DNA of 64,000 nt, from contig CATKXS010000003.1 in NCBI GenBank assembly GCA_949841045.1, positions 7,796 to 71,795 on the forward strand, in the 5' to 3' direction. The position numbers were made by a program, and so were the translations under genes. The notes below the pieces were generated by a model. It was not told the DNA's origin. It ran no database searches and was given only the letters and a program-made list of their open reading frames with translations. The stretch comes from an uncultured Clostridia bacterium (lineage in GTDB: Bacteria > Bacillota > Clostridia > Christensenellales > UBA1242). Below are positions 1-64,000 of the stretch, in pieces. Each line of letters begins with the position of its first letter. Positions within the stretch are counted from its first letter, which is position 1.

Positions 1-3000
1 AGGTCGGCAAGAGAGTAACAATTATTCATTTCAACTACTGCAGAAACACTGTTTGCGACTTCACCAACAATTCCACCAAGTTTAGCACCAGCGTACATAC
101 CAGAAATAGATAATTTACTTGATTTTACAGTAACTTCACCAAGCTTAAGTTGACTTGAAACATAACCAACAGCACCACCAATGTTGGTTGAAGCTGAAAT
201 ATCACAATCAACCACACTTTCTTCAATTTGCGAGCTGACAACACCTCGAGCTTCAACAACACCTACAATTCCGCCAACGTAACCTATTGCTGGCTCATTT
301 TCGCTGTTTGTTGCTCTAAAGCTTTGACCTACATAAGCATTTGAAATACTGCCGCCCGTTAACTTTCCAGCAATTCCTCCAACACCTTGCGCCGCTTTAG
401 GAATGTTTACAAACGAAGACTCTACATTGCCATTGTCAGAAACATAAGAGTACTTCATTGAACCTGCATTTTCACCTACAATATAGCCTGCAAAGTGATT
501 TGCTCTAAGTTTTGCACCACTTGTAACATTTACAAATGAATATTGGACGTCACCGCCACTGCCAATTCCACCAAAAACAAAGCCCGTTCTACTTCCTGTT
601 ACGCTAGTTATTCCGTCCGCATGAGCATTATAAACTCTACCGCTTCCAACATAGCCAATTAAACCGCCAGCATAAGAATATGAACTTACCATTCCAGAAT
701 TTTCAACATAAGTATTGTCATCAATAGGCGAATAAACAGACCATACGTTTACATTACTGTAAATATCCTTAGCCTCGAATTCAGTTGTTGCCCTACCAAT
801 AATACCACCTACAAAGTTTAATCCAGAAACAGCTTCAAGATTGTGTTCATGTGCATCTACTGTTATGTCATAAATATATCCATAATTGAGTATACCTGCA
901 AGAACACCAACATTATTAGTATTATTGAAAATTACCTCTTTTGGAGCAATGGTTAAGTTTTTGACACTACCAATTTGATTTGCTGAATATCCAATTTGCG
1001 AGAATAATCCACCGTTTGTTCTTGAACTCATATATACAAGGCCTATTCCAGAAATTTCCATTCCATTTCCTTCCATATTTCCTGCATATATTACTCTATA
1101 TAGACTTGAGTGAGTTGGAAAGTCAATATAACTAATATCGCTTATAATTCTATAATCGGTAACATTAAGATTATTCAATGCTGTCTGATTAAGGATTTCA
1201 TCTTCCATTGTTTGACTATTATGAATAAGTCTTGGATTATGAATTGTACCTCTATCAGGTGCATTATCATCATCTATATAATTATAAGTAACATTTCCTG
1301 TTGCCTCGTCAATATCTGAATGCGAGAAATTTCTTACTGAAAGAGTTCTAACATTTGGAGCAACCAGACTTAGTCTGTTTTTACCAAATTCTAAGAGTTC
1401 GGTCTTGAAAATAGTATTACTTTGACTTACTCCACCCTCTTCATTTGGAAGAACAACTTTTTCTGTTGTAGGAACATACTCAACATAATCGTTGGTCAAA
1501 AAGCCTTGCGAGAAGAACCACACTGATTTTGTACTTATATTTTCATCATAAGAATAATCTTTGAAAAATTCATCAATGTTTCCAAAATCTTCCTCAGTAA
1601 TTCTTTCAACGCCTTCATATGCAACATTATAAAGAGATACGTTTATTCCATTAGTTAAATCATATAAATAATAGCAGTTTTCAAAAGTACCATTTCTTGA
1701 CTCACTAACTCCATCTCTAGCAAAACCAGCAGAAGCAGTTGTTCCACTTCTTAAAATTGATAATGAGAAACAATTTTTGATTGTTCCACCATTTTTATAA
1801 GCAAAACCTGCCATATCAGATGAAGTTCTTGCAAGATAAATATCTGTATAACAATCTTTTATATAACCTCTATTGTCATATATAAAACCGCCGCTTGCAA
1901 AGGTAGAAGAAATATAACTATCTGTGTCATGACTATAAACTTGAGCTCTTGACTGAGCACCTGAAACATAACTTGTTATGATTTTACCATCAATTGTGTT
2001 TGTAAGTACCAGTCCTGCACTGTGTTGGTCATAGTTTGAATTATTTATAATTTTGCCTTTTTCAAAGTAACATGCAGCGATATTCTTATTGTTTTGTGCA
2101 ACAAGACCTGCAATATTATAAGGCATCTTTGCATTTATGCTTACACCGCAGTTTGTGATATAACCGTTGTTATATCCAACAAGACCGCCAGCAAGACTAT
2201 TTCCAGTAAGAGCATTATCAGCCCTTATTGTTAAATAATATTCATTATTTTCTACCGTGTCGGTATAAACTTGGCAGTTTGTAATAATACCAGAGTTTTG
2301 TGCAACTATACTTCCAAATACAAAGTTATCAGAAGTTGTGACAAATTTAACTGTTCTAAGACCATACAAACCGTAGATTGCGTCATCTGGATTATTATTA
2401 AAATCTGAGCCGTCTGATGAAGAAGTATAATTTACAATAAGGTTTTTAATAATTGAGCCATCATTTAAACTGCTAAACAGTCCAATTTCACTCAAATCCC
2501 CCATATCATAAACTCCAGCGAAATTTATGGCATGCTCATTTCCGTCAAGTGAAGCAAAATTACCATTAAGTGGAGTAAACGCTTTCACTCCTTCACCCTC
2601 ATCATCAACAGAAGGAAGAGTGATGTCATTTAAGAGAATATAATAACCACCCTCTTGCATGTTGATAAAGTCACTATAACTATAAATTGGAATAGGACTC
2701 TCTTCACTACTGCTTGAATATACGCTTAATACAAAAGTTGTTGAGACGCGTCTATTTATTCCACCATTTGAGTTTTCCCTAGCACCATACATTCCAGATT
2801 CGGCAGCATAGTAACCTTCATAAGTAAAATAGTAGAATTTTTCTTCAGGAATATGAGTACGCTTAGGAGTTAATCTAAGACCAGTAGAATTGAAATAATA
2901 ATTATTATTTTCAATTTCATTTCCATTTTCATAACCAAGATTATATGAAAGTCTAGGCTCGCTCGTTGAACCCGCCATTTTATAGTCTGGTTGATTATCG

Positions 3001-6000
3001 CTTATAAGATTTGTATAAGCAGTCCAAGAACCAACTCTTTCAAGACTTGCCATAAATTCTTCAATCTTATTTACAACACCACTAATGCTTGGATTGTATT
3101 CAATAAATTGATATAAATCAAGTTCAAAGGTAGTGCGAGTACCCACCTGCATATTTATAACGCCATTTCCCATACCTTTGACAATATCAGGATTTACAAC
3201 GTTTTCATTATAATTTATAACATATTCATAAATGATAACTTTTGTTCTACTTTCAGCCGTTCTTACACTTTCACCATCTTGTTGTGAAGCTGAAGAGATA
3301 ATCTCTATTTCGTTTGCTCCATCTTGATAATTTATATTGCCTTCAGTAATGTTCAAATAGTAAGTGCCGTTATCGTTTATAATTCTTCCGTACGAAGGAT
3401 TTGAAGAAACAATATTTATATTGTCTTGTCTAAATCCATAGGAATTTATATTGAGTTTATATGACATGCCTCTTGCAACTTCATAAGTCATATAAGCACC
3501 AGCTTGATTTGCAATACCCTCTTTACCATCAATTTCAACAGAAACAAAGTTTTGAAGTTTTATTGTCAGTTCTTTACTTGCACTGTAAACAACCTCTCCG
3601 TCTTTATAAACAGAAATAATTATTTTTGATTTACTCAAGTCAACTACATTATTTGAACTGAAATCATATTTAATATAAACATTTCCGTTATAATCGACAT
3701 ATTTCTCATCAGAATAAGCGCTAATAAGTTCTTCTTGAGTGATTTTTAAGCCTTTGGTCACAATTGAACCTGAGATTTTGCTATCGTCAAACAATTGTTT
3801 GTCCTCATAACCCTTATTTCTTGATAAGAATACAAAGTTTGCACTTGCTCTTCCACTATTATAATTTGCATCATCATTTTCAATCAAAATATAATCAAAA
3901 TCACTATCAGATGGATTAATTGTAAAAGCAAGGAGTCCACTCTTGCCTGGATAAGCAAGGTCAGATGTCGATGTAAGACCGCTATCAGAGGTTATTTCAT
4001 CAAGAACTGTATAATTATCAATAACTATTGAAGTTATACCAGTCTTTTCAAAATCTAGTTCTATCATAAGAGATTTTGCTGAATTGCTTGCAGATTGAAT
4101 GAATAACAAATATCTGCCATAAATATTTTTTTCATATCTATTAAGATATAAGCTTGAATTTGTATTAATAGTTATTTTAACAATAAATTTGCAGTTAAAC
4201 ATTCCATTGCCAAGACTTTCAATTTCGCCATTTTTCTTAATGTCTACCTTAAACAAACCTTCATTTTTAGCAAATTGGTATTCATTTTTATTTATATCAT
4301 CACCTTGCAGAAGTTTGTCATCAAGCCCTACAATATAATATTTAGGAATGTCCTCACTTTGGTCAGTAGTCAAGATTGTAATTTGCTCTTCGACACCCTT
4401 ACTTGTATAAATTGGAACATTATTATAGTTTGTGTTGAAAATATCAAGTGCACCATATTTATAGTCCACTTTAGTATCATAAATGGTTTTATTTACGCTA
4501 GCAAAATAAATTTCTTCACCAACAGTCCTTTCAAGTCGTGGAGTAATTCTAAGTTTATATACCCCTTCACTGGTGCTTGCAAGCCTCTTTATTGTTATAG
4601 TCTGACCAACAATCGAAATATCAAGTTGACCTTCTAACAGTTCGCCGTTATCGCCAACAACTTCAACATTTGCAGATACATCAGTATTTGAAGCAAGATT
4701 GAATGCCATTCCGCCATAAGAAGCTTCTCCTCTTGAGTTTGAAACAAAACTATTAAGTCCATTCTCATCGCTTACGAAGTTATATTTTGGAAGAACATAT
4801 AAAGTTGCTGAATTGTTTCCTCGTAGTTCGATAGTTGCATCGTCTACAGCAACAGAAGAAGATGCTGATGTTGGATAAATAATTGACGTTCTATCATCAT
4901 TATTTTCTATTAATCCTTCAGTATCAAAGTAATTCACAACATAAATATAGAAATTAAGAGCATTGTTTGAATTTAAAATACTTGAAGCTGAAACAAGAGC
5001 AAGTCCTGTCTTTTTAATAGTCATTTTTCCATCATAATCAATAGACAAAATGTCTGTTGATTTAGAAGTAAATATCATTTCACCATAAGCTTTGAAAGGA
5101 TAAAGACCACTTGTCATTGACAAATTATTTAAGTCTCTATTAATTAAATTTTGGAGTTCGGCAACATCTCCATTTTCATCTGAAATTGAGCCAACTTCAA
5201 AGAAATATGCATAATACATATCATTTGCTTCGGCATGCATTTTATTAAGTTTGTTTGCAAAATTTGCATCTATAGACAAATCTTGAACATTCCCCTTTGC
5301 AAACTTCGCCTGATAAGTGATTTGATTTTGATTGCCAGTTTGACCTACAACTACAAAGTCACCATAATAAATTGTTCTACTTGCATTTGAAATAATTGGA
5401 GAATCTTTAGTTATATCAACATAATCACGCGAGATATATGAATAAACATTCGCAACACTGTCAATTGTGTTGTTTATACTTAAGCATGTTACTCCATGAC
5501 TAAAGTTACCAAATCCTAATCTATTATAATCAAGCACACCATTACTTTCATAACCATTTGGCAATTCTGACGCATAAAGCACTAGCATTGCACTTTCTTC
5601 ATTTACCTTTCCATCATCAACTGCCTGAATGGCAAAAGAAGAATTAAGACCATTTCCAGTTGCTTGTTCAATATTTGCAACAAGCGCAATATTAGCCGCT
5701 CTTACCCCAGCTTGTTTTCCTCTAATGAAAGTTCTAGTTGTTATTCCAGTAAATTGGTTTCTATCCGTAATGCCAGTAAATCTACCAACAACTCCACCAA
5801 GATAACCATAACCATTGATTTCGCCACCAACAATCATTCCATTGCCAGCTACAAATCCATCAAGGTATTCTGTCTTATAATTCGCATAAGCATTGAAGTC
5901 GCCATTTGCATTGTTGAATCCGCCAACAATGAGACCTCCCGTCTCACGAGTCGCACTATTTACAACGATTTCACTTTCTCCGGCAATACCACCGACATAA

Positions 6001-9000
6001 GAATTTAAGTTTGTAACACTTGGCAAAGTTGTTGAATAATTTGTTCTAATTAAAGAATAAGCCATGTAGTTAAGTTGACCGCTTAAAGATATAACTTTAC
6101 TGTCAACCTTTCTTATTATGCCTTTATTAATTCCCGCAACACTACCTATGCTTCTTGTTGCTCTCGTAACATAAACATTATAAGAAACGTCTAAATAGTC
6201 GTTCATAAATAAAGTAATATGAGGTGCAAGCCCGCTATAAGAAAGCCTTCCATGCTGTGAAAGTTGAGCAGGACTTAAAGACCTAGTTGCAGAATTATCC
6301 GCCTCAAATAAAGTAAAATCTTGAATAATTTCACCATTATTTACACCAACAATTCCACCTAAATAACAGTTTCCTTCTACTATAATGTTTACATTTGATT
6401 TATTAATAACGGTGCCAACATTTATAAGACTACCATTATTTTCACCTGCTACAAGTCCAATATATGAGGTTTCTTCAATATTGAGGTCAAAATTACCTTC
6501 AAATTTTATATATTCAATATAAGCCCCTTGAGCAATTTTTGAGAATAATCCAAAGTATTTTTCACCTTCAATTGTCAAATTTGTATTGTTTGCAATTGAA
6601 ATGCCTGTAATAGACGCAAAATCAGTCACACCAATAATAGAACCACTAAGTTCCCCTAAAGGCAACTCGTTTAATATAGAAGAAACATCTATTGAAGTTT
6701 TTAGTCGATAATGAGCTGAAAGATTGTTTTTTATAAGAAGAAGGTCGTCTACATTGTTTATTGTAAATCTAAGTTTTTCACTTCCGTTTGCAAAAACTGT
6801 CTTAATAGAAATTGCTTTTTCATTGTATCCGCTACGCAAATTTCCATTTCCATCAAGCCAATCGCTTGCAACTATCAAAATTTCACCCTCAATCGTTTCA
6901 GTAAAACTTTCTGCAAATCTTATAAATTCATCATTGACCTTAAAGCTTATTTGAGTTTTTCCATCACTGACAACATAAGAAATAGAATCTTTATCAATCA
7001 TTTGGTATTCTTTGTTGTTCTCATCTACTATAGTTGCACCAGAAACAATTGCACGAAGTTCGGCGTTTGTTGCATCGTTATTTGTTGGGAATGCAATAAC
7101 GCTCTGCTCAGGTTTTAAAACTGAAAATTCAAATTCTGTAACTGGAGATTGTAAGCTTATTCTATCAACTTCGTTGTAGACGTTGATATTAATATTTATT
7201 GTAAAAGAATAAATTTGACCATACTGCATAACATGTGCAACCAAGGTTATTCTTGCACCATTTGTAAGATTATCAAATGCAGTGAAAACCATTTTTTCTG
7301 TATCAAAAGTACCATATGAGCCTATTGTATAAACATTGCTTTGATTTGGCGAATAATACATTTTATTAACATAAACGCCATTTCTAAGTAATGCTGATTC
7401 ACTTTCAAAATAGATAAATTCTTTTAAAAATCTGCTTGGGATAAAATTGTTGTTTTCAGGATTTTGGAATAAATATGCTTGGTCATTTTTTAATGTAACT
7501 TCAATTTCTGCCTGCCTAAGCTTATCAAAATATGTGTTGGAATAAACATTTATATAGTTTGCGCTGACATTTTCTTCATATTCTTCGACAAATCCGTCTC
7601 TAAGTTTATTTACCCTTATACCTTCAGCCAAATCATAAGTAACTAAATTAATTATGTAATCAATACTTATAGTATCACATACAAAGTTTTCTATTATATA
7701 ACCTTGTACACTAATTTTAATTTCGTCACTGCCATTATGTGAAGAATAAAATAGATAATTTCCATTTTCTTCAAGCTTCATTGATATATTTGAACTTTCA
7801 ATTAAAACATCAATGCTGTTTATTGCAGTTGAATTATTTTTTCCATTTGCAATTACTCTTAAATCGAAGTAGCTTCTACCATTTTTATTAATAAGATAAA
7901 TAAGGCTTTGATTTTCACCGTCCTCTTTTAATCTTATTGAATTATCCTCATTTGATGATTGAACGGTAAGAGAATTAAGTGCTTCTCTAACATTAATTGT
8001 AAACGTAGTACGCGTTCCATTATCAAGAGTGATAGTATAAGTTCCCGAGCCGTTGTCGATAGGCAACATCTTTATATTTAAATAATATTTGCCATCTATC
8101 AAATTAAACATATCGTTTTCATCATAATTAAAACGAACAACATCTTTACCAGATTCAAGAGCAAAAGACATGCTTGAGAATTGTGCGTCAGAATAAATGT
8201 TACTAAAAGTCTTTTCCCCACTAAATCTTTCTAGATAAATATTTTCTCTAAATTCCTCATTTTCAAATTTGAGAGCTGTTGCACCCTTGAGAATTTGATA
8301 TTTAATGTTAGTTTCAAGGCTGTCTTCTTGAATAACATTAAAATCCATTTTCACAGGTAAACTAGCAACTTCTGATGTTACTTCAGCATTTTCTCCACCT
8401 TTAATATAAACAGGTTCTCTTAGATTTGTTATTTGTACTGGACGATTTACATAAATATTGTTTAAATATTTAATTTGCAGATTTGTACCAGTTAAGTCAA
8501 GCACTAAATTATCATATTCAGCACCCTCAGGAATAACTGAAAAGTTGAATGCTTGCCAACCTGAATCATCAGAGGCGTAGTTATTATAAAAATTGTATAC
8601 TTTGTTATTTTGAGTAAAGTTGACATTATTAATGAGTAAATTAGTAGGTATAATTCTAATTTCAATAGGAACACTGAACGTATAATTAACGTTTTGGTCT
8701 TCACTATTTTCAAATCCGTCATAATAGAAATTTAAATCAAAGAAAGTTGAATTTGCACTTCCGCTACCGCAATTTACTTCTATATAATAAATTGTATTTT
8801 CGCCCGATTTTAAAGTGTTTAAAATCTTGCTGTTTGCAATATTATTATTTCTTGTTTTTGCTTTTAAATTTAATAGTTCATTTGTTTTAACTGTCACTTC
8901 TAGATAAGCAGTCAAGAAATTGGCTGTATAACCTACTAAAAGTGGATTATCTTTAATAGCTGCACTATAATTTGGAATTAAAGTTATTTTCCCAGATTTA

Positions 9001-9968
9001 AGTTCGTCAATTTTATATGAAGTATTTTCAAGTCCTGGAACAAAGTCTCTCTCACTTATTTTAAAGCCATATTCATGCGAAAAATTATTTGGATTTATAT
9101 CTGAGATAAAGCTAAATTCACGCTCGCATATAATTATTTCTTTTTCTCCAATTTGTTCAACAGAAGAAGCCTCATATTTAGCAACAAAGGTAAATTTCAT
9201 GCCAGGATTTACTGACGAGGCTATCTCTTCATTAAAACTAAATTCGCCTTCTTCATTAGTTACATCAATAAATTCATATCTTACATTTTCACTTTCGTCA
9301 ACAATTTGCGACCTTCCCAATGTATGCAAAAGCCCATCTTTGTCAGTAAAGATGAGATAAGCATTGTCATTCAAATTGTACACTTGAACTCTTGTGAAAT
9401 TATTCACATAAAGGTCGTTTTCTTTAATATCTTCTATGGTTAAACTGCCCTCTACCTTGTTTTGACCATAAAAATAATATTCAAGTTCTCTTTCAGTTGA
9501 ACTTTCTTTAAAAGTAAAATCGGAAGAAGCTGGTTCAAGCGCTGTTGTGTCAGACACATACAATCCATTCTCCCCTTTCACTAGTTTGTCAGAGTATTCC
9601 TTAACAAAAATTGTAAGATTGAAAGTTTTTACACCTTCAATAGTAACAAACTCAACAGTAGTTCTTCCACCACTTAAACCTTTAACTGAATAAGTTGTGG
9701 TATTGTTTTGGCTAGCAACTCTTTGGATTTGTACAACCTGCTGATTTGAACTTGTAAATCTTAAACCCTTATTCATTTTGTCAACAGGCCTTTCTATGGT
9801 TATGCTAACCTCTTGCTCTTCATTAACAAAAAGCTCTAAATATTCTCCACAAGAAGATGAAAGATAAGTATTTGAATAATCTAACTTGCCACAAGCAACA
9901 AAAAGGAAGCTTGCAATAACAAGCACTAAACTAAATATAAAAATGCTAAGCTTTTTAGATTTAATCAT
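1..9968 (-). CDS. Giant cell-surface lipoprotein, 3' end cut by the window edge (at least 3322 codons); GLUG-motif repeat arrays plus Ig-like (Big_2-like) modules
   Basis: The minus-strand frame whose codons occupy plus-strand triplets starting at coordinates divisible by 3 is open from the ATG at 9968-9966 to position 3. I hand-translated 9968-9720, 6002-5916, 2222-2142 and 119-3 and found no stops. The supplied track lists no stop-bounded ORF in this frame, so it evidently omits ORFs without an in-window stop. SD AAGGAG lies at 9973-9978, 4 nt before the ATG, and there is an in-frame upstream stop at 9990-9992. The N-terminus MIKSKKLSIFIFSLVLVIASFLFVAC-GK is a lipoprotein signal peptide with a lipobox. 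Read directly: LRFTSSNQQVVQIQR (Big_2-like), SLAGGLVGYNNGYITNCGV, YVGGIAGESEIVVNSATRETGGLIVGGF, and KLGGIVGEVANSVSAVVEMNNCYS (GLUG-type). G-G-[ILA]-[VIA]-G cores recur about every 100 nt in ~60-910, and further arrays lie at ~1700-2520 and ~5790-6650. Confidence 0.85.
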   Translation of the reverse strand, partial: MIKSKKLSIFIFSLVLVIASFLFVACGKLDYSNTYLSSSCGEYLELFVNEEQEVSITIERPVDKMNKGLRFTSSNQQVVQIQRVASQNNTTTYSVKGLSGGRTTVEFVTIEGVKTFNLTIFVKEYSDKLVKGENGLYVSDTTALEPASSDFTFKESSTERELEYYFYGQNKVEGSLTIEDIKENDLYVNNFTRVQVYNLNDNAYLIFTDKDGLLHTLGRSQIVDESENVRYEFIDVTNEEGEFSFNEEIASSVNPGMKFTFVAKYEASSVEQIGEKEIIICEREFSFISDINPNNFSHEYGFKISERDFVPGLENTSYKIDELKSGKITLIPNYSAAIKDNPLLVGYTANFLTAYLEVTVKTNELLNLKAKTRNNNIANSKILNTLKSGENTIYYIEVNCGSGSANSTFFDLNFYYDGFENSEDQNVNYTFSVPIEIRIIPTNLLINNVNFTQNNKVYNFYNNYASDDSGWQAFNFSVIPEGAEYDNLVLDLTGTNLQIKYLNNIYVNRPVQITNLREPVYIKGGENAEVTSEVASLPVKMDFNVIQEDSLETNIKYQILKGATALKFENEEFRENIYLERFSGEKTFSNIYSDAQFSSMSFALESGKDVVRFNYDENDMFNLIDGKYYLNIKMLPIDNGSGTYTITLDNGTRTTFTINVREALNSLTVQSSNEDNSIRLKEDGENQSLIYLINKNGRSYFDLRVIANGKNNSTAINSIDVLIESSNISMKLEENGNYLFYSSHNGSDEIKISVQGYIIENFVCDTISIDYIINLVTYDLAEGIRVNKLRDGFVEEYEENVSANYINVYSNTYFDKLRQAEIEVTLKNDQAYLFQNPENNNFIPSRFLKEFIYFESESALLRNGVYVNKMYYSPNQSNVYTIGSYGTFDTEKMVFTAFDNLTNGARITLVAHVMQYGQIYSFTINININVYNEVDRISLQSPVTEFEFSVLKPEQSVIAFPTNNDATNAELRAIVSGATIVDENNKEYQMIDKDSISYVVSDGKTQISFKVNDEFIRFAESFTETIEGEILIVASDWLDGNGNLRSGYNEKAISIKTVFANGSEKLRFTINNVDDLLLIKNNLSAHYRLKTSIDVSSILNELPLGELSGSIIGVTDFASITGISIANNTNLTIEGEKYFGLFSKIAQGAYIEYIKFEGNFDLNIEETSYIGLVAGENNGSLINVGTVINKSNVNIIVEGNCYLGGIVGVNNGEIIQDFTLFEADNSATRSLSPAQLSQHGRLSYSGLAPHITLFMNDYLDVSYNVYVTRATRSIGSVAGINKGIIRKVDSKVISLSGQLNYMAYSLIRTNYSTTLPSVTNLNSYVGGIAGESEIVVNSATRETGGLIVGGFNNANGDFNAYANYKTEYLDGFVAGNGMIVGGEINGYGYLGGVVGRFTGITDRNQFTGITTRTFIRGKQAGVRAANIALVANIEQATGNGLNSSFAIQAVDDGKVNEESAMLVLYASELPNGYESNGVLDYNRLGFGNFSHGVTCLSINNTIDSVANVYSYISRDYVDITKDSPIISNASRTIYYGDFVVVGQTGNQNQITYQAKFAKGNVQDLSIDANFANKLNKMHAEANDMYYAYFFEVGSISDENGDVAELQNLINRDLNNLSMTSGLYPFKAYGEMIFTSKSTDILSIDYDGKMTIKKTGLALVSASSILNSNNALNFYIYVVNYFDTEGLIENNDDRTSIIYPTSASSSVAVDDATIELRGNNSATLYVLPKYNFVSDENGLNSFVSNSRGEASYGGMAFNLASNTDVSANVEVVGDNGELLEGQLDISIVGQTITIKRLASTSEGVYKLRITPRLERTVGEEIYFASVNKTIYDTKVDYKYGALDIFNTNYNNVPIYTSKGVEEQITILTTDQSEDIPKYYIVGLDDKLLQGDDINKNEYQFAKNEGLFKVDIKKNGEIESLGNGMFNCKFIVKITINTNSSLYLNRYEKNIYGRYLLFIQSASNSAKSLMIELDFEKTGITSIVIDNYTVLDEITSDSGLTSTSDLAYPGKSGLLAFTINPSDSDFDYILIENDDANYNSGRASANFVFLSRNKGYEDKQLFDDSKISGSIVTKGLKITQEELISAYSDEKYVDYNGNVYIKYDFSSNNVVDLSKSKIIISVYKDGEVVYSASKELTIKLQNFVSVEIDGKEGIANQAGAYMTYEVARGMSYKLNINSYGFRQDNINIVSSNPSYGRIINDNGTYYLNITEGNINYQDGANEIEIISSASQQDGESVRTAESRTKVIIYEYVINYNENVVNPDIVKGMGNGVINMQVGTRTTFELDLYQFIEYNPSISGVVNKIEEFMASLERVGSWTAYTNLISDNQPDYKMAGSTSEPRLSYNLGYENGNEIENNNYYFNSTGLRLTPKRTHIPEEKFYYFTYEGYYAAESGMYGARENSNGGINRRVSTTFVLSVYSSSSEESPIPIYSYSDFINMQEGGYYILLNDITLPSVDDEGEGVKAFTPLNGNFASLDGNEHAINFAGVYDMGDLSEIGLFSSLNDGSIIKNLIVNYTSSSDGSDFNNNPDDAIYGLYGLRTVKFVTTSDNFVFGSIVAQNSGIITNCQVYTDTVENNEYYLTIRADNALTGNSLAGGLVGYNNGYITNCGVSINAKMPYNIAGLVAQNNKNIAACYFEKGKIINNSNYDQHSAGLVLTNTIDGKIITSYVSGAQSRAQVYSHDTDSYISSTFASGGFIYDNRGYIKDCYTDIYLARTSSDMAGFAYKNGGTIKNCFSLSILRSGTTASAGFARDGVSESRNGTFENCYYLYDLTNGINVSLYNVAYEGVERITEEDFGNIDEFFKDYSYDENISTKSVWFFSQGFLTNDYVEYVPTTEKVVLPNEEGGVSQSNTIFKTELLEFGKNRLSLVAPNVRTLSVRNFSHSDIDEATGNVTYNYIDDDNAPDRGTIHNPRLIHNSQTMEDEILNQTALNNLNVTDYRIISDISYIDFPTHSSLYRVIYAGNMEGNGMEISGIGLVYMSSRTNGGLFSQIGYSANQIGSVKNLTIAPKEVIFNNTNNVGVLAGILNYGYIYDITVDAHEHNLEAVSGLNFVGGIIGRATTEFEAKDIYSNVNVWSVYSPIDDNTYVENSGMVSSYSYAGGLIGYVGSGRVYNAHADGITSVTGSRTGFVFGGIGSGGDVQYSFVNVTSGAKLRANHFAGYIVGENAGSMKYSYVSDNGNVESSFVNIPKAAQGVGGIAGKLTGGSISNAYVGQSFRATNSENEPAIGYVGGIVGVVEARGVVSSQIEESVVDCDISASTNIGGAVGYVSSQLKLGEVTVKSSKLSISGMYAGAKLGGIVGEVANSVSAVVEMNNCYSLAD

Positions 9969-10015
9969 TTTTCTCCTTTTTGTTAAAATTTACTTCAGTT
10001 AAACTATTACAAGAA

Positions 10016-10136
10016 GCGACATGCTTGCTTGCAATAGCATTCGCGCCGCAGCCTAAAAACACAAGGAAGCGTTTGATTTATCAAACCAATTGCGACAGCA
10101 ATTTAAAATTTTAAGCTTGTCTTAAAATTTGCTTCC
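10016..10136. other. Repeat unit A predicted fold: variable-stem hairpin (10016-10044) plus four-helix junction (10065-10136); candidate structured RNA or DNA element, strand undetermined
   Basis: Hairpin: GCGA(c)ATGCT, loop tgcttgcaat, AGCAT TCGC. Junction: the closing helix GGAAGC 10065-10070 pairs with GCTTCC 10131-10136 and encloses GTTTGA-ttta-TCAAAC (10071-10086), AATTGC-gaca-GCAATT (10088-10103) and AAATTTTAAG-cttgt-CTTAAAATTT (10106-10130), with only 0-2 nt linkers. Confidence 0.6.
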
Positions 10137-10156
10137 GCTAAGTGTTATTACAAGAA

Positions 10157-10276
10157 GTACGAACTTGCTCGCAAGAGTGAGTACGCCGCAGCCTAAAAAC
10201 ACAAGGAAGCGTTTGATTTATCAAACCAATTGCGACAGCAATTTAAAATTTTAAGCTTGTCTTAAAATTAGCTTCC
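10157..10276. other. Repeat unit B predicted fold: variable-stem hairpin (10157-10184) plus the same four-helix junction (10205-10276)
   Basis: Hairpin: GTAC(ga)ACT, loop tgctcgcaag, AGT(ga)GTAC. Almost every stem position differs from unit A yet pairing is kept, and 8 of 10 loop positions are conserved. The junction is identical to unit A except that one base shortens the third hairpin by 1 bp. Confidence 0.6.
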
Positions 10277-10282
10277 GCAGTG

Positions 10283-12964
10283 TTACTTTTTCTTACGTTT
10301 TTCAATAATAGAATAAACATAAGGAAGAGGTCTTATTTGAACCATAGTTCTTGATGTAGGTGAAGTAATAATAAATGACTGACCAACAGACGCACTTACA
10401 ATACGATTTCTCTCCTCTTTATTGATACCGCCAGAGTTTTTATAAAGTTCAACAAGGTCGTTAACGTCATTTGGCGATAATGAGAATATGAGCGAATACT
10501 GACATGCGTTAATAACGGCGGTCGATTGTCTCTTAATTTCTTCAGAACCAACGAAGTCGTTGATATTCTGAGTAATAACAATCTGCATTCCACCATACTT
10601 ACGAATACGTTTAGCCATAGAAGTCATGAAGTTTAAGGCAATTGGATATTTAGGGTTAATGAAAATGTGAGCTTCATCAACGACTACGATAATCTTACGA
10701 TTTGTTCCATGAATATCGTTGTAGTCCTTGTTATTAATAACTTCACTTTCTATATACTTAAATACCAAAAGCATTTGAGCACTAGTAAGCATGTCGTTAT
10801 TACCTGCAATAAGAGATTGGAAGTTGAAGCAGACAAAGTTTTCGTTTGTTTCAATTGAAGTAGGGCCATTCCAAAGGTTGGCATTTCTTCCACCTTTTGC
10901 AAACTTTCTGATATAAGTTTGTGCAATTCTCAAATTATTTAATACGAAATCCTCTTTTGCTTCCTCAAGTTTTTCTTGAAGAAGTGCATATAAATCATCG
11001 AAAGTTGGATAATCTTCAGGTTTTAAATATTTTAAATCAGTTGTTTCGTCAATATTTTTTCTTTCATACATTTCAAGAATTAAAGTATTGATAACCTCGA
11101 ATGCATCAGAAGAGATACCTTGTAAGATTGTTCTTAAAAATTGTTCAAGGAATTGAAGGTGCTGATTGAAAGAATCGTCAGTTTTCTTTTTAACGGCCAC
11201 TTCACCCTCTTCTTCCACGCCTTTATTTTCATCATCGTCTTTATCTAGCGCTCTAATAACGTTGAATGGATTAATTATACCTTGCAATGATGAACCAACA
11301 TCAATTTGTTTTCCATGCAATTGGTCTGAAAGTTCTGAATATTCTTTTTCAGGGTCGCAAATGAAGATTTTGGTATTATCAGCAGCAAAGTTTGCAAGAA
11401 GTGTTTTTGTAGCGAAGGATTTGCCTGAACCTGATTTTCCAATAATCATCATATTAGAGTTTACGCGCTGTGCATCACGAGTGAAAAAGTCAATAAATAC
11501 TGGGTAAGCATTATCTCCGAGGTAGAATCCACCCTCATCTTGAAGTTCTGATGAAACAAATGGGAATACACCGGCAAGCGTATAAGTAGGTATACCTCTT
11601 TGAAGTTCTTTAATGTTATCTCTCATTGAGATACCAGAGCTGATAAAACCATCAATCTGTCTAGCAAAGAGTTCGGTAAACCTATAACCTCCCTGCTTAA
11701 GCATAGACTTAATTTCTTTACGAGCAGAATCTTCACATGTGATAAATGTGTTTATATCATAGAGTTGTTGGTTTGAAGTTTTAAGTTCGCTAAGAAGATT
11801 TCTAAGAGTGTCAAGGTGTGTCTGGATTTCAATTCTGGTACTACTCTTACCAGTCTTTGACATTTTTGTCTCCATATCCATAATAGCCTTATCAATCTTC
11901 TTTTCAGATTCATATTGTGGTGCTTTTTTAAATTTCATCACAACCTTTGTTTTGTCAAGAAGGAAGAATGAAGTTCCCCAAGCGTTTCCAACTTGAAGAG
12001 GATATTCATTTAAAGCATAAGTCCTATACCCTACACCATCAATTTTGTATTTAGCTGATGAAAATTTAATATTGTTTGGAGTAGCCCAATCAAGATAACC
12101 TGAGTATGGAACATTTTCAAGGTCACGTTCATTAAACTCTCTAGTGTAGTTGGCTTTAATAAATATTGCAAGGTCGCTTCCAACAAGACGTCTTGAAGAC
12201 ACTGGAGTAAGACATGAAGCGAGTGAATTTGCCATACCTGTTAAAGTATTATCAAGAGCGTCAAGGTCTTTGCCCATTACTACAAGATAGAAAAAGTCCT
12301 TATAAATCTTATCAGTTCTATTTTTGTTTTCAATGAAGTTTACACGTTCTTCAAAAATAGGTGCTCTCGCGTCAACCTCTTCTTGACTCATTTGTTTCTC
12401 ATACAATTGGTCAAGAAGTCTATCATATTTTTTGTTTTCTATGTATGCGTAATTATCAAGCACCATCGCCTTATTGATTTTAACAAGTTCGCAAACTTGG
12501 TTATCATCAAGTCTTCTTAGTGCATTTCCAAAACCAACGTCAATTACATTATTTTGACTGTATTCATTTAAAAGGTCAAAAAGAATTGGTTTAACTTCAA
12601 GTACCCCTGCATAATAACTACCATAAGAAATGAACTTATCCTCATAGATTGATTCAAAAGGAATAATCTCTTTCATATTTGGTTTTCCAGACTTAGGAGC
12701 TTTCGAATATTTTTTCTTTTGAAGGGAATATTTTGCAAGGTGCGTGAGCGTAACATAAAATCTATCACTGTCTGCAATTTTGAAAAATAGTGAGAGCCCT
12801 AATATAGCCCACACCATCGCAATCCAAATGTGACCAGGAAAGTTTGATGCAGCGAGCACGATAAGCACTGCAGCAACAACAAGTGCAATAACAAGGTCGA
12901 TACCTGTAAAGCCTCTAATAAATTCAAGCTTAACTTTAGTTCTTCTTGGAACAATTCTTACCAT
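10283..12964 (-). CDS. VirB4/TraE-family type IV secretion ATPase with a fused N-terminal two-TM PrgI/VirB3-like segment
   Basis: 893-aa ORF with an ATG start and a GAGG SD 5 nt upstream. Two N-terminal TM helices (GIDLVIALVVAAVLIVLAASNF and HIWIAMVWAILGLSLFF) follow a VPRRTKVKLEF motif typical of PrgI-like proteins. Walker A GKSGSGKS is at 11417-11440 (residues 509-516). Walker B VVVDEAH is at ~10667-10693. The overall layout matches Firmicute conjugation VirB4 homologues (Tn916 Orf16, TcpF, PrgJ). Confidence 0.8.
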   Translation of the reverse strand: MVRIVPRRTKVKLEFIRGFTGIDLVIALVVAAVLIVLAASNFPGHIWIAMVWAILGLSLFFKIADSDRFYVTLTHLAKYSLQKKKYSKAPKSGKPNMKEIIPFESIYEDKFISYGSYYAGVLEVKPILFDLLNEYSQNNVIDVGFGNALRRLDDNQVCELVKINKAMVLDNYAYIENKKYDRLLDQLYEKQMSQEEVDARAPIFEERVNFIENKNRTDKIYKDFFYLVVMGKDLDALDNTLTGMANSLASCLTPVSSRRLVGSDLAIFIKANYTREFNERDLENVPYSGYLDWATPNNIKFSSAKYKIDGVGYRTYALNEYPLQVGNAWGTSFFLLDKTKVVMKFKKAPQYESEKKIDKAIMDMETKMSKTGKSSTRIEIQTHLDTLRNLLSELKTSNQQLYDINTFITCEDSARKEIKSMLKQGGYRFTELFARQIDGFISSGISMRDNIKELQRGIPTYTLAGVFPFVSSELQDEGGFYLGDNAYPVFIDFFTRDAQRVNSNMMIIGKSGSGKSFATKTLLANFAADNTKIFICDPEKEYSELSDQLHGKQIDVGSSLQGIINPFNVIRALDKDDDENKGVEEEGEVAVKKKTDDSFNQHLQFLEQFLRTILQGISSDAFEVINTLILEMYERKNIDETTDLKYLKPEDYPTFDDLYALLQEKLEEAKEDFVLNNLRIAQTYIRKFAKGGRNANLWNGPTSIETNENFVCFNFQSLIAGNNDMLTSAQMLLVFKYIESEVINNKDYNDIHGTNRKIIVVVDEAHIFINPKYPIALNFMTSMAKRIRKYGGMQIVITQNINDFVGSEEIKRQSTAVINACQYSLIFSLSPNDVNDLVELYKNSGGINKEERNRIVSASVGQSFIITSPTSRTMVQIRPLPYVYSIIEKRKKK

Positions 12965-13065
12965 ACAAACCTCACTAATTACTTTACAAAATTATTTTAC
13001 TACAAAATATATCAAAAATACAAACGAATAAACAAATATTTTGATAAAAAATATAATTTAATTAT

Positions 13066-13111
13066 AAAAAACAACGAGGCATTTGTGGCTGATTACAAAA
13101 TTGTCGTTGTT
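13066..13111 (-). terminator. Probable intrinsic terminator after the PRC-barrel gene, which isolates the VirB4-like gene as a new transcription unit
   Basis: AACAACGA 13070-13077 pairs with TCGTTGTT 13104-13111. There are 5 further inner base pairs after an internal loop. On the minus strand the stem is followed by TTTTATAAT. Confidence 0.5.
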
Positions 13112-13119
13112 TTATAATT

Positions 13120-13890
13120 TTATTTACTATAATAATTTAATAAATTCATCTTGTTATGAAGTTTTGCTTTGTTTAAAATCTTTTGATTTATAACGTCATT
13201 TTTCTCAGCAATGAGTTCGTTATTATATCCCAAAATATCATTGGTAACAATCCTTCCAATCAGAAGTTTTGGATTTGCAAAAATCTTCGCTGGACTCTCT
13301 GGCGTTTGAGGTTGAACTACAACAAAATTTGTAATTCTAACCTCAGTTTTTTCAAGTCCTTTAAAAGAACCAACTTCTTCTTTAAAAGACCTATTTTTCT
13401 CACTTTTATAAGCTCCAAAAATGATAAAATTTTCACCCGATTTTCTTATAAAACGTTGAGGAAATTCACACATATTTGTTATGATTTTTTTGACAGTTTT
13501 CCCCTTAATATCCACATCTATTACCCTGCCAAGATTGTTGCCATGACTGTCATAAACAACCTTTCCAACAGGATTATTAGTAATAGAAGAAATGTTGAAT
13601 TGAAGAGCTCTCGCACTTTTAATCATGATGGTCTCATCACCAATTGAATAAATATCTTCTCTGTCAAGCACAAAAGAATTTTCGCTCTCATCATCAACAA
13701 TTATAAGACCTGTAAAAAACTTTACCCTGTCATCAAAAATGACATTTAATACATAACCAACTTGACTTGCGTCATCAAGTGATATTACTTTTTTTGAAAC
13801 TAAACTACTTACCTTTTCCATGCTACTATTGTATACAACCATTACTAAAAAAAGAACAAAATTTAAAAAAATAGCTATTTTTTTTGACAA
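13120..13890 (-). CDS. Membrane-anchored protein with two PRC-barrel-like domains
   Basis: 256-aa ORF with a hydrophobic N-terminus. PRC-barrel-like segments are present (GYVLNVIFDD..GLIIVDD and VVYDSHGNNLGRVIDVDIKGK). The track start is TTG with no clear SD, so the start is uncertain. Confidence 0.5.
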   Translation of the reverse strand: MSKKIAIFLNFVLFLVMVVYNSSMEKVSSLVSKKVISLDDASQVGYVLNVIFDDRVKFFTGLIIVDDESENSFVLDREDIYSIGDETIMIKSARALQFNISSITNNPVGKVVYDSHGNNLGRVIDVDIKGKTVKKIITNMCEFPQRFIRKSGENFIIFGAYKSEKNRSFKEEVGSFKGLEKTEVRITNFVVVQPQTPESPAKIFANPKLLIGRIVTNDILGYNNELIAEKNDVINQKILNKAKLHNKMNLLNYYSK

Positions 13891-13918
13891 AACAGCTAAA
13901 ATATAATATAATTAAGGC

Positions 13919-14134
13919 ATGAAAAATAAAAATTTAATAAATAAAGAGATGATAATAGATGAAGTGCTCAAACTTGACGACAGTTTGGGCGATATATTTA
14001 TGGGATTTGGAATGCACTGCATTTTTTGCCATTTAGGAATGGAAGAAACGGTTGAAGAAGCAGCTTACGTTCATCAAGTTGACGTTGACCTTTTAGTCGA
14101 AAAACTTAATGAAGCATACAATATCAAACACTAA
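13919..14134 (+). CDS. DUF1858 / hybrid-cluster-associated redox disulfide-type small protein
   Basis: 71 aa with a CIFC (CxxC) motif in a context typical of this family (GMHCIFCHLGMEETVEEAA). Confidence 0.6.
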   Translation: MKNKNLINKEMIIDEVLKLDDSLGDIFMGFGMHCIFCHLGMEETVEEAAYVHQVDVDLLVEKLNEAYNIKH

Positions 14135-14151
14135 ATTTTGGATTTAAAAAC

Positions 14152-15273
14152 TTAATTATAGTTAAGTTTTTCTTTAATTAAATTTAATAGCCTTTCAATC
14201 CCATAACCTTTTTTTGTTGAAATTAAGACTTCGTTTTCTTTAATTAAAACTGGCTTATTTAAAAGGTCACTTTTATTTAAAATTACAAGTCTATTTTTTG
14301 TTGCACCAAGCGAGTCTAAAAGCTTATTTGTAACTTCCATATTAATCTCATATTCTTTCTTCCCGTTTTGCTCTTTATCAAGTGAACAATCGACAACATG
14401 CAAGAGTAAATCTGCATCAGAAGCCTCTTCAAGAGTTGACGAAAAAGCATCAACAAGTTGGTGAGGAAGGTCTGAAATAAAACCTACCGTATCAGACAAA
14501 ATTGCATACTTGTTTTCACCCAAATAAAGTTTTCTTGTTGTGGTGTCAAGTGTTGCAAAAAATTTATCATCTGCGTAAATATTTTCTTTCACAAGTTTGT
14601 TTAAAAGTGATGACTTTCCAGAGTTCGTATAACCTACAAGTGCGACTAAAGGAAGTGAAGATTTTAAGCGTTCACGCCTTGACGCTTGACGCTGAGTTTT
14701 TATCTTTTCAATCTGCCCTTTCAAACTATCCATTTCTTTTTCAAGTTTTCGTCTATCAAGTTCAAGCTTGGTCTCACCAGGTCCTCTCATGCCCACACCC
14801 GCACTACCAAATCTTCCACTCGTGCCCTGCATTTGTGAAAGTCTTGGCAGAACATATAGGTCTTGAGCAAGTTTTACTTGAAGTTTGGCTTCTCTTGACT
14901 TTGCACCTTTTGCAAATATGTCAATAATAAGACCCACCCTGTCAATAACCTTCACACCAAACTCATCTGCGAGGTTTTTCATTTGAGAGCCCGAAAGAGG
15001 ATAATCGACCACAACTACGTCAATTATCTCAGAACAAGATGAAATATAATTTTTTATTTCTTCAACTTTGCCACTTCCAATTACTGTGCGCTTGTTAAAC
15101 TCTTTGATTTTCTGCTGAAAATTATCAACAACATTTAAATCTGCTGAATAGCATAACCTTTTAATTTCAGCATATTTTCTATCTAAATTGTCGTCTTTTT
15201 TCACACTAACCACAACAATTATGGCATTTTCTTTTTCTAAAACGGTATTATTCATGTTTTTAATATACCACAA
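14152..15273 (-). CDS. hflX: GTPase HflX
   Basis: G1 motif GYTNSGKSS, DTVGFI, NKSD, and the glycine-rich HflX N-domain (GGIGMRGPGE-like GVGMRGPGETKLE). The track start is TTG; an ATG at 15255 (MNNTV...) is the more likely start. Confidence 0.9.
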   Translation of the reverse strand: MWYIKNMNNTVLEKENAIIVVVSVKKDDNLDRKYAEIKRLCYSADLNVVDNFQQKIKEFNKRTVIGSGKVEEIKNYISSCSEIIDVVVVDYPLSGSQMKNLADEFGVKVIDRVGLIIDIFAKGAKSREAKLQVKLAQDLYVLPRLSQMQGTSGRFGSAGVGMRGPGETKLELDRRKLEKEMDSLKGQIEKIKTQRQASRRERLKSSLPLVALVGYTNSGKSSLLNKLVKENIYADDKFFATLDTTTRKLYLGENKYAILSDTVGFISDLPHQLVDAFSSTLEEASDADLLLHVVDCSLDKEQNGKKEYEINMEVTNKLLDSLGATKNRLVILNKSDLLNKPVLIKENEVLISTKKGYGIERLLNLIKEKLNYN

Positions 15274-15392
15274 AATTAAATATTAAGCAAATAAAATAGC
15301 AAGACTAAATTTTTGCATTAAATTAAACATACAAATAAAATTTATCATAAAAAATGGCTAAGCCACAAAAAAAAAGGCAAATAATTCGCCTC

Positions 15393-16088
15393 TTAATTTT
15401 TGATTAAAACATTTCCGTCGTAAACTCCAATTACAATACGCTTATTTTGCTTTCCTTGTGCTACTATTGTATACACCCAAAATAATTGATTATCGGTTGT
15501 ATCTTCTGATAAAACCATAAGATAACATTCCCCTTCAAAACTTCCCTTTTTATAATACTCATCAAGTTCATTTCCAAATTCTTTAAGAGCAAGGTCTATT
15601 ACTTCATTGTAATTAAGTTTGAAATTTTTGCTTACATTTTCAAAACTTAATTCATAACCAGAAAAAGTTAATGCAATTTTATCTTCCTCGCCTAGTGCGT
15701 AACCCAAATCACCCATATAATAATGATTTGCAGGATTAAAATCCAAAGTTAACTTTTCAGTCTTATCATTTATGCTTAAATCAACTTCAATTTGGTTTAA
15801 TGTTATTTGTTCTGAAAATTTAATACTTATAAGCGAAAAATCACAATTTTCGGTATGTTTTCCATCAACGATGTAAGTTTTTTCTCTCTGCCCAACACTT
15901 ATTGACCCCATTACCCCCTGACAACTTGCATGATAATATATCTTAGTTATTTCACTATTACAGTCTCTGATATTAACTTTACTCTGACAACCAAAAAGCG
16001 TTAGAGAAACAACGGCAAAGGTTAAACATAAAAAAGTACATGCGATGATGCCTATTAATTTTGTCTTTCTTAAAACAATATTTTTCAT
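15393..16088 (-). CDS. Hypothetical lipoprotein
   Basis: Signal peptide ending in the lipobox LTLFGC; no recognisable domain. Confidence 0.6.
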   Translation of the reverse strand: MKNIVLRKTKLIGIIACTFLCLTFAVVSLTLFGCQSKVNIRDCNSEITKIYYHASCQGVMGSISVGQREKTYIVDGKHTENCDFSLISIKFSEQITLNQIEVDLSINDKTEKLTLDFNPANHYYMGDLGYALGEEDKIALTFSGYELSFENVSKNFKLNYNEVIDLALKEFGNELDEYYKKGSFEGECYLMVLSEDTTDNQLFWVYTIVAQGKQNKRIVIGVYDGNVLIKN

Positions 16089-16160
16089 TTTTCACCTCAT
16101 CATATGAATATGTTGGACAAATATTAAAAATGTGTAAATTAAAAAATGAGAGTGAAATTA

Positions 16161-16189
16161 TTATTAAAAAAGGAGCCAGCTTGCTCCTT
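16161..16189 (-). terminator. Intrinsic terminator of spoIIID
   Basis: AAGGAGC 16170-16176 pairs with GCTCCTT 16183-16189, abutting the stop codon. T-runs lie on both sides. Confidence 0.6.
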
Positions 16190-16440
16190 TATTTTTTTGT
16201 CTGATATTTTCGTTTTGTTGCCTGCCCACCACGAATATGTTTTTCTGCAAAGTTTTGGTCAAGTATTTTCTTAAGCTCTTCATAAAGCTCATAGTCAAGT
16301 ACTTTCAACTTGACAGACACATCATTATGAATAGTGCTTTTACTATAACCGAAAACTTCAGCGGTTTTACGAACAGTATCGTGAGTTTGCCTTATATGTC
16401 TAGCAACAGAAATAACTCTTTCAGCCAAATCCTCTTTCAT
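16189..16440 (-). CDS. spoIIID: Sporulation transcriptional regulator SpoIIID
   Basis: HTH core AEVFGYSKSTIHNDV and C-terminal HIRGGQATKRKY match the SpoIIID family. I place the start at ATG 16440, preceded by GGAGGAG, rather than at the GTG at 16452 used by the track. Confidence 0.9.
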   Translation of the reverse strand: MKEDLAERVISVARHIRQTHDTVRKTAEVFGYSKSTIHNDVSVKLKVLDYELYEELKKILDQNFAEKHIRGGQATKRKYQTKK

Positions 16441-16550
16441 TCTCTCCTCCACAGCCTATAAATATGTGGAAAAAAGAATTTATATGTTACAAAATGTAGA
16501 ATTTTGAATTTTTATATCAAAACATCTATTTTAAATTATACTTCAACTCT

Positions 16551-16583
16551 AAAAAATAAGCACCCTCACTTTTGCGAGTGTGC
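16551..16583 (-). terminator. Intrinsic terminator of acpP
   Basis: GC-rich hairpin at 16560-16583 (one mismatch), followed on the minus strand by TTATTTTTT. Confidence 0.6.
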
Positions 16584-16603
16584 CATAGTAAAATTTCACT
16601 TAT

Positions 16604-16840
16604 TTATTTGTTTTTATATTCATCAATAACTTTTACAATTTGAGGAATAGTTTTAAGTTCTTCAAGTTTATCATCAGGGATAGAAACTTTAAACTCATCT
16701 TCAAAAGTCATTAAAAGTTCAACAACGTCAAGAGAATCAGCGCCTAAATCCTCAATTACATTTGCATCATCTTTGATGTCATCAGTAGAAATGCAAAGTT
16801 GTTCTGCAATAATCTTTTTAACGATTTCTATTGTACTCAT
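16604..16840 (-). CDS. acpP: Acyl carrier protein
   Basis: 78 aa with the phosphopantetheine attachment motif LGADSLDVVEL. Confidence 0.9.
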   Translation of the reverse strand: MSTIEIVKKIIAEQLCISTDDIKDDANVIEDLGADSLDVVELLMTFEDEFKVSIPDDKLEELKTIPQIVKVIDEYKNK

Positions 16841-16887
16841 AAACCCTCCATATTTAATATTATAACATAAATTAACAAATATGTAAA

Positions 16888-16911
16888 TAAAAAATGCGAT
16901 ATTTATCGCAT
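16888..16911 (-). terminator. Intrinsic terminator after the SpoIIQ-like gene
   Basis: ATGCGAT-attt-ATCGCAT at 16894-16911, with T-runs on both strands. Confidence 0.6.
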
Positions 16912-16966
16912 CTTTATTTTAGTTATGTTGAATTTTTAATGATTTATTTATGTCTTTAATATTAAA

Positions 16967-17530
16967 TTACTTTTCTTGTAAATCTAAATAATTGTTTGGG
17001 TCTACAAAATTATTATTAAGCTTCATCGCAAAATGTAAGTGGTCACCCATTTTGAGTTCGCCATTAGCAGTATTGTCAACTGTTCCAATTTTTTGACCAG
17101 CTGTAACCTTATCACCTTCTTTAACAAGAGTATCTTCACTCAAAGATGAGTAAATTGACTCAAAGCCATCTGAGTGTCTAATTGTAATAGTATAACCGTC
17201 TAAGTATATTTTCTCAACACTCTTTACAGTACCGTCAAGAACAGCATAAACATCTGGATTTTCAGAAGCGAAGTCTATATAAAGATGAGCTTCCCATTGA
17301 TTTAATGTTTCATTTTTTTGAAGTTCTGTATTAGAGAAATCTTTAATTATGCTCGCCTCTGACATTGGCAATCTGAAATTTAATGTATTTGTACTCGTTG
17401 GCACGCTGTTTCCAAGTGCAGCGATGAGTGTAAATGTAAGAGCAACTGCGATAATAACCAGTCCCACAACCACAAACATACCATATCTTTTGATAAATTC
17501 AACAAACCTATTTTTCTTTTCGATTTCCAT
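16967..17530 (-). CDS. M23/LytM-domain membrane protein, SpoIIQ-like
   Basis: N-terminal TM anchor. HLYID (HxxxD) and DHLHF (HxH) metal-binding motifs, plus GDKVTAGQKIGTV. Its position next to spoIIID matches the clostridial spoIIQ-spoIIID arrangement. Confidence 0.6.
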   Translation of the reverse strand: MEIEKKNRFVEFIKRYGMFVVVGLVIIAVALTFTLIAALGNSVPTSTNTLNFRLPMSEASIIKDFSNTELQKNETLNQWEAHLYIDFASENPDVYAVLDGTVKSVEKIYLDGYTITIRHSDGFESIYSSLSEDTLVKEGDKVTAGQKIGTVDNTANGELKMGDHLHFAMKLNNNFVDPNNYLDLQEK

Positions 17531-17582
17531 TTTTACCTCCTAGAAATTTATTGACCGAATTAATTATTTTATACATTGATTT

Positions 17583-18035
17583 TTAAAAACCAGTGAGTAT
17601 CATTGGATAACCAAGTATCCATCTTTCCCCATCATTTGCAAGTTGAACATTCATTTTCTTGCCGTCAATCAGTCTAAAGTCATAATAGGATTTATCATAA
17701 CCATAATAAACCGTTCTGTCACCCACATTACTTGGACTGGTAAGAGAATAATTCAATTTTTTATTGAAATAATCTAAACTTTTATTAGAAAAGTAATAAA
17801 CAATACCGCTTACCTTATCTAAATCTAAAGTTTTTATCACCTTTTCGGCATTTTTTTTACTTAAGTAATAATAAAAATCATTTCCGTTTTTTATCACCTC
17901 CCCATCTATCAAATTTTCTTGCGCTGAAACCACAACAACACTTTCATAGTCTTCGTTATGAGGCAAGTCAACACATAGAAACGCTGAAATAGAAACAGCA
18001 ATAGCAACTATTAAAAAAGCAATCATTCTTTTCAT
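17583..18035 (-). CDS. Hypothetical secreted or membrane-anchored protein
   Basis: 150 aa with a hydrophobic N-terminal signal/anchor; no confident family assignment. Confidence 0.5.
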   Translation of the reverse strand: MKRMIAFLIVAIAVSISAFLCVDLPHNEDYESVVVVSAQENLIDGEVIKNGNDFYYYLSKKNAEKVIKTLDLDKVSGIVYYFSNKSLDYFNKKLNYSLTSPSNVGDRTVYYGYDKSYYDFRLIDGKKMNVQLANDGERWILGYPMILTGF

Positions 18036-18107
18036 AAAAAAATGATTGCCTCTAAATTTTTCTTATAATTAAATTAAATTGTTTTTAATTGTCTAAAAAT
18101 GTCAAAA

Positions 18108-18305
18108 TTAAAATATAAACGATAAGATTAGCACTGCAAAACCAGCAATTAGTAAAAATCCACCACCTAAATACATAAAAAGAAAAGCTTTATCTTTCTT
18201 TTTTTGTGGCTGACTATTTTTTATTTCCGTTCTCACCTCTTCCAACACTCTTTCCTTAACTGGAAATGGTCTTTGTGGAATAGGTCGTCTTGGCAGTTCT
18301 TGCAT
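18108..18305 (-). CDS. Small tail-anchored membrane protein, hypothetical
   Basis: I place the start at ATG 18305 (MQELPRRP...), preceded by AGGAGG, not at the longer track ORF. It has a C-terminal TM helix. Confidence 0.5.
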   Translation of the reverse strand: MQELPRRPIPQRPFPVKERVLEEVRTEIKNSQPQKKKDKAFLFMYLGGGFLLIAGFAVLILSFIF

Positions 18306-18411
18306 TATGCCTCCTGTTAACAAAAATTTTACATAAAAATATAAAAATGTCAAGCGGATTATCCGCTTTCTATTTATAAGAGTATGGCTAAGTCACTTAT
18401 GCTGGCTATAG

Positions 18412-18969
18412 CTAGACAGATTTAATAGGATTATTACCCCAAAGTGCTTCTATATCTTGATTTTCTTCAACTGCCTCAGCCAAAACAGTCACAATATATT
18501 TGGTATTAGTTTGCAAATGCGTGGCCTCATTTATCATAATATGCGAGCATAATGCGACTTTATTTTGCATAGTTAGAAGGTCATTAAAATAGTAATAACC
18601 GTCACCCTCATTATAACTCCAATTTACTGTTTCATCTAAATCCATTTTTAATGTTTGATTTCCACTAGAATAAATAAAAATCTTTGCTCTTAGATAAACC
18701 GATTTTTCATCGTCCATATTTTTTATAGAAATAATTTGAGGCAATTTATCACCTGCAAGAAAAGAGCCTTCAAGATTAAATGAAATAGAATTTGCAGAAT
18801 TTTTGTCTACACCCATTTGCAATGTTTTGCCAAGCTTTAAATCTGTAGTATAAGATACCTCAGTTTTAAAATACCAGCCAGAAATACCAAGATAAATTGA
18901 CAAAGCAAGAAGTAGCGCAAGAAGCACTACTGTAAACAACCATCCAAAATTTTCACGTTTTATTTTCAT
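18412..18969 (-). CDS. Secreted protein, tentatively TasA/camelysin-like
   Basis: N-terminal TM/signal. The beta-rich body with AGDKLPQIISIKN..VYLRAKI and a C-terminal TVLAEAVE pattern is reminiscent of the M73/TasA family. This is a weak call made by eye. Confidence 0.35.
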   Translation of the reverse strand: MKIKRENFGWLFTVVLLALLLALSIYLGISGWYFKTEVSYTTDLKLGKTLQMGVDKNSANSISFNLEGSFLAGDKLPQIISIKNMDDEKSVYLRAKIFIYSSGNQTLKMDLDETVNWSYNEGDGYYYFNDLLTMQNKVALCSHIMINEATHLQTNTKYIVTVLAEAVEENQDIEALWGNNPIKSV

Positions 18970-18991
18970 GGTTTTATTTTGTTAAATTTTA

Positions 18992-20377
18992 TTACAAATA
19001 TTCCTTAATTCCAGATTTACTTTTGTTTTTACGTCTCTTAGCGCGGTCAGCACGAAATCTATTTATTTGTTCTTGCTTAAACACTTCACTTTCTTGTGCT
19101 AAATTTTCACGAATAACTTCCCACTTATACTTCTTGTTTCCATAAGCAAACTCATAAGAGAGAATGCAAACTCCTTGAACTAGGTATGCGTAATAAGAAC
19201 AAATACGCCAAATAATTAGAACCCAAGCGAGAATTGAGGTATGACCTACGACAGCAGAGAACGCAGCTGTAAAGGAAATTTCATTTAGTCCCGTTCCACC
19301 AGGTAATGGGAAAAAAGAAGATGAAAGGTCGACAAGACAGGTCATAACAAATAATTTAAAGTACATTTCACCAGCAATATTTGGAATAAATAAACTTACA
19401 ATAAAGAAAGGCATTGAATAATTTATGAAATTTCTAAGCAAACTCACAAAAATCATAATTATGAAATCTTTAGGACTCTTTGCGTATTGCTTCATAACAT
19501 CTTGGAAATCGCCTATATATTTAGTTATTTTTTCATAAAGTTTATCGTAATTTTTAACAATTTTCATCTTTTGAAGAAGTTTTAGTCCTTTTGCAACAAG
19601 CTTCTTTCCAAACGATTTGCAAACAGACAAGAAAATTACAACAAAAAGCATAAAAGAACTTAAAACAAAGCCAAGTACACTGGTAATTGAAACAAATGTA
19701 CCATAACTTTTATCAGTCCAAGAAATAACGAGGCATATAAAACTTATTATAACCCAGGCAATTTGACCAAACACATATTTTGCAAGAGGTATAGAAAGAG
19801 AGGTGTGAAGAGGTACTCCATGCGATTTTAAATATGTTATTTGAAATGGTTGTCCTCCTGTTGCCATTGGAGTAATACAATCGTAATACTTACCTATTTC
19901 GGTCACTTTATAAGCTGTCCCAAACTTCCATTTACCAGTTGAATGTTTTAATAAATAACTCATTGCAAAAGTTTCAACCAAAACCACTAAACAAAATAGT
20001 AAAGCAAGTACAAACAATGAACCCACATTAAAGCGAAGATTTTCAATAGGAGAAATATCTTCTTTGAGTAATTGATAAACCAAAATTCCTGCAACAACGA
20101 AAATATTGACAATAAAAAATACTATGTTTAAGATTTTGCTCTTTTTGCTGTTTTGTTTTGAAACAGATTGTTCAACTTCATCCAATTTTTTCTTTTGCTC
20201 TGAAATATTATCATCTTGCAATTTTTTTAAATCTTTTTGTTCGCTTGTCAAGGCTTCCTCATCCTTTTTAGGTTCCTTAGATACTAAAATAGATTCCCCT
20301 TGCTCAAGCGGAATTAAATCATCTATATTTTCTTGAATTACTATTTCTTCTTTCTTGTCGCTTTTGGATTTAGTCAT
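18992..20377 (-). CDS. Flippase-like / LPG-synthase-TM (UPF0104) family membrane protein with a K/E-rich N-terminal extension
   Basis: Multi-TM protein with the family motif TPMATGGQPFQI. Confidence 0.65.
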   Translation of the reverse strand: MTKSKSDKKEEIVIQENIDDLIPLEQGESILVSKEPKKDEEALTSEQKDLKKLQDDNISEQKKKLDEVEQSVSKQNSKKSKILNIVFFIVNIFVVAGILVYQLLKEDISPIENLRFNVGSLFVLALLFCLVVLVETFAMSYLLKHSTGKWKFGTAYKVTEIGKYYDCITPMATGGQPFQITYLKSHGVPLHTSLSIPLAKYVFGQIAWVIISFICLVISWTDKSYGTFVSITSVLGFVLSSFMLFVVIFLSVCKSFGKKLVAKGLKLLQKMKIVKNYDKLYEKITKYIGDFQDVMKQYAKSPKDFIIMIFVSLLRNFINYSMPFFIVSLFIPNIAGEMYFKLFVMTCLVDLSSSFFPLPGGTGLNEISFTAAFSAVVGHTSILAWVLIIWRICSYYAYLVQGVCILSYEFAYGNKKYKWEVIRENLAQESEVFKQEQINRFRADRAKRRKNKSKSGIKEYL

Positions 20378-20442
20378 AGTCTTAGTGATATATTAACAAA
20401 AAATAGATGTTATTGTCAAGACAAAACACCTATTTTAACATT

Positions 20443-22206
20443 CTAACCCTTCAAGGCTTTAGGGAATCTTCCTCTGTACACCTTAATATCATAATTTTCT
20501 CTTATAAAGTTAATATTAGCCTGCTCAAACATTGCGTAACTATCATTGTAAATCTCATCATAAAGAACATCAAAATATGTCTTATCAATAAGCAGATTTA
20601 CACGAGTACTATATAAAACTTCAATTGCATCTTGGCCCTCTTCGTCCTCATAATTTCCGCCAAGTTCAAAACTAGAATCTATTCCGTCAAATAAGTTTGT
20701 GCACTCACCTGTATATATAAGAACATGGACACCATAAGAACTGCGTGCGACAGCCATATCACCAATTTGACCTTTTCCATCGTTGTATAACTCAAGTCCG
20801 GCATCGTTAAATTCTGTAACAAAATTAGAAACAGCCTTACCCTCTTTATCAACCCCTATCACATAATTAGCGTCTGAAGAAAACATTCCATCGTCTTCAT
20901 TATATGTGTATAAGAGTTCTTTTATCTCGTCACCAACATAATTCACATCGCCTGTACTTTGGGCATTTTTAAGAGCTGGCTCAATTCTATTATAGATTAT
21001 ATCATTTACAGAAAGGTCCTCTCTCTTTTCACCCTCATAATTGCCAGTATCACTATTGAAAGTTCTTTGAACTGGTTTTAGTTTGTTGTTGTAAAGGTCA
21101 TCAAGTTCAGCTTCATAATTTTCATTCAAATTTGAATTTGCTGTGATTTTGTTGTACTCTGCAGTTTGATTGTCATCAAATTTAAATAGAATATTTACAA
21201 CTTTAAAATATTTAGTTGAATCATTGTCATTTTTAAAATAATAAACACTATTTACTGAACCTGAAACATCACTGTCATAACTGCTGTCTTCTTCAATAAA
21301 GTATTTTGTATATCCTGCTCTAACCTTACTTGAATAAAGACGAAGAATATCATCGGCAGTTACTGAAGAAATTTGTGAAGAAGTTTTATTGTATTCTGAA
21401 TATTTTTGTACTAAATAATTTTCATAATTGATTTTATAAAGTCTTTCTATTTCGCGTTCAAACATTGTCTTAGTTTTAGTAGAAAGTTTCATACCATATT
21501 CAGCAGATTTCAAGTCTAAAAGATATAAATTTAACGCCTTTTCGTGGTCTCTATCAACTAAAGCAGTTTGAATTAAATTATCATAAATCTCTGCTCTATC
21601 TTCGCTGTTATAATAATCTTTATAGCCATTTGCAGGTTTGAAGCCATCAAGAAGTCCATCTTCTTTATTGACTTTTTCAATTACATAACCGCCCTTGTTA
21701 TCATTCAATGTTGCGTCATATTTCAACACAACATTTTTATCATATCCATTAAAGCTAATTCCATCATTTGTATCCTCACCGCTTGTAGTACCAACGATGT
21801 CATTATAATAACTATTATAGTTGTTATTTAATGAATTTACTGCTTGTTCATAGATATAAGTCTTTTCAAGCTCAGATAACCCACTGCCCGTTTTATAGTC
21901 AATTCCAAAAAGTTCTTCTGCTGTCATAATGATTATCTTACGATTTTCAAGTTGTTTTAAAGTCATATCTACTGCTTCAGACACAGAATAATTATAATGT
22001 TGGACATATAGATTTCCATAGCTTTCATAACCAGATAATAAGTCGCGGTTTGTAATTTCCGCCACCTTATTATCACCTCTATAAATTTCAGCCACTACAG
22101 AATTATATAATTTACCATTGTTTGTCTCCACCAGACTGCACCCTGTAAAGAGTGACATACATAGAAGTACAAAACACATAACAATTGCTTTTAAACCTTT
22201 TTTCAT
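20443..22206 (-). CDS. PrsA/SurA-like parvulin-type foldase lipoprotein
   Basis: Start placed at ATG 22206 (MKKGLKAIV..), with GGAG upstream. Lipobox LFTGC. C-terminal parvulin-like SSYGVHVLIYTG. Its position downstream of mfd matches clostridial synteny. Confidence 0.65.
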   Translation of the reverse strand: MKKGLKAIVMCFVLLCMSLFTGCSLVETNNGKLYNSVVAEIYRGDNKVAEITNRDLLSGYESYGNLYVQHYNYSVSEAVDMTLKQLENRKIIIMTAEELFGIDYKTGSGLSELEKTYIYEQAVNSLNNNYNSYYNDIVGTTSGEDTNDGISFNGYDKNVVLKYDATLNDNKGGYVIEKVNKEDGLLDGFKPANGYKDYYNSEDRAEIYDNLIQTALVDRDHEKALNLYLLDLKSAEYGMKLSTKTKTMFEREIERLYKINYENYLVQKYSEYNKTSSQISSVTADDILRLYSSKVRAGYTKYFIEEDSSYDSDVSGSVNSVYYFKNDNDSTKYFKVVNILFKFDDNQTAEYNKITANSNLNENYEAELDDLYNNKLKPVQRTFNSDTGNYEGEKREDLSVNDIIYNRIEPALKNAQSTGDVNYVGDEIKELLYTYNEDDGMFSSDANYVIGVDKEGKAVSNFVTEFNDAGLELYNDGKGQIGDMAVARSSYGVHVLIYTGECTNLFDGIDSSFELGGNYEDEEGQDAIEVLYSTRVNLLIDKTYFDVLYDEIYNDSYAMFEQANINFIRENYDIKVYRGRFPKALKG

Positions 22207-22296
22207 TTTAACTCCAATTAAAATATAAACATATTTTAGCATATATAAACAGAAAATTTCAACTAAATTAAGGTTATTTTTTAATTATATTTAATT

Positions 22297-25200
22297 TTAA
22301 TTCACTGCTCTTTCAAAAAATTCAATCATTTTATTCATTTTTTCATAGGTATTTCCTACAAGGTCGAATTTGATTTTGACATCGTTATCATAAATAAGTC
22401 TTGCCTTAAATTCATTTAATAGTTTTGCTAGCCTTTCGTCTATTACCTTTTCGTCCTTTTCAAGACAAATTAAACATGATGAATTATTGATAACAATCCT
22501 CTTTACTTTAAAGTCACTTGAAAGATTTCTTAGGTATGCTAAATAACAAAGATTTTTTACTTCTTGCCCTACCTGGCCATATCCATCTTCCAAACTTGTA
22601 AGAAGACCTTTCATTTCAGCTTGTGAGGTTATTTCACTTATCCTTGAGTAGTACATAACTCTTTGGTCGCTATCTTCTATATAGTCTTCACTAATATAAG
22701 CAGAGATATTAACCTCCACTTTAACTTCGCTCTTTCTCTTTATAGTCTCACCTTTAAGTTCTCTCACCTCTTCGTCGAGAAGTTTAACATACATATCATA
22801 ACCAACCTTTTCGATATGGCCATGCTGTTGTTTTCCAAATATGTTTCCCGCTCCTCTTATTTCAAGGTCGCGAAGTGCTATTTTAAAACCACTACCAAGT
22901 TGACTAAATTCTTTTATAGCCTCAAGTCTCTTATATGCCTCATCGTTTAATTGCTTATCCTTAACATAAGTCATATAAGCATAGCTGAGTTTATCACTCC
23001 TTCCAATTCTACCACGAAGCTGATAAAGTTGACTAAGTCCCAGTCTGTCCGCTTCTACCACTACCATAGTATTTGCCAGTGGTAAGTTGATACCATTTTC
23101 AATAAGCGTTGTTGCAACTAGCACATTATACTCATTGTTATAAAGTCTCTCTATTACATTCTCAAGAAGTTTTTCATTCATCTGCCCATGCGCAACTCCG
23201 ACACGTGCGTTTGGAATCAGATTTCTAAGATAACTTGCAAACTCCTCAATACTTTCCACACGATTATACACAACAAAACTTTGACCACCTCTTGAAATCT
23301 CACGAGAGATAACATCTTTAAATAACTGGTCACTTTCTTCTGACACATAAGTCTGAATAGGAAGTCTATCTTTAGGCGGAGTCTCAATTATGGAAATATC
23401 CCTTATGCCTGACAGGGACATATTGAGCGTTCTTGGAATAGGCGTTGCAGAAAGAGAAAGCGAGTCTATATTTTTATAAGTTGATTTAATCTTCTCTTTA
23501 TGTTCGACACCAAAGCGTTGTTCTTCATCGAGAATTAGAAGCCCAAGGTCTTTATACTTGACGTCATCACTGAGAAGTCTATGTGTTCCAATAAGAACAT
23601 CAATTTCGCCTTCAGCCACTTTTCTTAAAATATCTTTAATCTGCTGTGTTGTTTTAAATCTATTTATAACTTCTACCTTAACACCAAAAGGCTCTAATCT
23701 CTCTTTTGCTGTACGATAATGTTGTTGTGAAAGAATTGTTGTCGGACATAAGAAGGCCACCTGCTTAGCATTGTAGACACATTTAAACACCGCTCTAAGA
23801 GCCACTTCTGTTTTACCAAAACCAACATCTCCGCAAATAAGCCTTTCCATGACTTTGTCGCTTTCCATGTCTTTATTGATGTCATTGATTGCAAGAAGTT
23901 GGTCTGGCGTTTCACTATATCCAAACGCCTCTGCAAATCTTTGTTCAAGGTAATCGTCACGCTTAAACTTAAAACCTTTAATACTTTCTCTCGCCTTATA
24001 TATTTCAACGAGTGAAATTGCCATTTCTTTAATGCTTGATTTAACTCTTGCAATAAGCCTTGCAAATTCAGCACCGCCCAGCGTTGACAATTTTGGAGTT
24101 TCTTCGCCACCGACATATGCTGAAAGCGTATTCGCTTCCTCACTTGGAAGATATAAAATATCACCCTTTTTGTACTCGATTACAAAGTAGTCCTTTTCAA
24201 TATCGGCAATTTTAAGTCTTTCAATTTTAATGCATTTTCCAATTCCATGAAAGGTATGAACAACATATTCACCCACTTTTGGAAGATAGAAAGTTGAATG
24301 TTTACTCTTTGAAAAACTAGTATTATTTCTTCTATAAAGACTGTCGCAGCCAATTGCAGTCAACCCTTCCTTTAAGAAAGAAAAGCCTTCTGGTACTGGC
24401 AAACTTGAAATGTAAATATTTCCTTTCTCAAGTTCTTCACTTCTCTCAAAATCAAAATATGAAAATCCATTTTCAATCAAAAAACTTTCAAGGTTTTTCT
24501 TAAAACGCTCTTCTCCAGCAAAAAGAACAATACTTTGATTAAGTTTTTTGAATTCCTTAATATCATTTTTAAGTGCCATAAAGTCGGTAAGATAACTTCG
24601 GCTTGCTATCATATCGTTATAATACGCATCTTTTTCATGCGTTAAATTGTCAAAAATGTGGTCTGCTTTTGAATATAATTCACTATAGGTTTTATAAAAG
24701 CGCTTATCAAAGAATGAAGATACTTTATAGCTTTGAAATAACAGGTTTATTTCTTCTTCAGTTTTCTTTGGCTCATCAATAACTTTCACACCATCGAGGT
24801 CAAATGCACAGTCCTCTCCGATTGGTAAAAATGCTGAAAATATCTCACATTCTTCAATATTTTTAACATTTTTCATGCTTTGAGGGTCAAAAATGGATAT
24901 ATTTTCAATAATTTCATCAAAAAGTTCAATTCTAACAGGATATTCACTCGAAGTGATAAATACGTCTAAAATGTCCCCTCTAAGTGCAAATTGACCGCTT
25001 TCGCTAGCAAGACCTGTGCGTTCATAGCCTAAAGCCACTAAACGAGATAATATCTTCTCAAGGTCTATATTTTCACCCTTTTTTAGCTTAAAAGAGGCAA
25101 TTTTCTCTTTATTAAACTTAATTATGGCTGAGCAAGGCAAAAAGATGAGTGCATCAAGCTGACCTGAAAGATATTTGTTTAAGCTTTGAACATATGGCAA

Positions 25201-25440
25201 AAGGTTTTTATCATTTTCATCATCGTTTTCTCTTGCATTGGTTACAATCTCAACTTTTTTGCCAAAACCCTCAAGTCCTCTTTTCATTTTGCCAGCTGAA
25301 ACAAAATTGCTACACAAAAAAACTAAGCGATTATATGAGGAGGCAACAGCCACCTTTTCTCCACCGCTTAATCCTGAAATCGTTTTGTAGTTTGAAATTT
25401 TGTTCAGTTTTTCAAATTTCAATTTAATCTCGAGCTCCAA
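22297..25440 (-). CDS. mfd: Transcription-repair coupling factor Mfd
   Basis: 1047 aa. SF2 helicase motifs [11 protein letters not shown] and DEEQRFGV, plus the TRG-type region. TTG start overlapping the pth 3' end. Confidence 0.92.
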
Positions 25441-25945
25441 TTTTTTCTAATATGAGTTTAACCGCCTCATCAATGGCATTATTAAAAAGTTCTTTATCTT
25501 CCTCTTTGATATTTGAAAGAACAAAGTCTGCAAGGTCTCTATTTTTATCTCGACCAATTCCAACCCTTACTCTTTCAAAATTTTCACCAACATAACTTAC
25601 AATTGAGCGTAGTCCATTGTGCGTTCCAGAACTACCCTTTTCTCTATAACGAATTTTACCTTTTTCAAGGTCGATGTCGTCAACAATAACAAGCAGCCTA
25701 CTTTCTGCAAATTTGTTTTTAAGCATAACCGCACTTTCGCCACTGTTGTTCATATATGTTGTAGGTTTACAAATTAAAACCTTTTGACCATCCACCCTTG
25801 CCTCTGCAATCATAGCCTTATATTTTTCTTTAGTAAAAGTTGTATCCAGTCTTTCAGCAAGCCTGTCCGCCACCATAAATCCTATATTGTGAAATGTGTT
25901 TTTGTACTCCTCGCCCTTGTTGCCAAGTCCCATTATGATATACAT
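25424..25945 (-). CDS. pth: Peptidyl-tRNA hydrolase
   Basis: 173 aa with GLGNKGEEYKNTFHNIGF and THNGLRS motifs. Confidence 0.92.
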   Translation of the reverse strand: MYIIMGLGNKGEEYKNTFHNIGFMVADRLAERLDTTFTKEKYKAMIAEARVDGQKVLICKPTTYMNNSGESAVMLKNKFAESRLLVIVDDIDLEKGKIRYREKGSSGTHNGLRSIVSYVGENFERVRVGIGRDKNRDLADFVLSNIKEEDKELFNNAIDEAVKLILEKIGARD

Positions 25946-26835
25946 TATCTCACCTCGTTATTGAGAGTGTTCCCTTCTTCAATTGTAACCCCTTCAGTAA
26001 CCTTTGAATTTTTAATGACAGAAGAATAGATATGGCAATTATTTAAAATTATACTGTTGTCAATAATGTTTCCACTTTCAAGCACGCTTCCGCTTGATAC
26101 AATAGTTTGTCCTTTTAAAATGTTGTTTGGATAGATTATAACACCGCTGTCAATTTCAACATCAGCATCAATAAAAACAGTGCTTTTGCCAAAAACTGTC
26201 ACGCCATTCTTCATGTGGTAATTTACAATTCTCTCATTCAAAGTTTCATAAGCAACAGAAAGATTATAAGAATTATCACATCTAAGTAATTTAACAATGT
26301 TACTTCCGCCAGTTGCACTTTGAATAAAGTTTGGACTGTTTTTCAAAAACTCGGTCTTTACAACAAAGCCTCTTGTGAGCTGAAGGAAGTTTACGCTTCT
26401 TCCTGCAAAGTAGTCCATAATCTTAAAGAAGGATGACTTATCAAGAAGTGGTGTATCACTATAAAAGAGCGCAATATAATGCTTATTAGTATGAATGTTT
26501 CTGATTTTTGCGATTATATCTTCGCAGTCCTCTATCACCATTTGTTCGCAACAAGAACCTGCAAGACAAACCCAGTCAACCATTTTCTTTCCGCAAAGTT
26601 CAAGAGAAGGAAGATTTGGAGCAAGCTCATTATTATAAGCCTTCACTACGACAAAAAGAACCTCATCTTTAATGTAATCATGACTGAGAGGTTTGATAAG
26701 TGGCTGAGCAATTGATAAACTCTCCTCCTCTAAAAGTTCATCAAAATCAAAGGAAATTTGGTCCTTTGCTATATCTAAAATTAATTCTTTATTTTCCATA
26801 GAAAATATTATAAACGTTAAACAGTCAAAAGTCAA
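25945..26835 (-). CDS. GlmU-like protein (nucleotidyltransferase-like N-domain plus a short left-handed beta-helix), degenerate
   Basis: It occupies the glmU slot upstream of pth. LELCGKKMVDWV and YSDTPLL resemble GlmU, and the C-terminus has hexapeptide repeats. By eye I could not find the GxGT(R/K)M signature. It is only 296 aa. The start is uncertain (26835 or 26799). Confidence 0.4.
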   Translation of the reverse strand: MTFDCLTFIIFSMENKELILDIAKDQISFDFDELLEEESLSIAQPLIKPLSHDYIKDEVLFVVVKAYNNELAPNLPSLELCGKKMVDWVCLAGSCCEQMVIEDCEDIIAKIRNIHTNKHYIALFYSDTPLLDKSSFFKIMDYFAGRSVNFLQLTRGFVVKTEFLKNSPNFIQSATGGSNIVKLLRCDNSYNLSVAYETLNERIVNYHMKNGVTVFGKSTVFIDADVEIDSGVIIYPNNILKGQTIVSSGSVLESGNIIDNSIILNNCHIYSSVIKNSKVTEGVTIEEGNTLNNEVR

Positions 26836-26956
26836 TCGTTTTAAAAGTCAAAAATGAAAAATAGAATATGCACTTTTTTAAAAAATCTTAAAAATATTAT
26901 AAAATCATTTTATATTTTTTTATTATTATGTTAAACTTATGTTAAGTGAGGTAAAA

Positions 26957-28015
26957 ATGAAATCAGTCAAGCTAAAAATGGCAAGTTTTATTTCAGTTTT
27001 ATTATTTTTAATTATTCTCATTGGGCTTTTACCTAGTTTAACTCTTTCAGCAAGTGCTGAGACAAGTCCAAATTTTTCTATTAGTGTCTACGGCCGAGAC
27101 GGTTCATTGCAGTCCTCGCCAAACTCCTACTATTATGATGGCACTGCTCATGTATATAAATGGGCAGATGTAGAAAAATTTGTATTTGACTTTGACGCTA
27201 CTGACATTCCTGCTGCTATTGATGATAATGGCAATCTATATTACTCTGTTTCAGTTGACATTGAATATCTTAAGGCTTATAAAGAAAACAACAACTTCTA
27301 TCAAGGCGGAACAATCTATTTAAACAGTTGTTATAGTGCTCGATATGATGGCGAAAACGGAAATCAAGATTTAATTAAATATAAGCCAGAATTTAATATT
27401 GACAAAGGTTTGACAATGTCGTCAATCACTGGAATTCAAGCAACCGTCAACGAATGGGGCATTTATAAGTTTAGAATAATTATAAACAACATACCTGCAT
27501 ATTCAGATTATTATATCATTGAACCTACTAGAGAAGTTTACAGCCTTCCTCAACCTACAATGAGAATTGTCAGCAGTGATTCTTCTCTTCGTAATGCCTA
27601 CGAGTTCACCCTTTTAAATGAAGAATTGTATAGATATATTGATGCTTCTAAGCTTATTTGGTATGCAAAAGGCACAACCACTGACGGGAAAATTTATGCT
27701 CTTACTAGAAATGACCTTACTAAAACTGCTTTCTCTGACTGCTCTGACGCACTTTACGATGAAAACGAGTGGAAAAGAACAGGCCTTGAATTTATCTTTG
27801 ATGATGACGGCAAATTTGGTAAATGGGAAATTTGGTGCGAATATCAACCAGAAGGCTCAAGCACTCCGCTTGAAAGTAAAATTACACAAATTGAAACAAA
27901 GATTGCATTCAACAAAATGATTGTTGTTTGGATAATCGTTCCACTTGCACTTGCAGGAATCGCAGTAACTATTGGCATTTGCATTTATAAAGCAAAGAGA
28001 GAAAAGGTTTATTAA
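26957..28015 (+). CDS. Secreted, C-terminally TM-anchored surface protein, hypothetical
   Basis: Start placed at ATG 26957 after GTGAGGT. Signal peptide ..LSASA-ET and a C-terminal TM helix followed by KAKREKVY. Confidence 0.6.
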   Translation: MKSVKLKMASFISVLLFLIILIGLLPSLTLSASAETSPNFSISVYGRDGSLQSSPNSYYYDGTAHVYKWADVEKFVFDFDATDIPAAIDDNGNLYYSVSVDIEYLKAYKENNNFYQGGTIYLNSCYSARYDGENGNQDLIKYKPEFNIDKGLTMSSITGIQATVNEWGIYKFRIIINNIPAYSDYYIIEPTREVYSLPQPTMRIVSSDSSLRNAYEFTLLNEELYRYIDASKLIWYAKGTTTDGKIYALTRNDLTKTAFSDCSDALYDENEWKRTGLEFIFDDDGKFGKWEIWCEYQPEGSSTPLESKITQIETKIAFNKMIVVWIIVPLALAGIAVTIGICIYKAKREKVY

Positions 28016-28018
28016 AAT

Positions 28019-28050
28019 AAAAATCCACTGATTTTGCAGTGGATTTTTTT
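28019..28050 (+). terminator. Intrinsic terminator (bidirectional in appearance)
   Basis: ATCCACTG 28023-28030 pairs with CAGTGGAT 28037-28044, followed by a T-run. Confidence 0.8.
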
Positions 28051-28089
28051 ATGCAAACAAGATTAATACTAGATTTATTGATTATCTTA

Positions 28090-28485
28090 TTATAGCACAT
28101 TATGGAAATTTGCACCCATAAAGTGCATATAACTTTTACAATAACTTTTAATAGTCTCTATTGATACCCTAAAAGCATCAATATCATCGCTTGCAATGTA
28201 TTGTTTAATTTTTGCTATCTCCTGTCCAATTTCTTGAATATTTTTATGATTGACCATATAGCAAAGTTTCCCCTCATCATCCTGCCAATTGTATTCCAAA
28301 TTGTCAATTGCAAGAGCCATTTCGGTTGTCTTTAAAGTATCATCTCGCTCTAAAATTTGCTCAATATAAAGGCACCTATCTTGGACATCTTGGAGGGACC
28401 TTGAGACGACAATTTCTTCTGCGACACATATTCCAACGAGCAAGAAGAGTATGAGCAGTAAATTTACGATATGAATGACTTTCAT
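28090..28485 (-). CDS. DUF4363-family protein
   Basis: 131 aa with an N-terminal TM. It has the typical 4-nt-overlap pairing with an upstream DUF421 gene. Confidence 0.55.
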   Translation of the reverse strand: MKVIHIVNLLLILFLLVGICVAEEIVVSRSLQDVQDRCLYIEQILERDDTLKTTEMALAIDNLEYNWQDDEGKLCYMVNHKNIQEIGQEIAKIKQYIASDDIDAFRVSIETIKSYCKSYMHFMGANFHNVL

Positions 28486-29195
28486 GCGCTCACCAGCCTT
28501 TGAGTTTCAAAGGTTTTGCCTTCCCCACTCTTCATTTGAATATATCCTTGACCTGCTTGGTCAACGGTAAGAAGAAGCACTTTTTTCAAACTTCCATTTC
28601 CTTTTTCTTTTACAAGGTTTGAAATTTGCATTTCATCAAGTCCAGCAATTTTTGCGTTTTCCTTGAGAATTTTCCCTTCGCTTACAAGTATTATTGGAAC
28701 AAAACTTTCATCAACCTGCAAATTTAAGTCTGCGTTTGTTGCTGGAGCAAATTCAGATTTTGGCATAACACTAACCTTTCCATTTGTCTCCATTATGGCA
28801 TATTGAACTTGTGAGATATTGAAATAGCCACATTCTCTAATTGCTGCAAAAATATCATCAGTGGTTAGATTCAACTTTTTCATTGCGTTATAATCAATTC
28901 CTTTTGGATTTATTATAATGCTTGGCTTTCCGCTTATAATCTTACTAAGAACAATGCTGCATTTTGTTAAAAGAGTAAGAAGGAAATGAAGAACGACAAG
29001 GGTAAAAAGAGGCACAACTCCATGAAGTACTGGAACGGAGACCTCCGCCATAGGAATTGTGGCAAGGTCTGCGATAATCAAAGTCAAAACAAGCTCAAAA
29101 GGTTGCATTTGTCCAAGTTGCCTTTTGCCCATAATCCTATATATAAAAAGCACTATAAAATAAATTATTATTGACCTAATTATAATTGTAAGCAT
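28482..29195 (-). CDS. DUF421 (YetF-family) membrane protein
   Basis: N-terminus IYRIMGKRQLGQMQPFELVLTLIIADL is characteristic of DUF421. Confidence 0.7.
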   Translation of the reverse strand: MLTIIIRSIIIYFIVLFIYRIMGKRQLGQMQPFELVLTLIIADLATIPMAEVSVPVLHGVVPLFTLVVLHFLLTLLTKCSIVLSKIISGKPSIIINPKGIDYNAMKKLNLTTDDIFAAIRECGYFNISQVQYAIMETNGKVSVMPKSEFAPATNADLNLQVDESFVPIILVSEGKILKENAKIAGLDEMQISNLVKEKGNGSLKKVLLLTVDQAGQGYIQMKSGEGKTFETQRLVSA

Positions 29196-29221
29196 AGTTT
29201 ATTTTGTGCATTTTTATATTT

Positions 29222-30769
29222 TTATACATTATTTTTGGCTTTTTTCTTAAGCTTGAGCTTTGGCAAATTAATTCTCTTTTTTGCCATTATCATAAATGCT
29301 CTTATATCAATCAAATTGATTGTTGAAGCTAAAAGTACAAAACTGCCAACAGCTATCACTCCACCAATTACAAGTGTTATAAAAAGAGGGAAAACATATT
29401 CTGATAAACTTACTACAAACGCCGTAAGCGCTGAAGATGGCAATACTAGAAGTGCAATCTTTATCACCTTTTTTGTCAGTTTTAAGTCACATCGTACTTT
29501 CTTTTTTAATAATATGAAGTTTAATATGGCAACAACGAGATAATTTAGTCCCATTCCCCATACGAGTGCATTAATACCAATAAGCGGTGGCAACACCCAA
29601 AGTGAAATAAACATTATGACTCCACCTATTATGAAATTAATAAAGGAGCGACGCTCAAGTCCAAGCGAATTAAGAAGTGATGAAGTCATGTTTGTAAGAC
29701 CAAGAGGGATTAAAACCCAAGCAGCCGACTGCAACAGTGTGCCGCTCATTATATTGTCATATAAAAACAGACCTATTTGTTCACCCATTCCAACAAATAC
29801 TGGCACGAAAATTGAAGAAATAAAAAGTGCAAAAAATATTGACGAAGACACTCTCTCTTCTATATGTTTTTGGTTGTTTTGTGCTATTGCAGTGGAAATG
29901 TCTGGAACAAGTGCTGTCGAAAGCGAACCTATTATTGTTGTCGGAATAAATAATAGAGGCATTGTCATACCAACGGCAACTCCATATAGGCTTAACGCCT
30001 GAGAACTGGTATACCCTATTGCGACAAGTCTTGCAGGAATAATAAAGGCAATAAGAGGTTGCATAAATGAGCCTACCACTCTCATTAGCGTAATTGGAGT
30101 TGATTGTCTGACAAGAGGCACAAACTGGTCCTTTCTCCACCTGCCTAATTTACCGCCATAATAGAAATAAAGCAAGATTACATAAATCATTGATAATAGA
30201 CAGGCAAGTGTCATTGTCCAGCCGATTTTTAAAGCATTTTCGATAGCAGAAAATGTCGAAGAAATCACAATTATTCCTAGAAGCATTCGTACAACTTGTT
30301 CATAAAACTCTGTCACGCAAAGAGCAAAATAGTTTCCTTGCCCCCAAAGCGCTCCGCGAAATACACTGTAAACTGAAGAAAAAATGAGGCTTGGAAGAAG
30401 GATTATGAGAATTTGGAGACAACGCTCATCTGTCATGAATTTGGCAAATACCCCTCTAAAAACAACCACTATAAGACATAGTAAAATAGATAATATTAAA
30501 GAATATATAAAAGCAACTGTAATTAAAGAAGCTTGCTTTTTATTATCTTTGCTGGCTTGATTTGAAGCCGTCATTCGCGAAATTACAAAAGGTAGTCCAC
30601 TTGCAATTATAGTCATAAGGACCATAAAAACTGAACTTGCTACTTGATACAAGCCTAACCCTTCCGCGCCAACAACGCGAGAAAGTATTACTCGAAATAA
30701 AAAGCCTAAAATTCTTGTTAAAAATGAAAATACAGTTATTAGCACGACAGTTTTAAATAATGATTTCAT
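29222..30769 (-). CDS. MOP-superfamily flippase, SpoVB / polysaccharide-biosynthesis-protein type
   Basis: 515 aa with about 14 TM helices. The N-terminus FLTRILGFLFRVILSRVVGAEGLGLYQ is typical of the SpoVB/MurJ-like family. Strong SD GAGGAG. Confidence 0.7.
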   Translation of the reverse strand: MKSLFKTVVLITVFSFLTRILGFLFRVILSRVVGAEGLGLYQVASSVFMVLMTIIASGLPFVISRMTASNQASKDNKKQASLITVAFIYSLILSILLCLIVVVFRGVFAKFMTDERCLQILIILLPSLIFSSVYSVFRGALWGQGNYFALCVTEFYEQVVRMLLGIIVISSTFSAIENALKIGWTMTLACLLSMIYVILLYFYYGGKLGRWRKDQFVPLVRQSTPITLMRVVGSFMQPLIAFIIPARLVAIGYTSSQALSLYGVAVGMTMPLLFIPTTIIGSLSTALVPDISTAIAQNNQKHIEERVSSSIFFALFISSIFVPVFVGMGEQIGLFLYDNIMSGTLLQSAAWVLIPLGLTNMTSSLLNSLGLERRSFINFIIGGVIMFISLWVLPPLIGINALVWGMGLNYLVVAILNFILLKKKVRCDLKLTKKVIKIALLVLPSSALTAFVVSLSEYVFPLFITLVIGGVIAVGSFVLLASTINLIDIRAFMIMAKKRINLPKLKLKKKAKNNV

Positions 30770-30831
30770 AACACTCTCCTCATATATGTTATTTAAGATG
30801 AATAAAATTTAATACAAAAGGAGTGACAAAA

Positions 30832-30987
30832 ATGAAAAAAGAAATCAATAATTTTTATATTGTTGAGGAAGACGACAATATTGACACAATTGCAAAAAAA
30901 TATAAAAAAAGCCCCATCGAAATTTTAATCAAAAATGGAATAACTCCCAACATGATTATCAAAGAAATGGTGCTTTATATCAATTAA
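30832..30987 (+). CDS. Small LysM-domain protein (51 aa), absent from the ORF track because it is under 60 aa
   Basis: AAAGGAGTG SD 6 nt upstream of the ATG. The sequence YIVEEDDNIDTIAKKYKKSPIEILIKNGITPNMIIKEMVLYI fits the LysM pattern. Its stop overlaps the stop of the convergent TVP38 gene. Confidence 0.6.
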   Translation: MKKEINNFYIVEEDDNIDTIAKKYKKSPIEILIKNGITPNMIIKEMVLYIN

Positions 30988-31700
30988 TTGTCATTTTTCT
31001 TACGTTTTTTGAAGATATTTTGTATAAAATCCTCAATTTTTTCATGATATTTGCTTGAAAGATAGATAAGTGTGAGCGATAAAACTACAATAATTGCCCA
31101 TACAATAAGCCCCCAACCGTGATAAGGAATTACCTGTCCACTTGAAAGATAACTCACCAAAAAAATACTGATTGGACGAGTAATAAGCTGTGTAACCATA
31201 AAAAATGTCCAACTCATTTCGGTCAAGCCCGCAACCATACATAAAATGTCATCTGGGAAAAATGGTAGAATCATCATAAGCACAAAGGTATATTTACAAT
31301 TTGTCAAAAATTTGCGCCACTTTTTCTCGGCTTCCGCCCCGACCATAAATACCACAAGTTTTTTGCCAAACACCCTTCCTAGAAAAAAAGCAAAAGCACT
31401 TCCAAGTAGAATACCCGCAATTGATAACAATCCCGCTTCAAAAGGACCATATATAAGACTACCCGCCACAATCAAAATAGGAGAAGGAATTGGAATAAAA
31501 GTCACCTGCAAAAACTGCAAAAAAACAAAAGTAAACCTTCCCCAAAAACCAAGCTCCAAAATAAATTCTTGAAGCTTTGTTGCAGAATTAAATTTTTCCC
31601 AAAGCCCAGTTCTTTGCAAGATAAAATATACAAGTCCCAAAATCAGACCTATAAATAAACAGACAAGAAAAATTCTAAAAATCTTTTTTGTTAACGACAT
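30984..31700 (-). CDS. TVP38/TMEM64 (DedA-related) family membrane protein
   Basis: Motif FIPIPSPILIVAGSLIYGPFEAGLLSIAGILLGSAFAFFLGR. Confidence 0.75.
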   Translation of the reverse strand: MSLTKKIFRIFLVCLFIGLILGLVYFILQRTGLWEKFNSATKLQEFILELGFWGRFTFVFLQFLQVTFIPIPSPILIVAGSLIYGPFEAGLLSIAGILLGSAFAFFLGRVFGKKLVVFMVGAEAEKKWRKFLTNCKYTFVLMMILPFFPDDILCMVAGLTEMSWTFFMVTQLITRPISIFLVSYLSSGQVIPYHGWGLIVWAIIVVLSLTLIYLSSKYHEKIEDFIQNIFKKRKKNDN

Positions 31701-31804
31701 GATATAAACTATTATAAATAAAAAATAAAATAAATATTCTAAATGATGAAAAGTATAAATTCCCCTCTTAGTACAAACAATAAACTAATTATAAGGAGAG
31801 AATT

Positions 31805-33316
31805 TTGAAAAACAAAGAAAAAGTAGCTAAAAAATCAAAAACTTCACTTATTTGGCTTCTGCTCGTAGCTTTTATTGCAGTTAGTCTTCTTTTATTTTGT
31901 CAATTTTATTTTGGTAATTCAATAAGCACTAAGACAACTTTTTATAATAATACCCACATAAATGGCGTTGACGTCTCAGGAATGACGAAGGCTGAAGCAA
32001 ACAATGTACTTGTGAATAAGTTTTCAGATAATAAATCACAAATCTCATTGACACTCAAAAGCGGTGATAAAAACTGGGAAATAAATGGAGATGAATTTTC
32101 TTTTATATGCGACCTTTCTCCTACTCTTGACGAAGTGATAAGTTACGGACGAGAAGGCAATATCTTTAGTAAAAAGAAGGTTGAAAATAAAATAAAAAAA
32201 GAAGGACTTTATGTCAGTCTTCCATACGAAGATATATATGGCGGAATAGAAGAAAAACTTGAGTCAATTATAAGCGAAATAGAGCGCGAGCCTCAAAGTT
32301 CATCTATTTCTTTTAATCCTGACAGTCAAACTATGTTTGCTATGACCCAGGCCAAATCAGGTTTAGTTGTAGATAGGCAAGAACTTAAATCTAAAATATC
32401 CTACGCTCTCTACAATCCAAGCGCAATTGAAATTGAAGTACCAATCATGGAAATCTTGCCGCAAGAGAACTTAGATGACCTCCTTGAGAAAATCACTTTA
32501 CGCTCATCATTTTCAACAAACTACTCCTCATCTTCTATGGACCGTAAATCAAATGTTAAACTTGCTCTTTCAAAATTTAATGGTATGACAGTTGAACCTG
32601 GAGAAGAAATTTCATTTAATAAAATCACTGGTTCTAGAACAAAGGAAAATGGTTACAAGATGGCAAAAATCATCGTTGGTGGCAAGTATGTGGAAGGTGT
32701 TGGCGGTGGAGTTTGTCAGGCATCTACAACCTTGTATAACGCACTCATTCGTTCTGACCTTGAAATTCTGCAAGTAAATCACCACACCCTTCCAGCTTCC
32801 TATGTTCCACTTTCTTTTGATGCTATGGTAAGTGAAGGCTATGCCGATTTGAAATTTAGAAACAATCTCGACACACCTATTTTTATTAAAACTATATGCG
32901 ACAATAACACTGCCACAGTTGAAATTTATGGGCAAGGCTTAGAAGATGGCATGACTATAGACACTAAAGCTGAGCTGGTAAAAGTTTTGCCACATGGCGG
33001 AGACGACATTATCACAGATACTTCTGGCGAATATGAAGATAAAGTTTTATATAAAGGCGAATACTATAGACTTAAATATCCACAAGAAGGTTACGAATCA
33101 AGAGGATATTTGGTATACAAAAAAAATGGAGACATAGTCTCCGAGAAAGAAATCAGACATGATAAATATCTTCCACAAAATGGAATAATAGTAGAGGGCA
33201 ATTCTCGACAAGAAGAAGGCATGAGCCTGCCAAATAACTCTGTTAAATATATTGCTCCACAAAAGGTAAACAAAGAAACAGAGAGAAATGCCAAGGCCAA
33301 GTGGAAGCTTGTTTGA
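31805..33316 (+). CDS. VanW-family protein
   Basis: TTG start after AGGAGAG. N-terminal TM. VanW core GGGVCQASTTLYNA. Confidence 0.8.
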   Translation: MKNKEKVAKKSKTSLIWLLLVAFIAVSLLLFCQFYFGNSISTKTTFYNNTHINGVDVSGMTKAEANNVLVNKFSDNKSQISLTLKSGDKNWEINGDEFSFICDLSPTLDEVISYGREGNIFSKKKVENKIKKEGLYVSLPYEDIYGGIEEKLESIISEIEREPQSSSISFNPDSQTMFAMTQAKSGLVVDRQELKSKISYALYNPSAIEIEVPIMEILPQENLDDLLEKITLRSSFSTNYSSSSMDRKSNVKLALSKFNGMTVEPGEEISFNKITGSRTKENGYKMAKIIVGGKYVEGVGGGVCQASTTLYNALIRSDLEILQVNHHTLPASYVPLSFDAMVSEGYADLKFRNNLDTPIFIKTICDNNTATVEIYGQGLEDGMTIDTKAELVKVLPHGGDDIITDTSGEYEDKVLYKGEYYRLKYPQEGYESRGYLVYKKNGDIVSEKEIRHDKYLPQNGIIVEGNSRQEEGMSLPNNSVKYIAPQKVNKETERNAKAKWKLV

Positions 33317-34555
33317 TTAAAGATATTTGAGCTTATTTTCGACTGCGGAGATAAGCTCTTCTTTTTCATTTAAAAGTTTTCCGTCAAAGACGTCACTGAG
33401 AAGACTATCTAAAATTGGCTTATATCTTTCAGGTCTGACTGTTGGATAATTCTTCTTTAAATCTTGCCCTGTTATTTTCAAATCTTTTACAGACATTACA
33501 AGCCTATGAGAAATTATGTATTTATAGAAAAACTGATATTTATTTGCAAGATATTTTGATTTGTGAATTAAAAGAAGATAAATCTGAGGGAAATTATTGA
33601 AATACCTAAAAAAGTATTGTTTATTCTGTTGTTTATTAAGTGCCTCATAGTATCCACACAAAATATTTATATAATTTTCAACCATTTTCTTGTTCAAATT
33701 AAAGAAGTTTGATAAAACAAGATTGAGATAATATGAAATTGAAATTGGATTTACGTTGTCAATCACGTCAATTAAGAATCCCTGCGACTTATGACTCACC
33801 TTTTTTACCATTTTAAATTTAAGTTTTGGACAGTCAATTCCAAGTTCTGGCCAAAGTCCACCCTTATTAAAATTCTTAAGAGCCTTCATGTATGCGTTTG
33901 GTTTTGAAAGACCCTTATATTTATTAGGGCTATGTAAAATTCTAGTGACCTCATGCACCATTCGCTCACCACTTACATCTCTTAAATTTTCTTTATATTT
34001 AAAGGCGCTAAGTAATGTATCTTTATCAATCTTAAAATTAAATTCACATTGAAAACGAAACAATCTTAATATGCGTTCGCCATCATGACTAAAAACATCA
34101 TCTGGGTTTTCAATTGCTCTAAGTGTTCTCTTCTCTATATCTCCTATTCCATTATAAAAATCAAGAATTTTATCATTTTTAATATCATAATAAATGGCAT
34201 TGCAGGTAAAATCTCGTCTTTTTGCGTCCTCTCTCACATTATCAATGAAAGCGACATTTGTTGGCATATGTTGACCATTATTTGGATAAAAATCCTTTCT
34301 AAAAGTTGTATATTCAAACCTCTCTTCGCCAATTGAAATTTCAAGTGCACCCAAAGCTTTGTTTTTTATTTTAACTTTGTATTTGGTGTTTTTTAAAAGC
34401 TCTTCAACCTCCTCAACACCAAGACTTGAACAAATGTCAATATCGTCATTTTTTACACCCAAAATTTGATTACGAACATAGCCACCCACAACATAAAGGT
34501 CAGCAGTAAAAAGCTGGGCAAGATTAACAAGTGACTGAGGCAATTTAATTTGCAT
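33317..34555 (-). CDS. CCA-adding enzyme / poly(A) polymerase-family tRNA nucleotidyltransferase
   Basis: N-terminal VGGYVRNQILGVKNDDIDI and RRDFTCNAIYY motifs. Confidence 0.8.
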   Translation of the reverse strand: MQIKLPQSLVNLAQLFTADLYVVGGYVRNQILGVKNDDIDICSSLGVEEVEELLKNTKYKVKIKNKALGALEISIGEERFEYTTFRKDFYPNNGQHMPTNVAFIDNVREDAKRRDFTCNAIYYDIKNDKILDFYNGIGDIEKRTLRAIENPDDVFSHDGERILRLFRFQCEFNFKIDKDTLLSAFKYKENLRDVSGERMVHEVTRILHSPNKYKGLSKPNAYMKALKNFNKGGLWPELGIDCPKLKFKMVKKVSHKSQGFLIDVIDNVNPISISYYLNLVLSNFFNLNKKMVENYINILCGYYEALNKQQNKQYFFRYFNNFPQIYLLLIHKSKYLANKYQFFYKYIISHRLVMSVKDLKITGQDLKKNYPTVRPERYKPILDSLLSDVFDGKLLNEKEELISAVENKLKYL

Positions 34556-34628
34556 AGTTAATTTTTTTCTCCTATTTTGGTAATTGTAATCTTTTTTTTA
34601 ATAAAAGTCAAATCAATTTATTATAATG

Positions 34629-34658
34629 TTGACTTTATACGCAAATTTGGTATATAAT
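34629..34658 (+). promoter_or_regulatory. Sigma-A-type promoter of the P-type ATPase gene
   Basis: TTGACT at 34629-34634 and TATAAT at 34653-34658 (18-nt spacer), or alternatively TGgTATATA with a 16-nt spacer. The predicted TSS is only a few nt before ATG 34669. Confidence 0.55.
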
Positions 34659-34668
34659 TATATTGTTT

Positions 34669-37266
34669 ATGAAAAAACAAAAGATTTTCTATCAGCCAGA
34701 CTATAAAGGCTCGTTAAAAACTAAAACTCGTTATGAAAAAGTTCTTTCAAGCAATCTTAACTTGGATATTCTTTTTTATACTTTTGAAGGGTTTGAAAAT
34801 AGTAAGGGGTTTATAGAAAAGTTTAAGAAAAATATCAAGAGAAAATTCAACAAAGAAGAAATTGAACTCCCTGCAGTTGGAGAAAATGTTGAACGTTATG
34901 TAGCTGATATTCAAACTGGGTTGACTGAAGAGCAAGTTCTTGCCCGAACAGAAGCGGGACTTATTAATAAAACCAAAGTGAAATCATCAAAATCTTATGG
35001 CTCAATCTTTGTCAAAAATATTTTCACTTTCTTTAACATGCTTTGGCTTATCATTGCCGTTGCATTAATAGTTGTAGGCTCTTATAAAGATTTAATTTTC
35101 ATATTTGTAATCATTGCAAACACTGCAATTGCTATTATTCAAGAGATTCGAGCAAAAATTGCTGTCGAAAAGTTGTCAATTGTCACAACCCCTCTTGTTC
35201 GGACTATAAGAGAGGGAAAAGAATTTGATTTGCCTGCTGACGACCTTCTGCTTGACGACATCATTAAACTTTCAAGCGGAAATCAAATTCCTTCTGACTG
35301 TTTAGTAGTTGACGGCCAAGTTGAAGTGAATGAAAGCCTGCTTACTGGCGAATCAAACGCTATTGAGAAAAAGGTTGGCGCTCAACTTCTGTCTGGCAGT
35401 TTTATTGTATCTGGCACATGCTATGCCAAAGTTGATAAAATTGGAAGAGATAATTATATTTATCAGATAGCTAAAAAAGCGAAAGAGTTCAAAACTCCAC
35501 AATCTAACCTATTTAAAGATTTAAACAGACTGATAAAATATATTGGTATTGCTCTTGTTCCAATCGGAATTTTAACTTTCCTAAAGGAATATGCTATTCC
35601 CGATTCTACCCTTCAAAGCCAAATCACCCAAACAAGTGGTGCGCTCACAAGCATGATTCCTGCCGGTATGTTCTTGCTAGTTACTATCAGCCTTTCAATA
35701 GGAATGGTCAAACTTGCAAGAAAAAAGACGCTTGTCAGAGACCCTTATTCAATTGAAATGCTTGCAAGAACAAATGTTTTATGTCTTGATAAGACTGGAA
35801 CAATTACTGATGGAACAATGAAAGTTGTAGATTTTATTTCTTACACAAACAAACGTAAAGCAAGCGTTAAAAAACTGCTATCAAATGTTTTAAATCAGCA
35901 AAAAACAACAAATGCAACTTCTAGCGCAATGATAAAAGAATTTGGCAGGAATGAAGAATACTCTGCTATAAATATTGCCGAATTCTCATCAGAACGCAAA
36001 TATTCAATCACTCAACTTTCAAATAAGAAGATTTATTTTCTTGGTGCGCCAACAAGAATTGGCTCTCCTCTCACGCCTGAACAGCAAGCACTTATCAAAG
36101 AAAACCTAAACAAGGGTTTAAGAGTACTCGCTTTCTCAGAACTTGAAAATGGTACTTTTGATAAAAAAATGAGTGGTAAAAAATCCACACTTCTCGCTCT
36201 AATCGTAATTGAAGAGCATATCCGTGAAGAAGCTGTTGAAACAATTCAATGGTTTAAAGATAACGGCGTTGAAGTTAAAATCATCTCTGGTGATGACCCT
36301 GCTACAGTATCAAAAATTGCCGGCAGAGTTGGCGTAAAAAATCATGACAAATACATTTCACTTGAAAACTTAAGTTTGAAGGAAGTTGAACAGCTTGCTG
36401 ACGAATTCACAGTATTTGGAAGAGTAACTCCTGAACAAAAGTATACTATTGTAAAAGCACTAAAAAATAAAGGTAAAGTCGTTGCAATGACTGGTGACGG
36501 TGTTAATGACACTCTTGCACTTAAAGAAGCTGATTGCTCAATTGCGATGGCAGACGGAAGTGAAGTTGCAAGAAATATTTCAAAAATTGTCCTTCTTGAA
36601 TCTAATTTTTCATCACTCCCTTCAGTAGTAAAAGAAGGCAGACAGGTTGTAAATAATGTACAAAATTCATCTTCGCTCTTCCTTATGAAAACATTCTTTG
36701 CAATCTCTCTTACTATTATCACCCTATTCTTAAGACTGCAATATCCATTCAAACCTAGCACCATGATGCTGCTTGAAGCTTTTGTAATTGGTGTACCTTC
36801 ATTCCTGTTGACTTTTGAGCCAAACACAAAACCTATCAGCGGAAACTTTATTCCTCAGGTTATGAAACGGTCACTTCCAAGAGCACTTTTAATGCTTATA
36901 AATGTCCTTGTCGTCATGGCACTTTACCACTCTCAACCAGAAGACATAATACTATTAAATTCTGAAGAATATCAAACACTTGTAATTTTGGTAATGACTT
37001 ATACTGGTTTTCTAAACCTTGCAACCTTGTGCATTCCACTCACCGTTTTAAAAGGTATAACAGCCTTGTTGTCTGCAATTTGCATCACATGTGCAATTAT
37101 AGCAATGCCAAAACTGTTTAATATAACTTCTGGCACTATTACAGTACTTGTTACATTCTTTGCAATTATAAGCGTTTCAATAATTCTATTGTTCCTGCTT
37201 AAAGTCAACAAAAAACGGCTTGATAAACTAAGAGAAAAGCTAATAAGTCTTTTGCAAAAAGGTTAA
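34669..37266 (+). CDS. Cation-translocating P-type ATPase (HAD-IC), substrate unknown
   Basis: DKTGTITDG phosphorylation motif, TGES, and GDGVNDTLALKEAD. About 10 TM helices. I prefer ATG 34669 over the track TTG at 34663. Confidence 0.88.
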   Translation: MKKQKIFYQPDYKGSLKTKTRYEKVLSSNLNLDILFYTFEGFENSKGFIEKFKKNIKRKFNKEEIELPAVGENVERYVADIQTGLTEEQVLARTEAGLINKTKVKSSKSYGSIFVKNIFTFFNMLWLIIAVALIVVGSYKDLIFIFVIIANTAIAIIQEIRAKIAVEKLSIVTTPLVRTIREGKEFDLPADDLLLDDIIKLSSGNQIPSDCLVVDGQVEVNESLLTGESNAIEKKVGAQLLSGSFIVSGTCYAKVDKIGRDNYIYQIAKKAKEFKTPQSNLFKDLNRLIKYIGIALVPIGILTFLKEYAIPDSTLQSQITQTSGALTSMIPAGMFLLVTISLSIGMVKLARKKTLVRDPYSIEMLARTNVLCLDKTGTITDGTMKVVDFISYTNKRKASVKKLLSNVLNQQKTTNATSSAMIKEFGRNEEYSAINIAEFSSERKYSITQLSNKKIYFLGAPTRIGSPLTPEQQALIKENLNKGLRVLAFSELENGTFDKKMSGKKSTLLALIVIEEHIREEAVETIQWFKDNGVEVKIISGDDPATVSKIAGRVGVKNHDKYISLENLSLKEVEQLADEFTVFGRVTPEQKYTIVKALKNKGKVVAMTGDGVNDTLALKEADCSIAMADGSEVARNISKIVLLESNFSSLPSVVKEGRQVVNNVQNSSSLFLMKTFFAISLTIITLFLRLQYPFKPSTMMLLEAFVIGVPSFLLTFEPNTKPISGNFIPQVMKRSLPRALLMLINVLVVMALYHSQPEDIILLNSEEYQTLVILVMTYTGFLNLATLCIPLTVLKGITALLSAICITCAIIAMPKLFNITSGTITVLVTFFAIISVSIILLFLLKVNKKRLDKLREKLISLLQKG

Positions 37267-37273
37267 ATAATTC

Positions 37274-37309
37274 AAAAAAAGCATATCAAATGATATGCTT
37301 TTATTTTTT
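37274..37309 (+). terminator. Intrinsic terminator
   Basis: GCATATCA 37281-37288 pairs with TGATATGC 37291-37298, then TTTTATTTTTT. Confidence 0.8.
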
Positions 37310-37346
37310 ATCGTCAGCAAGTTTTAAACATTTAAACTGATTAAAA

Positions 37347-38030
37347 TTATTCTGTTACAAATTTATAAAGGTCATAAGTATTGGCACGAACAGTTATTTT
37401 GAGTATTCTTGCCCTACTATAATATCCAGTTACACCAAAGTAAAATACTAGGTCATGCTCACTTTTACTATCACTAAGACTGAAATACATTTCATTAAAA
37501 CTTAATGTTGTATCTGTGTTAACTTTTGAATAATAAACACTTCCATCAGAATTTAAAATCTGTTTTGACTCGTCAAATATTGCTCTAACATAATCTGAAC
37601 CAAGTGCATTTTTAAGCGCTGTGCTCATACCTGTTGAATTGGCAGTATCAGAATAGAAATAATCATAAGTCTCTTCTATTTTATATCCTCCAAGTCTTCC
37701 TGTGAAAAGCGCTGTCAAATAGTGCGAATTGAAAGAGTTTAAATAGATATTATTAAACTCTTTAAATTCATCATTACTTTCATCAATTGTCATTACTTCA
37801 GTATTTGAAATTGTAACTCTATATGATGATGCATCTGTGATAAAAGAAGGTTTTAAATCAACTTTAATACAAGACAATGTGATAATAGTTACCGCAAGTG
37901 CAAGAACGATGGTTAAAATTATAGAATAACTAATAATTCTTGTCTTTTTTCTTTTTGCAAGATATTCATCACTGACAGAATTTAAAAGATTTTCAACTTC
38001 TACACTTTCATTCTTAATTGACTCTTCCAT
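37347..38030 (-). CDS. Hypothetical membrane-anchored protein
   Basis: A single TM helix after an acidic N-terminus. ATG 38030 is preceded by GAGGAGG. No recognisable domain. Confidence 0.5.
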   Translation of the reverse strand: MEESIKNESVEVENLLNSVSDEYLAKRKKTRIISYSIILTIVLALAVTIITLSCIKVDLKPSFITDASSYRVTISNTEVMTIDESNDEFKEFNNIYLNSFNSHYLTALFTGRLGGYKIEETYDYFYSDTANSTGMSTALKNALGSDYVRAIFDESKQILNSDGSVYYSKVNTDTTLSFNEMYFSLSDSKSEHDLVFYFGVTGYYSRARILKITVRANTYDLYKFVTE

Positions 38031-38048
38031 CAATTTTCCTCCTCATGC

Positions 38049-40403
38049 TTATTTATTTCCATTATCTTCTTCTTTATCACTCTTTTTTGCTCTTGTTTTA
38101 GGCTTCTGTGGAGGAGTGTTTTCTGAAGAAATGTCCTTTTTATCTTCAAGAGGTTTTTCCTCTTTTGTTGGTTCTTCTTTTTGTTTTTCTTCTTTTACTT
38201 GTATTATTTCTTTAGGTTCTTCTTTTTTAGCAGTTTTCTCATCTAATGTTTTTCCCTGCTCGATATTAATTGTTACCTCTTTCTTAGGCTCTTGGGCAAC
38301 CTTTCCCTCAAGATTTTTTACGATTGCATCATATTCTTCTTGAGTAATAACACCATTTGCAAGAAGCTTTTTGCCCTCTTCGATTTTGATTTCAATAATG
38401 CGTTTTTTCTCATTTTCAGCTTGTTGTTTTTTGATTTCAGCTTCCTTTTCAAGTTGTGCTTTTCTGCGCTCTTTCATGTTTTCGCTGATTTCTTTGGCAG
38501 TTTTGCCTTGAGCAAGCATTTCGACTTCTTCGCTGTAAATTGTTTCTTCTTCAAGAAGAAGAGTTGCCATTTCATTTAAGAATTCAACATTATCAGTTAA
38601 AATCTTTTTAGCACGTTTATAGTTGAAGTCAAGAATTTCTCTAACTTCGTCATCAGCCTCAGCTGCAAGTTTTTCAGAGAAGTCATTCTTAGATTGATAA
38701 TCTCTTCCAATAAACAGCTGTTCTGAAGATGAGAGGCTTATAAAGCCAAGCTTTTTGCTCATTCCATAGTTGTAAATCATGCTTCTTGCAATCTTACTTG
38801 CCTGTGCAATATCGCTTGAAGCACCAGTTGTGACATCTTTAAAAATAATTTCTTCTGCAATACGTCCACCCATGCAAACGGCAATTTCATCCATGAGATA
38901 GTTGTATGACATGTATGAGTTGTCATTTTCTGGACGTTGCATTGTATAACCACCTGCCGCGCCTCTTGGAATAATTGAGACTTCTTGCACGCTGTCAGTG
39001 TTTTTGAGAAGTTTTGCAAGGATAGCGTGACCTGATTCATGGTAAGCAGTAAGTTTTCTATCTTTTTCAGTAATAAGACGGCTTTTCTTTTGAGGTCCCA
39101 TTGTGACCTTATTGATACCTTCGGTAATATCTGTCATGATAATCTTTGGTCTGTTGTTTCGTGCTGCAAGAATTGCCGCTTCGTTTAACATATTTTCAAT
39201 ATCAGCACCAGTAAAACCTACAGTGATTTTTGCGAGAGTGTTGAAATCAACGCTTTCATCAATTGGCTTGTTTCTTGCGTGAATTTTGAGTATCCCCTCT
39301 CTGCCTTTAATATCTGGAACATTGACATATACCTGTCTATCAAATCTGCCTGGACGCATAAGCGCAGGGTCAAGAACATCGCTTCTATTTGTAGCTGCAA
39401 GAACTATTATACCCTCGTTAGCTTCAAATCCGTCCATTTCAACTAAGAGTTGGTTGAGTGTTTGTTCGCGTTCATCATTTCCGCCACCAAGACCGGCACC
39501 TCTTTGTCTACCAACAGCATCAATTTCATCAATAAATATAATGCAAGGTTTGTTTTTCTTAGCTTGTTCAAATAAATCTCTAACTCTTGATGCACCAACA
39601 CCGACAAACATTTCAACGAAGTCAGAACCACTTATAGAAATAAATGGAACACTTGCCTCACCTGCAACTGCTCTTGCAAGCAGAGTTTTACCAGTACCAG
39701 GACGACCTACAAGGAGAACACCTTTTGGTATTCTTGCACCAAGGTCAGTGAATTTTTTAGGTGACTTTAAGAACTCAACAATTTCTTGAAGTTCTTCTTT
39801 CTCTTCATCAGTGCCCGCAATATCAGAAAATCTAACTTTGCTTGAAGTATACGCCCTAGCCTTGCTTTTGCCAAAGCCCATAGCACCCTTAGTCGATGAG
39901 TTAAGCATTTTAAATATAAGCCAAATGATAAATAATGCAAAAGCAATATAAAGCACTGGATATATATAATTCCACCAATTAACACCATCAACGCCAGCTT
40001 CAATTTTAATGTTAGTATCTTTTACGAGTTCTCTAACTTCCTTTGTAAATTCGTCACCAAATTCATAATGAATATAATAATCAGAATATTTTGGGAAGTT
40101 ATCTTTATATCTTGAATCTTTCCACACGAGAGATTCTTTTCCATCTTTATCTGTAACTTTCGTTTCAGTTTGAACCAGGAAATACATTGTGTCGTTTTTA
40201 TAATAAATTGAAACGACTTTATCTTTATTCCCATTCGAATTTACGTGTTCCCCAGAAATAAGCTCTTGAACTTCTGTAATTCCCCTTTCAATATACACGC
40301 CCTTATAGCCTGTGTTTGTACAAAGAAGTACAATAAGAAGCACAATAAGCAGTAATATTACAATCAAAGAAAATCTAAACTTAGGTTTTTGTTTTTCTTC
40401 CAC
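38049..40403 (-). CDS. ftsH: ATP-dependent zinc metalloprotease FtsH with a long K/E-rich C-terminal extension
   Basis: GTG start after AGGAGG. Walker [12 protein letters not shown] region, and zinc motif HESGHA. About 170 extra C-terminal residues include a SHOCT-like [19 protein letters not shown]. Confidence 0.92.
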
Positions 40404-40517
40404 AACGCCTCCTTAAAATTACATATAAGGTATTGTATCACAAAAATTAATTTTAGACAACTTAAAACTTATGAATTTTTAATTTTTTTATATTTCTAAC
40501 CTTTTACTTCGACAAGA

Positions 40518-41768
40518 TTAGTCAGATTCCAATATAAAATTAATTTTGAAATTTACGTATTCAAGAAAATTCTCAGGTCCGCCAATAGTCTTAATAAATC
40601 TGTTATATTCTTTTCTATTCTCTTTAAAAAATGTCTCATTTATACCTATTACATCAGTCTTATTTTTTCTTAATATTTTAAGTGCTGAGGTAAACTGAGT
40701 TTTGAGCTCATCATCAAGTTTTTTAACAATTTCTGGAGTCAACTCGCTAAATTCGGTATTAATTTTTAAATTTTCATGTGGTCCATCAATCTCAACAAGT
40801 TCAAGTCCTAATATAAGCTGCGCTCCATAAACTGGATAACCATTCTCAAAGGTTGACACCTTATTTATTCTTTTATTTTTAATTCTAAAAGAATATCTTA
40901 ATTTATTATCCTTATAATTCACATCATTTATAGTTATAATTTGATTTAATGATTCAATATTTAAAAGGTTTATTCCGTTGAGTTCATCAACAGACAAAAT
41001 CTGTTGTTTCTTTCCGTTTTTAATTAAAACAGCCTGTCCATCATTTTTTATCTGTTTACTTTGTTGCCCATCTTGTTTGCCAGAACCGCCCTCTGATGAG
41101 CCACCACCTTCAGCATCAGTTTGCTCGGCCCCTGTCTGAGTTGCTGTGCTGGCGTCTGGGTCTTCAGAAGTCAAGCTAATATAACCAATTAAAGAAGACT
41201 TAGATTCGCTATAATAACCCTTATAAAATGCCTCCAGCGAAGTGTCAGTAACATAAAGATTTTTGGCATTATATCCGATTATCTGTTCTAGTTGAAGTCC
41301 AACGCTTGTTTCTAGTGCTGAAGAAGCTTCCAACAGTTCTTTTGCGCTACTATTTGTACAAATGAAAACTGTGTTTTCTGAAAGTGATGTCACTCGACTT
41401 AAATAATCGATATACTCAGCAACGTCCTCTTCTAAAAGTTTTTCATTTACAACTGTAGTTTTTGCGTGAGAAAGTCCTATATCTCGCCCCATTGTTATTT
41501 GAGCATTATAAAGTGCTTTTGCAATCGTGTCACCCTTGCCAGAGATTACAGATGTGAGCTCCTTATATGAATTTTGTGCAGTTGGAATAAAAGTCAAAAG
41601 TGAAATTTCATATTCGCTTTCAAGCTGGTCAATTCCAATCGCAATCACAACCCCTCTATCTCTATTTTGACCTGGTGAAATTAAAGCTTGGGGCGTAAAA
41701 AAAATCAGAATCAAAATAAAAATAATAAGCATTGGGTTTTTGAGCATTTTTTTAACCCGATTTTTCAT
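40518..41768 (-). CDS. Ger(x)C-family germinant receptor C subunit
   Basis: Third gene of a gerA-type operon, overlapping the B subunit. Length and layout match the family. The N-terminal hydrophobic segment has no lipobox cysteine. Confidence 0.65.
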   Translation of the reverse strand: MKNRVKKMLKNPMLIIFILILIFFTPQALISPGQNRDRGVVIAIGIDQLESEYEISLLTFIPTAQNSYKELTSVISGKGDTIAKALYNAQITMGRDIGLSHAKTTVVNEKLLEEDVAEYIDYLSRVTSLSENTVFICTNSSAKELLEASSALETSVGLQLEQIIGYNAKNLYVTDTSLEAFYKGYYSESKSSLIGYISLTSEDPDASTATQTGAEQTDAEGGGSSEGGSGKQDGQQSKQIKNDGQAVLIKNGKKQQILSVDELNGINLLNIESLNQIITINDVNYKDNKLRYSFRIKNKRINKVSTFENGYPVYGAQLILGLELVEIDGPHENLKINTEFSELTPEIVKKLDDELKTQFTSALKILRKNKTDVIGINETFFKENRKEYNRFIKTIGGPENFLEYVNFKINFILESD

Positions 41769-42837
41769 TTTTCCTCCCCTTAATAATAGAAATAATCAAA
41801 CACAGAATTGGTAAAGCATAGCCTATAATTACACCTAGAATAGGAAGCCACGAAACGGTAGCATGGACAATAACCTCATATTTCCCAATAAAAACATAAT
41901 ATAAAATGAAGAAAGCGAGGTCAAAAACCACAATGGCGTATTTTTTATCAAGCAAAGGAAAAATTCCTAATAGACAATCGCAAAAACCATAACAATATAT
42001 TTCCATTTGAAATAAGGTAATAAACATTATTGTGAGCATTGCAATTATATCGAGTCTCCCTATGGCATTAAACTGCACTGAAAACACAAGTAAATCTGCA
42101 AGAGCATTGTTATGCATAAAAGAAGTTATCTGATATTTTCCATAGAATAAGAAAAATAATAAAACTACTAAAAGCATGCCCAAAAAGGTGTAAAAATACA
42201 TTTTTCTTTCCTGTCGTCTACGATAATCAATTTTATCTATTATGACAAACATGAAAAGAAGGTCACCAAAAGTAAAGGCATATTTGTACACAGAGCTAAA
42301 TATATTTTTAGCCGATGAAACAAAAAATGTTGGCGTTGAAATTGTTGTAAAAAGTGAAATTACAAGACAGAATATAAATCCCGCCATGATTACACTAAAA
42401 AATAATTCCATAGTTCTCGCCGTTGGCTTAATGCCAGACATAAAAGCATGGTTGACAACAGGCAAAAATGCTACAAAAGCTATCCAAATAAACTCATTTT
42501 GATAAATTTGTTGCTTAAAATACACGTAAACGATACTAAAAGTCAATAAAACCTTAAAAATCATAAAAACAAGCAACATAAAATAAATTATTTTTGCACC
42601 TACCACTGTAAGATATTTCTTTAAAATATCATGGAGTTTTTCGTCTGGGAAATTTCTCTTCAATAAAAATAAAATTGGCAAACATACAAACTCAAGTGCA
42701 AAGAGAATAATAATAGAGAATATACCATCAGCTTTTATAAAATTGTACATAAGTGCGGGTAAAAGTAGAATTTTATTTGAAAAAATTGTTAAACATATGA
42801 TAATTCCCGCTTGGCGCATTGAAATTCTATCTCTCAT
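41752..42837 (-). CDS. Germinant receptor B subunit (GerAB/APC-type transporter-like)
   Basis: About 10 TM helices. Start placed at ATG 42837 (MRDRISMRQAGII..), preceded by AAGGAGA and overlapping the A-subunit stop. Confidence 0.75.
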   Translation of the reverse strand: MRDRISMRQAGIIICLTIFSNKILLLPALMYNFIKADGIFSIIILFALEFVCLPILFLLKRNFPDEKLHDILKKYLTVVGAKIIYFMLLVFMIFKVLLTFSIVYVYFKQQIYQNEFIWIAFVAFLPVVNHAFMSGIKPTARTMELFFSVIMAGFIFCLVISLFTTISTPTFFVSSAKNIFSSVYKYAFTFGDLLFMFVIIDKIDYRRRQERKMYFYTFLGMLLVVLLFFLFYGKYQITSFMHNNALADLLVFSVQFNAIGRLDIIAMLTIMFITLFQMEIYCYGFCDCLLGIFPLLDKKYAIVVFDLAFFILYYVFIGKYEVIVHATVSWLPILGVIIGYALPILCLIISIIKGRKNEKSG

Positions 42838-44257
42838 TTCGTTTCTCCTTTTTCGGCGAATAGGTTTTCGGCAATTCTTCCATTTCTGTAATCGAAGAGG
42901 TAAAGATAGCATCTTTTAAATCTTTTGGAATACGTGGGCTATAAGGAGCAAGATAAGGTGTGCCATAAGAATCGAGTTTATTAAGATAATTTACAAAATA
43001 AACCATACCAGCAATCATTCCCATAAGCCCTAGAGACCCACCAAGAATGAGGAAAATAATTTGAAGTACAGTTATTTGTGATGACTGTTCTGGAATGGTG
43101 TAAAGTGCGATTTTTGCAAGAGCGACAATAATAACTCCTGGAGGAGAAATTAGCCCTGCTTTAACACCAGTATCACCTAGAATCAGCGCGCCTACAACTG
43201 AAGTCGCAAGTCCAAGATAACTTGGCAAACGCAAGCTTACCTCGTACAATATTTGAAACAATAGGAAGATAAATATAATCTCTAAAAATGGGGTAAAAGG
43301 TAGCCCTAGCGTAGTATCTGCGATGGTGATAAGAAAGTTCAAAGGCATAATATTATAATGAAATAGTTGAAGAGCAAGATAGAAGCCTGGTGCAAGCACT
43401 GCAACTAATAGTCCAAAAACTCTTATAATTCTTATAATACTCGAATAGTGATGATTTGTGTAATAATCATTACTGTTTTGTAAATCTTCAATTATAGCAA
43501 AAGGAACCGTTAAAACAATTGGTGAATTATCTACAAGAATTGCCACCTTTCCTTCAAGGATTTTAGAGGCAACAATGTCCGGCTTTTCTGCATTACCAAC
43601 CTGTTTAAAAAGCGAGTCTGGGTGTTCCTGTAAAAATGACAGAATATAATAAGAATCTACAACTCCGTCAATTTCAATTGCCTGTATTTTTTTTATAACC
43701 TTTTTAACGACTTCATCATTTGCTACGTCACTGAGATATGTAACTACCACTTTTGTCTGCGACTCACTTCCAACCTTTAAATTTTTTACCACAAGATTCT
43801 TGCTTTTAAGCCTGCGTCTAATAAGCGTGATATTTGTTTGAATGTCCTCTACAAATCCCTCTCTTGGACCTTGAATGACTGGCGAAGTTGGAGGCTCTGT
43901 TGGCTGTCTTGTTGGGAATTTTAATAAATCAACTGAAATTAGTTTTTGGGAAAAATTGGTTAAAATAATGATTTTACCATCTAAAATTTGGTCTACTATT
44001 TCATTTTCCTTTATTTCCTTGACGTCTGCACATTTTAAAATTTGTTCTGTCAAATTTTCAATTGAATACTTTCCTTCAAACGTCTGAATTGGATAATAAA
44101 TTCCACTTGCTAGTAGAGCTTGGTCGGTAATGCTCTTCAAAAATACAAGTGCAATTGTTTGGTCATCTTTTTTATAAAATCTATGAGCAAAATCGACACT
44201 TTCATTAAGCTCGCCTCTAAGCTCTTCAATCTTTTCTTCTACATTAAAATAAGACAT
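42827..44257 (-). CDS. Germinant receptor A subunit (GerAA/GerKA family)
   Basis: 476 aa with a soluble N-domain plus a C-terminal multi-TM region. Family-typical segments include IQGPREGFVEDI and NITLIRRRL. Confidence 0.8.
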   Translation of the reverse strand: MSYFNVEEKIEELRGELNESVDFAHRFYKKDDQTIALVFLKSITDQALLASGIYYPIQTFEGKYSIENLTEQILKCADVKEIKENEIVDQILDGKIIILTNFSQKLISVDLLKFPTRQPTEPPTSPVIQGPREGFVEDIQTNITLIRRRLKSKNLVVKNLKVGSESQTKVVVTYLSDVANDEVVKKVIKKIQAIEIDGVVDSYYILSFLQEHPDSLFKQVGNAEKPDIVASKILEGKVAILVDNSPIVLTVPFAIIEDLQNSNDYYTNHHYSSIIRIIRVFGLLVAVLAPGFYLALQLFHYNIMPLNFLITIADTTLGLPFTPFLEIIFIFLLFQILYEVSLRLPSYLGLATSVVGALILGDTGVKAGLISPPGVIIVALAKIALYTIPEQSSQITVLQIIFLILGGSLGLMGMIAGMVYFVNYLNKLDSYGTPYLAPYSPRIPKDLKDAIFTSSITEMEELPKTYSPKKEKRNER

Positions 44258-44331
44258 ACTTCCACCTTTTATGGATAGTATGTCTTAATAAATTTATTTT
44301 AATACCATTCTACAATCATAATTCAAAAATT

Positions 44332-45255
44332 TTAATTATTAGTATTCACTCTATAATAAACAATATTATCATAGTTTGCCACATTGTTGTCATCTATGCT
44401 TTTTGGAAGGATTCCAATGAGGTCTTGTCCCTCATAAATAGATTTAATATCAAATCTATAAACATAGTTTTCGCCTTCTTTTTCAACTTCAAAAGAATTT
44501 ATGTCGATAAATCTTGAACCAAGCACGATTTGCACCGCCTTATATTCTTCAGTAGAATAGGCAGTGAAGATTTTTGTTTCAAGATTAAAAGAAGGTCTAG
44601 GCTCATTTAGGAAGCCTTTAAGTTGTCTAACATGCAAAACCGAAATACTTTGTGAAGGTATGCTGGTTTTGTAGCCCGCTTTGTTTGAGCATGCAACAAT
44701 TGAAAATGTCCTTTGACCGCCTGTTAGATTTTCATAACTAAAAGATGTTTCGTTTACGTCAATATAATTTTCTTCTTCGCCGTTTACAAATACTCTATAA
44801 TAGTCAGCATTTTCAATTGTATCCCATTCAAGGACCTTTTGAGCTTCAAAGCAAACAACCGTTGGACTATCTAAATAACATGCACACTGCCAAGAGATTG
44901 CCCTGCTATATTCGCTATTGTTGCCATTCTTTTGGGCAAGATAACAAACTGAAACATTGTACGTACTTCCAAGTTTTCCACCACCAGCAACTATTTCATC
45001 AGAAGTAATGGTATTTTTAACGCTGTCTATTACAAACTTATCTCCACCTGAAACAAATCTAAATCTATATTTTTCATAACTGTCGTTAAGTTTAGTTGTT
45101 ATGTAAATATTCTTTCCATCATCTAAGATAGTTGGAGCTTCTGGCGTAAAGCCATTATAATTCAATAAAAACGCCGTTGTCAGTCCACCAACTGCAACAA
45201 CAACCATTGCTATTATTAAAATTATTATAGATAATTTTTTCTTCTTAGCATTCAT
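44332..45255 (-). CDS. Hypothetical N-terminally anchored extracellular protein
   Basis: 307 aa with one N-terminal TM helix and a beta-rich body; no confident family. Confidence 0.5.
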   Translation of the reverse strand: MNAKKKKLSIIILIIAMVVVAVGGLTTAFLLNYNGFTPEAPTILDDGKNIYITTKLNDSYEKYRFRFVSGGDKFVIDSVKNTITSDEIVAGGGKLGSTYNVSVCYLAQKNGNNSEYSRAISWQCACYLDSPTVVCFEAQKVLEWDTIENADYYRVFVNGEEENYIDVNETSFSYENLTGGQRTFSIVACSNKAGYKTSIPSQSISVLHVRQLKGFLNEPRPSFNLETKIFTAYSTEEYKAVQIVLGSRFIDINSFEVEKEGENYVYRFDIKSIYEGQDLIGILPKSIDDNNVANYDNIVYYRVNTNN

Positions 45256-45322
45256 ATGATAGATTTAGTATACACAAAAACAAAAAAATTTCAAAACATT
45301 TTTTAATAAAAGAAAAAACATA

Positions 45323-45351
45323 TTGACAAATGGATATAATTATGGTAAAAT
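45323..45351 (+). promoter_or_regulatory. Sigma-A-type promoter with an extended -10
   Basis: TTGACA at 45323-45328, a 17-nt spacer ending in TGg, then TAAAAT at 45346-45351. Confidence 0.6.
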
Positions 45352-45374
45352 AAAAACTGATTATTGGAGGAATT

Positions 45375-46343
45375 ATGTTAGATTTTATGAACACATCTCA
45401 ACTTGCTGCATTTTACTTAGGACTCATCTTCTCTGTCCTTACAATTGCAACATCATTACTCGCATTTAAATATGCAAAAAGATTGGACTCTTTTCCAAAA
45501 GCTCTCGCTATTACTTTAATTGCACCTTTCATTGCTGTTGTTTCTTGGCTATACCTTGTACTCAGCTTTACTGATGGACTCAGAAAAAATGATGCTCTTA
45601 CACTTGTAATTGCAATTTTACTTTCAGTATTTGTATTTGGTATGATTATTATCGTTTCAAAAGCACTTTACTCTAAGCATGGTGACGCTTTAGAAGAAGC
45701 TGACCAACTTAAAGAAATGGAAAGTGAAGAGACTGAAAATAAAGAAGAGAAGAATGAAGAAACTGCAGAAACTCCAGCACAAGCTATCCCACTACTCCTT
45801 GAAAACACTGCTGAAGATGAAGTTGCTATTATTGTTGAACCAGTAGAAGAAGCTGAGGAAACAGAAGAAGTTGAAACTCTTTCTGAAGAAGATGCTGAAG
45901 CTGTCGTTGAAAACGAAGAAGAAGTAGCTACAGAAGAAACTACTGAAGAAAATGAAGAAACTTCTGACGTTGAAGAAAACGAAGTTGAAGACGCTAGCGA
46001 AGAAGTTACAGAAGAAATAGACGAAGAAACTTCTGAGGAAGAGTCAACTGAAAGTGAAGAAGCTTCTGAAGAAATGGAAGAAGAGACTACAGAAACTGAA
46101 GAAGAACAAGTTGACGAAATCGTTGAAGAAGAAGTAAATGAAGAAAGTGAAGAAACTTCTGAAGAGCCTGAGACAGACGAAACAGAAGAAACAAGCGAAG
46201 AAACTTCTACAGAAGAAAGTGAATCTGAAGACGAAGATGAAGAAGATGATGATGACGATTTCGAAGAATTCTTAGAAGAACTCAGAAGAAAAGTTGAAGA
46301 AAGCAAAAAAGAGACTAACGACGAAGATAGTGATAACGAATAA
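45375..46343 (+). CDS. Three-TM membrane protein with a ~200-residue polyacidic (E/T/S-rich) tail
   Basis: 322 aa: three hydrophobic helices, then a low-complexity glutamate-rich sequence. GGAGG SD upstream. Confidence 0.6.
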   Translation: MLDFMNTSQLAAFYLGLIFSVLTIATSLLAFKYAKRLDSFPKALAITLIAPFIAVVSWLYLVLSFTDGLRKNDALTLVIAILLSVFVFGMIIIVSKALYSKHGDALEEADQLKEMESEETENKEEKNEETAETPAQAIPLLLENTAEDEVAIIVEPVEEAEETEEVETLSEEDAEAVVENEEEVATEETTEENEETSDVEENEVEDASEEVTEEIDEETSEEESTESEEASEEMEEETTETEEEQVDEIVEEEVNEESEETSEEPETDETEETSEETSTEESESEDEDEEDDDDDFEEFLEELRRKVEESKKETNDEDSDNE

Positions 46344-46345
46344 TT

Positions 46346-46378
46346 AAAAAAACTCTAGTTTGAAACTAGAGTTTTTTT
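46346..46378 (+). terminator. Intrinsic terminator
   Basis: ACTCTAG...CTAGAGT hairpin at 46352-46372, flanked by an A-run and a T-run. Confidence 0.75.
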
Positions 46379-46483
46379 AATGCCGAAATATTTTAATGGC
46401 TAATTATTAGAAGAATAACATCGTATTTTTGCCTGCCTAAAGAAAACTTTAAATAAAACTCTTGATATTTATGCAAGCCTAAA

Positions 46484-46510
46484 CAAAAAAAGCATATTTT
46501 TTAATATGCT
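46484..46510 (-). terminator. Intrinsic terminator of the LRR gene
   Basis: AGCATATT 46491-46498 pairs with AATATGCT 46503-46510. The A-run at 46484-46490 gives the T-run on the minus strand. Confidence 0.7.
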
Positions 46511-46512
46511 TT

Positions 46513-48519
46513 TTATATTTCTGTCACAAATTCATTATCTAACTGTTTTTGATTCAAATGCAACTTGTATTTATTATTTGATTTAAGAATATACTGCCCT
46601 CCACCTGCATCTGAATAGCCATTATATCCTCTATGTTTAGCTTTCGGCTCTGTTATAGGTTTTCCAAATCTTTCTCGAAGTTCTTTATTTACATCGTTAT
46701 AACCAGTCCCTGTTGTAACACTGTCAACCTCTATTCCTCTCTTTTTCATACCACTTATTATAGCTTCAGCCGATTTTTCTATAATATTCATAAGTGATTT
46801 CGAAGAAATACCTTTTTCATGATTTCTCATCTCAGCAATTATCTTATGTGGAATTTCAATATTGTCATAGCAAACAGTTTTTGTCTGTGGGTCATACCAA
46901 ATATAAGCCTGCCCGAGTATTCTTGTTTCGCCAGTAGATTTGCCTTTTTCATCTAGAATATTTTCCTCAAACACTAAAAAGCCTGCATTTGGATTGGTGT
47001 AGCCGTCATCTACGCAACTTTCCCCCACTCCTCCTATATGCTGACAGCAGTTTGTAATGTCACCAAGAACAAATCCTAGTGGGTCGTCTTTATCAAGAAT
47101 TCTAAAGTTTATGCCATTCTCGCTTTGAATTCTATCAGCTTCAATTATATAACTATTCTTAATTGTTTTTGCTTTATCATAGATTCTTTGAATTTGCTCG
47201 AATTGCTCTTGAGTATAGCCATACTTTCCAACAATTTTGGCCAGTTTTTCATTTCCTTCGTTTATATTGGTGTAATTAATCTCTCTCGAATGCATTGCAA
47301 CAAACTCTGGAGTAAGTAGTGAATTTTGAAAGTTACCATTAACAACGCGGTTTGGATAGTTTTTGAGTATATTTTCAAAATTATTATGAGCAATACAAAG
47401 ATAATCCCTAGTATAGCCATCATCGCCGTCAAAATTAAATTTCATAAAATCTCTATCGTTATGATAATATTTCATGAAGAACTTAGCAAATGTAGGGTTA
47501 AAAGGTCCATTTAATACAAGTTTAGAAAATCTTAAATGTATCTGACTACCAACTTGTTGTAAAGTTTTGTTTGGGTCTCGTGGTTTTGCAACATAATTTA
47601 AAATATAATCATATGCCTTCTCACTCTCGCCCTGATTTTTGGAAAAGCCACCAATTGCATAGTATATTTTCATAAGGTCAACAAGAGTGTTTGTTTTTTC
47701 GTTTCCTTCCAAAGTATCAAATTTGAGCGTTTTAACAAGTCTGCCCCAACGCTTATCGTTATTGTTAACAAAATAATCTTCTATACATTCGGTAGGAAAA
47801 GTTTTTAAAGTATATGTTGGTGGAACAAACTTTAATTTCCCCTGCTCTGCAAGTTCTCTCAATTTCAAATAATTATTTCTTAATTTTGAGGATTTTAAAA
47901 AATCCTCAGCTTCTTCCATGCTTATTTCAAATGCATTCCCCTCAAGGCTTTTGTCTTCTCCTTTTCTCAGTTCAATTGAACCCGATTTTGAAAGGTAATA
48001 AGTATACTCTTCTGCATTATCAAATATATTATAAAACGTAAATTTCCCATACGACAACCTATAACCATCTTCATATTCTGATTTTGTATTAAGTTTAATA
48101 GTTATTGATTCCAAATTCTTGCAACCAACAAATACATCGTGTCTTATTATTTTAACACTTGCTGGAATTACTATATTTTTTAGACTCGAACAATTTTTAA
48201 AAAAATATTCGCCAATCAAATCAATATTTTCTGGCAGTACTACATTTTGCAGATTTTCACATCCTTGAAATGTAAAAACACCTAGTTTTGTAATACTATT
48301 GGGAAAAACTACACTTCGCAGATTTGTAAGACCATCAAAAACGCTTACTGACAATTCTTCTACACCTTCAGGAATTACCAACTCCCTCAAATCGGTACAG
48401 TTAGCAAATGCACCAGGGTTAATATATTTTACATTTTCCCAAAATTTTTGAGGATTTTTAGTTAGAAAATCAAGGTCTTCATTTTTTACCGAACTTAATC
48501 CTCCATTACTTTTTTCCAT
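46513..48519 (-). CDS. BspA-type leucine-rich-repeat protein without a signal peptide, plus a large uncharacterised C-terminal region
   Basis: Repeats of about 23 aa: FANCTDLRELVIPEGV / FDGLTNLRSVVFPNSI / FQGCENLQNVVLPENI / FKNCSSLKNIVIPASV / FVGCKNLESITI. AAGGAGA SD. The C-terminal ~480 aa has no family I recognise. Confidence 0.7.
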   Translation of the reverse strand: MEKSNGGLSSVKNEDLDFLTKNPQKFWENVKYINPGAFANCTDLRELVIPEGVEELSVSVFDGLTNLRSVVFPNSITKLGVFTFQGCENLQNVVLPENIDLIGEYFFKNCSSLKNIVIPASVKIIRHDVFVGCKNLESITIKLNTKSEYEDGYRLSYGKFTFYNIFDNAEEYTYYLSKSGSIELRKGEDKSLEGNAFEISMEEAEDFLKSSKLRNNYLKLRELAEQGKLKFVPPTYTLKTFPTECIEDYFVNNNDKRWGRLVKTLKFDTLEGNEKTNTLVDLMKIYYAIGGFSKNQGESEKAYDYILNYVAKPRDPNKTLQQVGSQIHLRFSKLVLNGPFNPTFAKFFMKYYHNDRDFMKFNFDGDDGYTRDYLCIAHNNFENILKNYPNRVVNGNFQNSLLTPEFVAMHSREINYTNINEGNEKLAKIVGKYGYTQEQFEQIQRIYDKAKTIKNSYIIEADRIQSENGINFRILDKDDPLGFVLGDITNCCQHIGGVGESCVDDGYTNPNAGFLVFEENILDEKGKSTGETRILGQAYIWYDPQTKTVCYDNIEIPHKIIAEMRNHEKGISSKSLMNIIEKSAEAIISGMKKRGIEVDSVTTGTGYNDVNKELRERFGKPITEPKAKHRGYNGYSDAGGGQYILKSNNKYKLHLNQKQLDNEFVTEI

Positions 48520-48591
48520 GTAATTCTCCTTATATTAAGTATTCAACAATAGCTAACAACAGTCAATATAATTTTAGTTTTTGATTACTAC

Positions 48592-48622
48592 AAAAAACCA
48601 CCAAGTTTTCTAGTGGTTTTTT
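48592..48622 (-). terminator. Intrinsic terminator of leuS
   Basis: AAAACCAC...GTGGTTTT hairpin flanked by A- and T-runs. Confidence 0.75.
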
Positions 48623-48644
48623 AGTTAAACATTATTTTATGATT

Positions 48645-51047
48645 TTATTTTACAATTAAATTTACAAGTCTTGCAGGAACATAAATTTCTTTAACAATTT
48701 GTTTTCCGTCAAGATAAGATTTTAAAGTATCCGAAGTCTTAATCGTATTCAATATATTTTCTTGGCTGTCATCTGGGTTTATCATAACTCTTGCGACAAT
48801 CTTTGAATTTACTTGAACGGCAATTTCAACCTGCCCCGCCTTTAAATCTTCTTCTTTGTAAGTTGGCCATGAGTCATCTACTCTTCCGCCAAAGTCAAGC
48901 TCTTGCCATAATTCTTCAGCAGTATGTGGTGCAAAAGGACAAACAAGGCTTAAAAGCACTTTATAATCCTCTTCACTTACAACACTTGCTTTTTCAAGTG
49001 CAGTCGTAAGCACCATGATTTGTGAAATAGCAGTATTAAATTTCAAACCGTCAATGTCCTCACTAACCTTTTTAATACTTTGGGCCAAGATAGTCTTATT
49101 TTCGTCGCTCTTATCTTTTACCACACGGTCAGAAAGTGCAACAATACGATTAAGCAGTCTTTCGCAAGGCTTCATAGTATCTTCGCGCCAAGGTTTAGCC
49201 TCTACATAGTCGCCCATAAACATATGAGCAAGTCTTGTCACATCAGCACCATATTCTCTTACATATTTGAGAGGGTCAACAACATTTCCACGTGATTTAC
49301 TCATTTTAGAGCCGTCACTAGCAAGAATAATACCTTGTTGAACACGTCTATCAAATGGTTCAGGATTTAGAACGAAGCCATTATCATATAAGAACTTATG
49401 CCAAAATCTTGCATATAAAAGGTGTCTTGTAACGTGTTCACCGCCACCATTATAGAGGTCAACCTTATTCCAATATTTGAGTTTTTCAAGAGAAGCAAAC
49501 TCTTTGTCGTTATGTGGGTCAATGTATCTAAGCCAGTACCAGCTTGAACCAGCCCAGTTTGGCATAACATCTGTTTCACGCCTTGCCTTGCCTCCACAAT
49601 GAGGACAAGTTGTGTTTACCCAATCTTCAATAAGCGAAAGCGGGCTTTCACCGTCATCAGAAGGTTTATATTTATCAACCTTTGGAAGAGTTACTGGAAG
49701 CTCATCATCTGGCACAGGTACCCAGCCACATTTTTCACAATAAACAAGTGGAACAGGTTCTCCCCAATATCTTTGTCTCGAGAAAACCCAATCTCTCATC
49801 TTATATGTGTTGATTTTCTTGCCAAGTCCCTTCTTTTCAAGATATTCATTGAGTTTAACTTTTGCCTCTTCAACGGTAAGCCCGCTAAAGCTGTCAGAGT
49901 TAACAAGAGTGCAACCTTTTCCAAGATATTCAGTTTTTTCAAAAGCTTTTTCTGAAATGTCGCCACCAGAAATTACTTCAATAATTGCAAGTCCAGCAAC
50001 TTTAGCAAAATCATAATCACGTTGGTCATGACTTGGCACGCCCATTACAGCACCTGTTCCATACCCAGCAAGTACATAGTCACTGATATAAACAGGCACT
50101 TTTTTTCCGTTAACTGGATTGATTGCATAAATACCTTCAAGAAGGCAACCAGTCTTTTCTTTAAGCATTTGTGTACGCTCAAATTCACTTTTAGAGGAAG
50201 TTTTTAAAATATATTTTTCAACTTCGTCATAATTTTTAATTTTATCTTTTAATTTTTTAACAAGTTCATGCTCTGGAGCAAGTACAAAATAAGTTATACC
50301 AAAAATCGTTTCAATGCAAGTTGTGAAAATATCGAAAGTCTCACCGCTTTCAAGTTTGCAGTGAACAAGTGTTCCCTCGCTTTTGCCTATCCAGTTCTTT
50401 TGCATTATCTTAATATTTTCAAGATAATTTGTATCATCAAGCCCCTTAAGAAGTTTTTCAGCATACTCGCTCATTTTAAGCATCCATTGAGTTTTAGGCT
50501 TCTGCACTGTTGGAGTCCCACAACGTTCACAAACGCCACCCTCACTTTCTTCATTTGACAAGCCAGTTTTGCAATTTGGACACCAGTTTATATTTGCTGT
50601 AGCCTTATATGCCAAGCCTTTTTTATAAAATTGAAGGAAAATCCATTGTGTCCATTTATAATAATTTTCATCTGTAGTGTTTATCTCTCTTGACCAGTCA
50701 AAAGAAATGCCAAGACTCTTAATTTGGTTTTTAAAACTTGCAATGTTATCGCTTGTCGCCTTGATTGGAGAAATTCCATTTTTAATTGCATAATTTTCAG
50801 TAGGTAGACCAAAAGCGTCCCAACCCATAGGATAAAGCACATTGTATCCTTCTGCCCTTTTCTTTCTTGCAACAATATCCATGGCAATTTGACTTGGAGT
50901 ATGACCAACATGAAGTCCGCTTCCACTTGGATAAGGAAATTCAACCAAGATATAATACTTTGGTTTATCCGAAAAATCGACGGCTTTATAACGTCCTTCT
51001 TTATCCCATATTTCCTGCCATTTTTTCTCGTTTGATTTAAAGTCCAT
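48645..51047 (-). CDS. leuS: Leucine--tRNA ligase
   Basis: 800 aa with HVGH (HIGH-type) and KMSKS motifs and the CP1 editing region. GGAGGAAGG SD. Confidence 0.95.
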   Translation of the reverse strand: MDFKSNEKKWQEIWDKEGRYKAVDFSDKPKYYILVEFPYPSGSGLHVGHTPSQIAMDIVARKKRAEGYNVLYPMGWDAFGLPTENYAIKNGISPIKATSDNIASFKNQIKSLGISFDWSREINTTDENYYKWTQWIFLQFYKKGLAYKATANINWCPNCKTGLSNEESEGGVCERCGTPTVQKPKTQWMLKMSEYAEKLLKGLDDTNYLENIKIMQKNWIGKSEGTLVHCKLESGETFDIFTTCIETIFGITYFVLAPEHELVKKLKDKIKNYDEVEKYILKTSSKSEFERTQMLKEKTGCLLEGIYAINPVNGKKVPVYISDYVLAGYGTGAVMGVPSHDQRDYDFAKVAGLAIIEVISGGDISEKAFEKTEYLGKGCTLVNSDSFSGLTVEEAKVKLNEYLEKKGLGKKINTYKMRDWVFSRQRYWGEPVPLVYCEKCGWVPVPDDELPVTLPKVDKYKPSDDGESPLSLIEDWVNTTCPHCGGKARRETDVMPNWAGSSWYWLRYIDPHNDKEFASLEKLKYWNKVDLYNGGGEHVTRHLLYARFWHKFLYDNGFVLNPEPFDRRVQQGIILASDGSKMSKSRGNVVDPLKYVREYGADVTRLAHMFMGDYVEAKPWREDTMKPCERLLNRIVALSDRVVKDKSDENKTILAQSIKKVSEDIDGLKFNTAISQIMVLTTALEKASVVSEEDYKVLLSLVCPFAPHTAEELWQELDFGGRVDDSWPTYKEEDLKAGQVEIAVQVNSKIVARVMINPDDSQENILNTIKTSDTLKSYLDGKQIVKEIYVPARLVNLIVK

Positions 51048-51133
51048 GCCTTCCTCCGCTAATTATATTAAATCATATCAAATTTTTAATTAAAAGTCAA
51101 ACAAATAAATATAAAAGCCTACCAAATATGATG

Positions 51134-51167
51134 GCAAAAAATTTAGGCTGTAAAAATTCTACAGCCT
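51134..51167 (-). terminator. Intrinsic terminator of the transglutaminase-like gene
   Basis: AGGCTGTA 51145-51152 pairs with TACAGCCT 51160-51167, followed on the minus strand by AAATTTTTT. Confidence 0.75.
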
Positions 51168-51208
51168 AAAAGTTTTATAAACTTTTCTTAATATATTTTC
51201 AACCTAAA

Positions 51209-52816
51209 TTATTTTTCGCGGTCTACATAATTTACAATTTCATCATTAAGTTCTTCTAGTTCTAATTCTGCCAAATTTGGTTTTTTATAATAAATTTGTC
51301 CGCACACCAGTTTGTGAGCAAAATCAAATTGCTTATCAGTCCAACCTCGACTTCTTGCCAAAGCATAACATTTTGCCTTATTTTCTTCAAAGCCTTGCGC
51401 CATACCAACCGCTTTTAATGCTGGTGCCATAGAGGTATAATATCCTCTCCACCATGTCTTAATCATTTTTGGCTCATGCTTTGCATTCATAATCTTATCT
51501 CGTTCCTCAGCGATTCGATTTGCCTGTTCATCGCTTATTTCTTCAATATCAGCAAGATGTTTACCAAACTTATATTCAAGCTTCTCTTTATCGCTTTTAC
51601 TTGTAAATTCTTTCATCTTTTTAATATAAGCTTCTGCAATTTCCTCAACGCTATATTTAGACTTACTTAAATTTTTTAATGTTTCATCAGATAATATTGA
51701 TTCTTTATCTTGAAATTTTTTATAATCATAAAAATCATCTAATTCGTACAAGGTGTCATTAACAAGTGCCTTTATTAAATCTTCCATTTTGTGATAAGCT
51801 CTATGCGCCCTATAATGCTTTGTAACTTCATTTTGTTTTAATTTTAATTTTTTGATAGATGATTTTATCTCTTTTGTCATGCGTTTATAAAATTTCTTAT
51901 CATCAACAACATAGCCTTGAAAATTCTTCAAGAAATTGGCTTTACGCTCCTCAAGTTGTTTTTTCCTAAGCTTAAGTTCTTCCTTGCCTTTTATACTTGC
52001 AAAAAGGCGTTTCTTTGACTTATAGAGCTGCTCATCACTTAAATCTAAGTTATTGTCTTTATACATTTCTCTTGCCTGCGAAATAGACAAAAATGAATAA
52101 TAGTATTCTCTTCCGCTTTTATCGCCTTTATCTCTTCCCCATGTTGGCTCAGAAACAAAAAGGCCGTTTATATCGTACTTGGCATCATTTAAATAAACCA
52201 AGCATACCACATGCCCACCGCCACCTTTTGTGTTAACCATTTCTAAATAAGAGCATGGAATATCAAGTCTATTAAGAATGTGCTGAAGTAAAATTGAATA
52301 ACCTGCACATACGATTTTATCACCTGTAAGAATATGAATCATATGTCTTGAAAGACTGGAATTATCACCCTTCCTTTCTAATGCATAATCAAATTGTGTT
52401 ACAATTTCATAGGCATATAAAAACTTCTCGTAAGGCGTCAGTTCTCTACCGTCAACACGTGCATTTCTTATCTCGTTTACCCAATTATTAAGTTTTTTAG
52501 TGGCTTCAAGAACCTGGTCTATCTTGTAATAAGTGTTGCCTTTATTATAGATAACTGATGATTGATAACGACAGGTAAGACCATTTTCGCGAACATTTTT
52601 TAAAGCAATTTCAAATTTCTCTAATCGTTCTTCGTCAAGAACTTCATTCATATTATAATTATCACTATCATTGTATTTAACATCAATAACTCTTGAATAG
52701 CCTTTAATTCTATCTATAAGGTCTTTATCAACCTCTTCTCCACTGAAAAGTCTTATAAATTCATTAACTTTAAATTCAACATGACCATTGGCAATTTTAA
52801 GTTCAATTTGCCCCAT
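51209..52816 (-). CDS. Transglutaminase-like (papain-fold Cys-His) domain protein, no signal peptide
   Basis: The core VCAGYSILLQHILNRLDIPCSYL ... GGGHVVCLVYLND ... FVSEPTWG fits the transglutaminase-like C...H...D/E pattern. AGGAGG SD at 52822-52827. Confidence 0.6.
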   Translation of the reverse strand: MGQIELKIANGHVEFKVNEFIRLFSGEEVDKDLIDRIKGYSRVIDVKYNDSDNYNMNEVLDEERLEKFEIALKNVRENGLTCRYQSSVIYNKGNTYYKIDQVLEATKKLNNWVNEIRNARVDGRELTPYEKFLYAYEIVTQFDYALERKGDNSSLSRHMIHILTGDKIVCAGYSILLQHILNRLDIPCSYLEMVNTKGGGGHVVCLVYLNDAKYDINGLFVSEPTWGRDKGDKSGREYYYSFLSISQAREMYKDNNLDLSDEQLYKSKKRLFASIKGKEELKLRKKQLEERKANFLKNFQGYVVDDKKFYKRMTKEIKSSIKKLKLKQNEVTKHYRAHRAYHKMEDLIKALVNDTLYELDDFYDYKKFQDKESILSDETLKNLSKSKYSVEEIAEAYIKKMKEFTSKSDKEKLEYKFGKHLADIEEISDEQANRIAEERDKIMNAKHEPKMIKTWWRGYYTSMAPALKAVGMAQGFEENKAKCYALARSRGWTDKQFDFAHKLVCGQIYYKKPNLAELELEELNDEIVNYVDREK

Positions 52817-52833
52817 ATTCCCCTCCTAACTCT

Positions 52834-52860
52834 ATTGTAATCGGGGGGGGGATTTGTCAA
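52834..52860 (-). promoter_or_regulatory. Sigma-A-type promoter whose 15-nt spacer contains a C9 (plus-strand G9) homopolymer
   Basis: The minus strand reads TTGACA (52860-52855), aatCCCCCCCCCgat (52854-52840), TACAAT (52839-52834). The upstream gene ends in its own terminator, so this gene needs a promoter of its own. Confidence 0.55.
52843..52851. repeat. G9/C9 homopolymeric tract
   Basis: Nine consecutive G on the plus strand. It is the only G/C homopolymer of this length that I noticed in this AT-rich window. Confidence 0.95.
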
Positions 52861-52910
52861 GGTTTTTTCTAAAAAAAGTTAAATTTTTTAGAAATTTTAG
52901 ACTTTTCAAT

Positions 52911-52938
52911 AAAAAAAAGCCTATCTTTTGGATAGACT
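52911..52938 (-). terminator. Intrinsic terminator of the coiled-coil gene
   Basis: Minus-strand AGTCTATC-caaaa-GATAGGCT. It contains one U-G wobble that would be a C-A mismatch on the plus strand. It is followed by T8. Confidence 0.75.
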
Positions 52939-52942
52939 TTTA

Positions 52943-53773
52943 TTATTCAAGTTCTTCTTCATGGTTTTCAGGCTCAAAATTGAGTTTAGATTTAACCATT
53001 TGAATATCTCGACTACTCATAAGGTTAATAAAATCTTCAACAACCAGGTTTTTCTCTGCTTTCATTGCATTTACAGCATCTTCAAGTTCTTCTCTTGCAA
53101 GGATTGTATAATGATAAGGAGCAGAACATCTATCTTCACTATTTGTCTTTTCCTCTTCTTGTAAGATTTCTTTAATTGTATCTTCTATTATAGGATTTTC
53201 AATATTCTCAGCAATAACCTTTTTAACAAGCCCTCTTTCAATCTCAACCATTTGGCATTCAATTTGAATAGGGTTCACTCCACTCTCTTCCATCTCTTTT
53301 TCTAAATCTTTTCTTTTATTTAGCAATTTAAAAAAATCATGAGAGAAAGATGCTTTTTCTGTAATAAGCTCTTGAACTTTTTTAATTCTTGTCTTAAGTT
53401 CTTCAATCTCTTTTTTGTCTTTTGACGAAAGAATCTTGACTTTTTTAGTTTTCTCTTCTTTTTGTGCAAGCTTTTCTATTAATTCTTTACGGTCTTTTTC
53501 CCACTCACCTATTAGGTCTCTATAATGCCCACATAAATTCGACATGGTGTTTTCAGTGTTAATAATAGCCTTATAAAGTAGTTGCAATGAAACATTTATA
53601 TCTGTCATCAAAAGTTTTGAACTTTGAGGACTGCCATACAAATCATAAAGCTCCCAAACTTTATCTTTATTTGTTTCATATAAATGTTTTAAATTTTGAT
53701 ATTCTTTATTATTAGCTAATATAGGCTTTACATTATTTCTTATAAATCTAACAAAATTTGCACTTGTAGTCAT
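52943..53773 (-). CDS. Hypothetical coiled-coil protein, no signal peptide
   Basis: 276 aa, K/E-rich with heptad-like segments. GGAGG SD. Confidence 0.5.
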   Translation of the reverse strand: MTTSANFVRFIRNNVKPILANNKEYQNLKHLYETNKDKVWELYDLYGSPQSSKLLMTDINVSLQLLYKAIINTENTMSNLCGHYRDLIGEWEKDRKELIEKLAQKEEKTKKVKILSSKDKKEIEELKTRIKKVQELITEKASFSHDFFKLLNKRKDLEKEMEESGVNPIQIECQMVEIERGLVKKVIAENIENPIIEDTIKEILQEEEKTNSEDRCSAPYHYTILAREELEDAVNAMKAEKNLVVEDFINLMSSRDIQMVKSKLNFEPENHEEELE

Positions 53774-53796
53774 TACGCCTCCAAATATATATATTT

Positions 53797-53824
53797 ATTA
53801 TATCACATAAATATTTTAAGTCAA
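53797..53824 (-). promoter_or_regulatory. Sigma-A-type promoter of the coiled-coil gene
   Basis: Minus-strand TTGACT (53824-53819), a 16-nt spacer ending in TGa, then TATAAT (53802-53797). Confidence 0.6.
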
Positions 53825-53905
53825 TAGGCTTTTAAAACCCTTTTTAAAATAACTTCTATTTTAATAAACATTTATTAAAAAATCAAAAATTCTTTGTTAA
53901 AACCA

Positions 53906-53933
53906 TTGACAAAGGTTTAAATTTATGTATAAT
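53906..53933 (+). promoter_or_regulatory. Sigma-A-type promoter of the rplJL operon
   Basis: TTGACA at 53906-53911, a 16-nt spacer, then TATAAT at 53928-53933. Confidence 0.65.
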
Positions 53934-53939
53934 AATAGA

Positions 53940-54072
53940 GTTGAAATAAAATCTTATCCATAGACAGCAAGCGGATTTCCGTAAACACAGTTTGTGTGCT
54001 TGCCGAGGAAAAAGGTATATATAGGAAGTTTTTCTCTATGCTTTTTTCCGAAGGCATAGAGATTTTTATTTT
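53940..54072 (+). promoter_or_regulatory. Ribosomal protein L10 (rplJ) leader with a terminator/attenuator hairpin
   Basis: Structured ~130-nt 5' UTR between the promoter and rplJ. AGACAGCAAGCGG...CTTGCCGAGG pairing is followed by TCTCTATGC 54033-54041 pairing with GCATAGAGA 54054-54062, then TTTTTATTTT. Position and architecture fit the Firmicute L10 leader. I did not verify this against a covariance model. Confidence 0.55.
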
Positions 54073-54108
54073 AATTACACAATATTCATTAAAGGAGGAA
54101 AAGATTTC

Positions 54109-54624
54109 ATGGGTGCTAATTTAGAAGCAAAAAAACTTATTGTTGATGAAATCAAAGACAAGCTTTCAAGAGCAAAATCTGTGACTTTCGTTGATTATAA
54201 TGCACTTACTGTTGCTGAAGACATGGAAATGCGTAGAGAGTTCAAAAAGAACGGCGCTGAATACAAAGTCTACAAAAACAAATTATTGCTCCTTGCACTC
54301 AACGAACTTGGAATCAATGGTGCCGAAGAATTCTTACATGGCACTAGTGCGGTTGCTTTCAGTTATGATGATGAGGTAAGCGGTCCAAAAATTACCTGCG
54401 AAACAGCTGAGAAAACTAAGAAATTAACCGTAAAATTTGGTTTACTTAATGGTAATTTCGTTGAAAGCAAGGAAATTGAAGCTCTGGCAAAACTTCCAAG
54501 CAAAGAAGTTCTTATTGCTACTCTTCTTCGTACTCTCAATGCCCCTATTACTGGGCTTGCTAGAGTATCTATCGCCCCTGTTGAGGGTCTTGCAAGAGCA
54601 TTAAATGCTATTGCAACAAAATAA
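54109..54624 (+). CDS. rplJ: 50S ribosomal protein L10
   Basis: 171 aa with AGGAGG SD. Typical L10 sequence, directly upstream of rplL. Confidence 0.93.
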   Translation: MGANLEAKKLIVDEIKDKLSRAKSVTFVDYNALTVAEDMEMRREFKKNGAEYKVYKNKLLLLALNELGINGAEEFLHGTSAVAFSYDDEVSGPKITCETAEKTKKLTVKFGLLNGNFVESKEIEALAKLPSKEVLIATLLRTLNAPITGLARVSIAPVEGLARALNAIATK

Positions 54625-54702
54625 CACTCCTTGTAATAGTCAATTACATGGAAATATTAAATAAAAAAATGGGAAAAACCCAAATTTAGGAGGAAATTTA
54701 AA

Positions 54703-55074
54703 ATGGCTGATGTTAAAAAATTAGTTGAAGAAATTAAAACTATGACTGTTCTTGAAGTATCTGAACTTGTTAAAGAACTTGAAGAAACTTTTGGTGTAAG
54801 CGCTGCTGCTCCTGTAGCTGTTGCTGCTCCTGTAGCTGGTGCTCCAGCTGCTGCTGAAGAAAAATCTGAATTTACTGTAGAACTCACTGAAGCTGGTTCA
54901 AACAAAATTGCAGTTATCAAAGTTGTAAGAGAAATCACTGGACTTGGTCTTGGCGAAGCTAAGGCTTTAGTTGATGGCGCTCCAAAGGCTGTTAAAGAAA
55001 ACGTTCCAGCTGAAGAAGCTAAAGAAATTGAAGCTAAACTCAAAGAAGCTGGCGCAACTGTTAAACTTAAATAA
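54703..55074 (+). CDS. rplL: 50S ribosomal protein L7/L12
   Basis: 123 aa with an Ala-rich hinge and C-terminal [36 protein letters not shown]. Confidence 0.95.
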
Positions 55075-55100
55075 ATCAAATAAAAAAAGAATATTGTGTA

Positions 55101-55131
55101 AAAAAACTAGGACATTGCTCCTAGTTTTTTT
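55101..55131 (+). terminator. Intrinsic terminator of rplJL
   Basis: CTAGGA 55107-55112 pairs with TCCTAG 55119-55124, flanked by A6 and T7. Confidence 0.8.
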
Positions 55132-55224
55132 GTGTATGCATTATGCACTTTATATCATAAAATGTTTTTAAACTAAACATTTTTCTGTTACATGTGCCTT
55201 AGGCACTGTATTTTAAAACCTCTT

Positions 55225-55266
55225 ATAAAAAGACCATGGGATGTCCATGGTCTTTGTTGTTTTTTA
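55225..55266. terminator. Bidirectional intrinsic terminator (serves the ThyX-like gene on the minus strand)
   Basis: 11-bp stem AAAGACCATGG 55229-55239 pairing with CCATGGTCTTT 55245-55255, with T-rich tracts downstream on both strands. Confidence 0.75.
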
Positions 55267-55370
55267 TAATGATGCAAACTAAGTTTGCTCGCCAAATGTA
55301 AGGCTTGCCGGAACAAATAAAGTATTATAAAGTGGCCAAGCCACACGATAACCGCCAAACGTAAGGCTTG

Positions 55371-56750
55371 TTACACTTCACTTTCAAGATTTATACCATC
55401 AAGAAAACCACATGGCGCTTTGCAAGTATACCCTGCTTTACATCTTGCTCCACTTGCAACCTTTGTAAGTTTGTCTGCATATTTTTGAGCAACCTTGCGA
55501 AGGTCTTTATCTTCCAAAGTACGAGCTTCTTCGCTGAGTGCATCTCTATATTCTCTTGCTTGCATAAGAGTCAAATCTCTAATCTCTTTTTGAGCGCAAG
55601 CGCAAAGTCTTTCGTCTGTTTTTAAGATAAAGTCACCAAATGAACCTGCCTCGTTCACATTTAAAAGTGTACCTTGAGGTAAGAACTCTGAAACTGAAGC
55701 AATATCTCTAAGATAATCATTTTTAAGTTCTTCATTTGACCTGATAATTGGTGGAATATAGAAATCTTTAATCTTTCCAAAATCATTTACAAATCTAAGA
55801 TTGTCAATAGAAGAATTGATTGTTCTATGCCTTTGATTTTGAGCAAGACAAGCAATAGACATCTTATATACACCCTGATAATTTGAAGAATAGATTTTCT
55901 TAAGAATTGGGTCGCCAAATAAAGAGAAATTTCTATTCTTTCCGTCTGTGAGTTTTGCTGAATATAAATTCATATCTTTTGTCCAGTCTACAAACTCTTG
56001 CATTTCATCTCTTAAATTAGCATAGAAATTATTCTCTGGCTTAGCTATTTGCGCTTCCATCCAATGCGCAATATAATTAAGTTGTCTAAAGTTTGTTGAA
56101 TAAACCATGTTTGTATTAGTGAAAGCTGACACCATATATCTTGCATTTTCTTGAGCAAGTTTTCTTGCTTTCTTTCCTTCTGGGTCAAAGAATTTGTTAC
56201 TGCCGTCTGGATATAATTTCTTAATTTCTCTTTCGAAAATATCTACCCATTTAGAATAAAGGGCATTTTGTCTTGGTTCAATATCCTTCAATTTAGTATA
56301 TCTAGCTGATTTTTCACTTGTATTGTAGTCTTTTTCATTGTTTAAAACCATTGCAAGTGCTTTTGGAATACCAGAAATTTCAAGAGTTAAGAAAGAGTGA
56401 CCAAAAGTTGAATGGTGACCACTATTTTCAACTTGAGTTGCAATGCCAAGAATATTCTCAATAGGTTTGTTATTTAATTTTTCAAAAGTGTCTGGCATAT
56501 AACAAGTTGCCCCCATGAGACCGGCAACAACACGGTTAAATTCATAATCATATTCTTTTGGAATTCTACTGTCAAATTCAGTGGCAACCTTATCTATTAA
56601 TTTGTCCAAAAATCTTTGGTCTATGTAATACCCACCACCGTTTTCAACAATTTCAACTACAGCTTTCTTTAGACCTTTAACAATATCCTCTTTAGAAAGG
56701 CAACCTTTTTCACCTTTTAAAACAGTTTGCATTTTGATTTTAATATCCAT
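55371..56750 (-). CDS. thyX: Tandem-fused flavin-dependent thymidylate synthase (ThyX-like), two Thy1-type domains
   Basis: N-domain: SGHHSTFGHSFLTLEISG...NNEKDYNTSEKSARYTKL and ARYMVSAFTNTNMVYSTNFRQLNYI. C-domain: QRHRTINSSIDNLRF..DFYIPP...CACAQKEIRDL. Both align with the canonical ThyX pattern HGHxxxxEH...RHRxxxxxxxSxRY...FYIP...AQxEIR. Confidence 0.7.
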   Translation of the reverse strand: MDIKIKMQTVLKGEKGCLSKEDIVKGLKKAVVEIVENGGGYYIDQRFLDKLIDKVATEFDSRIPKEYDYEFNRVVAGLMGATCYMPDTFEKLNNKPIENILGIATQVENSGHHSTFGHSFLTLEISGIPKALAMVLNNEKDYNTSEKSARYTKLKDIEPRQNALYSKWVDIFEREIKKLYPDGSNKFFDPEGKKARKLAQENARYMVSAFTNTNMVYSTNFRQLNYIAHWMEAQIAKPENNFYANLRDEMQEFVDWTKDMNLYSAKLTDGKNRNFSLFGDPILKKIYSSNYQGVYKMSIACLAQNQRHRTINSSIDNLRFVNDFGKIKDFYIPPIIRSNEELKNDYLRDIASVSEFLPQGTLLNVNEAGSFGDFILKTDERLCACAQKEIRDLTLMQAREYRDALSEEARTLEDKDLRKVAQKYADKLTKVASGARCKAGYTCKAPCGFLDGINLESEV

Positions 56751-56777
56751 TTTAATATTCCCCTTTTTTCATAGTAA

Positions 56778-56806
56778 ATTATATCATACTCTCCTGTCCA
56801 TTTCAA
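56778..56806 (-). promoter_or_regulatory. Sigma-A-type promoter of the ThyX-like gene
   Basis: Minus-strand TTGAAA (56806-56801), a 17-nt spacer ending in TGa, then TATAAT (56783-56778). Confidence 0.65.
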
Positions 56807-56810
56807 TACC

Positions 56811-56846
56811 AAAACTAAAAAAGATGCACAATTTTTATGCATCTTT
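56811..56846 (-). terminator. Intrinsic terminator of the ankyrin-repeat gene
   Basis: AAAGATGCA 56820-56828 pairs with TGCATCTTT 56838-56846, followed on the minus strand by TTTAGTTTT. Confidence 0.65.
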
Positions 56847-56875
56847 ATTTAAACTCAAAGTTTATAAACCTCTAA

Positions 56876-58735
56876 TTATTCATTCTCATTTTCTGGTTCA
56901 GCAAAGGTTTGGAGTTCTTCATAAACCAAAGCATTTTTAGTAATGAGTAAAGACTCTTCATTAACCTTTTTGAAGCATTTTGGTCTTTGTTTTGTAGGTG
57001 TTTCCTTAACTTCCACCTCTTCTACAACTTCTTCAGCCTCTTTTGTTTCTGGAGCTTCTTCGATTTTTTCATCGACTTCTTCTGTTTTGACGTCCACGCG
57101 ATTTTTGTAATCATCAATTACTTGCATGATTGCCTTTGCGTCTTTGAGTTTCAAAACATTCATAACCATATCTTCAATGGCGCCCTCTCTGTCTGGACCA
57201 TCAAAATCAATATCTACATATCCGAAATGGTTTACAACTTCATCTAATAATACTTTAAGTACATCTGCATTTCTTGCATCATCAACGAAAGAAAGAATTG
57301 TTGGCTCACCCCTGAAGTTTGAATGATTCAAGAAATCTTCAATGTTTTCATGGTCTAAACTTAAGAAAAGTGTTTTGATAGCATCTGCATAATCTTCGTT
57401 ATTATCGCTCCCATAGTAAATATATTTAAGAGCATTGTCGCCATTTTCATCAATAGCGGTTGGGTCAAATTTACCATTAACTACAAGTTTACCAAGCATA
57501 TCAAAATTCTTTGTTTCGACAAGTCTTGCAAAAGTATCATGTGGATTTGGTGCATTCAAATCAATATTTGGACTATTGATAAGTTTTTCAAAGCAGTACT
57601 CGTCAGCAACTGTTGCAGCATAGAGAAGTGCATTATTAGTAGCCCCAGAAGCATTTATGTCAAGCCCTTTGTGAGCTAAAAGCATATCAAAGATTTCTTT
57701 GCTTCCCTCTTTACCCTCTTTCACACTATCAATTGCATACATTAAAGCATTTTTCATTTCAACTTTATACTTACCAAGCTCGTTATTAACAGCAAAAGCA
57801 TTAACATCTACATTTTTAGCTAAAAGTGATTTAACAAGGCTTACGTCACCCTCTTTTACTGCAAGCATAAGAAGTGTTTCGTCGTTTTCACCAGCTAAGT
57901 CATAATTTACATCATTACGCTTTAAAAGTCTGTTGAAAAGAGTCTTATCCTCAAGTTTATATAATTCGGTTAAAATACTTCTGCCATTTTCATCTATTCT
58001 ATTTACATCATAATCAGGTCTGTTTAAAAGAATCTTTGCTTTTGCGATAGCTTCTTCGTTACCCTCTTCAATATCTTTTAAGTTGCATAAAATAACATCT
58101 TTTCCAGCATTAACATCTATATCTTCACGAGCTAAAAGTTTTTTAAAGTCTGTCAAATCTGCATAATTTAAAGGAGCAAAGCCTTTATTGTTTGTTTTGT
58201 TTACGTCAATATTTTTATGGTTTAATATTAAATCGAAAGCCTCATGGTCTCGAATATCAGCAGCTATACTGAGTGCAGTATTACCCTCATCATTAACTAA
58301 ATTAACATCAAGCCCATCTTTATCTAAAATCATGCTTAAAATTTCAGGGTCTTTAGAAACGCAAACTTGATATATTAATGCCGAACCAAATTTATTACAA
58401 TGATTCACATTAAAATCTCTTCTGGTCCATTGTGCTTTTAAGATAGCTTTATACTTATCATAATCGTCAGTACCTTTTGCCCCAACAGTTTGAACAATAA
58501 GAGATTTTATTGGAGTAACTCTAATTGAATTTTCAAAATTCATATCAATTTTTCTATTCTTAAAACATGCCTTCATTATAGCAAATTGTTTATTTTCAAT
58601 AGCCCACATAAGAAGGTTGTTATTTTTGTCATCTACTGGCAAGTTAATTTCATCAACTTCAATTGAAGCAAGTTTCAAAAGAGATTTATATTTTTTCTTT
58701 TCAATAGCCTTAGCAACTTTTGCTGTGTATTCCAT
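56876..58735 (-). CDS. Ankyrin-repeat protein, no signal peptide, acidic C-terminal tail
   Basis: Multiple ANK-like units, e.g. GNTALSIAADIRDHEAFDLILNHKNIDVN and ETLLMLAVKEGDVSLVKSLLAKNVDVNA. Start placed at ATG 58735 after GGAGGTG, not at the track GTG at 58741. Confidence 0.75.
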   Translation of the reverse strand: MEYTAKVAKAIEKKKYKSLLKLASIEVDEINLPVDDKNNNLLMWAIENKQFAIMKACFKNRKIDMNFENSIRVTPIKSLIVQTVGAKGTDDYDKYKAILKAQWTRRDFNVNHCNKFGSALIYQVCVSKDPEILSMILDKDGLDVNLVNDEGNTALSIAADIRDHEAFDLILNHKNIDVNKTNNKGFAPLNYADLTDFKKLLAREDIDVNAGKDVILCNLKDIEEGNEEAIAKAKILLNRPDYDVNRIDENGRSILTELYKLEDKTLFNRLLKRNDVNYDLAGENDETLLMLAVKEGDVSLVKSLLAKNVDVNAFAVNNELGKYKVEMKNALMYAIDSVKEGKEGSKEIFDMLLAHKGLDINASGATNNALLYAATVADEYCFEKLINSPNIDLNAPNPHDTFARLVETKNFDMLGKLVVNGKFDPTAIDENGDNALKYIYYGSDNNEDYADAIKTLFLSLDHENIEDFLNHSNFRGEPTILSFVDDARNADVLKVLLDEVVNHFGYVDIDFDGPDREGAIEDMVMNVLKLKDAKAIMQVIDDYKNRVDVKTEEVDEKIEEAPETKEAEEVVEEVEVKETPTKQRPKCFKKVNEESLLITKNALVYEELQTFAEPENENE

Positions 58736-58762
58736 AATCACACCTCCACATCATATATGAAA

Positions 58763-58791
58763 ATTATATCATGTAACATTTATAAAGTCAA
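58763..58791 (-). promoter_or_regulatory. Sigma-A-type promoter of the ankyrin-repeat gene
   Basis: Minus-strand TTGACT (58791-58786), a 17-nt spacer ending in TGa, then TATAAT (58768-58763). Confidence 0.65.
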
Positions 58792-58801
58792 TACCTTACT
58801 T

Positions 58802-60199
58802 TTAATTCTTTTGTAATTTGTAATCCTCTTTACTATCTAAGATAGTATACCCCTTTTCAAGTAAAACATTTCGAAGTTCATCGGCTTTTGCAAAATCTCT
58901 ATTTTTCTTTGCATTCCAGCGCTCTTCTGCCATGTTTTTTATCTCTTCTGGAATATCTTCTGTCTTACTATCGATAAACTCAATCACCGATTTTGCATCA
59001 TTTATAAAAAGTCCTAAAATCTTATAAGAATTTTTAACAGAATGATAATCTTCCAATACGCTTTCATCATTTTCATTTAGCTTTTTTTGCATATTTTTAA
59101 ATGTTTCAAACAAATAAGAAAGTGCTTTTGGTGTGTTAAAGTCGTCTTTCAAAGCCTCGTTAACTTCTTTTTCAAGTTCACTTTCCACGCCGCAACCCTT
59201 TGAAACATCAAAATTTTCTTCAATAGCTTTAAGAATTTTGTAGAAAGAGTAAATATGTTTTTCTGCTTGTTTAAAGTTTGAATCTGTGATATTTAAGTCG
59301 CTTCTATAACTATTTTGAAGAAGAGCAAATTTGACAACTTCAGGAAGATAAATCTTCTCTAAATCTTCAAGAATTATTGTATTGCCAAGACTTTTACTCA
59401 TTTTTTGACCATCAACTTTAATTAGACCATTGTGAATCCAGTATTTTGAAAATTGTTTGCCAGTAAGAGCCTCTGTTTGTGCAATTTCATTCTCATGATG
59501 AGGGAAGATTAAATCTCGTCCGCCACCATGAATATCAATCTGCTCACCAAACGCTGCCATATTCATTGTTGAACATTCAATATGCCAACCAGGCCTACCC
59601 TTTCCCCAAGGCGAAATCCAGTAAGGTTCACCCTCTTTTGCACTCTTCCAAAGAGCAAAGTCGAGCGGACTTTGTTTTTCTTCATCGTTGTCAATTCGGT
59701 AACCATTTTGAGCATCTTCTAGATTTCTATTTGAAAGCGCGCCATATTTGTGGAATTTTTCAACTGAGTAATAAACATCGCCATTCTTTGTTGCATAAGC
59801 AAAGCCCTTGTCAATAAGTTTGCTAACAAAGTCGATAATATTGTCAATATTTTCAGTTGCTTTAAGCCAAATATCAGGCTCATCAACTTGGAAATATTTC
59901 ATTTCTCTATCAATCTTCTCAATCATCTTTTGAGCATACTCGCCCGCATCAACATTAAGTTCGTTAGCTTTTGCAATAATTTTATCGTCAATGTCAGTAT
60001 AATTTCTAGCATATGTAACCTTATATCCTTCTTTGACGAGAACCTTTCTAATAATATCATAAATCATCGCTTGATAAAGGTGACCTATATGAGCATTCCC
60101 AGACACTGTTATTCCGCAGGCATACATTTTTACATTATTTTCATTTAATGGCAAAAAGTTCTCTTTTCTTCTAGTAAGAGAATTATATAATTTAATCAT
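58802..60199 (-). CDS. cysS: Cysteine--tRNA ligase
   Basis: 465 aa with HIGH-type HIGHLY and KMSKS motifs. Confidence 0.95.
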   Translation of the reverse strand: MIKLYNSLTRRKENFLPLNENNVKMYACGITVSGNAHIGHLYQAMIYDIIRKVLVKEGYKVTYARNYTDIDDKIIAKANELNVDAGEYAQKMIEKIDREMKYFQVDEPDIWLKATENIDNIIDFVSKLIDKGFAYATKNGDVYYSVEKFHKYGALSNRNLEDAQNGYRIDNDEEKQSPLDFALWKSAKEGEPYWISPWGKGRPGWHIECSTMNMAAFGEQIDIHGGGRDLIFPHHENEIAQTEALTGKQFSKYWIHNGLIKVDGQKMSKSLGNTIILEDLEKIYLPEVVKFALLQNSYRSDLNITDSNFKQAEKHIYSFYKILKAIEENFDVSKGCGVESELEKEVNEALKDDFNTPKALSYLFETFKNMQKKLNENDESVLEDYHSVKNSYKILGLFINDAKSVIEFIDSKTEDIPEEIKNMAEERWNAKKNRDFAKADELRNVLLEKGYTILDSKEDYKLQKN

Positions 60200-60231
60200 A
60201 TTTAAAACCTCATTATAAGCAAAACTGCCTA

Positions 60232-60615
60232 CTAAATAATTTTATTCAAAAACTTGCTTAAAATTTCAATTGCATAATCAATTTCAGGTGAAGTTGCATC
60301 AAGAGACTTTTCTATATCCTTTAAATAAGAGTCAAGTACAACATTTCCCTTCTCTGTAAGTTCAATAACACGACATCGTCTATCAAGATTCGACTTCTTA
60401 ACAACAAGCAAGCCCTCCTTTTCAAGCGAAGCGCTCATGAGTGCAAAATTAGTCTTTTGCACTCCAAGCTTTTCTATAATCATACTTATTGAAAGGTTTT
60501 CATATAAACGACTAAAAAATAGTATCTTAATTTTTAAAATACCACCGCTGTTATTTTTCTTCATTAGATTTTCTAGTAATGATTCTATTTCAATTAAACT
60601 GCTTGCTCTTTTCAT
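60232..60615 (-). CDS. MarR-family transcriptional regulator
   Basis: 127 aa. Winged-HTH pattern with the wing motif DRRCRVIELTEKG. Confidence 0.7.
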   Translation of the reverse strand: MKRASSLIEIESLLENLMKKNNSGGILKIKILFFSRLYENLSISMIIEKLGVQKTNFALMSASLEKEGLLVVKKSNLDRRCRVIELTEKGNVVLDSYLKDIEKSLDATSPEIDYAIEILSKFLNKII

Positions 60616-60748
60616 AAATTTTCTCTTGTTAAATTTTAGGCTAAATCAAGAGTGATTAAACCTAGTATAGTTATAGTATAACAAAAATTTTTTGAATTGC
60701 AAGTGTTTTTTAGTTGATTTTAAGCTTTAATGTTATTAAAATATAAAC

Positions 60749-62986
60749 ATGCAAATAGAAGGACCTATCGAAGAAATAATTTTTAGAAACGAACAGAATG
60801 GCTATACAGTCTTTGTTATCGACTTCCGCACCACCCCTGTCGTATGCGTGGGAAAACTTGTCAATGCCAGCATCGGTGAAAATTTGTCTTTAGATGGTGA
60901 TTATGTAAACAATGCAAAATATGGCTATCAATTCGTATTTAATTCTTACGAAGTTGTTTTGCCAACTTCTCTTGCCGGCATTGAAAGATATTTATCTTCA
61001 GGGCTTATTAAAGGCGTTGGCCCTGTAACTGCTAAAAATATTGTAAACCACTTCAAAGAAAAGACGTTTGATATTATTGAGTTCTCTCCTTCAAGTCTTG
61101 CAGAAGTAAAAAACATTTCACCTAAAAAAGCACTTGAAATTGGTGAGAAATTTAAAGAACTTAAAAAACTTCAAAATGCAGTTATGTTTCTTCAAAAGTA
61201 TAACATCACTACTAATATGTCGCTTAAAATCTATGAGATTTATGGAAGCAAAACGATTGAAATTGTTAAAAATAATCCATATAGACTTGTTGAAGATGTT
61301 GACGGAATTGGCTTTGCTTCAGCCGACAAAATTGCTCAGTCTATTGGCATTCCTTCTGACAGTCAATTTCGCATTAGAGCGGGTCTACTTCATACTTTAA
61401 ATACTTCTGTCGAAAAAACTGGAAACACATACTTACCACTACATATGCTATTTTGTCAAACAGCCAACCTACTAAGTATTGATTATGACTCGAATTCTGA
61501 ACTTTATGATAAAGCACTTGACAATCTTACTATTGACAAAACAATCATCACAATGTGGCATGATAATTGCCAAATTGTAAGTACTTCTAAATACTACTTT
61601 TATGAGAATGCAGTTGCGCAAAAACTTGCCCTACTTAACACATCAATTCAAAATGAGAAGCGAAATGTAGAAGATGAAATAAAGCATTTTGAAGAACTAT
61701 ATAACATCACCTTACATGAAGAACAAAAGAATGCAATTTCTAATTCAATAAACAGCGGTGTGTCAGTTATTACTGGCGGCCCCGGCACTGGCAAGACCAC
61801 AATAGTGAAGTGTATTATTGAAATTTTAAAAGGATTTAATCAGACTTTTATGCTTCTCGCCCCTACTGGACGAGCTTCAAAAAGGCTTTCTGATAGTACT
61901 GGTGAAGAGGCAAAAACCATTCATCGTGCACTTGAAGTTGCGTCAGGCGACCTCACTGCAATAAGCCGATTTGTATATAATGAAAACAATCCTTTTAAAG
62001 TCAATGTTGTAATCGTTGACGAAGTTTCAATGGTTGACGTTGCAATCATGAACCACCTCTGCAAAGCCCTGCCACGCGACTGCAAACTTATACTTGTTGG
62101 CGATAAAGACCAGCTTCCAAGTGTAGGCGCAGGAAATGTTCTTGACGACATTATTAAAAGCGGAATTATAACTGTTTCAATGCTGACAAAAATATTTAGG
62201 CAAAGTGACGACAGTCTTATTATCACAAACGCCCACCTTATAAACTCTGGCAAAATGCCACACCTTGACAACTCATCAAAAGATTTCTTCTTTGAAGAGA
62301 AAAGTGATATAGGCGCAATCAAAAATTCCATTGTTGATATGGTTGTAAAAAGGCTTCCGAAATTCACAGGACTTGAAAGCAGTCAAATTCAAGTACTTGC
62401 TCCCCTTAAGGCTGGGCTTTGTGGCATCGACAATTTAAATAGAAGCTTGCAAGAGGCAATCAATCCACCTGGACTCCAAAAAATGGAGTTAGTTGTTGGC
62501 GAAACAATCTTCCGCGTAGGCGACAAGGTTATGCAAACAACAAACAATTACAATCTTATATGGAAGAAAATGAATGGATTTATTGAAGAGGAAGGCGAAG
62601 GCGTATTCAATGGTGATATTGGATTTATTGAACTTATTGACTATCAGACAGGAGAAATGGTTGTAAGTTTTGAAGACGGCAGGCGTTGTCTTTATCCAAG
62701 AACAGAGATAAATCAATTGTCACTTGCCTACGCAATCACAATCCACAAAAGTCAGGGTTCTGAATTTGATGTAGTAATTATCCCCGCTATTGCTGGTCCA
62801 AGCATGATTCTTACACGAAATCTTATTTACACCGCTGTTACAAGAGCCAAAAAGATGGTCGTTCTTGTTGGCGAACAGAAAAATCTCAAAAGAATGGTGT
62901 CAAACAATTATACAGTTCAGCGTTTCACCCTTCTCAAAGAAATGATTATAAACTGCAACAACAAATTGCGCGAACTATTCGATTAA
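60749..62986 (+). CDS. recD2: RecD2-type SF1B ATP-dependent DNA helicase
   Basis: 745 aa. N-terminal HhH-containing region, Walker A GGPGTGKTT, VIVDEVSMVD, and C-terminal AITIHKSQGSEF / TAVTRAKK. Confidence 0.88.
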   Translation: MQIEGPIEEIIFRNEQNGYTVFVIDFRTTPVVCVGKLVNASIGENLSLDGDYVNNAKYGYQFVFNSYEVVLPTSLAGIERYLSSGLIKGVGPVTAKNIVNHFKEKTFDIIEFSPSSLAEVKNISPKKALEIGEKFKELKKLQNAVMFLQKYNITTNMSLKIYEIYGSKTIEIVKNNPYRLVEDVDGIGFASADKIAQSIGIPSDSQFRIRAGLLHTLNTSVEKTGNTYLPLHMLFCQTANLLSIDYDSNSELYDKALDNLTIDKTIITMWHDNCQIVSTSKYYFYENAVAQKLALLNTSIQNEKRNVEDEIKHFEELYNITLHEEQKNAISNSINSGVSVITGGPGTGKTTIVKCIIEILKGFNQTFMLLAPTGRASKRLSDSTGEEAKTIHRALEVASGDLTAISRFVYNENNPFKVNVVIVDEVSMVDVAIMNHLCKALPRDCKLILVGDKDQLPSVGAGNVLDDIIKSGIITVSMLTKIFRQSDDSLIITNAHLINSGKMPHLDNSSKDFFFEEKSDIGAIKNSIVDMVVKRLPKFTGLESSQIQVLAPLKAGLCGIDNLNRSLQEAINPPGLQKMELVVGETIFRVGDKVMQTTNNYNLIWKKMNGFIEEEGEGVFNGDIGFIELIDYQTGEMVVSFEDGRRCLYPRTEINQLSLAYAITIHKSQGSEFDVVIIPAIAGPSMILTRNLIYTAVTRAKKMVVLVGEQKNLKRMVSNNYTVQRFTLLKEMIINCNNKLRELFD

Positions 62987-63001
62987 AAAACAAAGGAAAA
63001 C

Positions 63002-63805
63002 ATGGAAATATTAAAAGTTTTACGAAAGCTAAAAAAAATTATCTTAGACGCACTTTATCCAAACGATTTAAAGTGTATTCTTTGTGGTCGAGATATTCCA
63101 AAGCCTTATATATGTTCCAATTGTTTAAATGAACCTATTTTCAATGAAGGCAATCGTTGCATAATTTGCGACACGCCTATAGAAAAAGAAGGAAATATCA
63201 TTTGTGAATATTGCAAGAAAAATAATGTAACTAGAGTCTTTAAAAATCTATACTGCCCGCTTATTTATGACGGCAAGGTAAGACGTGCCATACTGCAATT
63301 TAAAAGCGATAGCGCTGCATATCTTGCTCACCCTTTTGCAACCTTGATAGCACAAAGACTTGTAATTAAGAAGGTTGATTTTGATATTATTGTCCCTGTT
63401 CCTTCTCATGCTAGCGCTAAAAAAGAAAGGGGCTATAACCCAGCCCGCCTTCTTGCAGATGAGCTTGGGAAAATTATGAATAAGCCTGTAGAGGATATTC
63501 TATATAAGAAGATAAAAACTAAAAAACAAAAGTTTTTAGATTATAAGGAAAGGCAAACAAATTTAACAAACTCTATGGATTTATTAAACAAAAATGTTAT
63601 AAAAGGCAAAAACATTCTCATTATTGATGATATAATTACAACTGGTGCAACAATTGACGCATGCGCAAAACTACTTGTGAACGCAAAAAATGTTTATGGA
63701 GCGGCTATTGCACGTAGAGAACCAAAGAGAAAAGATAAAAATAAAGATAAATCTGATAACAACTTGTCTAAACCGAAAGATAAATTAGCCTCTGCTACAA
63801 ATTAA
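63002..63805 (+). CDS. comFC: ComF-family protein (ComFC, phosphoribosyltransferase-like) with a K-rich tail
   Basis: N-terminal Cys4 zinc-finger pattern (CILCG..CSNC..CIICD..CEYC) and PRT motif ILIIDDIITTGAT. Located directly downstream of recD2. Confidence 0.8.
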   Translation: MEILKVLRKLKKIILDALYPNDLKCILCGRDIPKPYICSNCLNEPIFNEGNRCIICDTPIEKEGNIICEYCKKNNVTRVFKNLYCPLIYDGKVRRAILQFKSDSAAYLAHPFATLIAQRLVIKKVDFDIIVPVPSHASAKKERGYNPARLLADELGKIMNKPVEDILYKKIKTKKQKFLDYKERQTNLTNSMDLLNKNVIKGKNILIIDDIITTGATIDACAKLLVNAKNVYGAAIARREPKRKDKNKDKSDNNLSKPKDKLASATN

Positions 63806-63924
63806 ATTTCATCATGCCCACTTTTTGCTTTTGGACTAATGACTTTGCAAATTAGCATAACGCATCTTTTGATGACGCTTAATTAAAAATTTTAAGAAAA
63901 AAGAAAAAATATGCAAGAAAACTC

Positions 63925-63953
63925 TTGACAAAATATGCCACAATACTTATAAT
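63925..63953 (+). promoter_or_regulatory. Consensus sigma-A promoter driving the downstream tRNA gene(s)
   Basis: TTGACA at 63925-63930, a 17-nt spacer, then TATAAT at 63948-63953. Confidence 0.7.
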
Positions 63954-63973
63954 AAGAAAGTAACATTTCTTGT

Positions 63974-64000
63974 GGCCTCATGGTCAAGCGGTTAAGACAT
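63974..64000 (+). tRNA. 5' part of a tRNA gene cut by the window edge, probably tRNA-Glu
   Basis: GGCCTCA (acceptor) TG GTCAAGCGGTTAAGACA (D arm) closely matches Firmicute tRNA-Glu 5' halves. The anticodon lies outside the window. Confidence 0.6.

Follow-up and report, generated by a model that had tools for sequence, protein, structure and literature searches.

The intergenic block at positions 10005-10288 of the 64-kb window (the whole stretch of DNA analysed) is, in the reading that we favour and hold to be reasonably probable, a pair of head-to-tail units of an interspersed repeat that is non-coding and structured, inserts at sites resembling its own unit junction and has a strand-specific fold. 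The host clade of the repeat family is low-GC uncultured gut Clostridia. In module 1 of each unit, a closing helix joins three hairpins in a perfect four-way junction (4WJ); module 2 is a further hairpin, whose base is conserved, followed by an A/T-rich tail. Since the family is scattered through genomes, a selfish insertion is most likely, and not a control element of the giant gene that follows. The family is apparently undescribed, and is placed near the MITE, BOX or PATE elements. A block of 280 nt that is highly structured, covaries and precedes a giant gene resembles a riboswitch or leader; the comparative data show a repeat.

The two ~140-nt units, their modules and the flanking genes are arranged as follows.

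10146..10288, minus strand: unit 1 (copy B of the initial annotation), first in gene direction; nhmmer match 10146-10279.
10198..10284, minus strand: module 1 of unit 1, 4WJ, from MFE folds; the homologous helices covary in the family.
10146..10184, minus strand: module 2 and tail of unit 1, hairpin GUAC-UC-ACU[CUUGCGAGCA]AGU-UC-GUAC, tail CUUCUUGUAAUA.
10005..10145, minus strand: unit 2 (copy A of the initial annotation); nhmmer match 10005-10140, E 5.8e-10; direct repeat D1, 92%.
10058..10146, minus strand: module 1 of unit 2, 4WJ, from MFE folds and sequence.
10005..10044, minus strand: module 2 and tail of unit 2, diverged hairpin variant GCGAAUGCU[AUUGCAAGCA]AGCAU-G-UCGC, tail as in unit 1.
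10283..12964, minus strand: upstream gene (context, not element), 893-aa P-loop ATPase; Pfam TraG P-loop / AAA_10 / DUF87.
1..9968, minus strand: downstream gene (context), giant lipoprotein ORF of >3322 aa, an open frame that runs off the window.

A tandem element of ~140 bp had been reported in the initial annotation, and it is real: direct copies at 10024-10138 and 10164-10278 (direct repeat D1) are 92% identical over 115 nt at a spacing of 140 nt. The single difference in 94 positions claimed at the same time is found between the stretches 10045-10138 and 10185-10278 as T versus A at 10130/10270. These two are the only copies in the 64-kb window, and the TRF listing does not contain the pair. 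The covariance model R1, built without the window units, matches unit 1 at full length (1-141) at 10145-10288 with 45.3 bits and E 9e-9. The coordinates also agree with the proposal that the element fills the gap between the stop codon of the VirB4-like ATPase (10283-10285, minus strand) and the RBS and ATG of the giant ORF (ATG 9968, minus strand). The head of unit 1 overlaps the ATPase stop codon (UAA|CAC...), and the tail of unit 2, ...CUUCUUGUAAUA, is followed by 36 nt (10004-9969) that hold the RBS (9973-9978) and end at the giant-gene ATG. The ATPase, which also carries FtsK-like signatures, adjoins the giant gene in 79 related loci and is surrounded by housekeeping genes (HflX, M23 peptidase, Mfd, Pth); the giant ORF has a lipoprotein-like N-terminus (...LFVAC) and no Pfam match. 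Exact-protein look-ups of three window proteins gave no record for other strains, and a homologue search found the source species in its own 82.7-kb contig only, with the next best match at 86%.

Both flanking genes lie on the minus strand, and any mRNA would therefore carry the reverse complement of the sequence written in the initial annotation. The 296-nt region folds with -95.3 kcal/mol on the minus strand (z -5.66 versus shuffles) and with -86.1 kcal/mol on the plus strand (z -5.74); since the hairpins are perfect Watson-Crick helices, folding is possible on both. Module 1 of unit 1 is made up of the outer helix AACAC/GUGUU, helix P1 GGAAGC/GCUUCC and hairpins 1, 2 and 3 at 10247-10269, 10228-10243 and 10211-10226, and the 72-nt 4WJ core of unit 2 (10065-10136) departs from that of unit 1 by one base (T/A, 10130/10270). 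In each copy, the closing helix GGAAGC/GCTTCC (10065-10070/10131-10136 and 10205-10210/10271-10276) surrounds three perfect hairpins and is lengthened by the outer AACAC/GTGTT helix; the junction is linker-poor, with stems of 6-10 bp and loops of 4-5 nt. Coordinates and folds thus confirm the 4WJ as it had been drawn. The adjacent hairpin, described as variable between the copies, stands in part: it is the homologue of the family's second module, both copies pair and the basal stem covaries family-wide, but it is not the most stable minus-strand fold. Both copies favour an alternative hairpin, in which the supposed conserved loop pairs with the conserved tail CUUCUUGUAAUA (-8.6 versus -3.0 kcal/mol in copy B, -17.0 versus -9.4 kcal/mol in copy A). 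Module 2 of unit 1 is covered by the covariance-model alignment and comes near the family 'type a' consensus (33/40 identity).

A hairpin-1 pattern matched 117 stretches in genome contigs, and nhmmer returned 190 matches in 36 MAGs, with up to 21 in one MAG; among the roles listed initially, a dispersed MITE/BOX-like repeat family is the one that these counts bear out. At least 36 species-level MAGs of gut Clostridia contain the family, one of them with at least 21 copies, and the window units align to the family over their full length. Units measure 134-152 nt at ~30% G+C. The copies are without exception intergenic, outside any ORF; they occur in both orientations beside unrelated genes (YajC-like, FolD-like, HIT-like, DnaK-like, surface proteins), and copy number and position vary among related genomes. 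About one third of the loci are head-to-tail arrays, whose main period is 134-152 nt; the loci divide into 90 singles, 35 doublets, 5 triplets and 3 quadruplets. Median identity is 81% between adjacent array units versus 84% between unrelated loci of the same genome. The window units belong to a subfamily with P1 GGAAG/CTTCC and hairpin 3 GTTTGAT-AA-ATCAAAC, represented by 21 stretches in three other MAGs, whose ends (head AACAC..., tail GTAATA) differ from those of the main family. The exact 39-mer core of the window is absent from the genome contigs, and two 22-23-nt probes from the window units (hairpin 1; hairpin 3 with the P1 3' strand) matched no metagenome contig. Several of the hairpin-pattern matches lie near a contig start or end.

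The element had not been recognised as a known family, which the Rfam search upholds: at gathering and permissive thresholds, the best score for the element and a canonical family copy was at most 20 bits (E ≥0.3), and the sole match in the window is the L10 leader at 53940-54077. Of 70 unique units, 58 fold to the shape [[][][]][]. With a plain MAFFT alignment, in which the 3' strand was out of register, RNAalifold paired P1 wrongly; a hand-specified structure and a covariance-model alignment were used instead. A check of the pairings proposed initially came out in their favour, with compensatory changes in 44 of 48 pairs, 93.9% paired cells versus 80.0% in shuffles and 34-52% in slid controls, and 600 double-change cells versus 148 in shuffles. 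The signal is also that of one strand: G.U pairs outnumber A.C by 184 to 53, or by 98 to 52 without one fixed U.G pair, and are favoured at 24 pair positions versus 9 for A.C, an excess that is drawn from related copies and a structure-fitted alignment. The asymmetry disfavours a symmetric double-stranded cruciform. Copies L098 and L116 differ at four positions, including a compensatory change from A-U to G-C, and between L120 and L145, which occupy an orthologous site in sister species, the apex of the second hairpin is swapped. As judged by sequence comparison, the fold is real and under selection. Compensatory change had been taken as the sign of that selection, and family-wide covariation supports this; the contrast between the two window copies is, however, better read as different variants or module exchange than as compensation in place, because adjacent units are in general as diverged as unrelated loci and because of the apex swap in L120/L145.

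A host function does not follow from strong covariation by itself; orientation and synteny have to be tested too. Very strong covariation in all helices and the excess of G.U over A.C on one strand would also suit a structured RNA module that serves the host by stabilising mRNA in cis, as a platform for RNase processing or protein binding, or as a small RNA, and that was copied to many intergenic sites. In the window, two sense copies would then protect or process the ATPase/giant-gene mRNA junction, and the units there are indeed sense to the operon and very stably folded. The copies L098/L116 and L201/L214, the latter upstream of the same folD-like gene, are retained at orthologous sites in sister species with structure-preserving changes, which also fits a host function, and several 4WJ-only copies lie 59-77 nt upstream of a same-strand RBS and ATG. 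Against such a module, units in co-directional gene pairs are sense in 15 cases and antisense in 15, the neighbour genes are unrelated, copy number and position differ between related genomes, 70 of 72 orthologous gaps between ATPase and giant gene are element-free, and scans of the units in the window and in L111 gave neither an intrinsic terminator nor a sigma-70 promoter. We regard a host-serving module as unlikely.

The orthologous gap also bears on the role put forward initially, that of an RNA dedicated to regulating the giant gene in cis, as a leader, by processive antitermination or otherwise. The array falls precisely between the stop of the upstream gene and the RBS of the giant gene, in sense orientation and very stably folded, and L033, from a second species, has a different tandem pair of the same repeat family in the same gap. 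However, the gene pair is conserved in 79 genomes, 47 of the 72 gaps measured in related genomes do not exceed 60 nt (the usual spacer being 9-60 nt), and L033 is the only other locus with family units in the gap among 79 related loci (about 1 Mb). The same element occurs beside unrelated genes and in antisense, and Rfam offers no match. The comparative data largely refute a dedicated leader, to which we give a very small probability; the window array is most likely an insertion into a normally short spacer and not a locus-specific leader.

The initial annotation had also suggested a site acting at the DNA level (oriT, single-strand origin or cruciform) and tied to the VirB4-like ATPase of a conjugative system. 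Such a site would agree with the perfect Watson-Crick hairpins, foldable on both strands, and with the TraG P-loop, AAA_10 and FtsK-like signatures of the adjacent ATPase. Nevertheless, relaxase, coupling protein, integrase and other T4SS/conjugation genes are all absent from the housekeeping neighbourhood of the ATPase in the window, the ATPase is syntenic in 79 genomes that are almost all element-free, and the family is dispersed at sites unrelated to it. The array had no blastn match among plasmids and phages, two family probes had none among viral contigs, and the G.U/A.C asymmetry also speaks against a DNA site, which we consider even less probable than a leader. The least credible proposal, a recent local tandem duplication of a chance palindrome of no wider significance, accounts for the presence of only two copies in the 64-kb window and the 99% identity of their 4WJ parts, and is refuted by full-length homologues in dozens of other genomes, by copy differences that are concentrated in one module and not evenly spread, and by fold z-scores near -5.7.

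Further candidates were discarded. A tRNA or tRNA-like cloverleaf is at odds with loops of 4-5 nt versus the 7-8 nt of tRNA loops and with stems of 6-10 bp, and ARAGORN detected no gene in 9800-10500. An outward promoter in module 2 (TTGCAA-N17-TGTAAT) was rejected by the scan; its -10 box lacks A at position 2, and it is absent from other module-2 types. Small ORFs in the units are short, non-conserved frames only, and the genes downstream of 4WJ-only copies, for which a riboswitch-like link was considered, are unrelated. Kissing of the hairpin-1 loop RCAAG with CUUGC of module 2 was dropped since, by eye, neither partner changes jointly when the other varies.

For the interspersed repeat that we favour, mobility is inferred from the distribution and from one between-species filled/empty pair, L116 (filled) and L098 (empty), in which no duplication longer than about 2 nt is seen; the exact junction is uncertain because the flanks have diverged. 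The flank logo reads ATAATA upstream, then head TAAAC, and tail ATAATA, then TAAA, in the main family, and is only loosely applicable to the window subfamily (head AACAC..., tail GTAATA). Terminal inverted repeats were not found: the head ATATAAACTATGTG and the reverse-complement tail ATATTATCGGAAG share only their first 4 nt (ATAT), and none are present in the window units (head AACAC..., tail ...TTGTAATA). For k = 2-5, identity between upstream and downstream flanks is no commoner than in shuffled pairings, and the left flank and the tail do not co-vary, and are therefore not a target duplication. A long target duplication, suggested by head-like right flanks, was rejected, as neighbouring units (partial ones or ones from other subfamilies) account for these flanks, together with similarity between target and junction. 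No transposase or recombinase was found next to the copies, and no protein recurs in ~8-kb pieces around 135 loci; the 64-kb window holds housekeeping genes only, with no TnpA, RAYT or Y1 HUH transposase, and neither excision or circular forms nor a recombinase or cargo gene were observed.

Insertion of the interspersed repeat would thus proceed without terminal inverted repeats or target duplication, at A/T-rich sites that resemble its own tail-head junction (ATAATA^TAAA) and often include a TAA stop codon. Since the 3' end of the element would recreate the target, new units could land beside old ones and give arrays of dissimilar units, which would explain the arrays observed. The fold would be retained because propagation of the element requires folding of one specific strand, either single-stranded DNA or RNA, and a putative trans-acting enzyme may recognise the folded strand. 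The window units, being sense to the operon, are probably co-transcribed as a very stable structured spacer of 280 nt, and if they affect mRNA stability, processing or expression of the giant gene, this would be incidental.

Reviews of MITE, REP and BOX elements were found in the literature, and nothing on the present repeat family. MITEs are listed as small, A/T-rich, non-coding, multi-copy, intergenic and base-paired (PMC3049150). Like the Correia elements, RUP and Nezha, the units are ~140 nt long, A/T-rich, non-coding, multi-copy, intergenic and tightly base-paired, and their presence or absence varies between related genomes. In contrast to MITEs, head and tail share only ATAT in place of inverted repeats, a target-site duplication is not detectable, no IS with matching ends was found in the ~8-kb pieces around 135 loci, and the fold is a 4WJ plus hairpin, whereas a MITE forms one long hairpin from both ends. 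BOX elements of Streptococcus (boxA-boxB(n)-boxC) are, like the units, modular Firmicutes interspersed repeats with stable predicted RNA folds, and in both, modules can be lacking or exchanged, repetition in tandem occurs and length varies at orthologous sites (PMC3049150). The units repeat the whole two-module unit head to tail, whereas BOX repeats the internal boxB between fixed boxA and boxC ends. The family units appear unlike BOX in sequence. For BOX, similarity of the terminal inverted repeats to ISSpn2 is reported (PMC3049150); a comparable IS partner was not seen for the family.

PATEs (derived from IS200/IS605) and REP/BIME/REPIN elements (mobilised by Y1 HUH transposases) share with the units the lack of inverted terminal repeats and target duplication, structured ends, a strand-specific fold, insertion beside a short conserved motif and possible clusters (see also PMC3116915 and PMC3733652). 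Unlike REP/BIME, the units measure 134-152 nt at ~30% G+C and contain a 4WJ. REPs are G+C-rich palindromes of 20-40 bp with a GTAG or CGTC tag. Replication-orientation bias (lagging-strand template) is typical of single-strand transposition of the IS200/IS605 type; the units show no such bias, since local GC skew makes the sense strand the G-rich one at 53 arrays and the C-rich one at 60 (p = 0.57). Integron cassettes, IS110-type elements and tandem prophage-like integration resemble the units in that the target is similar to the element's own junction, a pattern that would be expected if a circular form recombined with a look-alike site, with tandem integration allowed. The likeness is behavioural only; the units have many target sites per genome and not one attachment site.

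The repeat may even, as a tentative extension to which we attach a rather low probability, represent a new type of structure-specific mobile element, whose folded strand would be recognised by a candidate dedicated recombinase or reverse transcriptase, and which would insert without inverted repeats or duplication at ATAATA^TAAA-like sites, its own tail included. Its mechanism would be distinct from that of DDE-type MITEs and, because replication-strand bias is lacking, from that of IS200/IS605-type elements. The combination of a perfect 4WJ, no inverted repeats, no target duplication and self-junction-like sites was not found in Rfam or in the literature searched, and a partner enzyme, if found, could reveal a new mode of small-DNA movement in small-genome gut Clostridia. 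Blocks of this kind elsewhere in these MAGs are best masked or annotated as repeats, and they probably break assemblies.

One further trace of a window-type unit may be present in the window.

54625..54639, plus strand: possible head-plus-tail remnant (CAC + TCCTTGTAATAG), directly after the L10 stop; blastn E 0.007.

These 15 nt are missing at the same position in the 35 related L10 loci compared.

The tandem array between the ATPase gene and the giant gene comprises two units of a structured interspersed repeat of gut Clostridia that is, apparently, undescribed. The units are direct copies at positions 10005-10288, spaced by 140 nt (unit 1, or copy B, at 10146..10288 and unit 2, or copy A, at 10005..10145, minus strand), with 92% identity over 115 nt, and the 94-nt segments 10045-10138 and 10185-10278 differ at a single base. 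The flanking genes are:

10283..12964, minus strand: P-loop ATPase, 893 aa, with TraG P-loop, AAA_10 and DUF87 signatures
9968 (start), minus strand: giant ORF, open for 3322 codons up to the window edge, with a lipoprotein-like signal

Following the orientation of the genes, the head of unit 1 lies on the stop codon of the ATPase gene (UAA, then CAC...) and the 3' end of unit 2 is ...CUUCUUGUAAUA; from there, 36 nt (10004-9969), including the ribosome-binding site at 9973-9978, lead to the ATG of the giant gene at 9968. In each unit, the closing helix P1 of a four-way junction (GGAAGC/GCUUCC, lengthened by AACAC/GUGUU) encloses three perfect hairpins of 9-10, 6 and 6 bp, and outside it a linker is followed by a second hairpin, here called module 2. 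Folding of the array region yields z of about -5.7 versus shuffled sequence on both strands, which, together with the direct repeats and the near-identical junctions, confirms the tandem structured element described in the initial annotation. No further copies of the element were found within the 64-kb window.

A search with the ATPase returned 79 related loci from uncultured Clostridia gut MAGs (46-86% protein identity), and the giant gene is located immediately downstream in nearly all of them. The two genes are separated by at most 60 nt in 47 of 72 measurable cases, frequently by 9-20 nt, and the longer gaps hold unrelated sequence, with the exception of one locus, L033, where a gap of 409 nt harbors a tandem pair with a 146-nt period, different in sequence and sharing the architecture of the window array. 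Junction hairpins 2 and 3 of L033 vary in sequence between its two copies with pairing retained. Beyond L033 and the window, no family member was found in this gap by nhmmer or a covariance model in ~1 Mb of related loci. Judged from these sequence comparisons, the spacer is normally short and the window array was inserted into it. The pairing of the ATPase (TraG P-loop / AAA_10 / DUF87) with the downstream giant lipoprotein gene is conserved in 79 species-level MAGs, and the 3322 visible residues of the giant protein contain no Pfam match. Three close relatives (L003, L004 and L007) have a common structured spacer after the ATPase gene (~8680-8860) that is unrelated to the family and consists of a long hairpin (CAGTCAAAAT...ATTTTGACTG) followed by AAAAACATTGATTTTT. 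In another locus (L036:3087-3347), the gap is occupied by four or five short G+C-rich palindromes (CGCTTTAAGCG, GTGCTTTAAGCAC, GTGGCTAAGCCAC, GTGCCTCAGGCAC), which look like a REP-like repeat family.

A related junction was present in a different context at locus L021, between convergent genes, and genomes, one per species, were therefore scanned with a pattern for the L033-type hairpin 1. The pattern matched 117 stretches, and a profile made from them gave 190 matches spread over 36 MAGs, up to 21 of them in a single MAG. Several pattern matches are near the edge of a contig, which fits repeats at which assemblies break, and the counts are therefore lower bounds. Relatives rich in copies include E14__bin218, HGM11367 and BRZ_EH__bin128. 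None of the profile matches is inside an ORF, and of the loci, 90 are single units, 35 doublets, 5 triplets and 3 quadruplets. The dispersed, MITE/BOX-like family offered as one option in the initial annotation is the reading that these data favor. Because arrays are common in the family, with periods mainly of 134-152 nt, the 140-nt tandem in the window is a typical arrangement. All hosts are gut MAGs, labeled Clostridia, Christensenella-like, Eubacteriales, Lachnospiraceae or simply Firmicutes, and one is Candidatus Caccovivens.

The window units can be aligned to the family from head to tail, and a covariance model built from other genomes only detects unit 1 at 45.3 bits (E 9e-9). Their subfamily, with P1 GGAAG/CTTCC, hairpin 3 GUUUGAU-AA-AUCAAAC, linker UUAGGCUGCG and tail CUCCUUGUAAUA, occurs elsewhere in 21 stretches of three MAGs, HGM11367, HGM11346 and H07681-L1_cleanbin_000057 (WGS prefix CAVISZ), where complete units and junction-only copies are both found. 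In the protein collection, the source species appears with its own contig only, the next relative being 86% identical. The genome collection contains no exact match to the 39-mer core, and the metagenome collection none to two probes derived from the window units. At two family loci (L082:6277-6426 and L087:4236-4386), hairpin 1 has a reverse-complement loop (CUUGU/CUUGC vs ACAAG/GCAAG), which suggests an inversion at the hairpin's own arms.

The minimum-free-energy shape is a four-way junction followed by a hairpin in 58 of 70 distinct units. Covariation was assessed on 108 matches aligned by fitting to the model, and, with the bias of such fitting towards structure, standard pairs occupy 93.9% of cells, compared with 80.0% in column shuffles and 34-52% with partners slid by 1-3 columns. 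Changes on both sides occur in 44 of 48 pairs, double-change cells number 600 versus 148 after shuffling, and none of 500 shuffles matches any of the observed covariation measures. The signal resides mostly in hairpins 2 and 3 and in the basal stem of module 2 (AGCC/GGCU, AGUC/GACU; in the window GUAC/GUAC and GCGA/UCGC). This family-wide covariation indicates that the fold is maintained by selection, as the initial annotation had argued from the two copies. Furthermore, G.U pairs outnumber A.C mismatches (184 vs 53, or 98 vs 52 minus one fixed U.G pair), and 24 pair positions favor G.U vs 9 favoring A.C; among copies that are related, this excess is suggestive of one particular strand folding, namely that which is the mRNA-sense strand in the window.

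The covarying hairpin originally described is not the lowest-energy fold of module 2 on the gene-sense strand; in the favored fold, the presumed conserved loop of that hairpin (UUGCRAGCAAG) pairs with the conserved tail (CUUCUUGUAA), G.U pairs included:

Copy B, module 2: alternative hairpin -8.6 kcal/mol, original hairpin -3.0 kcal/mol
Copy A, module 2: alternative hairpin -17.0 kcal/mol, original hairpin -9.4 kcal/mol

A compensatory difference between copies A and B is present in both hairpins, and two sequences do not discriminate between them; the family data support the basal stem of the original hairpin. Module 2 of unit 1 agrees with the consensus of one module-2 type ('type a') at 33 of 40 positions and that of unit 2 is a diverged variant, and the combination of identical junctions with different hairpins is therefore read as two family variants or module conversion, in preference to compensatory evolution in place.

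No inverted repeats are present at the element ends. Conservation reaches six bases upstream of the head (ATAATA, then TAAAC...) and continues for some four bases past the tail (...GATAATA, then TAAA). Both junctions thus resemble the one between tail and head in a tandem or circular form. Variation in the left flank is not matched by variation in the tail, which points to target similarity, not duplication. We propose that the element inserts at sites resembling its own tail-head junction, and that the tail would recreate the target, such that a new unit lands behind the old one and an array is formed. Because the target contains TAA, insertion at a stop codon, such as that of the ATPase gene here, would be expected. 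In agreement with new units landing behind old ones, adjacent array units (median identity 81%) are not more similar than units from different loci of one genome (84%), and only 3 of 32 adjacent pairs are at least 98% identical. In one pair of sister species, a filled site (L116:5042-5181) and an empty one (L098) differ by ~140 nt, i.e., one unit, with no evident duplication, the exact junction being uncertain owing to diverged flanks. At the orthologous site L120:4369-4507 and L145:240-391, the junction is nearly the same and the module-2 apex is swapped (UUGCAAGCAAG vs AAAUACAACUAAAGUUGUGCUUGG). No candidate enzyme was detected beside any of the copies, and the absence of replication-strand bias (orientation unrelated to local GC skew, 53 vs 60) argues against an IS200/IS605-type mechanism. 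We infer mobility and a single-stranded intermediate, as well as any operon effect. In behavior, the family is closest to small mobile sequences of the MITE, BOX and PATE types, but differs in its own four-way junction, in the lack of inverted repeats and target duplication, and in its proposed insertion at sites resembling its own junction.

The main rival is a role as host-level RNA, because some copies at orthologous sites have been retained with structure-preserving substitutions (L098/L116, L201/L214); the junction-only copy at L116:5508-5588 and L098:1807-1895 shows four differences, all structure-compatible, among them a compensatory A-U to G-C change in P1. We nevertheless consider it unlikely, given that between co-directional genes the sense and antisense orientations of the element are equally frequent (15 each), and that junction-only copies lie upstream of unrelated genes (YajC-like, FolD-like, HIT-like, DnaK-like, surface proteins). 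The orientation matches that of the upstream gene in 58 cases vs 31, an excess explained by convergent-gene insertions (9) exceeding divergent-gene ones (5). Within the units, no promoter-like or terminator-like sites and no conserved ORF were found, and the element has no Rfam or tRNA match. The proposed leader RNA for the giant gene is contradicted by the same sense-antisense parity and by L033 alone having a family member in this gap among the relatives; a device dedicated to the giant gene was rejected on the short gaps in relatives and the dispersal of the family at unrelated genes, and the array is not specific to that gene. The suggested oriT-like site linked to a T4SS ATPase lacks support because the window encodes housekeeping genes (HflX, Mfd, Pth, FtsH, LeuRS, CysRS, GerA, RecD2, ThyX, L10/L12), with no conjugation, integrase or transposase genes in its 64 kb, so that the ATPase probably stands outside any conjugative T4SS; no plasmid, phage or viral-contig match to the element was found.

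The interspersed repeat may have left a further trace behind the gene for L10 (54109..54624, plus strand), whose stop codon is directly followed by CAC and TCCTTGTAATAG (site 54604-54640, plus strand). CAC plus TCCTTGTAATAG corresponds to the outermost head and tail bases of a unit of the window type, with the TAA-CAC junction as at the ATPase stop. In the 35 related L10 loci used for comparison, the C-terminal codons of L10 are largely conserved, but none has these 15 nt at this position. A third unit appears to have left them as a remnant or footprint. In unit 2, the 5' half of module 2 (GAATGCTATTGCAAG) resembles the native 3' coding end of L10. Other features in the window are:

53940-54077, plus strand: ribosomal protein L10 leader (Rfam RF00557, 71.2 bits) upstream of rplJ, ordinary and expected
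45375-46343, plus strand: ORF with glutamate-rich tandem repeats (TRF arrays 45909-46258) and no Pfam match
56876-58741, minus strand: 621-aa protein with ankyrin repeats, which are less common in bacteria

Follow-up and report, generated by a model that had tools for sequence, protein, structure and literature searches.

A nine-cytosine tract in the promoter spacer of a transglutaminase-like gene from an uncultured gut Clostridia bacterium: a candidate slippage-driven switch

Introduction

In Neisseria meningitidis, the porA and fetA promoters carry a G/C homopolymer strictly between −35 and −10 elements of the sigma-70 type. For porA, tracts of G11, G10, and G9 reportedly gave high, medium, and no expression, respectively, in work of van der Ende from 1995. 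The tracts of porA, fetA, and opc have been placed between the −10 and −35 elements (PMC2791445), and the length of a porA-type tract sets the length of the spacer, for which 17 nt is optimal (PMC2791445; PMC7864442). In N. meningitidis opc, transcription is graded by the length of a promoter poly-C tract (PMC2791445, PMC7864442). In Treponema pallidum, a poly-G tract is located in the spacer of TP0126, with optimal transcription at 17 nt, and the tract of tprL is mostly G9 in all strains, with minorities of G7-G11 (PMC7864442). The poly-G/C tracts of Campylobacter jejuni have a modal length of nine; G8 is biased toward insertion and G11 toward deletion (PMC3401435).

The tract described here is a run of nine C (nine G on the plus strand, termed C9 below) in the promoter of a gene for a 535-aa transglutaminase-like protein. 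It was studied in its window, i.e. the whole 64,000-base stretch of DNA (33% GC) that was analyzed. Classical phase-variable genomes carry many SSR contingency loci, and phase variation in commensal Clostridia is otherwise known mainly from invertible DNA. The architecture of this candidate is that of porA, fetA, and TP0126, and the mechanism is not a new one; the host and the cytoplasmic target would be new.

The three tract lengths of porA are the same numbers that C11, C10, and C9 would give here. The setting is different: porA encodes a surface porin on which immune selection acts, in a Gram-negative pathogen with dozens of SSR loci in its genome, whereas the present host is an uncultured gut Clostridia bacterium, the product is transglutaminase-like and apparently cytoplasmic, there is one tract in 64 kb, and its length is C9 in both strains. 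An analogy to Neisseria had been drawn in the initial annotation; the porA architecture is indeed the same, but the parallel to opc is looser, since the tract of opc overlaps the −35 region (PMC7864442), making it a less exact analogue of a spacer tract. The two treponemal loci likewise have their poly-G between −35 and −10, and the modal G9 of tprL matches the C9 found here; because that length is modal in all strains, a tract may switch and still show the same consensus length in different strains. They differ in being outer-membrane protein genes, the variation of which was shown by fragment-length analysis and for which reporter data exist. Campylobacter jejuni, which is not known to have MutS/MutL mismatch repair, has ca. 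29 tracts per genome that are mostly intragenic (translational frameshift), in contrast to the single promoter tract of the window. It is similar in being AT-rich (ca. 30% GC), with G/C runs otherwise rare and hypermutable tracts that are modally nine (PMC3401435).

Results and Discussion

Promoter anatomy

The following elements were located at the 5′ end of the 535-aa gene:

52855-52860, minus strand: −35 hexamer TTGACA, 6/6 consensus, aligned with the TTGACA/TTGATA of the orthologous promoters
52843-52851, minus strand: C9 homopolymer (G9 on the plus strand), within the 15-nt spacer 52840-52854
52834-52839, minus strand: −10 hexamer TACAAT, 5/6 consensus (TATAAT in L001 and L004, TACAAT in L011; these loci are listed below)
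52822-52827, minus strand: Shine-Dalgarno sequence AGGAGG, 5 nt 5′ of the ATG, with a layout as in the orthologues
51209-52816, minus strand: 535-aa gene, the N-terminal ca. 270 aa of which have a transglutaminase-like cysteine-protease fold

Read on the minus strand, TTGACA (52860-52855) is preceded by ...agaaaaaacc and followed by aat, CCCCCCCCC (52851-52843), gat, and TACAAT (52839-52834). From there, agagttAGGAGGggaat leads to the ATG at 52816, the order being agagtt AGGAGG ggaat ATG. The hexamers together match the consensus at 11 of 12 positions, and the C9 homopolymer, which exceeds the ca. 7 nt taken as the minimum for a tract of the porA/fetA/TP0126 type, lies wholly between the −35 and −10 elements of a sigma-70-type promoter at 52860-52834. 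This was the central observation of the initial annotation, and it was reproduced at the same coordinates; the distance from the −10 box to the ATG, given there as 18 nt, was counted as 17 nt. The 15-nt spacer falls outside the canonical 16-18 nt of sigma-A/sigma-70 promoters. Allowing one mismatch at most, the pattern TTGACA-N15-TACAAT has a single site in the window. Transcription would start at ca. 52827/52826, leaving a leader of about 11 nt.

The consensus promoter scanner was restricted to spacers of 16-18 nt, and the C9 promoter was absent from its list. In the 200 nt upstream of the 535-aa gene, no other promoter with a match of 10/12 or better and a 16-18-nt spacer was found. Registers shifted to a 16-17-nt spacing (CCTTGA/CTTGAC with ACAATA/CAATAG) were rejected on direct reading for their poor hexamer matches.

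Comparison with orthologous and neighboring promoters

Among 5.8 billion clusters, the 535-aa protein had only two clear orthologues, P0002 (47% identity) and P0003 (44%). Both are encoded in the same synteny (rplJ/rplL divergent, the gene itself, then DUF421 and leuS), and their hosts are mouse-gut and other Clostridia/Eubacteriales MAGs. The corresponding promoters, along with that of a 30% relative, were read as follows:

L001, 47% orthologue: TTGACA-17 nt-TATAAT, −10 to ATG 22 nt
L004, 44% orthologue: TTGATA-17 nt-TATAAT, −10 to ATG 17 nt
L011, 30% relative from a rabbit MAG: TTGATT-17 nt-TGaTACAAT, −10 to ATG 15 nt

None of the three has a homopolymer in its spacer. In the orthologues the Shine-Dalgarno sequence is AGAGGA, located 15-22 nt downstream of the −10 box. 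When the promoters were aligned with MAFFT, the window and the two orthologues coincided in their −35, −10, and Shine-Dalgarno boxes, the window showing a 2-nt gap inside the C run. Since TTGAyA-17 nt-TAyAAT stands 15-22 nt before the ATG in three loci that are orthologous or related, TTGACA/TACAAT is very probably a functional sigma-A-type promoter of the 535-aa gene; its earlier assignment to this downstream gene agrees with the alignment of all three boxes.

The strong gene-proximal promoters of the window have spacers of 16-18 nt (mode 17), and 15 nt is found only in the C9 promoter. Spacers of 16-17 nt had earlier been noted for neighboring promoters and were read so here. The ancestral spacing is 17 nt, and the 15-nt spacer with C9 is derived and sub-optimal. 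By simple arithmetic, C10 gives a spacer of 16 nt and C11 one of 17 nt, exactly the ancestral length. The earlier view that 15 nt is short, and that one or two more C would reach the optimum, fits both the 17 nt of the orthologues and the 16-18 nt of the window, from which an expression optimum near 17 nt would be expected.

It had also been cautioned that the leader would be very short. This concern falls away, given that the −10 element is 21-27 nt from the start codon in the genes starting at 45375, 51047 (leuS), 53773, 56750 (thyX-like), and 58741 (ankyrin), and 15-22 nt from it in the orthologous loci.

Terminators, inverted repeat, and flanking genes

The promoter is set in the following surroundings:

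51142-51170, minus strand: strong intrinsic terminator after the 535-aa gene, a 13-pair stem followed by TTTTTT
52866-52876 and 52884-52894: perfect 11-nt AT-rich inverted repeat, TTTCTAAAAAA / TTTTTTAGAAA, arms 7 nt apart
52915-52941, minus strand: intrinsic terminator of the upstream 276-aa gene (terminator scan and fold)
52943-53773, minus strand: orphan 276-aa gene, Glu/Lys-rich, between the L10 leader and the C9 promoter
53940-54077: L10 leader (Rfam RF00557), divergent, upstream of the 276-aa gene

With terminators on both sides, the 535-aa gene is monocistronic and requires a promoter of its own. The terminator of the upstream gene, previously placed at 52911-52938 and found here at 52941-52915 (minus strand), keeps read-through transcription away from the C9 promoter. 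The inverted repeat (52866-52894) had been described with arms of 10 bp; the arms proved to be perfect over 11 nt. It lies between this terminator and the −35 box, stopping 6 nt upstream of the latter, and is a candidate operator or second hairpin. It is lineage-specific, being missing upstream of the orthologous promoters.

The 276-aa gene has a promoter with an extended −10 (TTGACT-16-TGnTATAAT at 53824-53797). Just two sequences of its product are known among ca. 15 billion proteins, and defence-system, phage, and NCBIfam profiles gave no match to it. At the orthologous loci it is absent, and the L10 leader region is immediately followed by the transglutaminase-like gene. The 276-aa gene has the look of an insertion particular to this lineage, with which the terminator and the inverted repeat also arrived. 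Past the L10 leader are rplJ and rplL in divergent orientation, and leuS is downstream of the 535-aa gene.

These surroundings also bear on whether the C run has a role unconnected with spacing, either with its 3′ end as part of a sigma-D/sigma-28-like −10 core (cCCGATta) or as an anti-Shine-Dalgarno element in read-through transcripts. A CCGAT core is indeed present at 52845-52841, and in the MFE fold the C run pairs with GGAGGGG/GGGG segments (the Shine-Dalgarno/start region being AGGAGGGG, AUGGGG). On direct reading, no TAAA-type −35 element was found at the required distance from the core, and the fold energy was no better than that of dinucleotide shuffles (z = +0.58). A strong terminator, moreover, separates the upstream gene from the tract, and both sigma-A boxes are perfect and have conserved counterparts in the orthologues. 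Such roles are thus judged highly improbable.

Proposed switch and the rarity of G/C runs

The best-supported mechanism starts from a housekeeping-sigma (sigma-A/sigma-70-type) promoter that drives a monocistronic gene for a transglutaminase-like cysteine protease. The ancestral 17-nt spacer has been replaced in this lineage by aat-C9-gat, of 15 nt. At this length the −35 and −10 elements are out of phase, with ca. 2 bp too little between them, and the allele now present would be a weak or OFF promoter; low activity at 15 nt would be expected because sigma-70-type promoters in general depend on spacer length, and by analogy to porA and TP0126 (PMC2791445, PMC7864442). Nine C/G is long enough for slipped-strand mispairing at replication, and the tract may change its length at a useful rate. 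Adding one or two C (C10, 16 nt; C11, 17 nt) would raise transcription stepwise, and a loss would lower it again. In effect, expression would be switched reversibly and heritably, in the manner of porA and TP0126. A probability of about 0.45 was assigned to the C9 spacer being such a slippage-driven promoter-spacer switch. A fuller version is offered tentatively and is, if anything, somewhat doubtful: in animal-gut Clostridia, a cytoplasmic cysteine protease would be switched by slippage, with the population resting at C9 (OFF or low) and rare C10/C11 variants being ON.

The composition of the window provides a first measure of how unusual the tract is. The run had earlier been called conspicuous in AT-rich DNA, and in the 64,000 bases it is the sole G or C run of 6 nt or more; the next-longest are six C5 runs. 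Under a first-order Markov model, G/C runs of at least 9 nt are expected at 0.017 per 64 kb, or ca. 0.5 per 2-Mb genome, so a single such run per genome is not impossible on composition alone. For runs of at least 6 nt, ca. 2.7 are expected per window, and none was found besides the C9 tract. What stands out is where C9 lies: exactly between the hexamers of a promoter that matches the consensus at 11/12 positions, in a sequence where G/C runs are otherwise depleted.

The main competing explanation is that the promoter is fixed and deliberately weak: a stable, lineage-specific C9 would hold the spacer at 15 nt for constitutive low expression, which may depend on DNA relaxation/supercoiling or on a factor at the adjacent inverted repeat, and changes in length would be rare and purged. 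This is conceivable but on the whole doubtful. Since G/C runs of at least 6 nt are depleted (no others against ca. 2.7 expected), the maintenance of C9 exactly in the spacer needs a reason, and hexamer mismatches would be a far simpler way to a weak promoter. A run of nine G/C is, in addition, slippage-prone in every organism tested (for slippage rates of G/C tracts, see the Campylobacter work cited in the Introduction, PMC3401435). In its favor, there is just one such tract in 64 kb, and the lineage-specific, perfect inverted repeat near the −35 box could bind a regulator. The solitary tract also weighs against the switch: no further SSR with the character of a contingency locus was found in the 64-kb window. 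Some 70 kb of related loci had none. Slippage in this presumably mismatch-repair-proficient member of the Clostridia may, furthermore, be far below that in Campylobacter, Neisseria, and Treponema.

Tract length in a second strain

A second copy of the promoter was reached only through P0014, the second member of the 90% cluster of the 276-aa orphan protein. The copy is on a 1252-bp Logan contig from SRR32020728 (L013) that spans window positions 53816 to 52565, promoter included. It is ca. 99.5% identical to the window over 1.25 kb, with substitutions at 53465, 53216, 53194, 52926, and 52784 and, as the sole indel, a 1-base deletion in the T3 run at 52894 (position 922 of the contig). These five substitutions and one indel mark it as a distinct strain. 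The deletion falls at the outer end of the inverted repeat, the perfect arms of which are 10 nt long in this strain instead of 11. At the promoter, the contig and the window are identical in the −35 box, the C9 tract, the −10 box, and the Shine-Dalgarno sequence, and the nearby A8 and T7 runs are unchanged. Over the first 84 codons of the 535-aa ORF, there is one synonymous change between the two strains.

Other routes to a copy from the same species were also tried. Look-ups with the exact sequences of the 535-aa and 276-aa proteins returned no conspecific copy; a DNA pattern with a variable gap had no match in the genome-contig collection, and one for the downstream flank had none in the metagenome-contig collection. 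Protein-guided scans for a conspecific locus returned distant orthologues only. A pattern for the L10 gene was likewise without a match in the genome-contig collection, which indicates that the species is not in that collection. Two contigs found by means of the exact L10 protein, L007 (ERR3473665) and L008 (SRR32020745), are 100% and 99.9% identical, respectively, to the rplJ-rplL region (53914-55107), and both end ca. 1 kb short of the tract.

The tract is therefore C9 in 2/2 consensus sequences (the window and the Logan contig; n = 2). The initial annotation had named invariance of the tract as a test of its proposal; the length is the same in both strains, but this result comes from only two consensus sequences. 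Against a switch, the tract is unaltered despite five substitutions and one indel elsewhere in the same 1.25 kb, and the Logan contig runs uninterrupted through it. The identical C9 slightly weakens the switch reading without refuting it, because both sequences are consensus sequences, tprL is mostly G9, and the C. jejuni tracts are modally nine. In the proposal of phase variation, the promoter logic is strengthened by the comparative data (17-nt spacers in the relatives, C9 within the spacer here); heterogeneity of length, which the proposal predicts, was not found in the two sequences. The same comparison favors a fixed weak promoter, in that C9 and the boxes are identical in strains that differ at 6 other positions per 1.25 kb, including the indel in the T3 run; yet two consensus sequences cannot show stability.

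The agreement of the two strains is also pertinent to a more trivial explanation, namely that the true tract is C10 or C11, collapsed in sequencing or assembly, and that the promoter is ordinary. Several sequencing platforms are prone to error in homopolymers of at least 9 nt, and C11 would give the ancestral 17 nt exactly. However, nine C were obtained in two independent assemblies from different samples and pipelines (the NCBI MAG and Logan SRR32020728), and this concordance makes a miscount unlikely. Systematic indel error is likewise improbable in view of the long ORFs without frameshifts (one of at least 3329 codons) and the intact A/T runs of 8-9 in genes. Altogether, a miscount is considered very unlikely. 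A poly-G sequencing artefact or a mis-join was rejected as well: the run is internal, is only 9 nt long, and was reproduced in the independent assembly.

The 535-aa product

The assignment of the gene product as transglutaminase-like, made in the initial annotation, was examined at the levels of profile, alignment, and fold. Against Pfam PF01841 (Transglut_core), the protein scored 18.1 bits (E 0.0033, profile positions 5-101 of 108), which is below the gathering cut-off of 23 bits; the distant homologue P0009 clears that threshold at 36.4 bits. In an alignment of 11 homologous sequences, C170, H202, and D211 are invariant. An AlphaFold2 model had a mean pLDDT of 64, with residues 1-270 mostly at 70-90 and a helical C-terminal half modelled with low confidence. 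The top Foldseek matches in the PDB all have the transglutaminase-like fold, with S. pyogenes TglA first (9crn, E 8.5e-5), followed by LapG, microbial TGases, PeiP/PeiW, and TG2. The protein thus combines the conserved catalytic Cys/His/Asp with the core fold of the transglutaminase-like superfamily, and a transglutaminase-like product at the fold level is supported by the model, as had been proposed, with the Pfam match remaining sub-threshold. Defence, phage, and NCBIfam profile libraries gave no match to the protein; a PDB sequence search with the 535-aa and 276-aa proteins gave none either, and nothing relevant was found in the literature on S. pyogenes TglA.

No signal peptide or hydrophobic N-terminus was detected in the 535-aa protein, in line with the earlier remark on the signal peptide, and the protein is therefore probably cytoplasmic. 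This location is easily accommodated by a fixed weak promoter, and it counts against a switch, the product being neither a surface antigen nor a restriction-modification enzyme or glycosyltransferase. The gene must be expressed at some time, because the intact ORF, the conserved catalytic residues, and the one synonymous change indicate that it is maintained by selection.

Implications

Should the tract act as a slippage-driven switch, a mechanism known mainly from a few mucosal pathogens (Neisseria, Haemophilus, Campylobacter, Treponema, and mycoplasmas) would extend to commensal gut Clostridia that are uncultured, and SSR promoter control would act on an intracellular enzyme instead of a surface antigen. 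To our knowledge, as far as a limited literature search extends, the locus would rank among the first SSR promoter contingency loci to be reported from commensal Clostridia. The tract would then offer a simple marker, countable in reads, for the heterogeneity of populations in metagenomes, and switching would suggest a cost-benefit trade-off of the transglutaminase-like protein, e.g. in a role related to stress, phage, or differentiation. If there is no switching, the locus is an unusually built weak promoter of local interest only.

Other features of the window

The gene at 34555 also belongs to those with a consensus −10 element 21-27 nt from the start codon, and many of these elements are of the extended TG type. 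Such spacing corresponds to leaders of ca. 14-20 nt, and very short 5′ UTRs seem usual in this organism and its relatives. For leuS (48645-51047, minus strand), a promoter-like site lies 24 nt from the ATG (region 51047-51140); no T-box leader was detected by Rfam in 48000-56000, which is unusual for a Firmicutes aminoacyl-tRNA synthetase gene. The same species is present in at least three other public samples (ERR3473665, SRR32020745, and SRR32020728).

At the left end of the window, a stop-free frame of at least 3329 codons (3-9989, minus strand) runs off the edge; it would encode a giant protein, for which Pfam gave no match at E 0.001 or better. Several genes on the minus strand lend a flavor of host association or conjugation to this 33% GC Clostridia MAG. 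They encode a TraG-like P-loop ATPase (10283-12964), a BspA-type leucine-rich-repeat protein with weak similarity to the HupY/LrrG adhesins (46513-48519), and a 621-aa ankyrin-repeat protein (56876-58741). Finally, the gene at 55371-56750 (minus strand) encodes a 459-aa protein with two matched stretches of the Thy1 (ThyX) domain; it is ca. twice the usual length of ThyX, and its orthologue at L001 has 465 aa.
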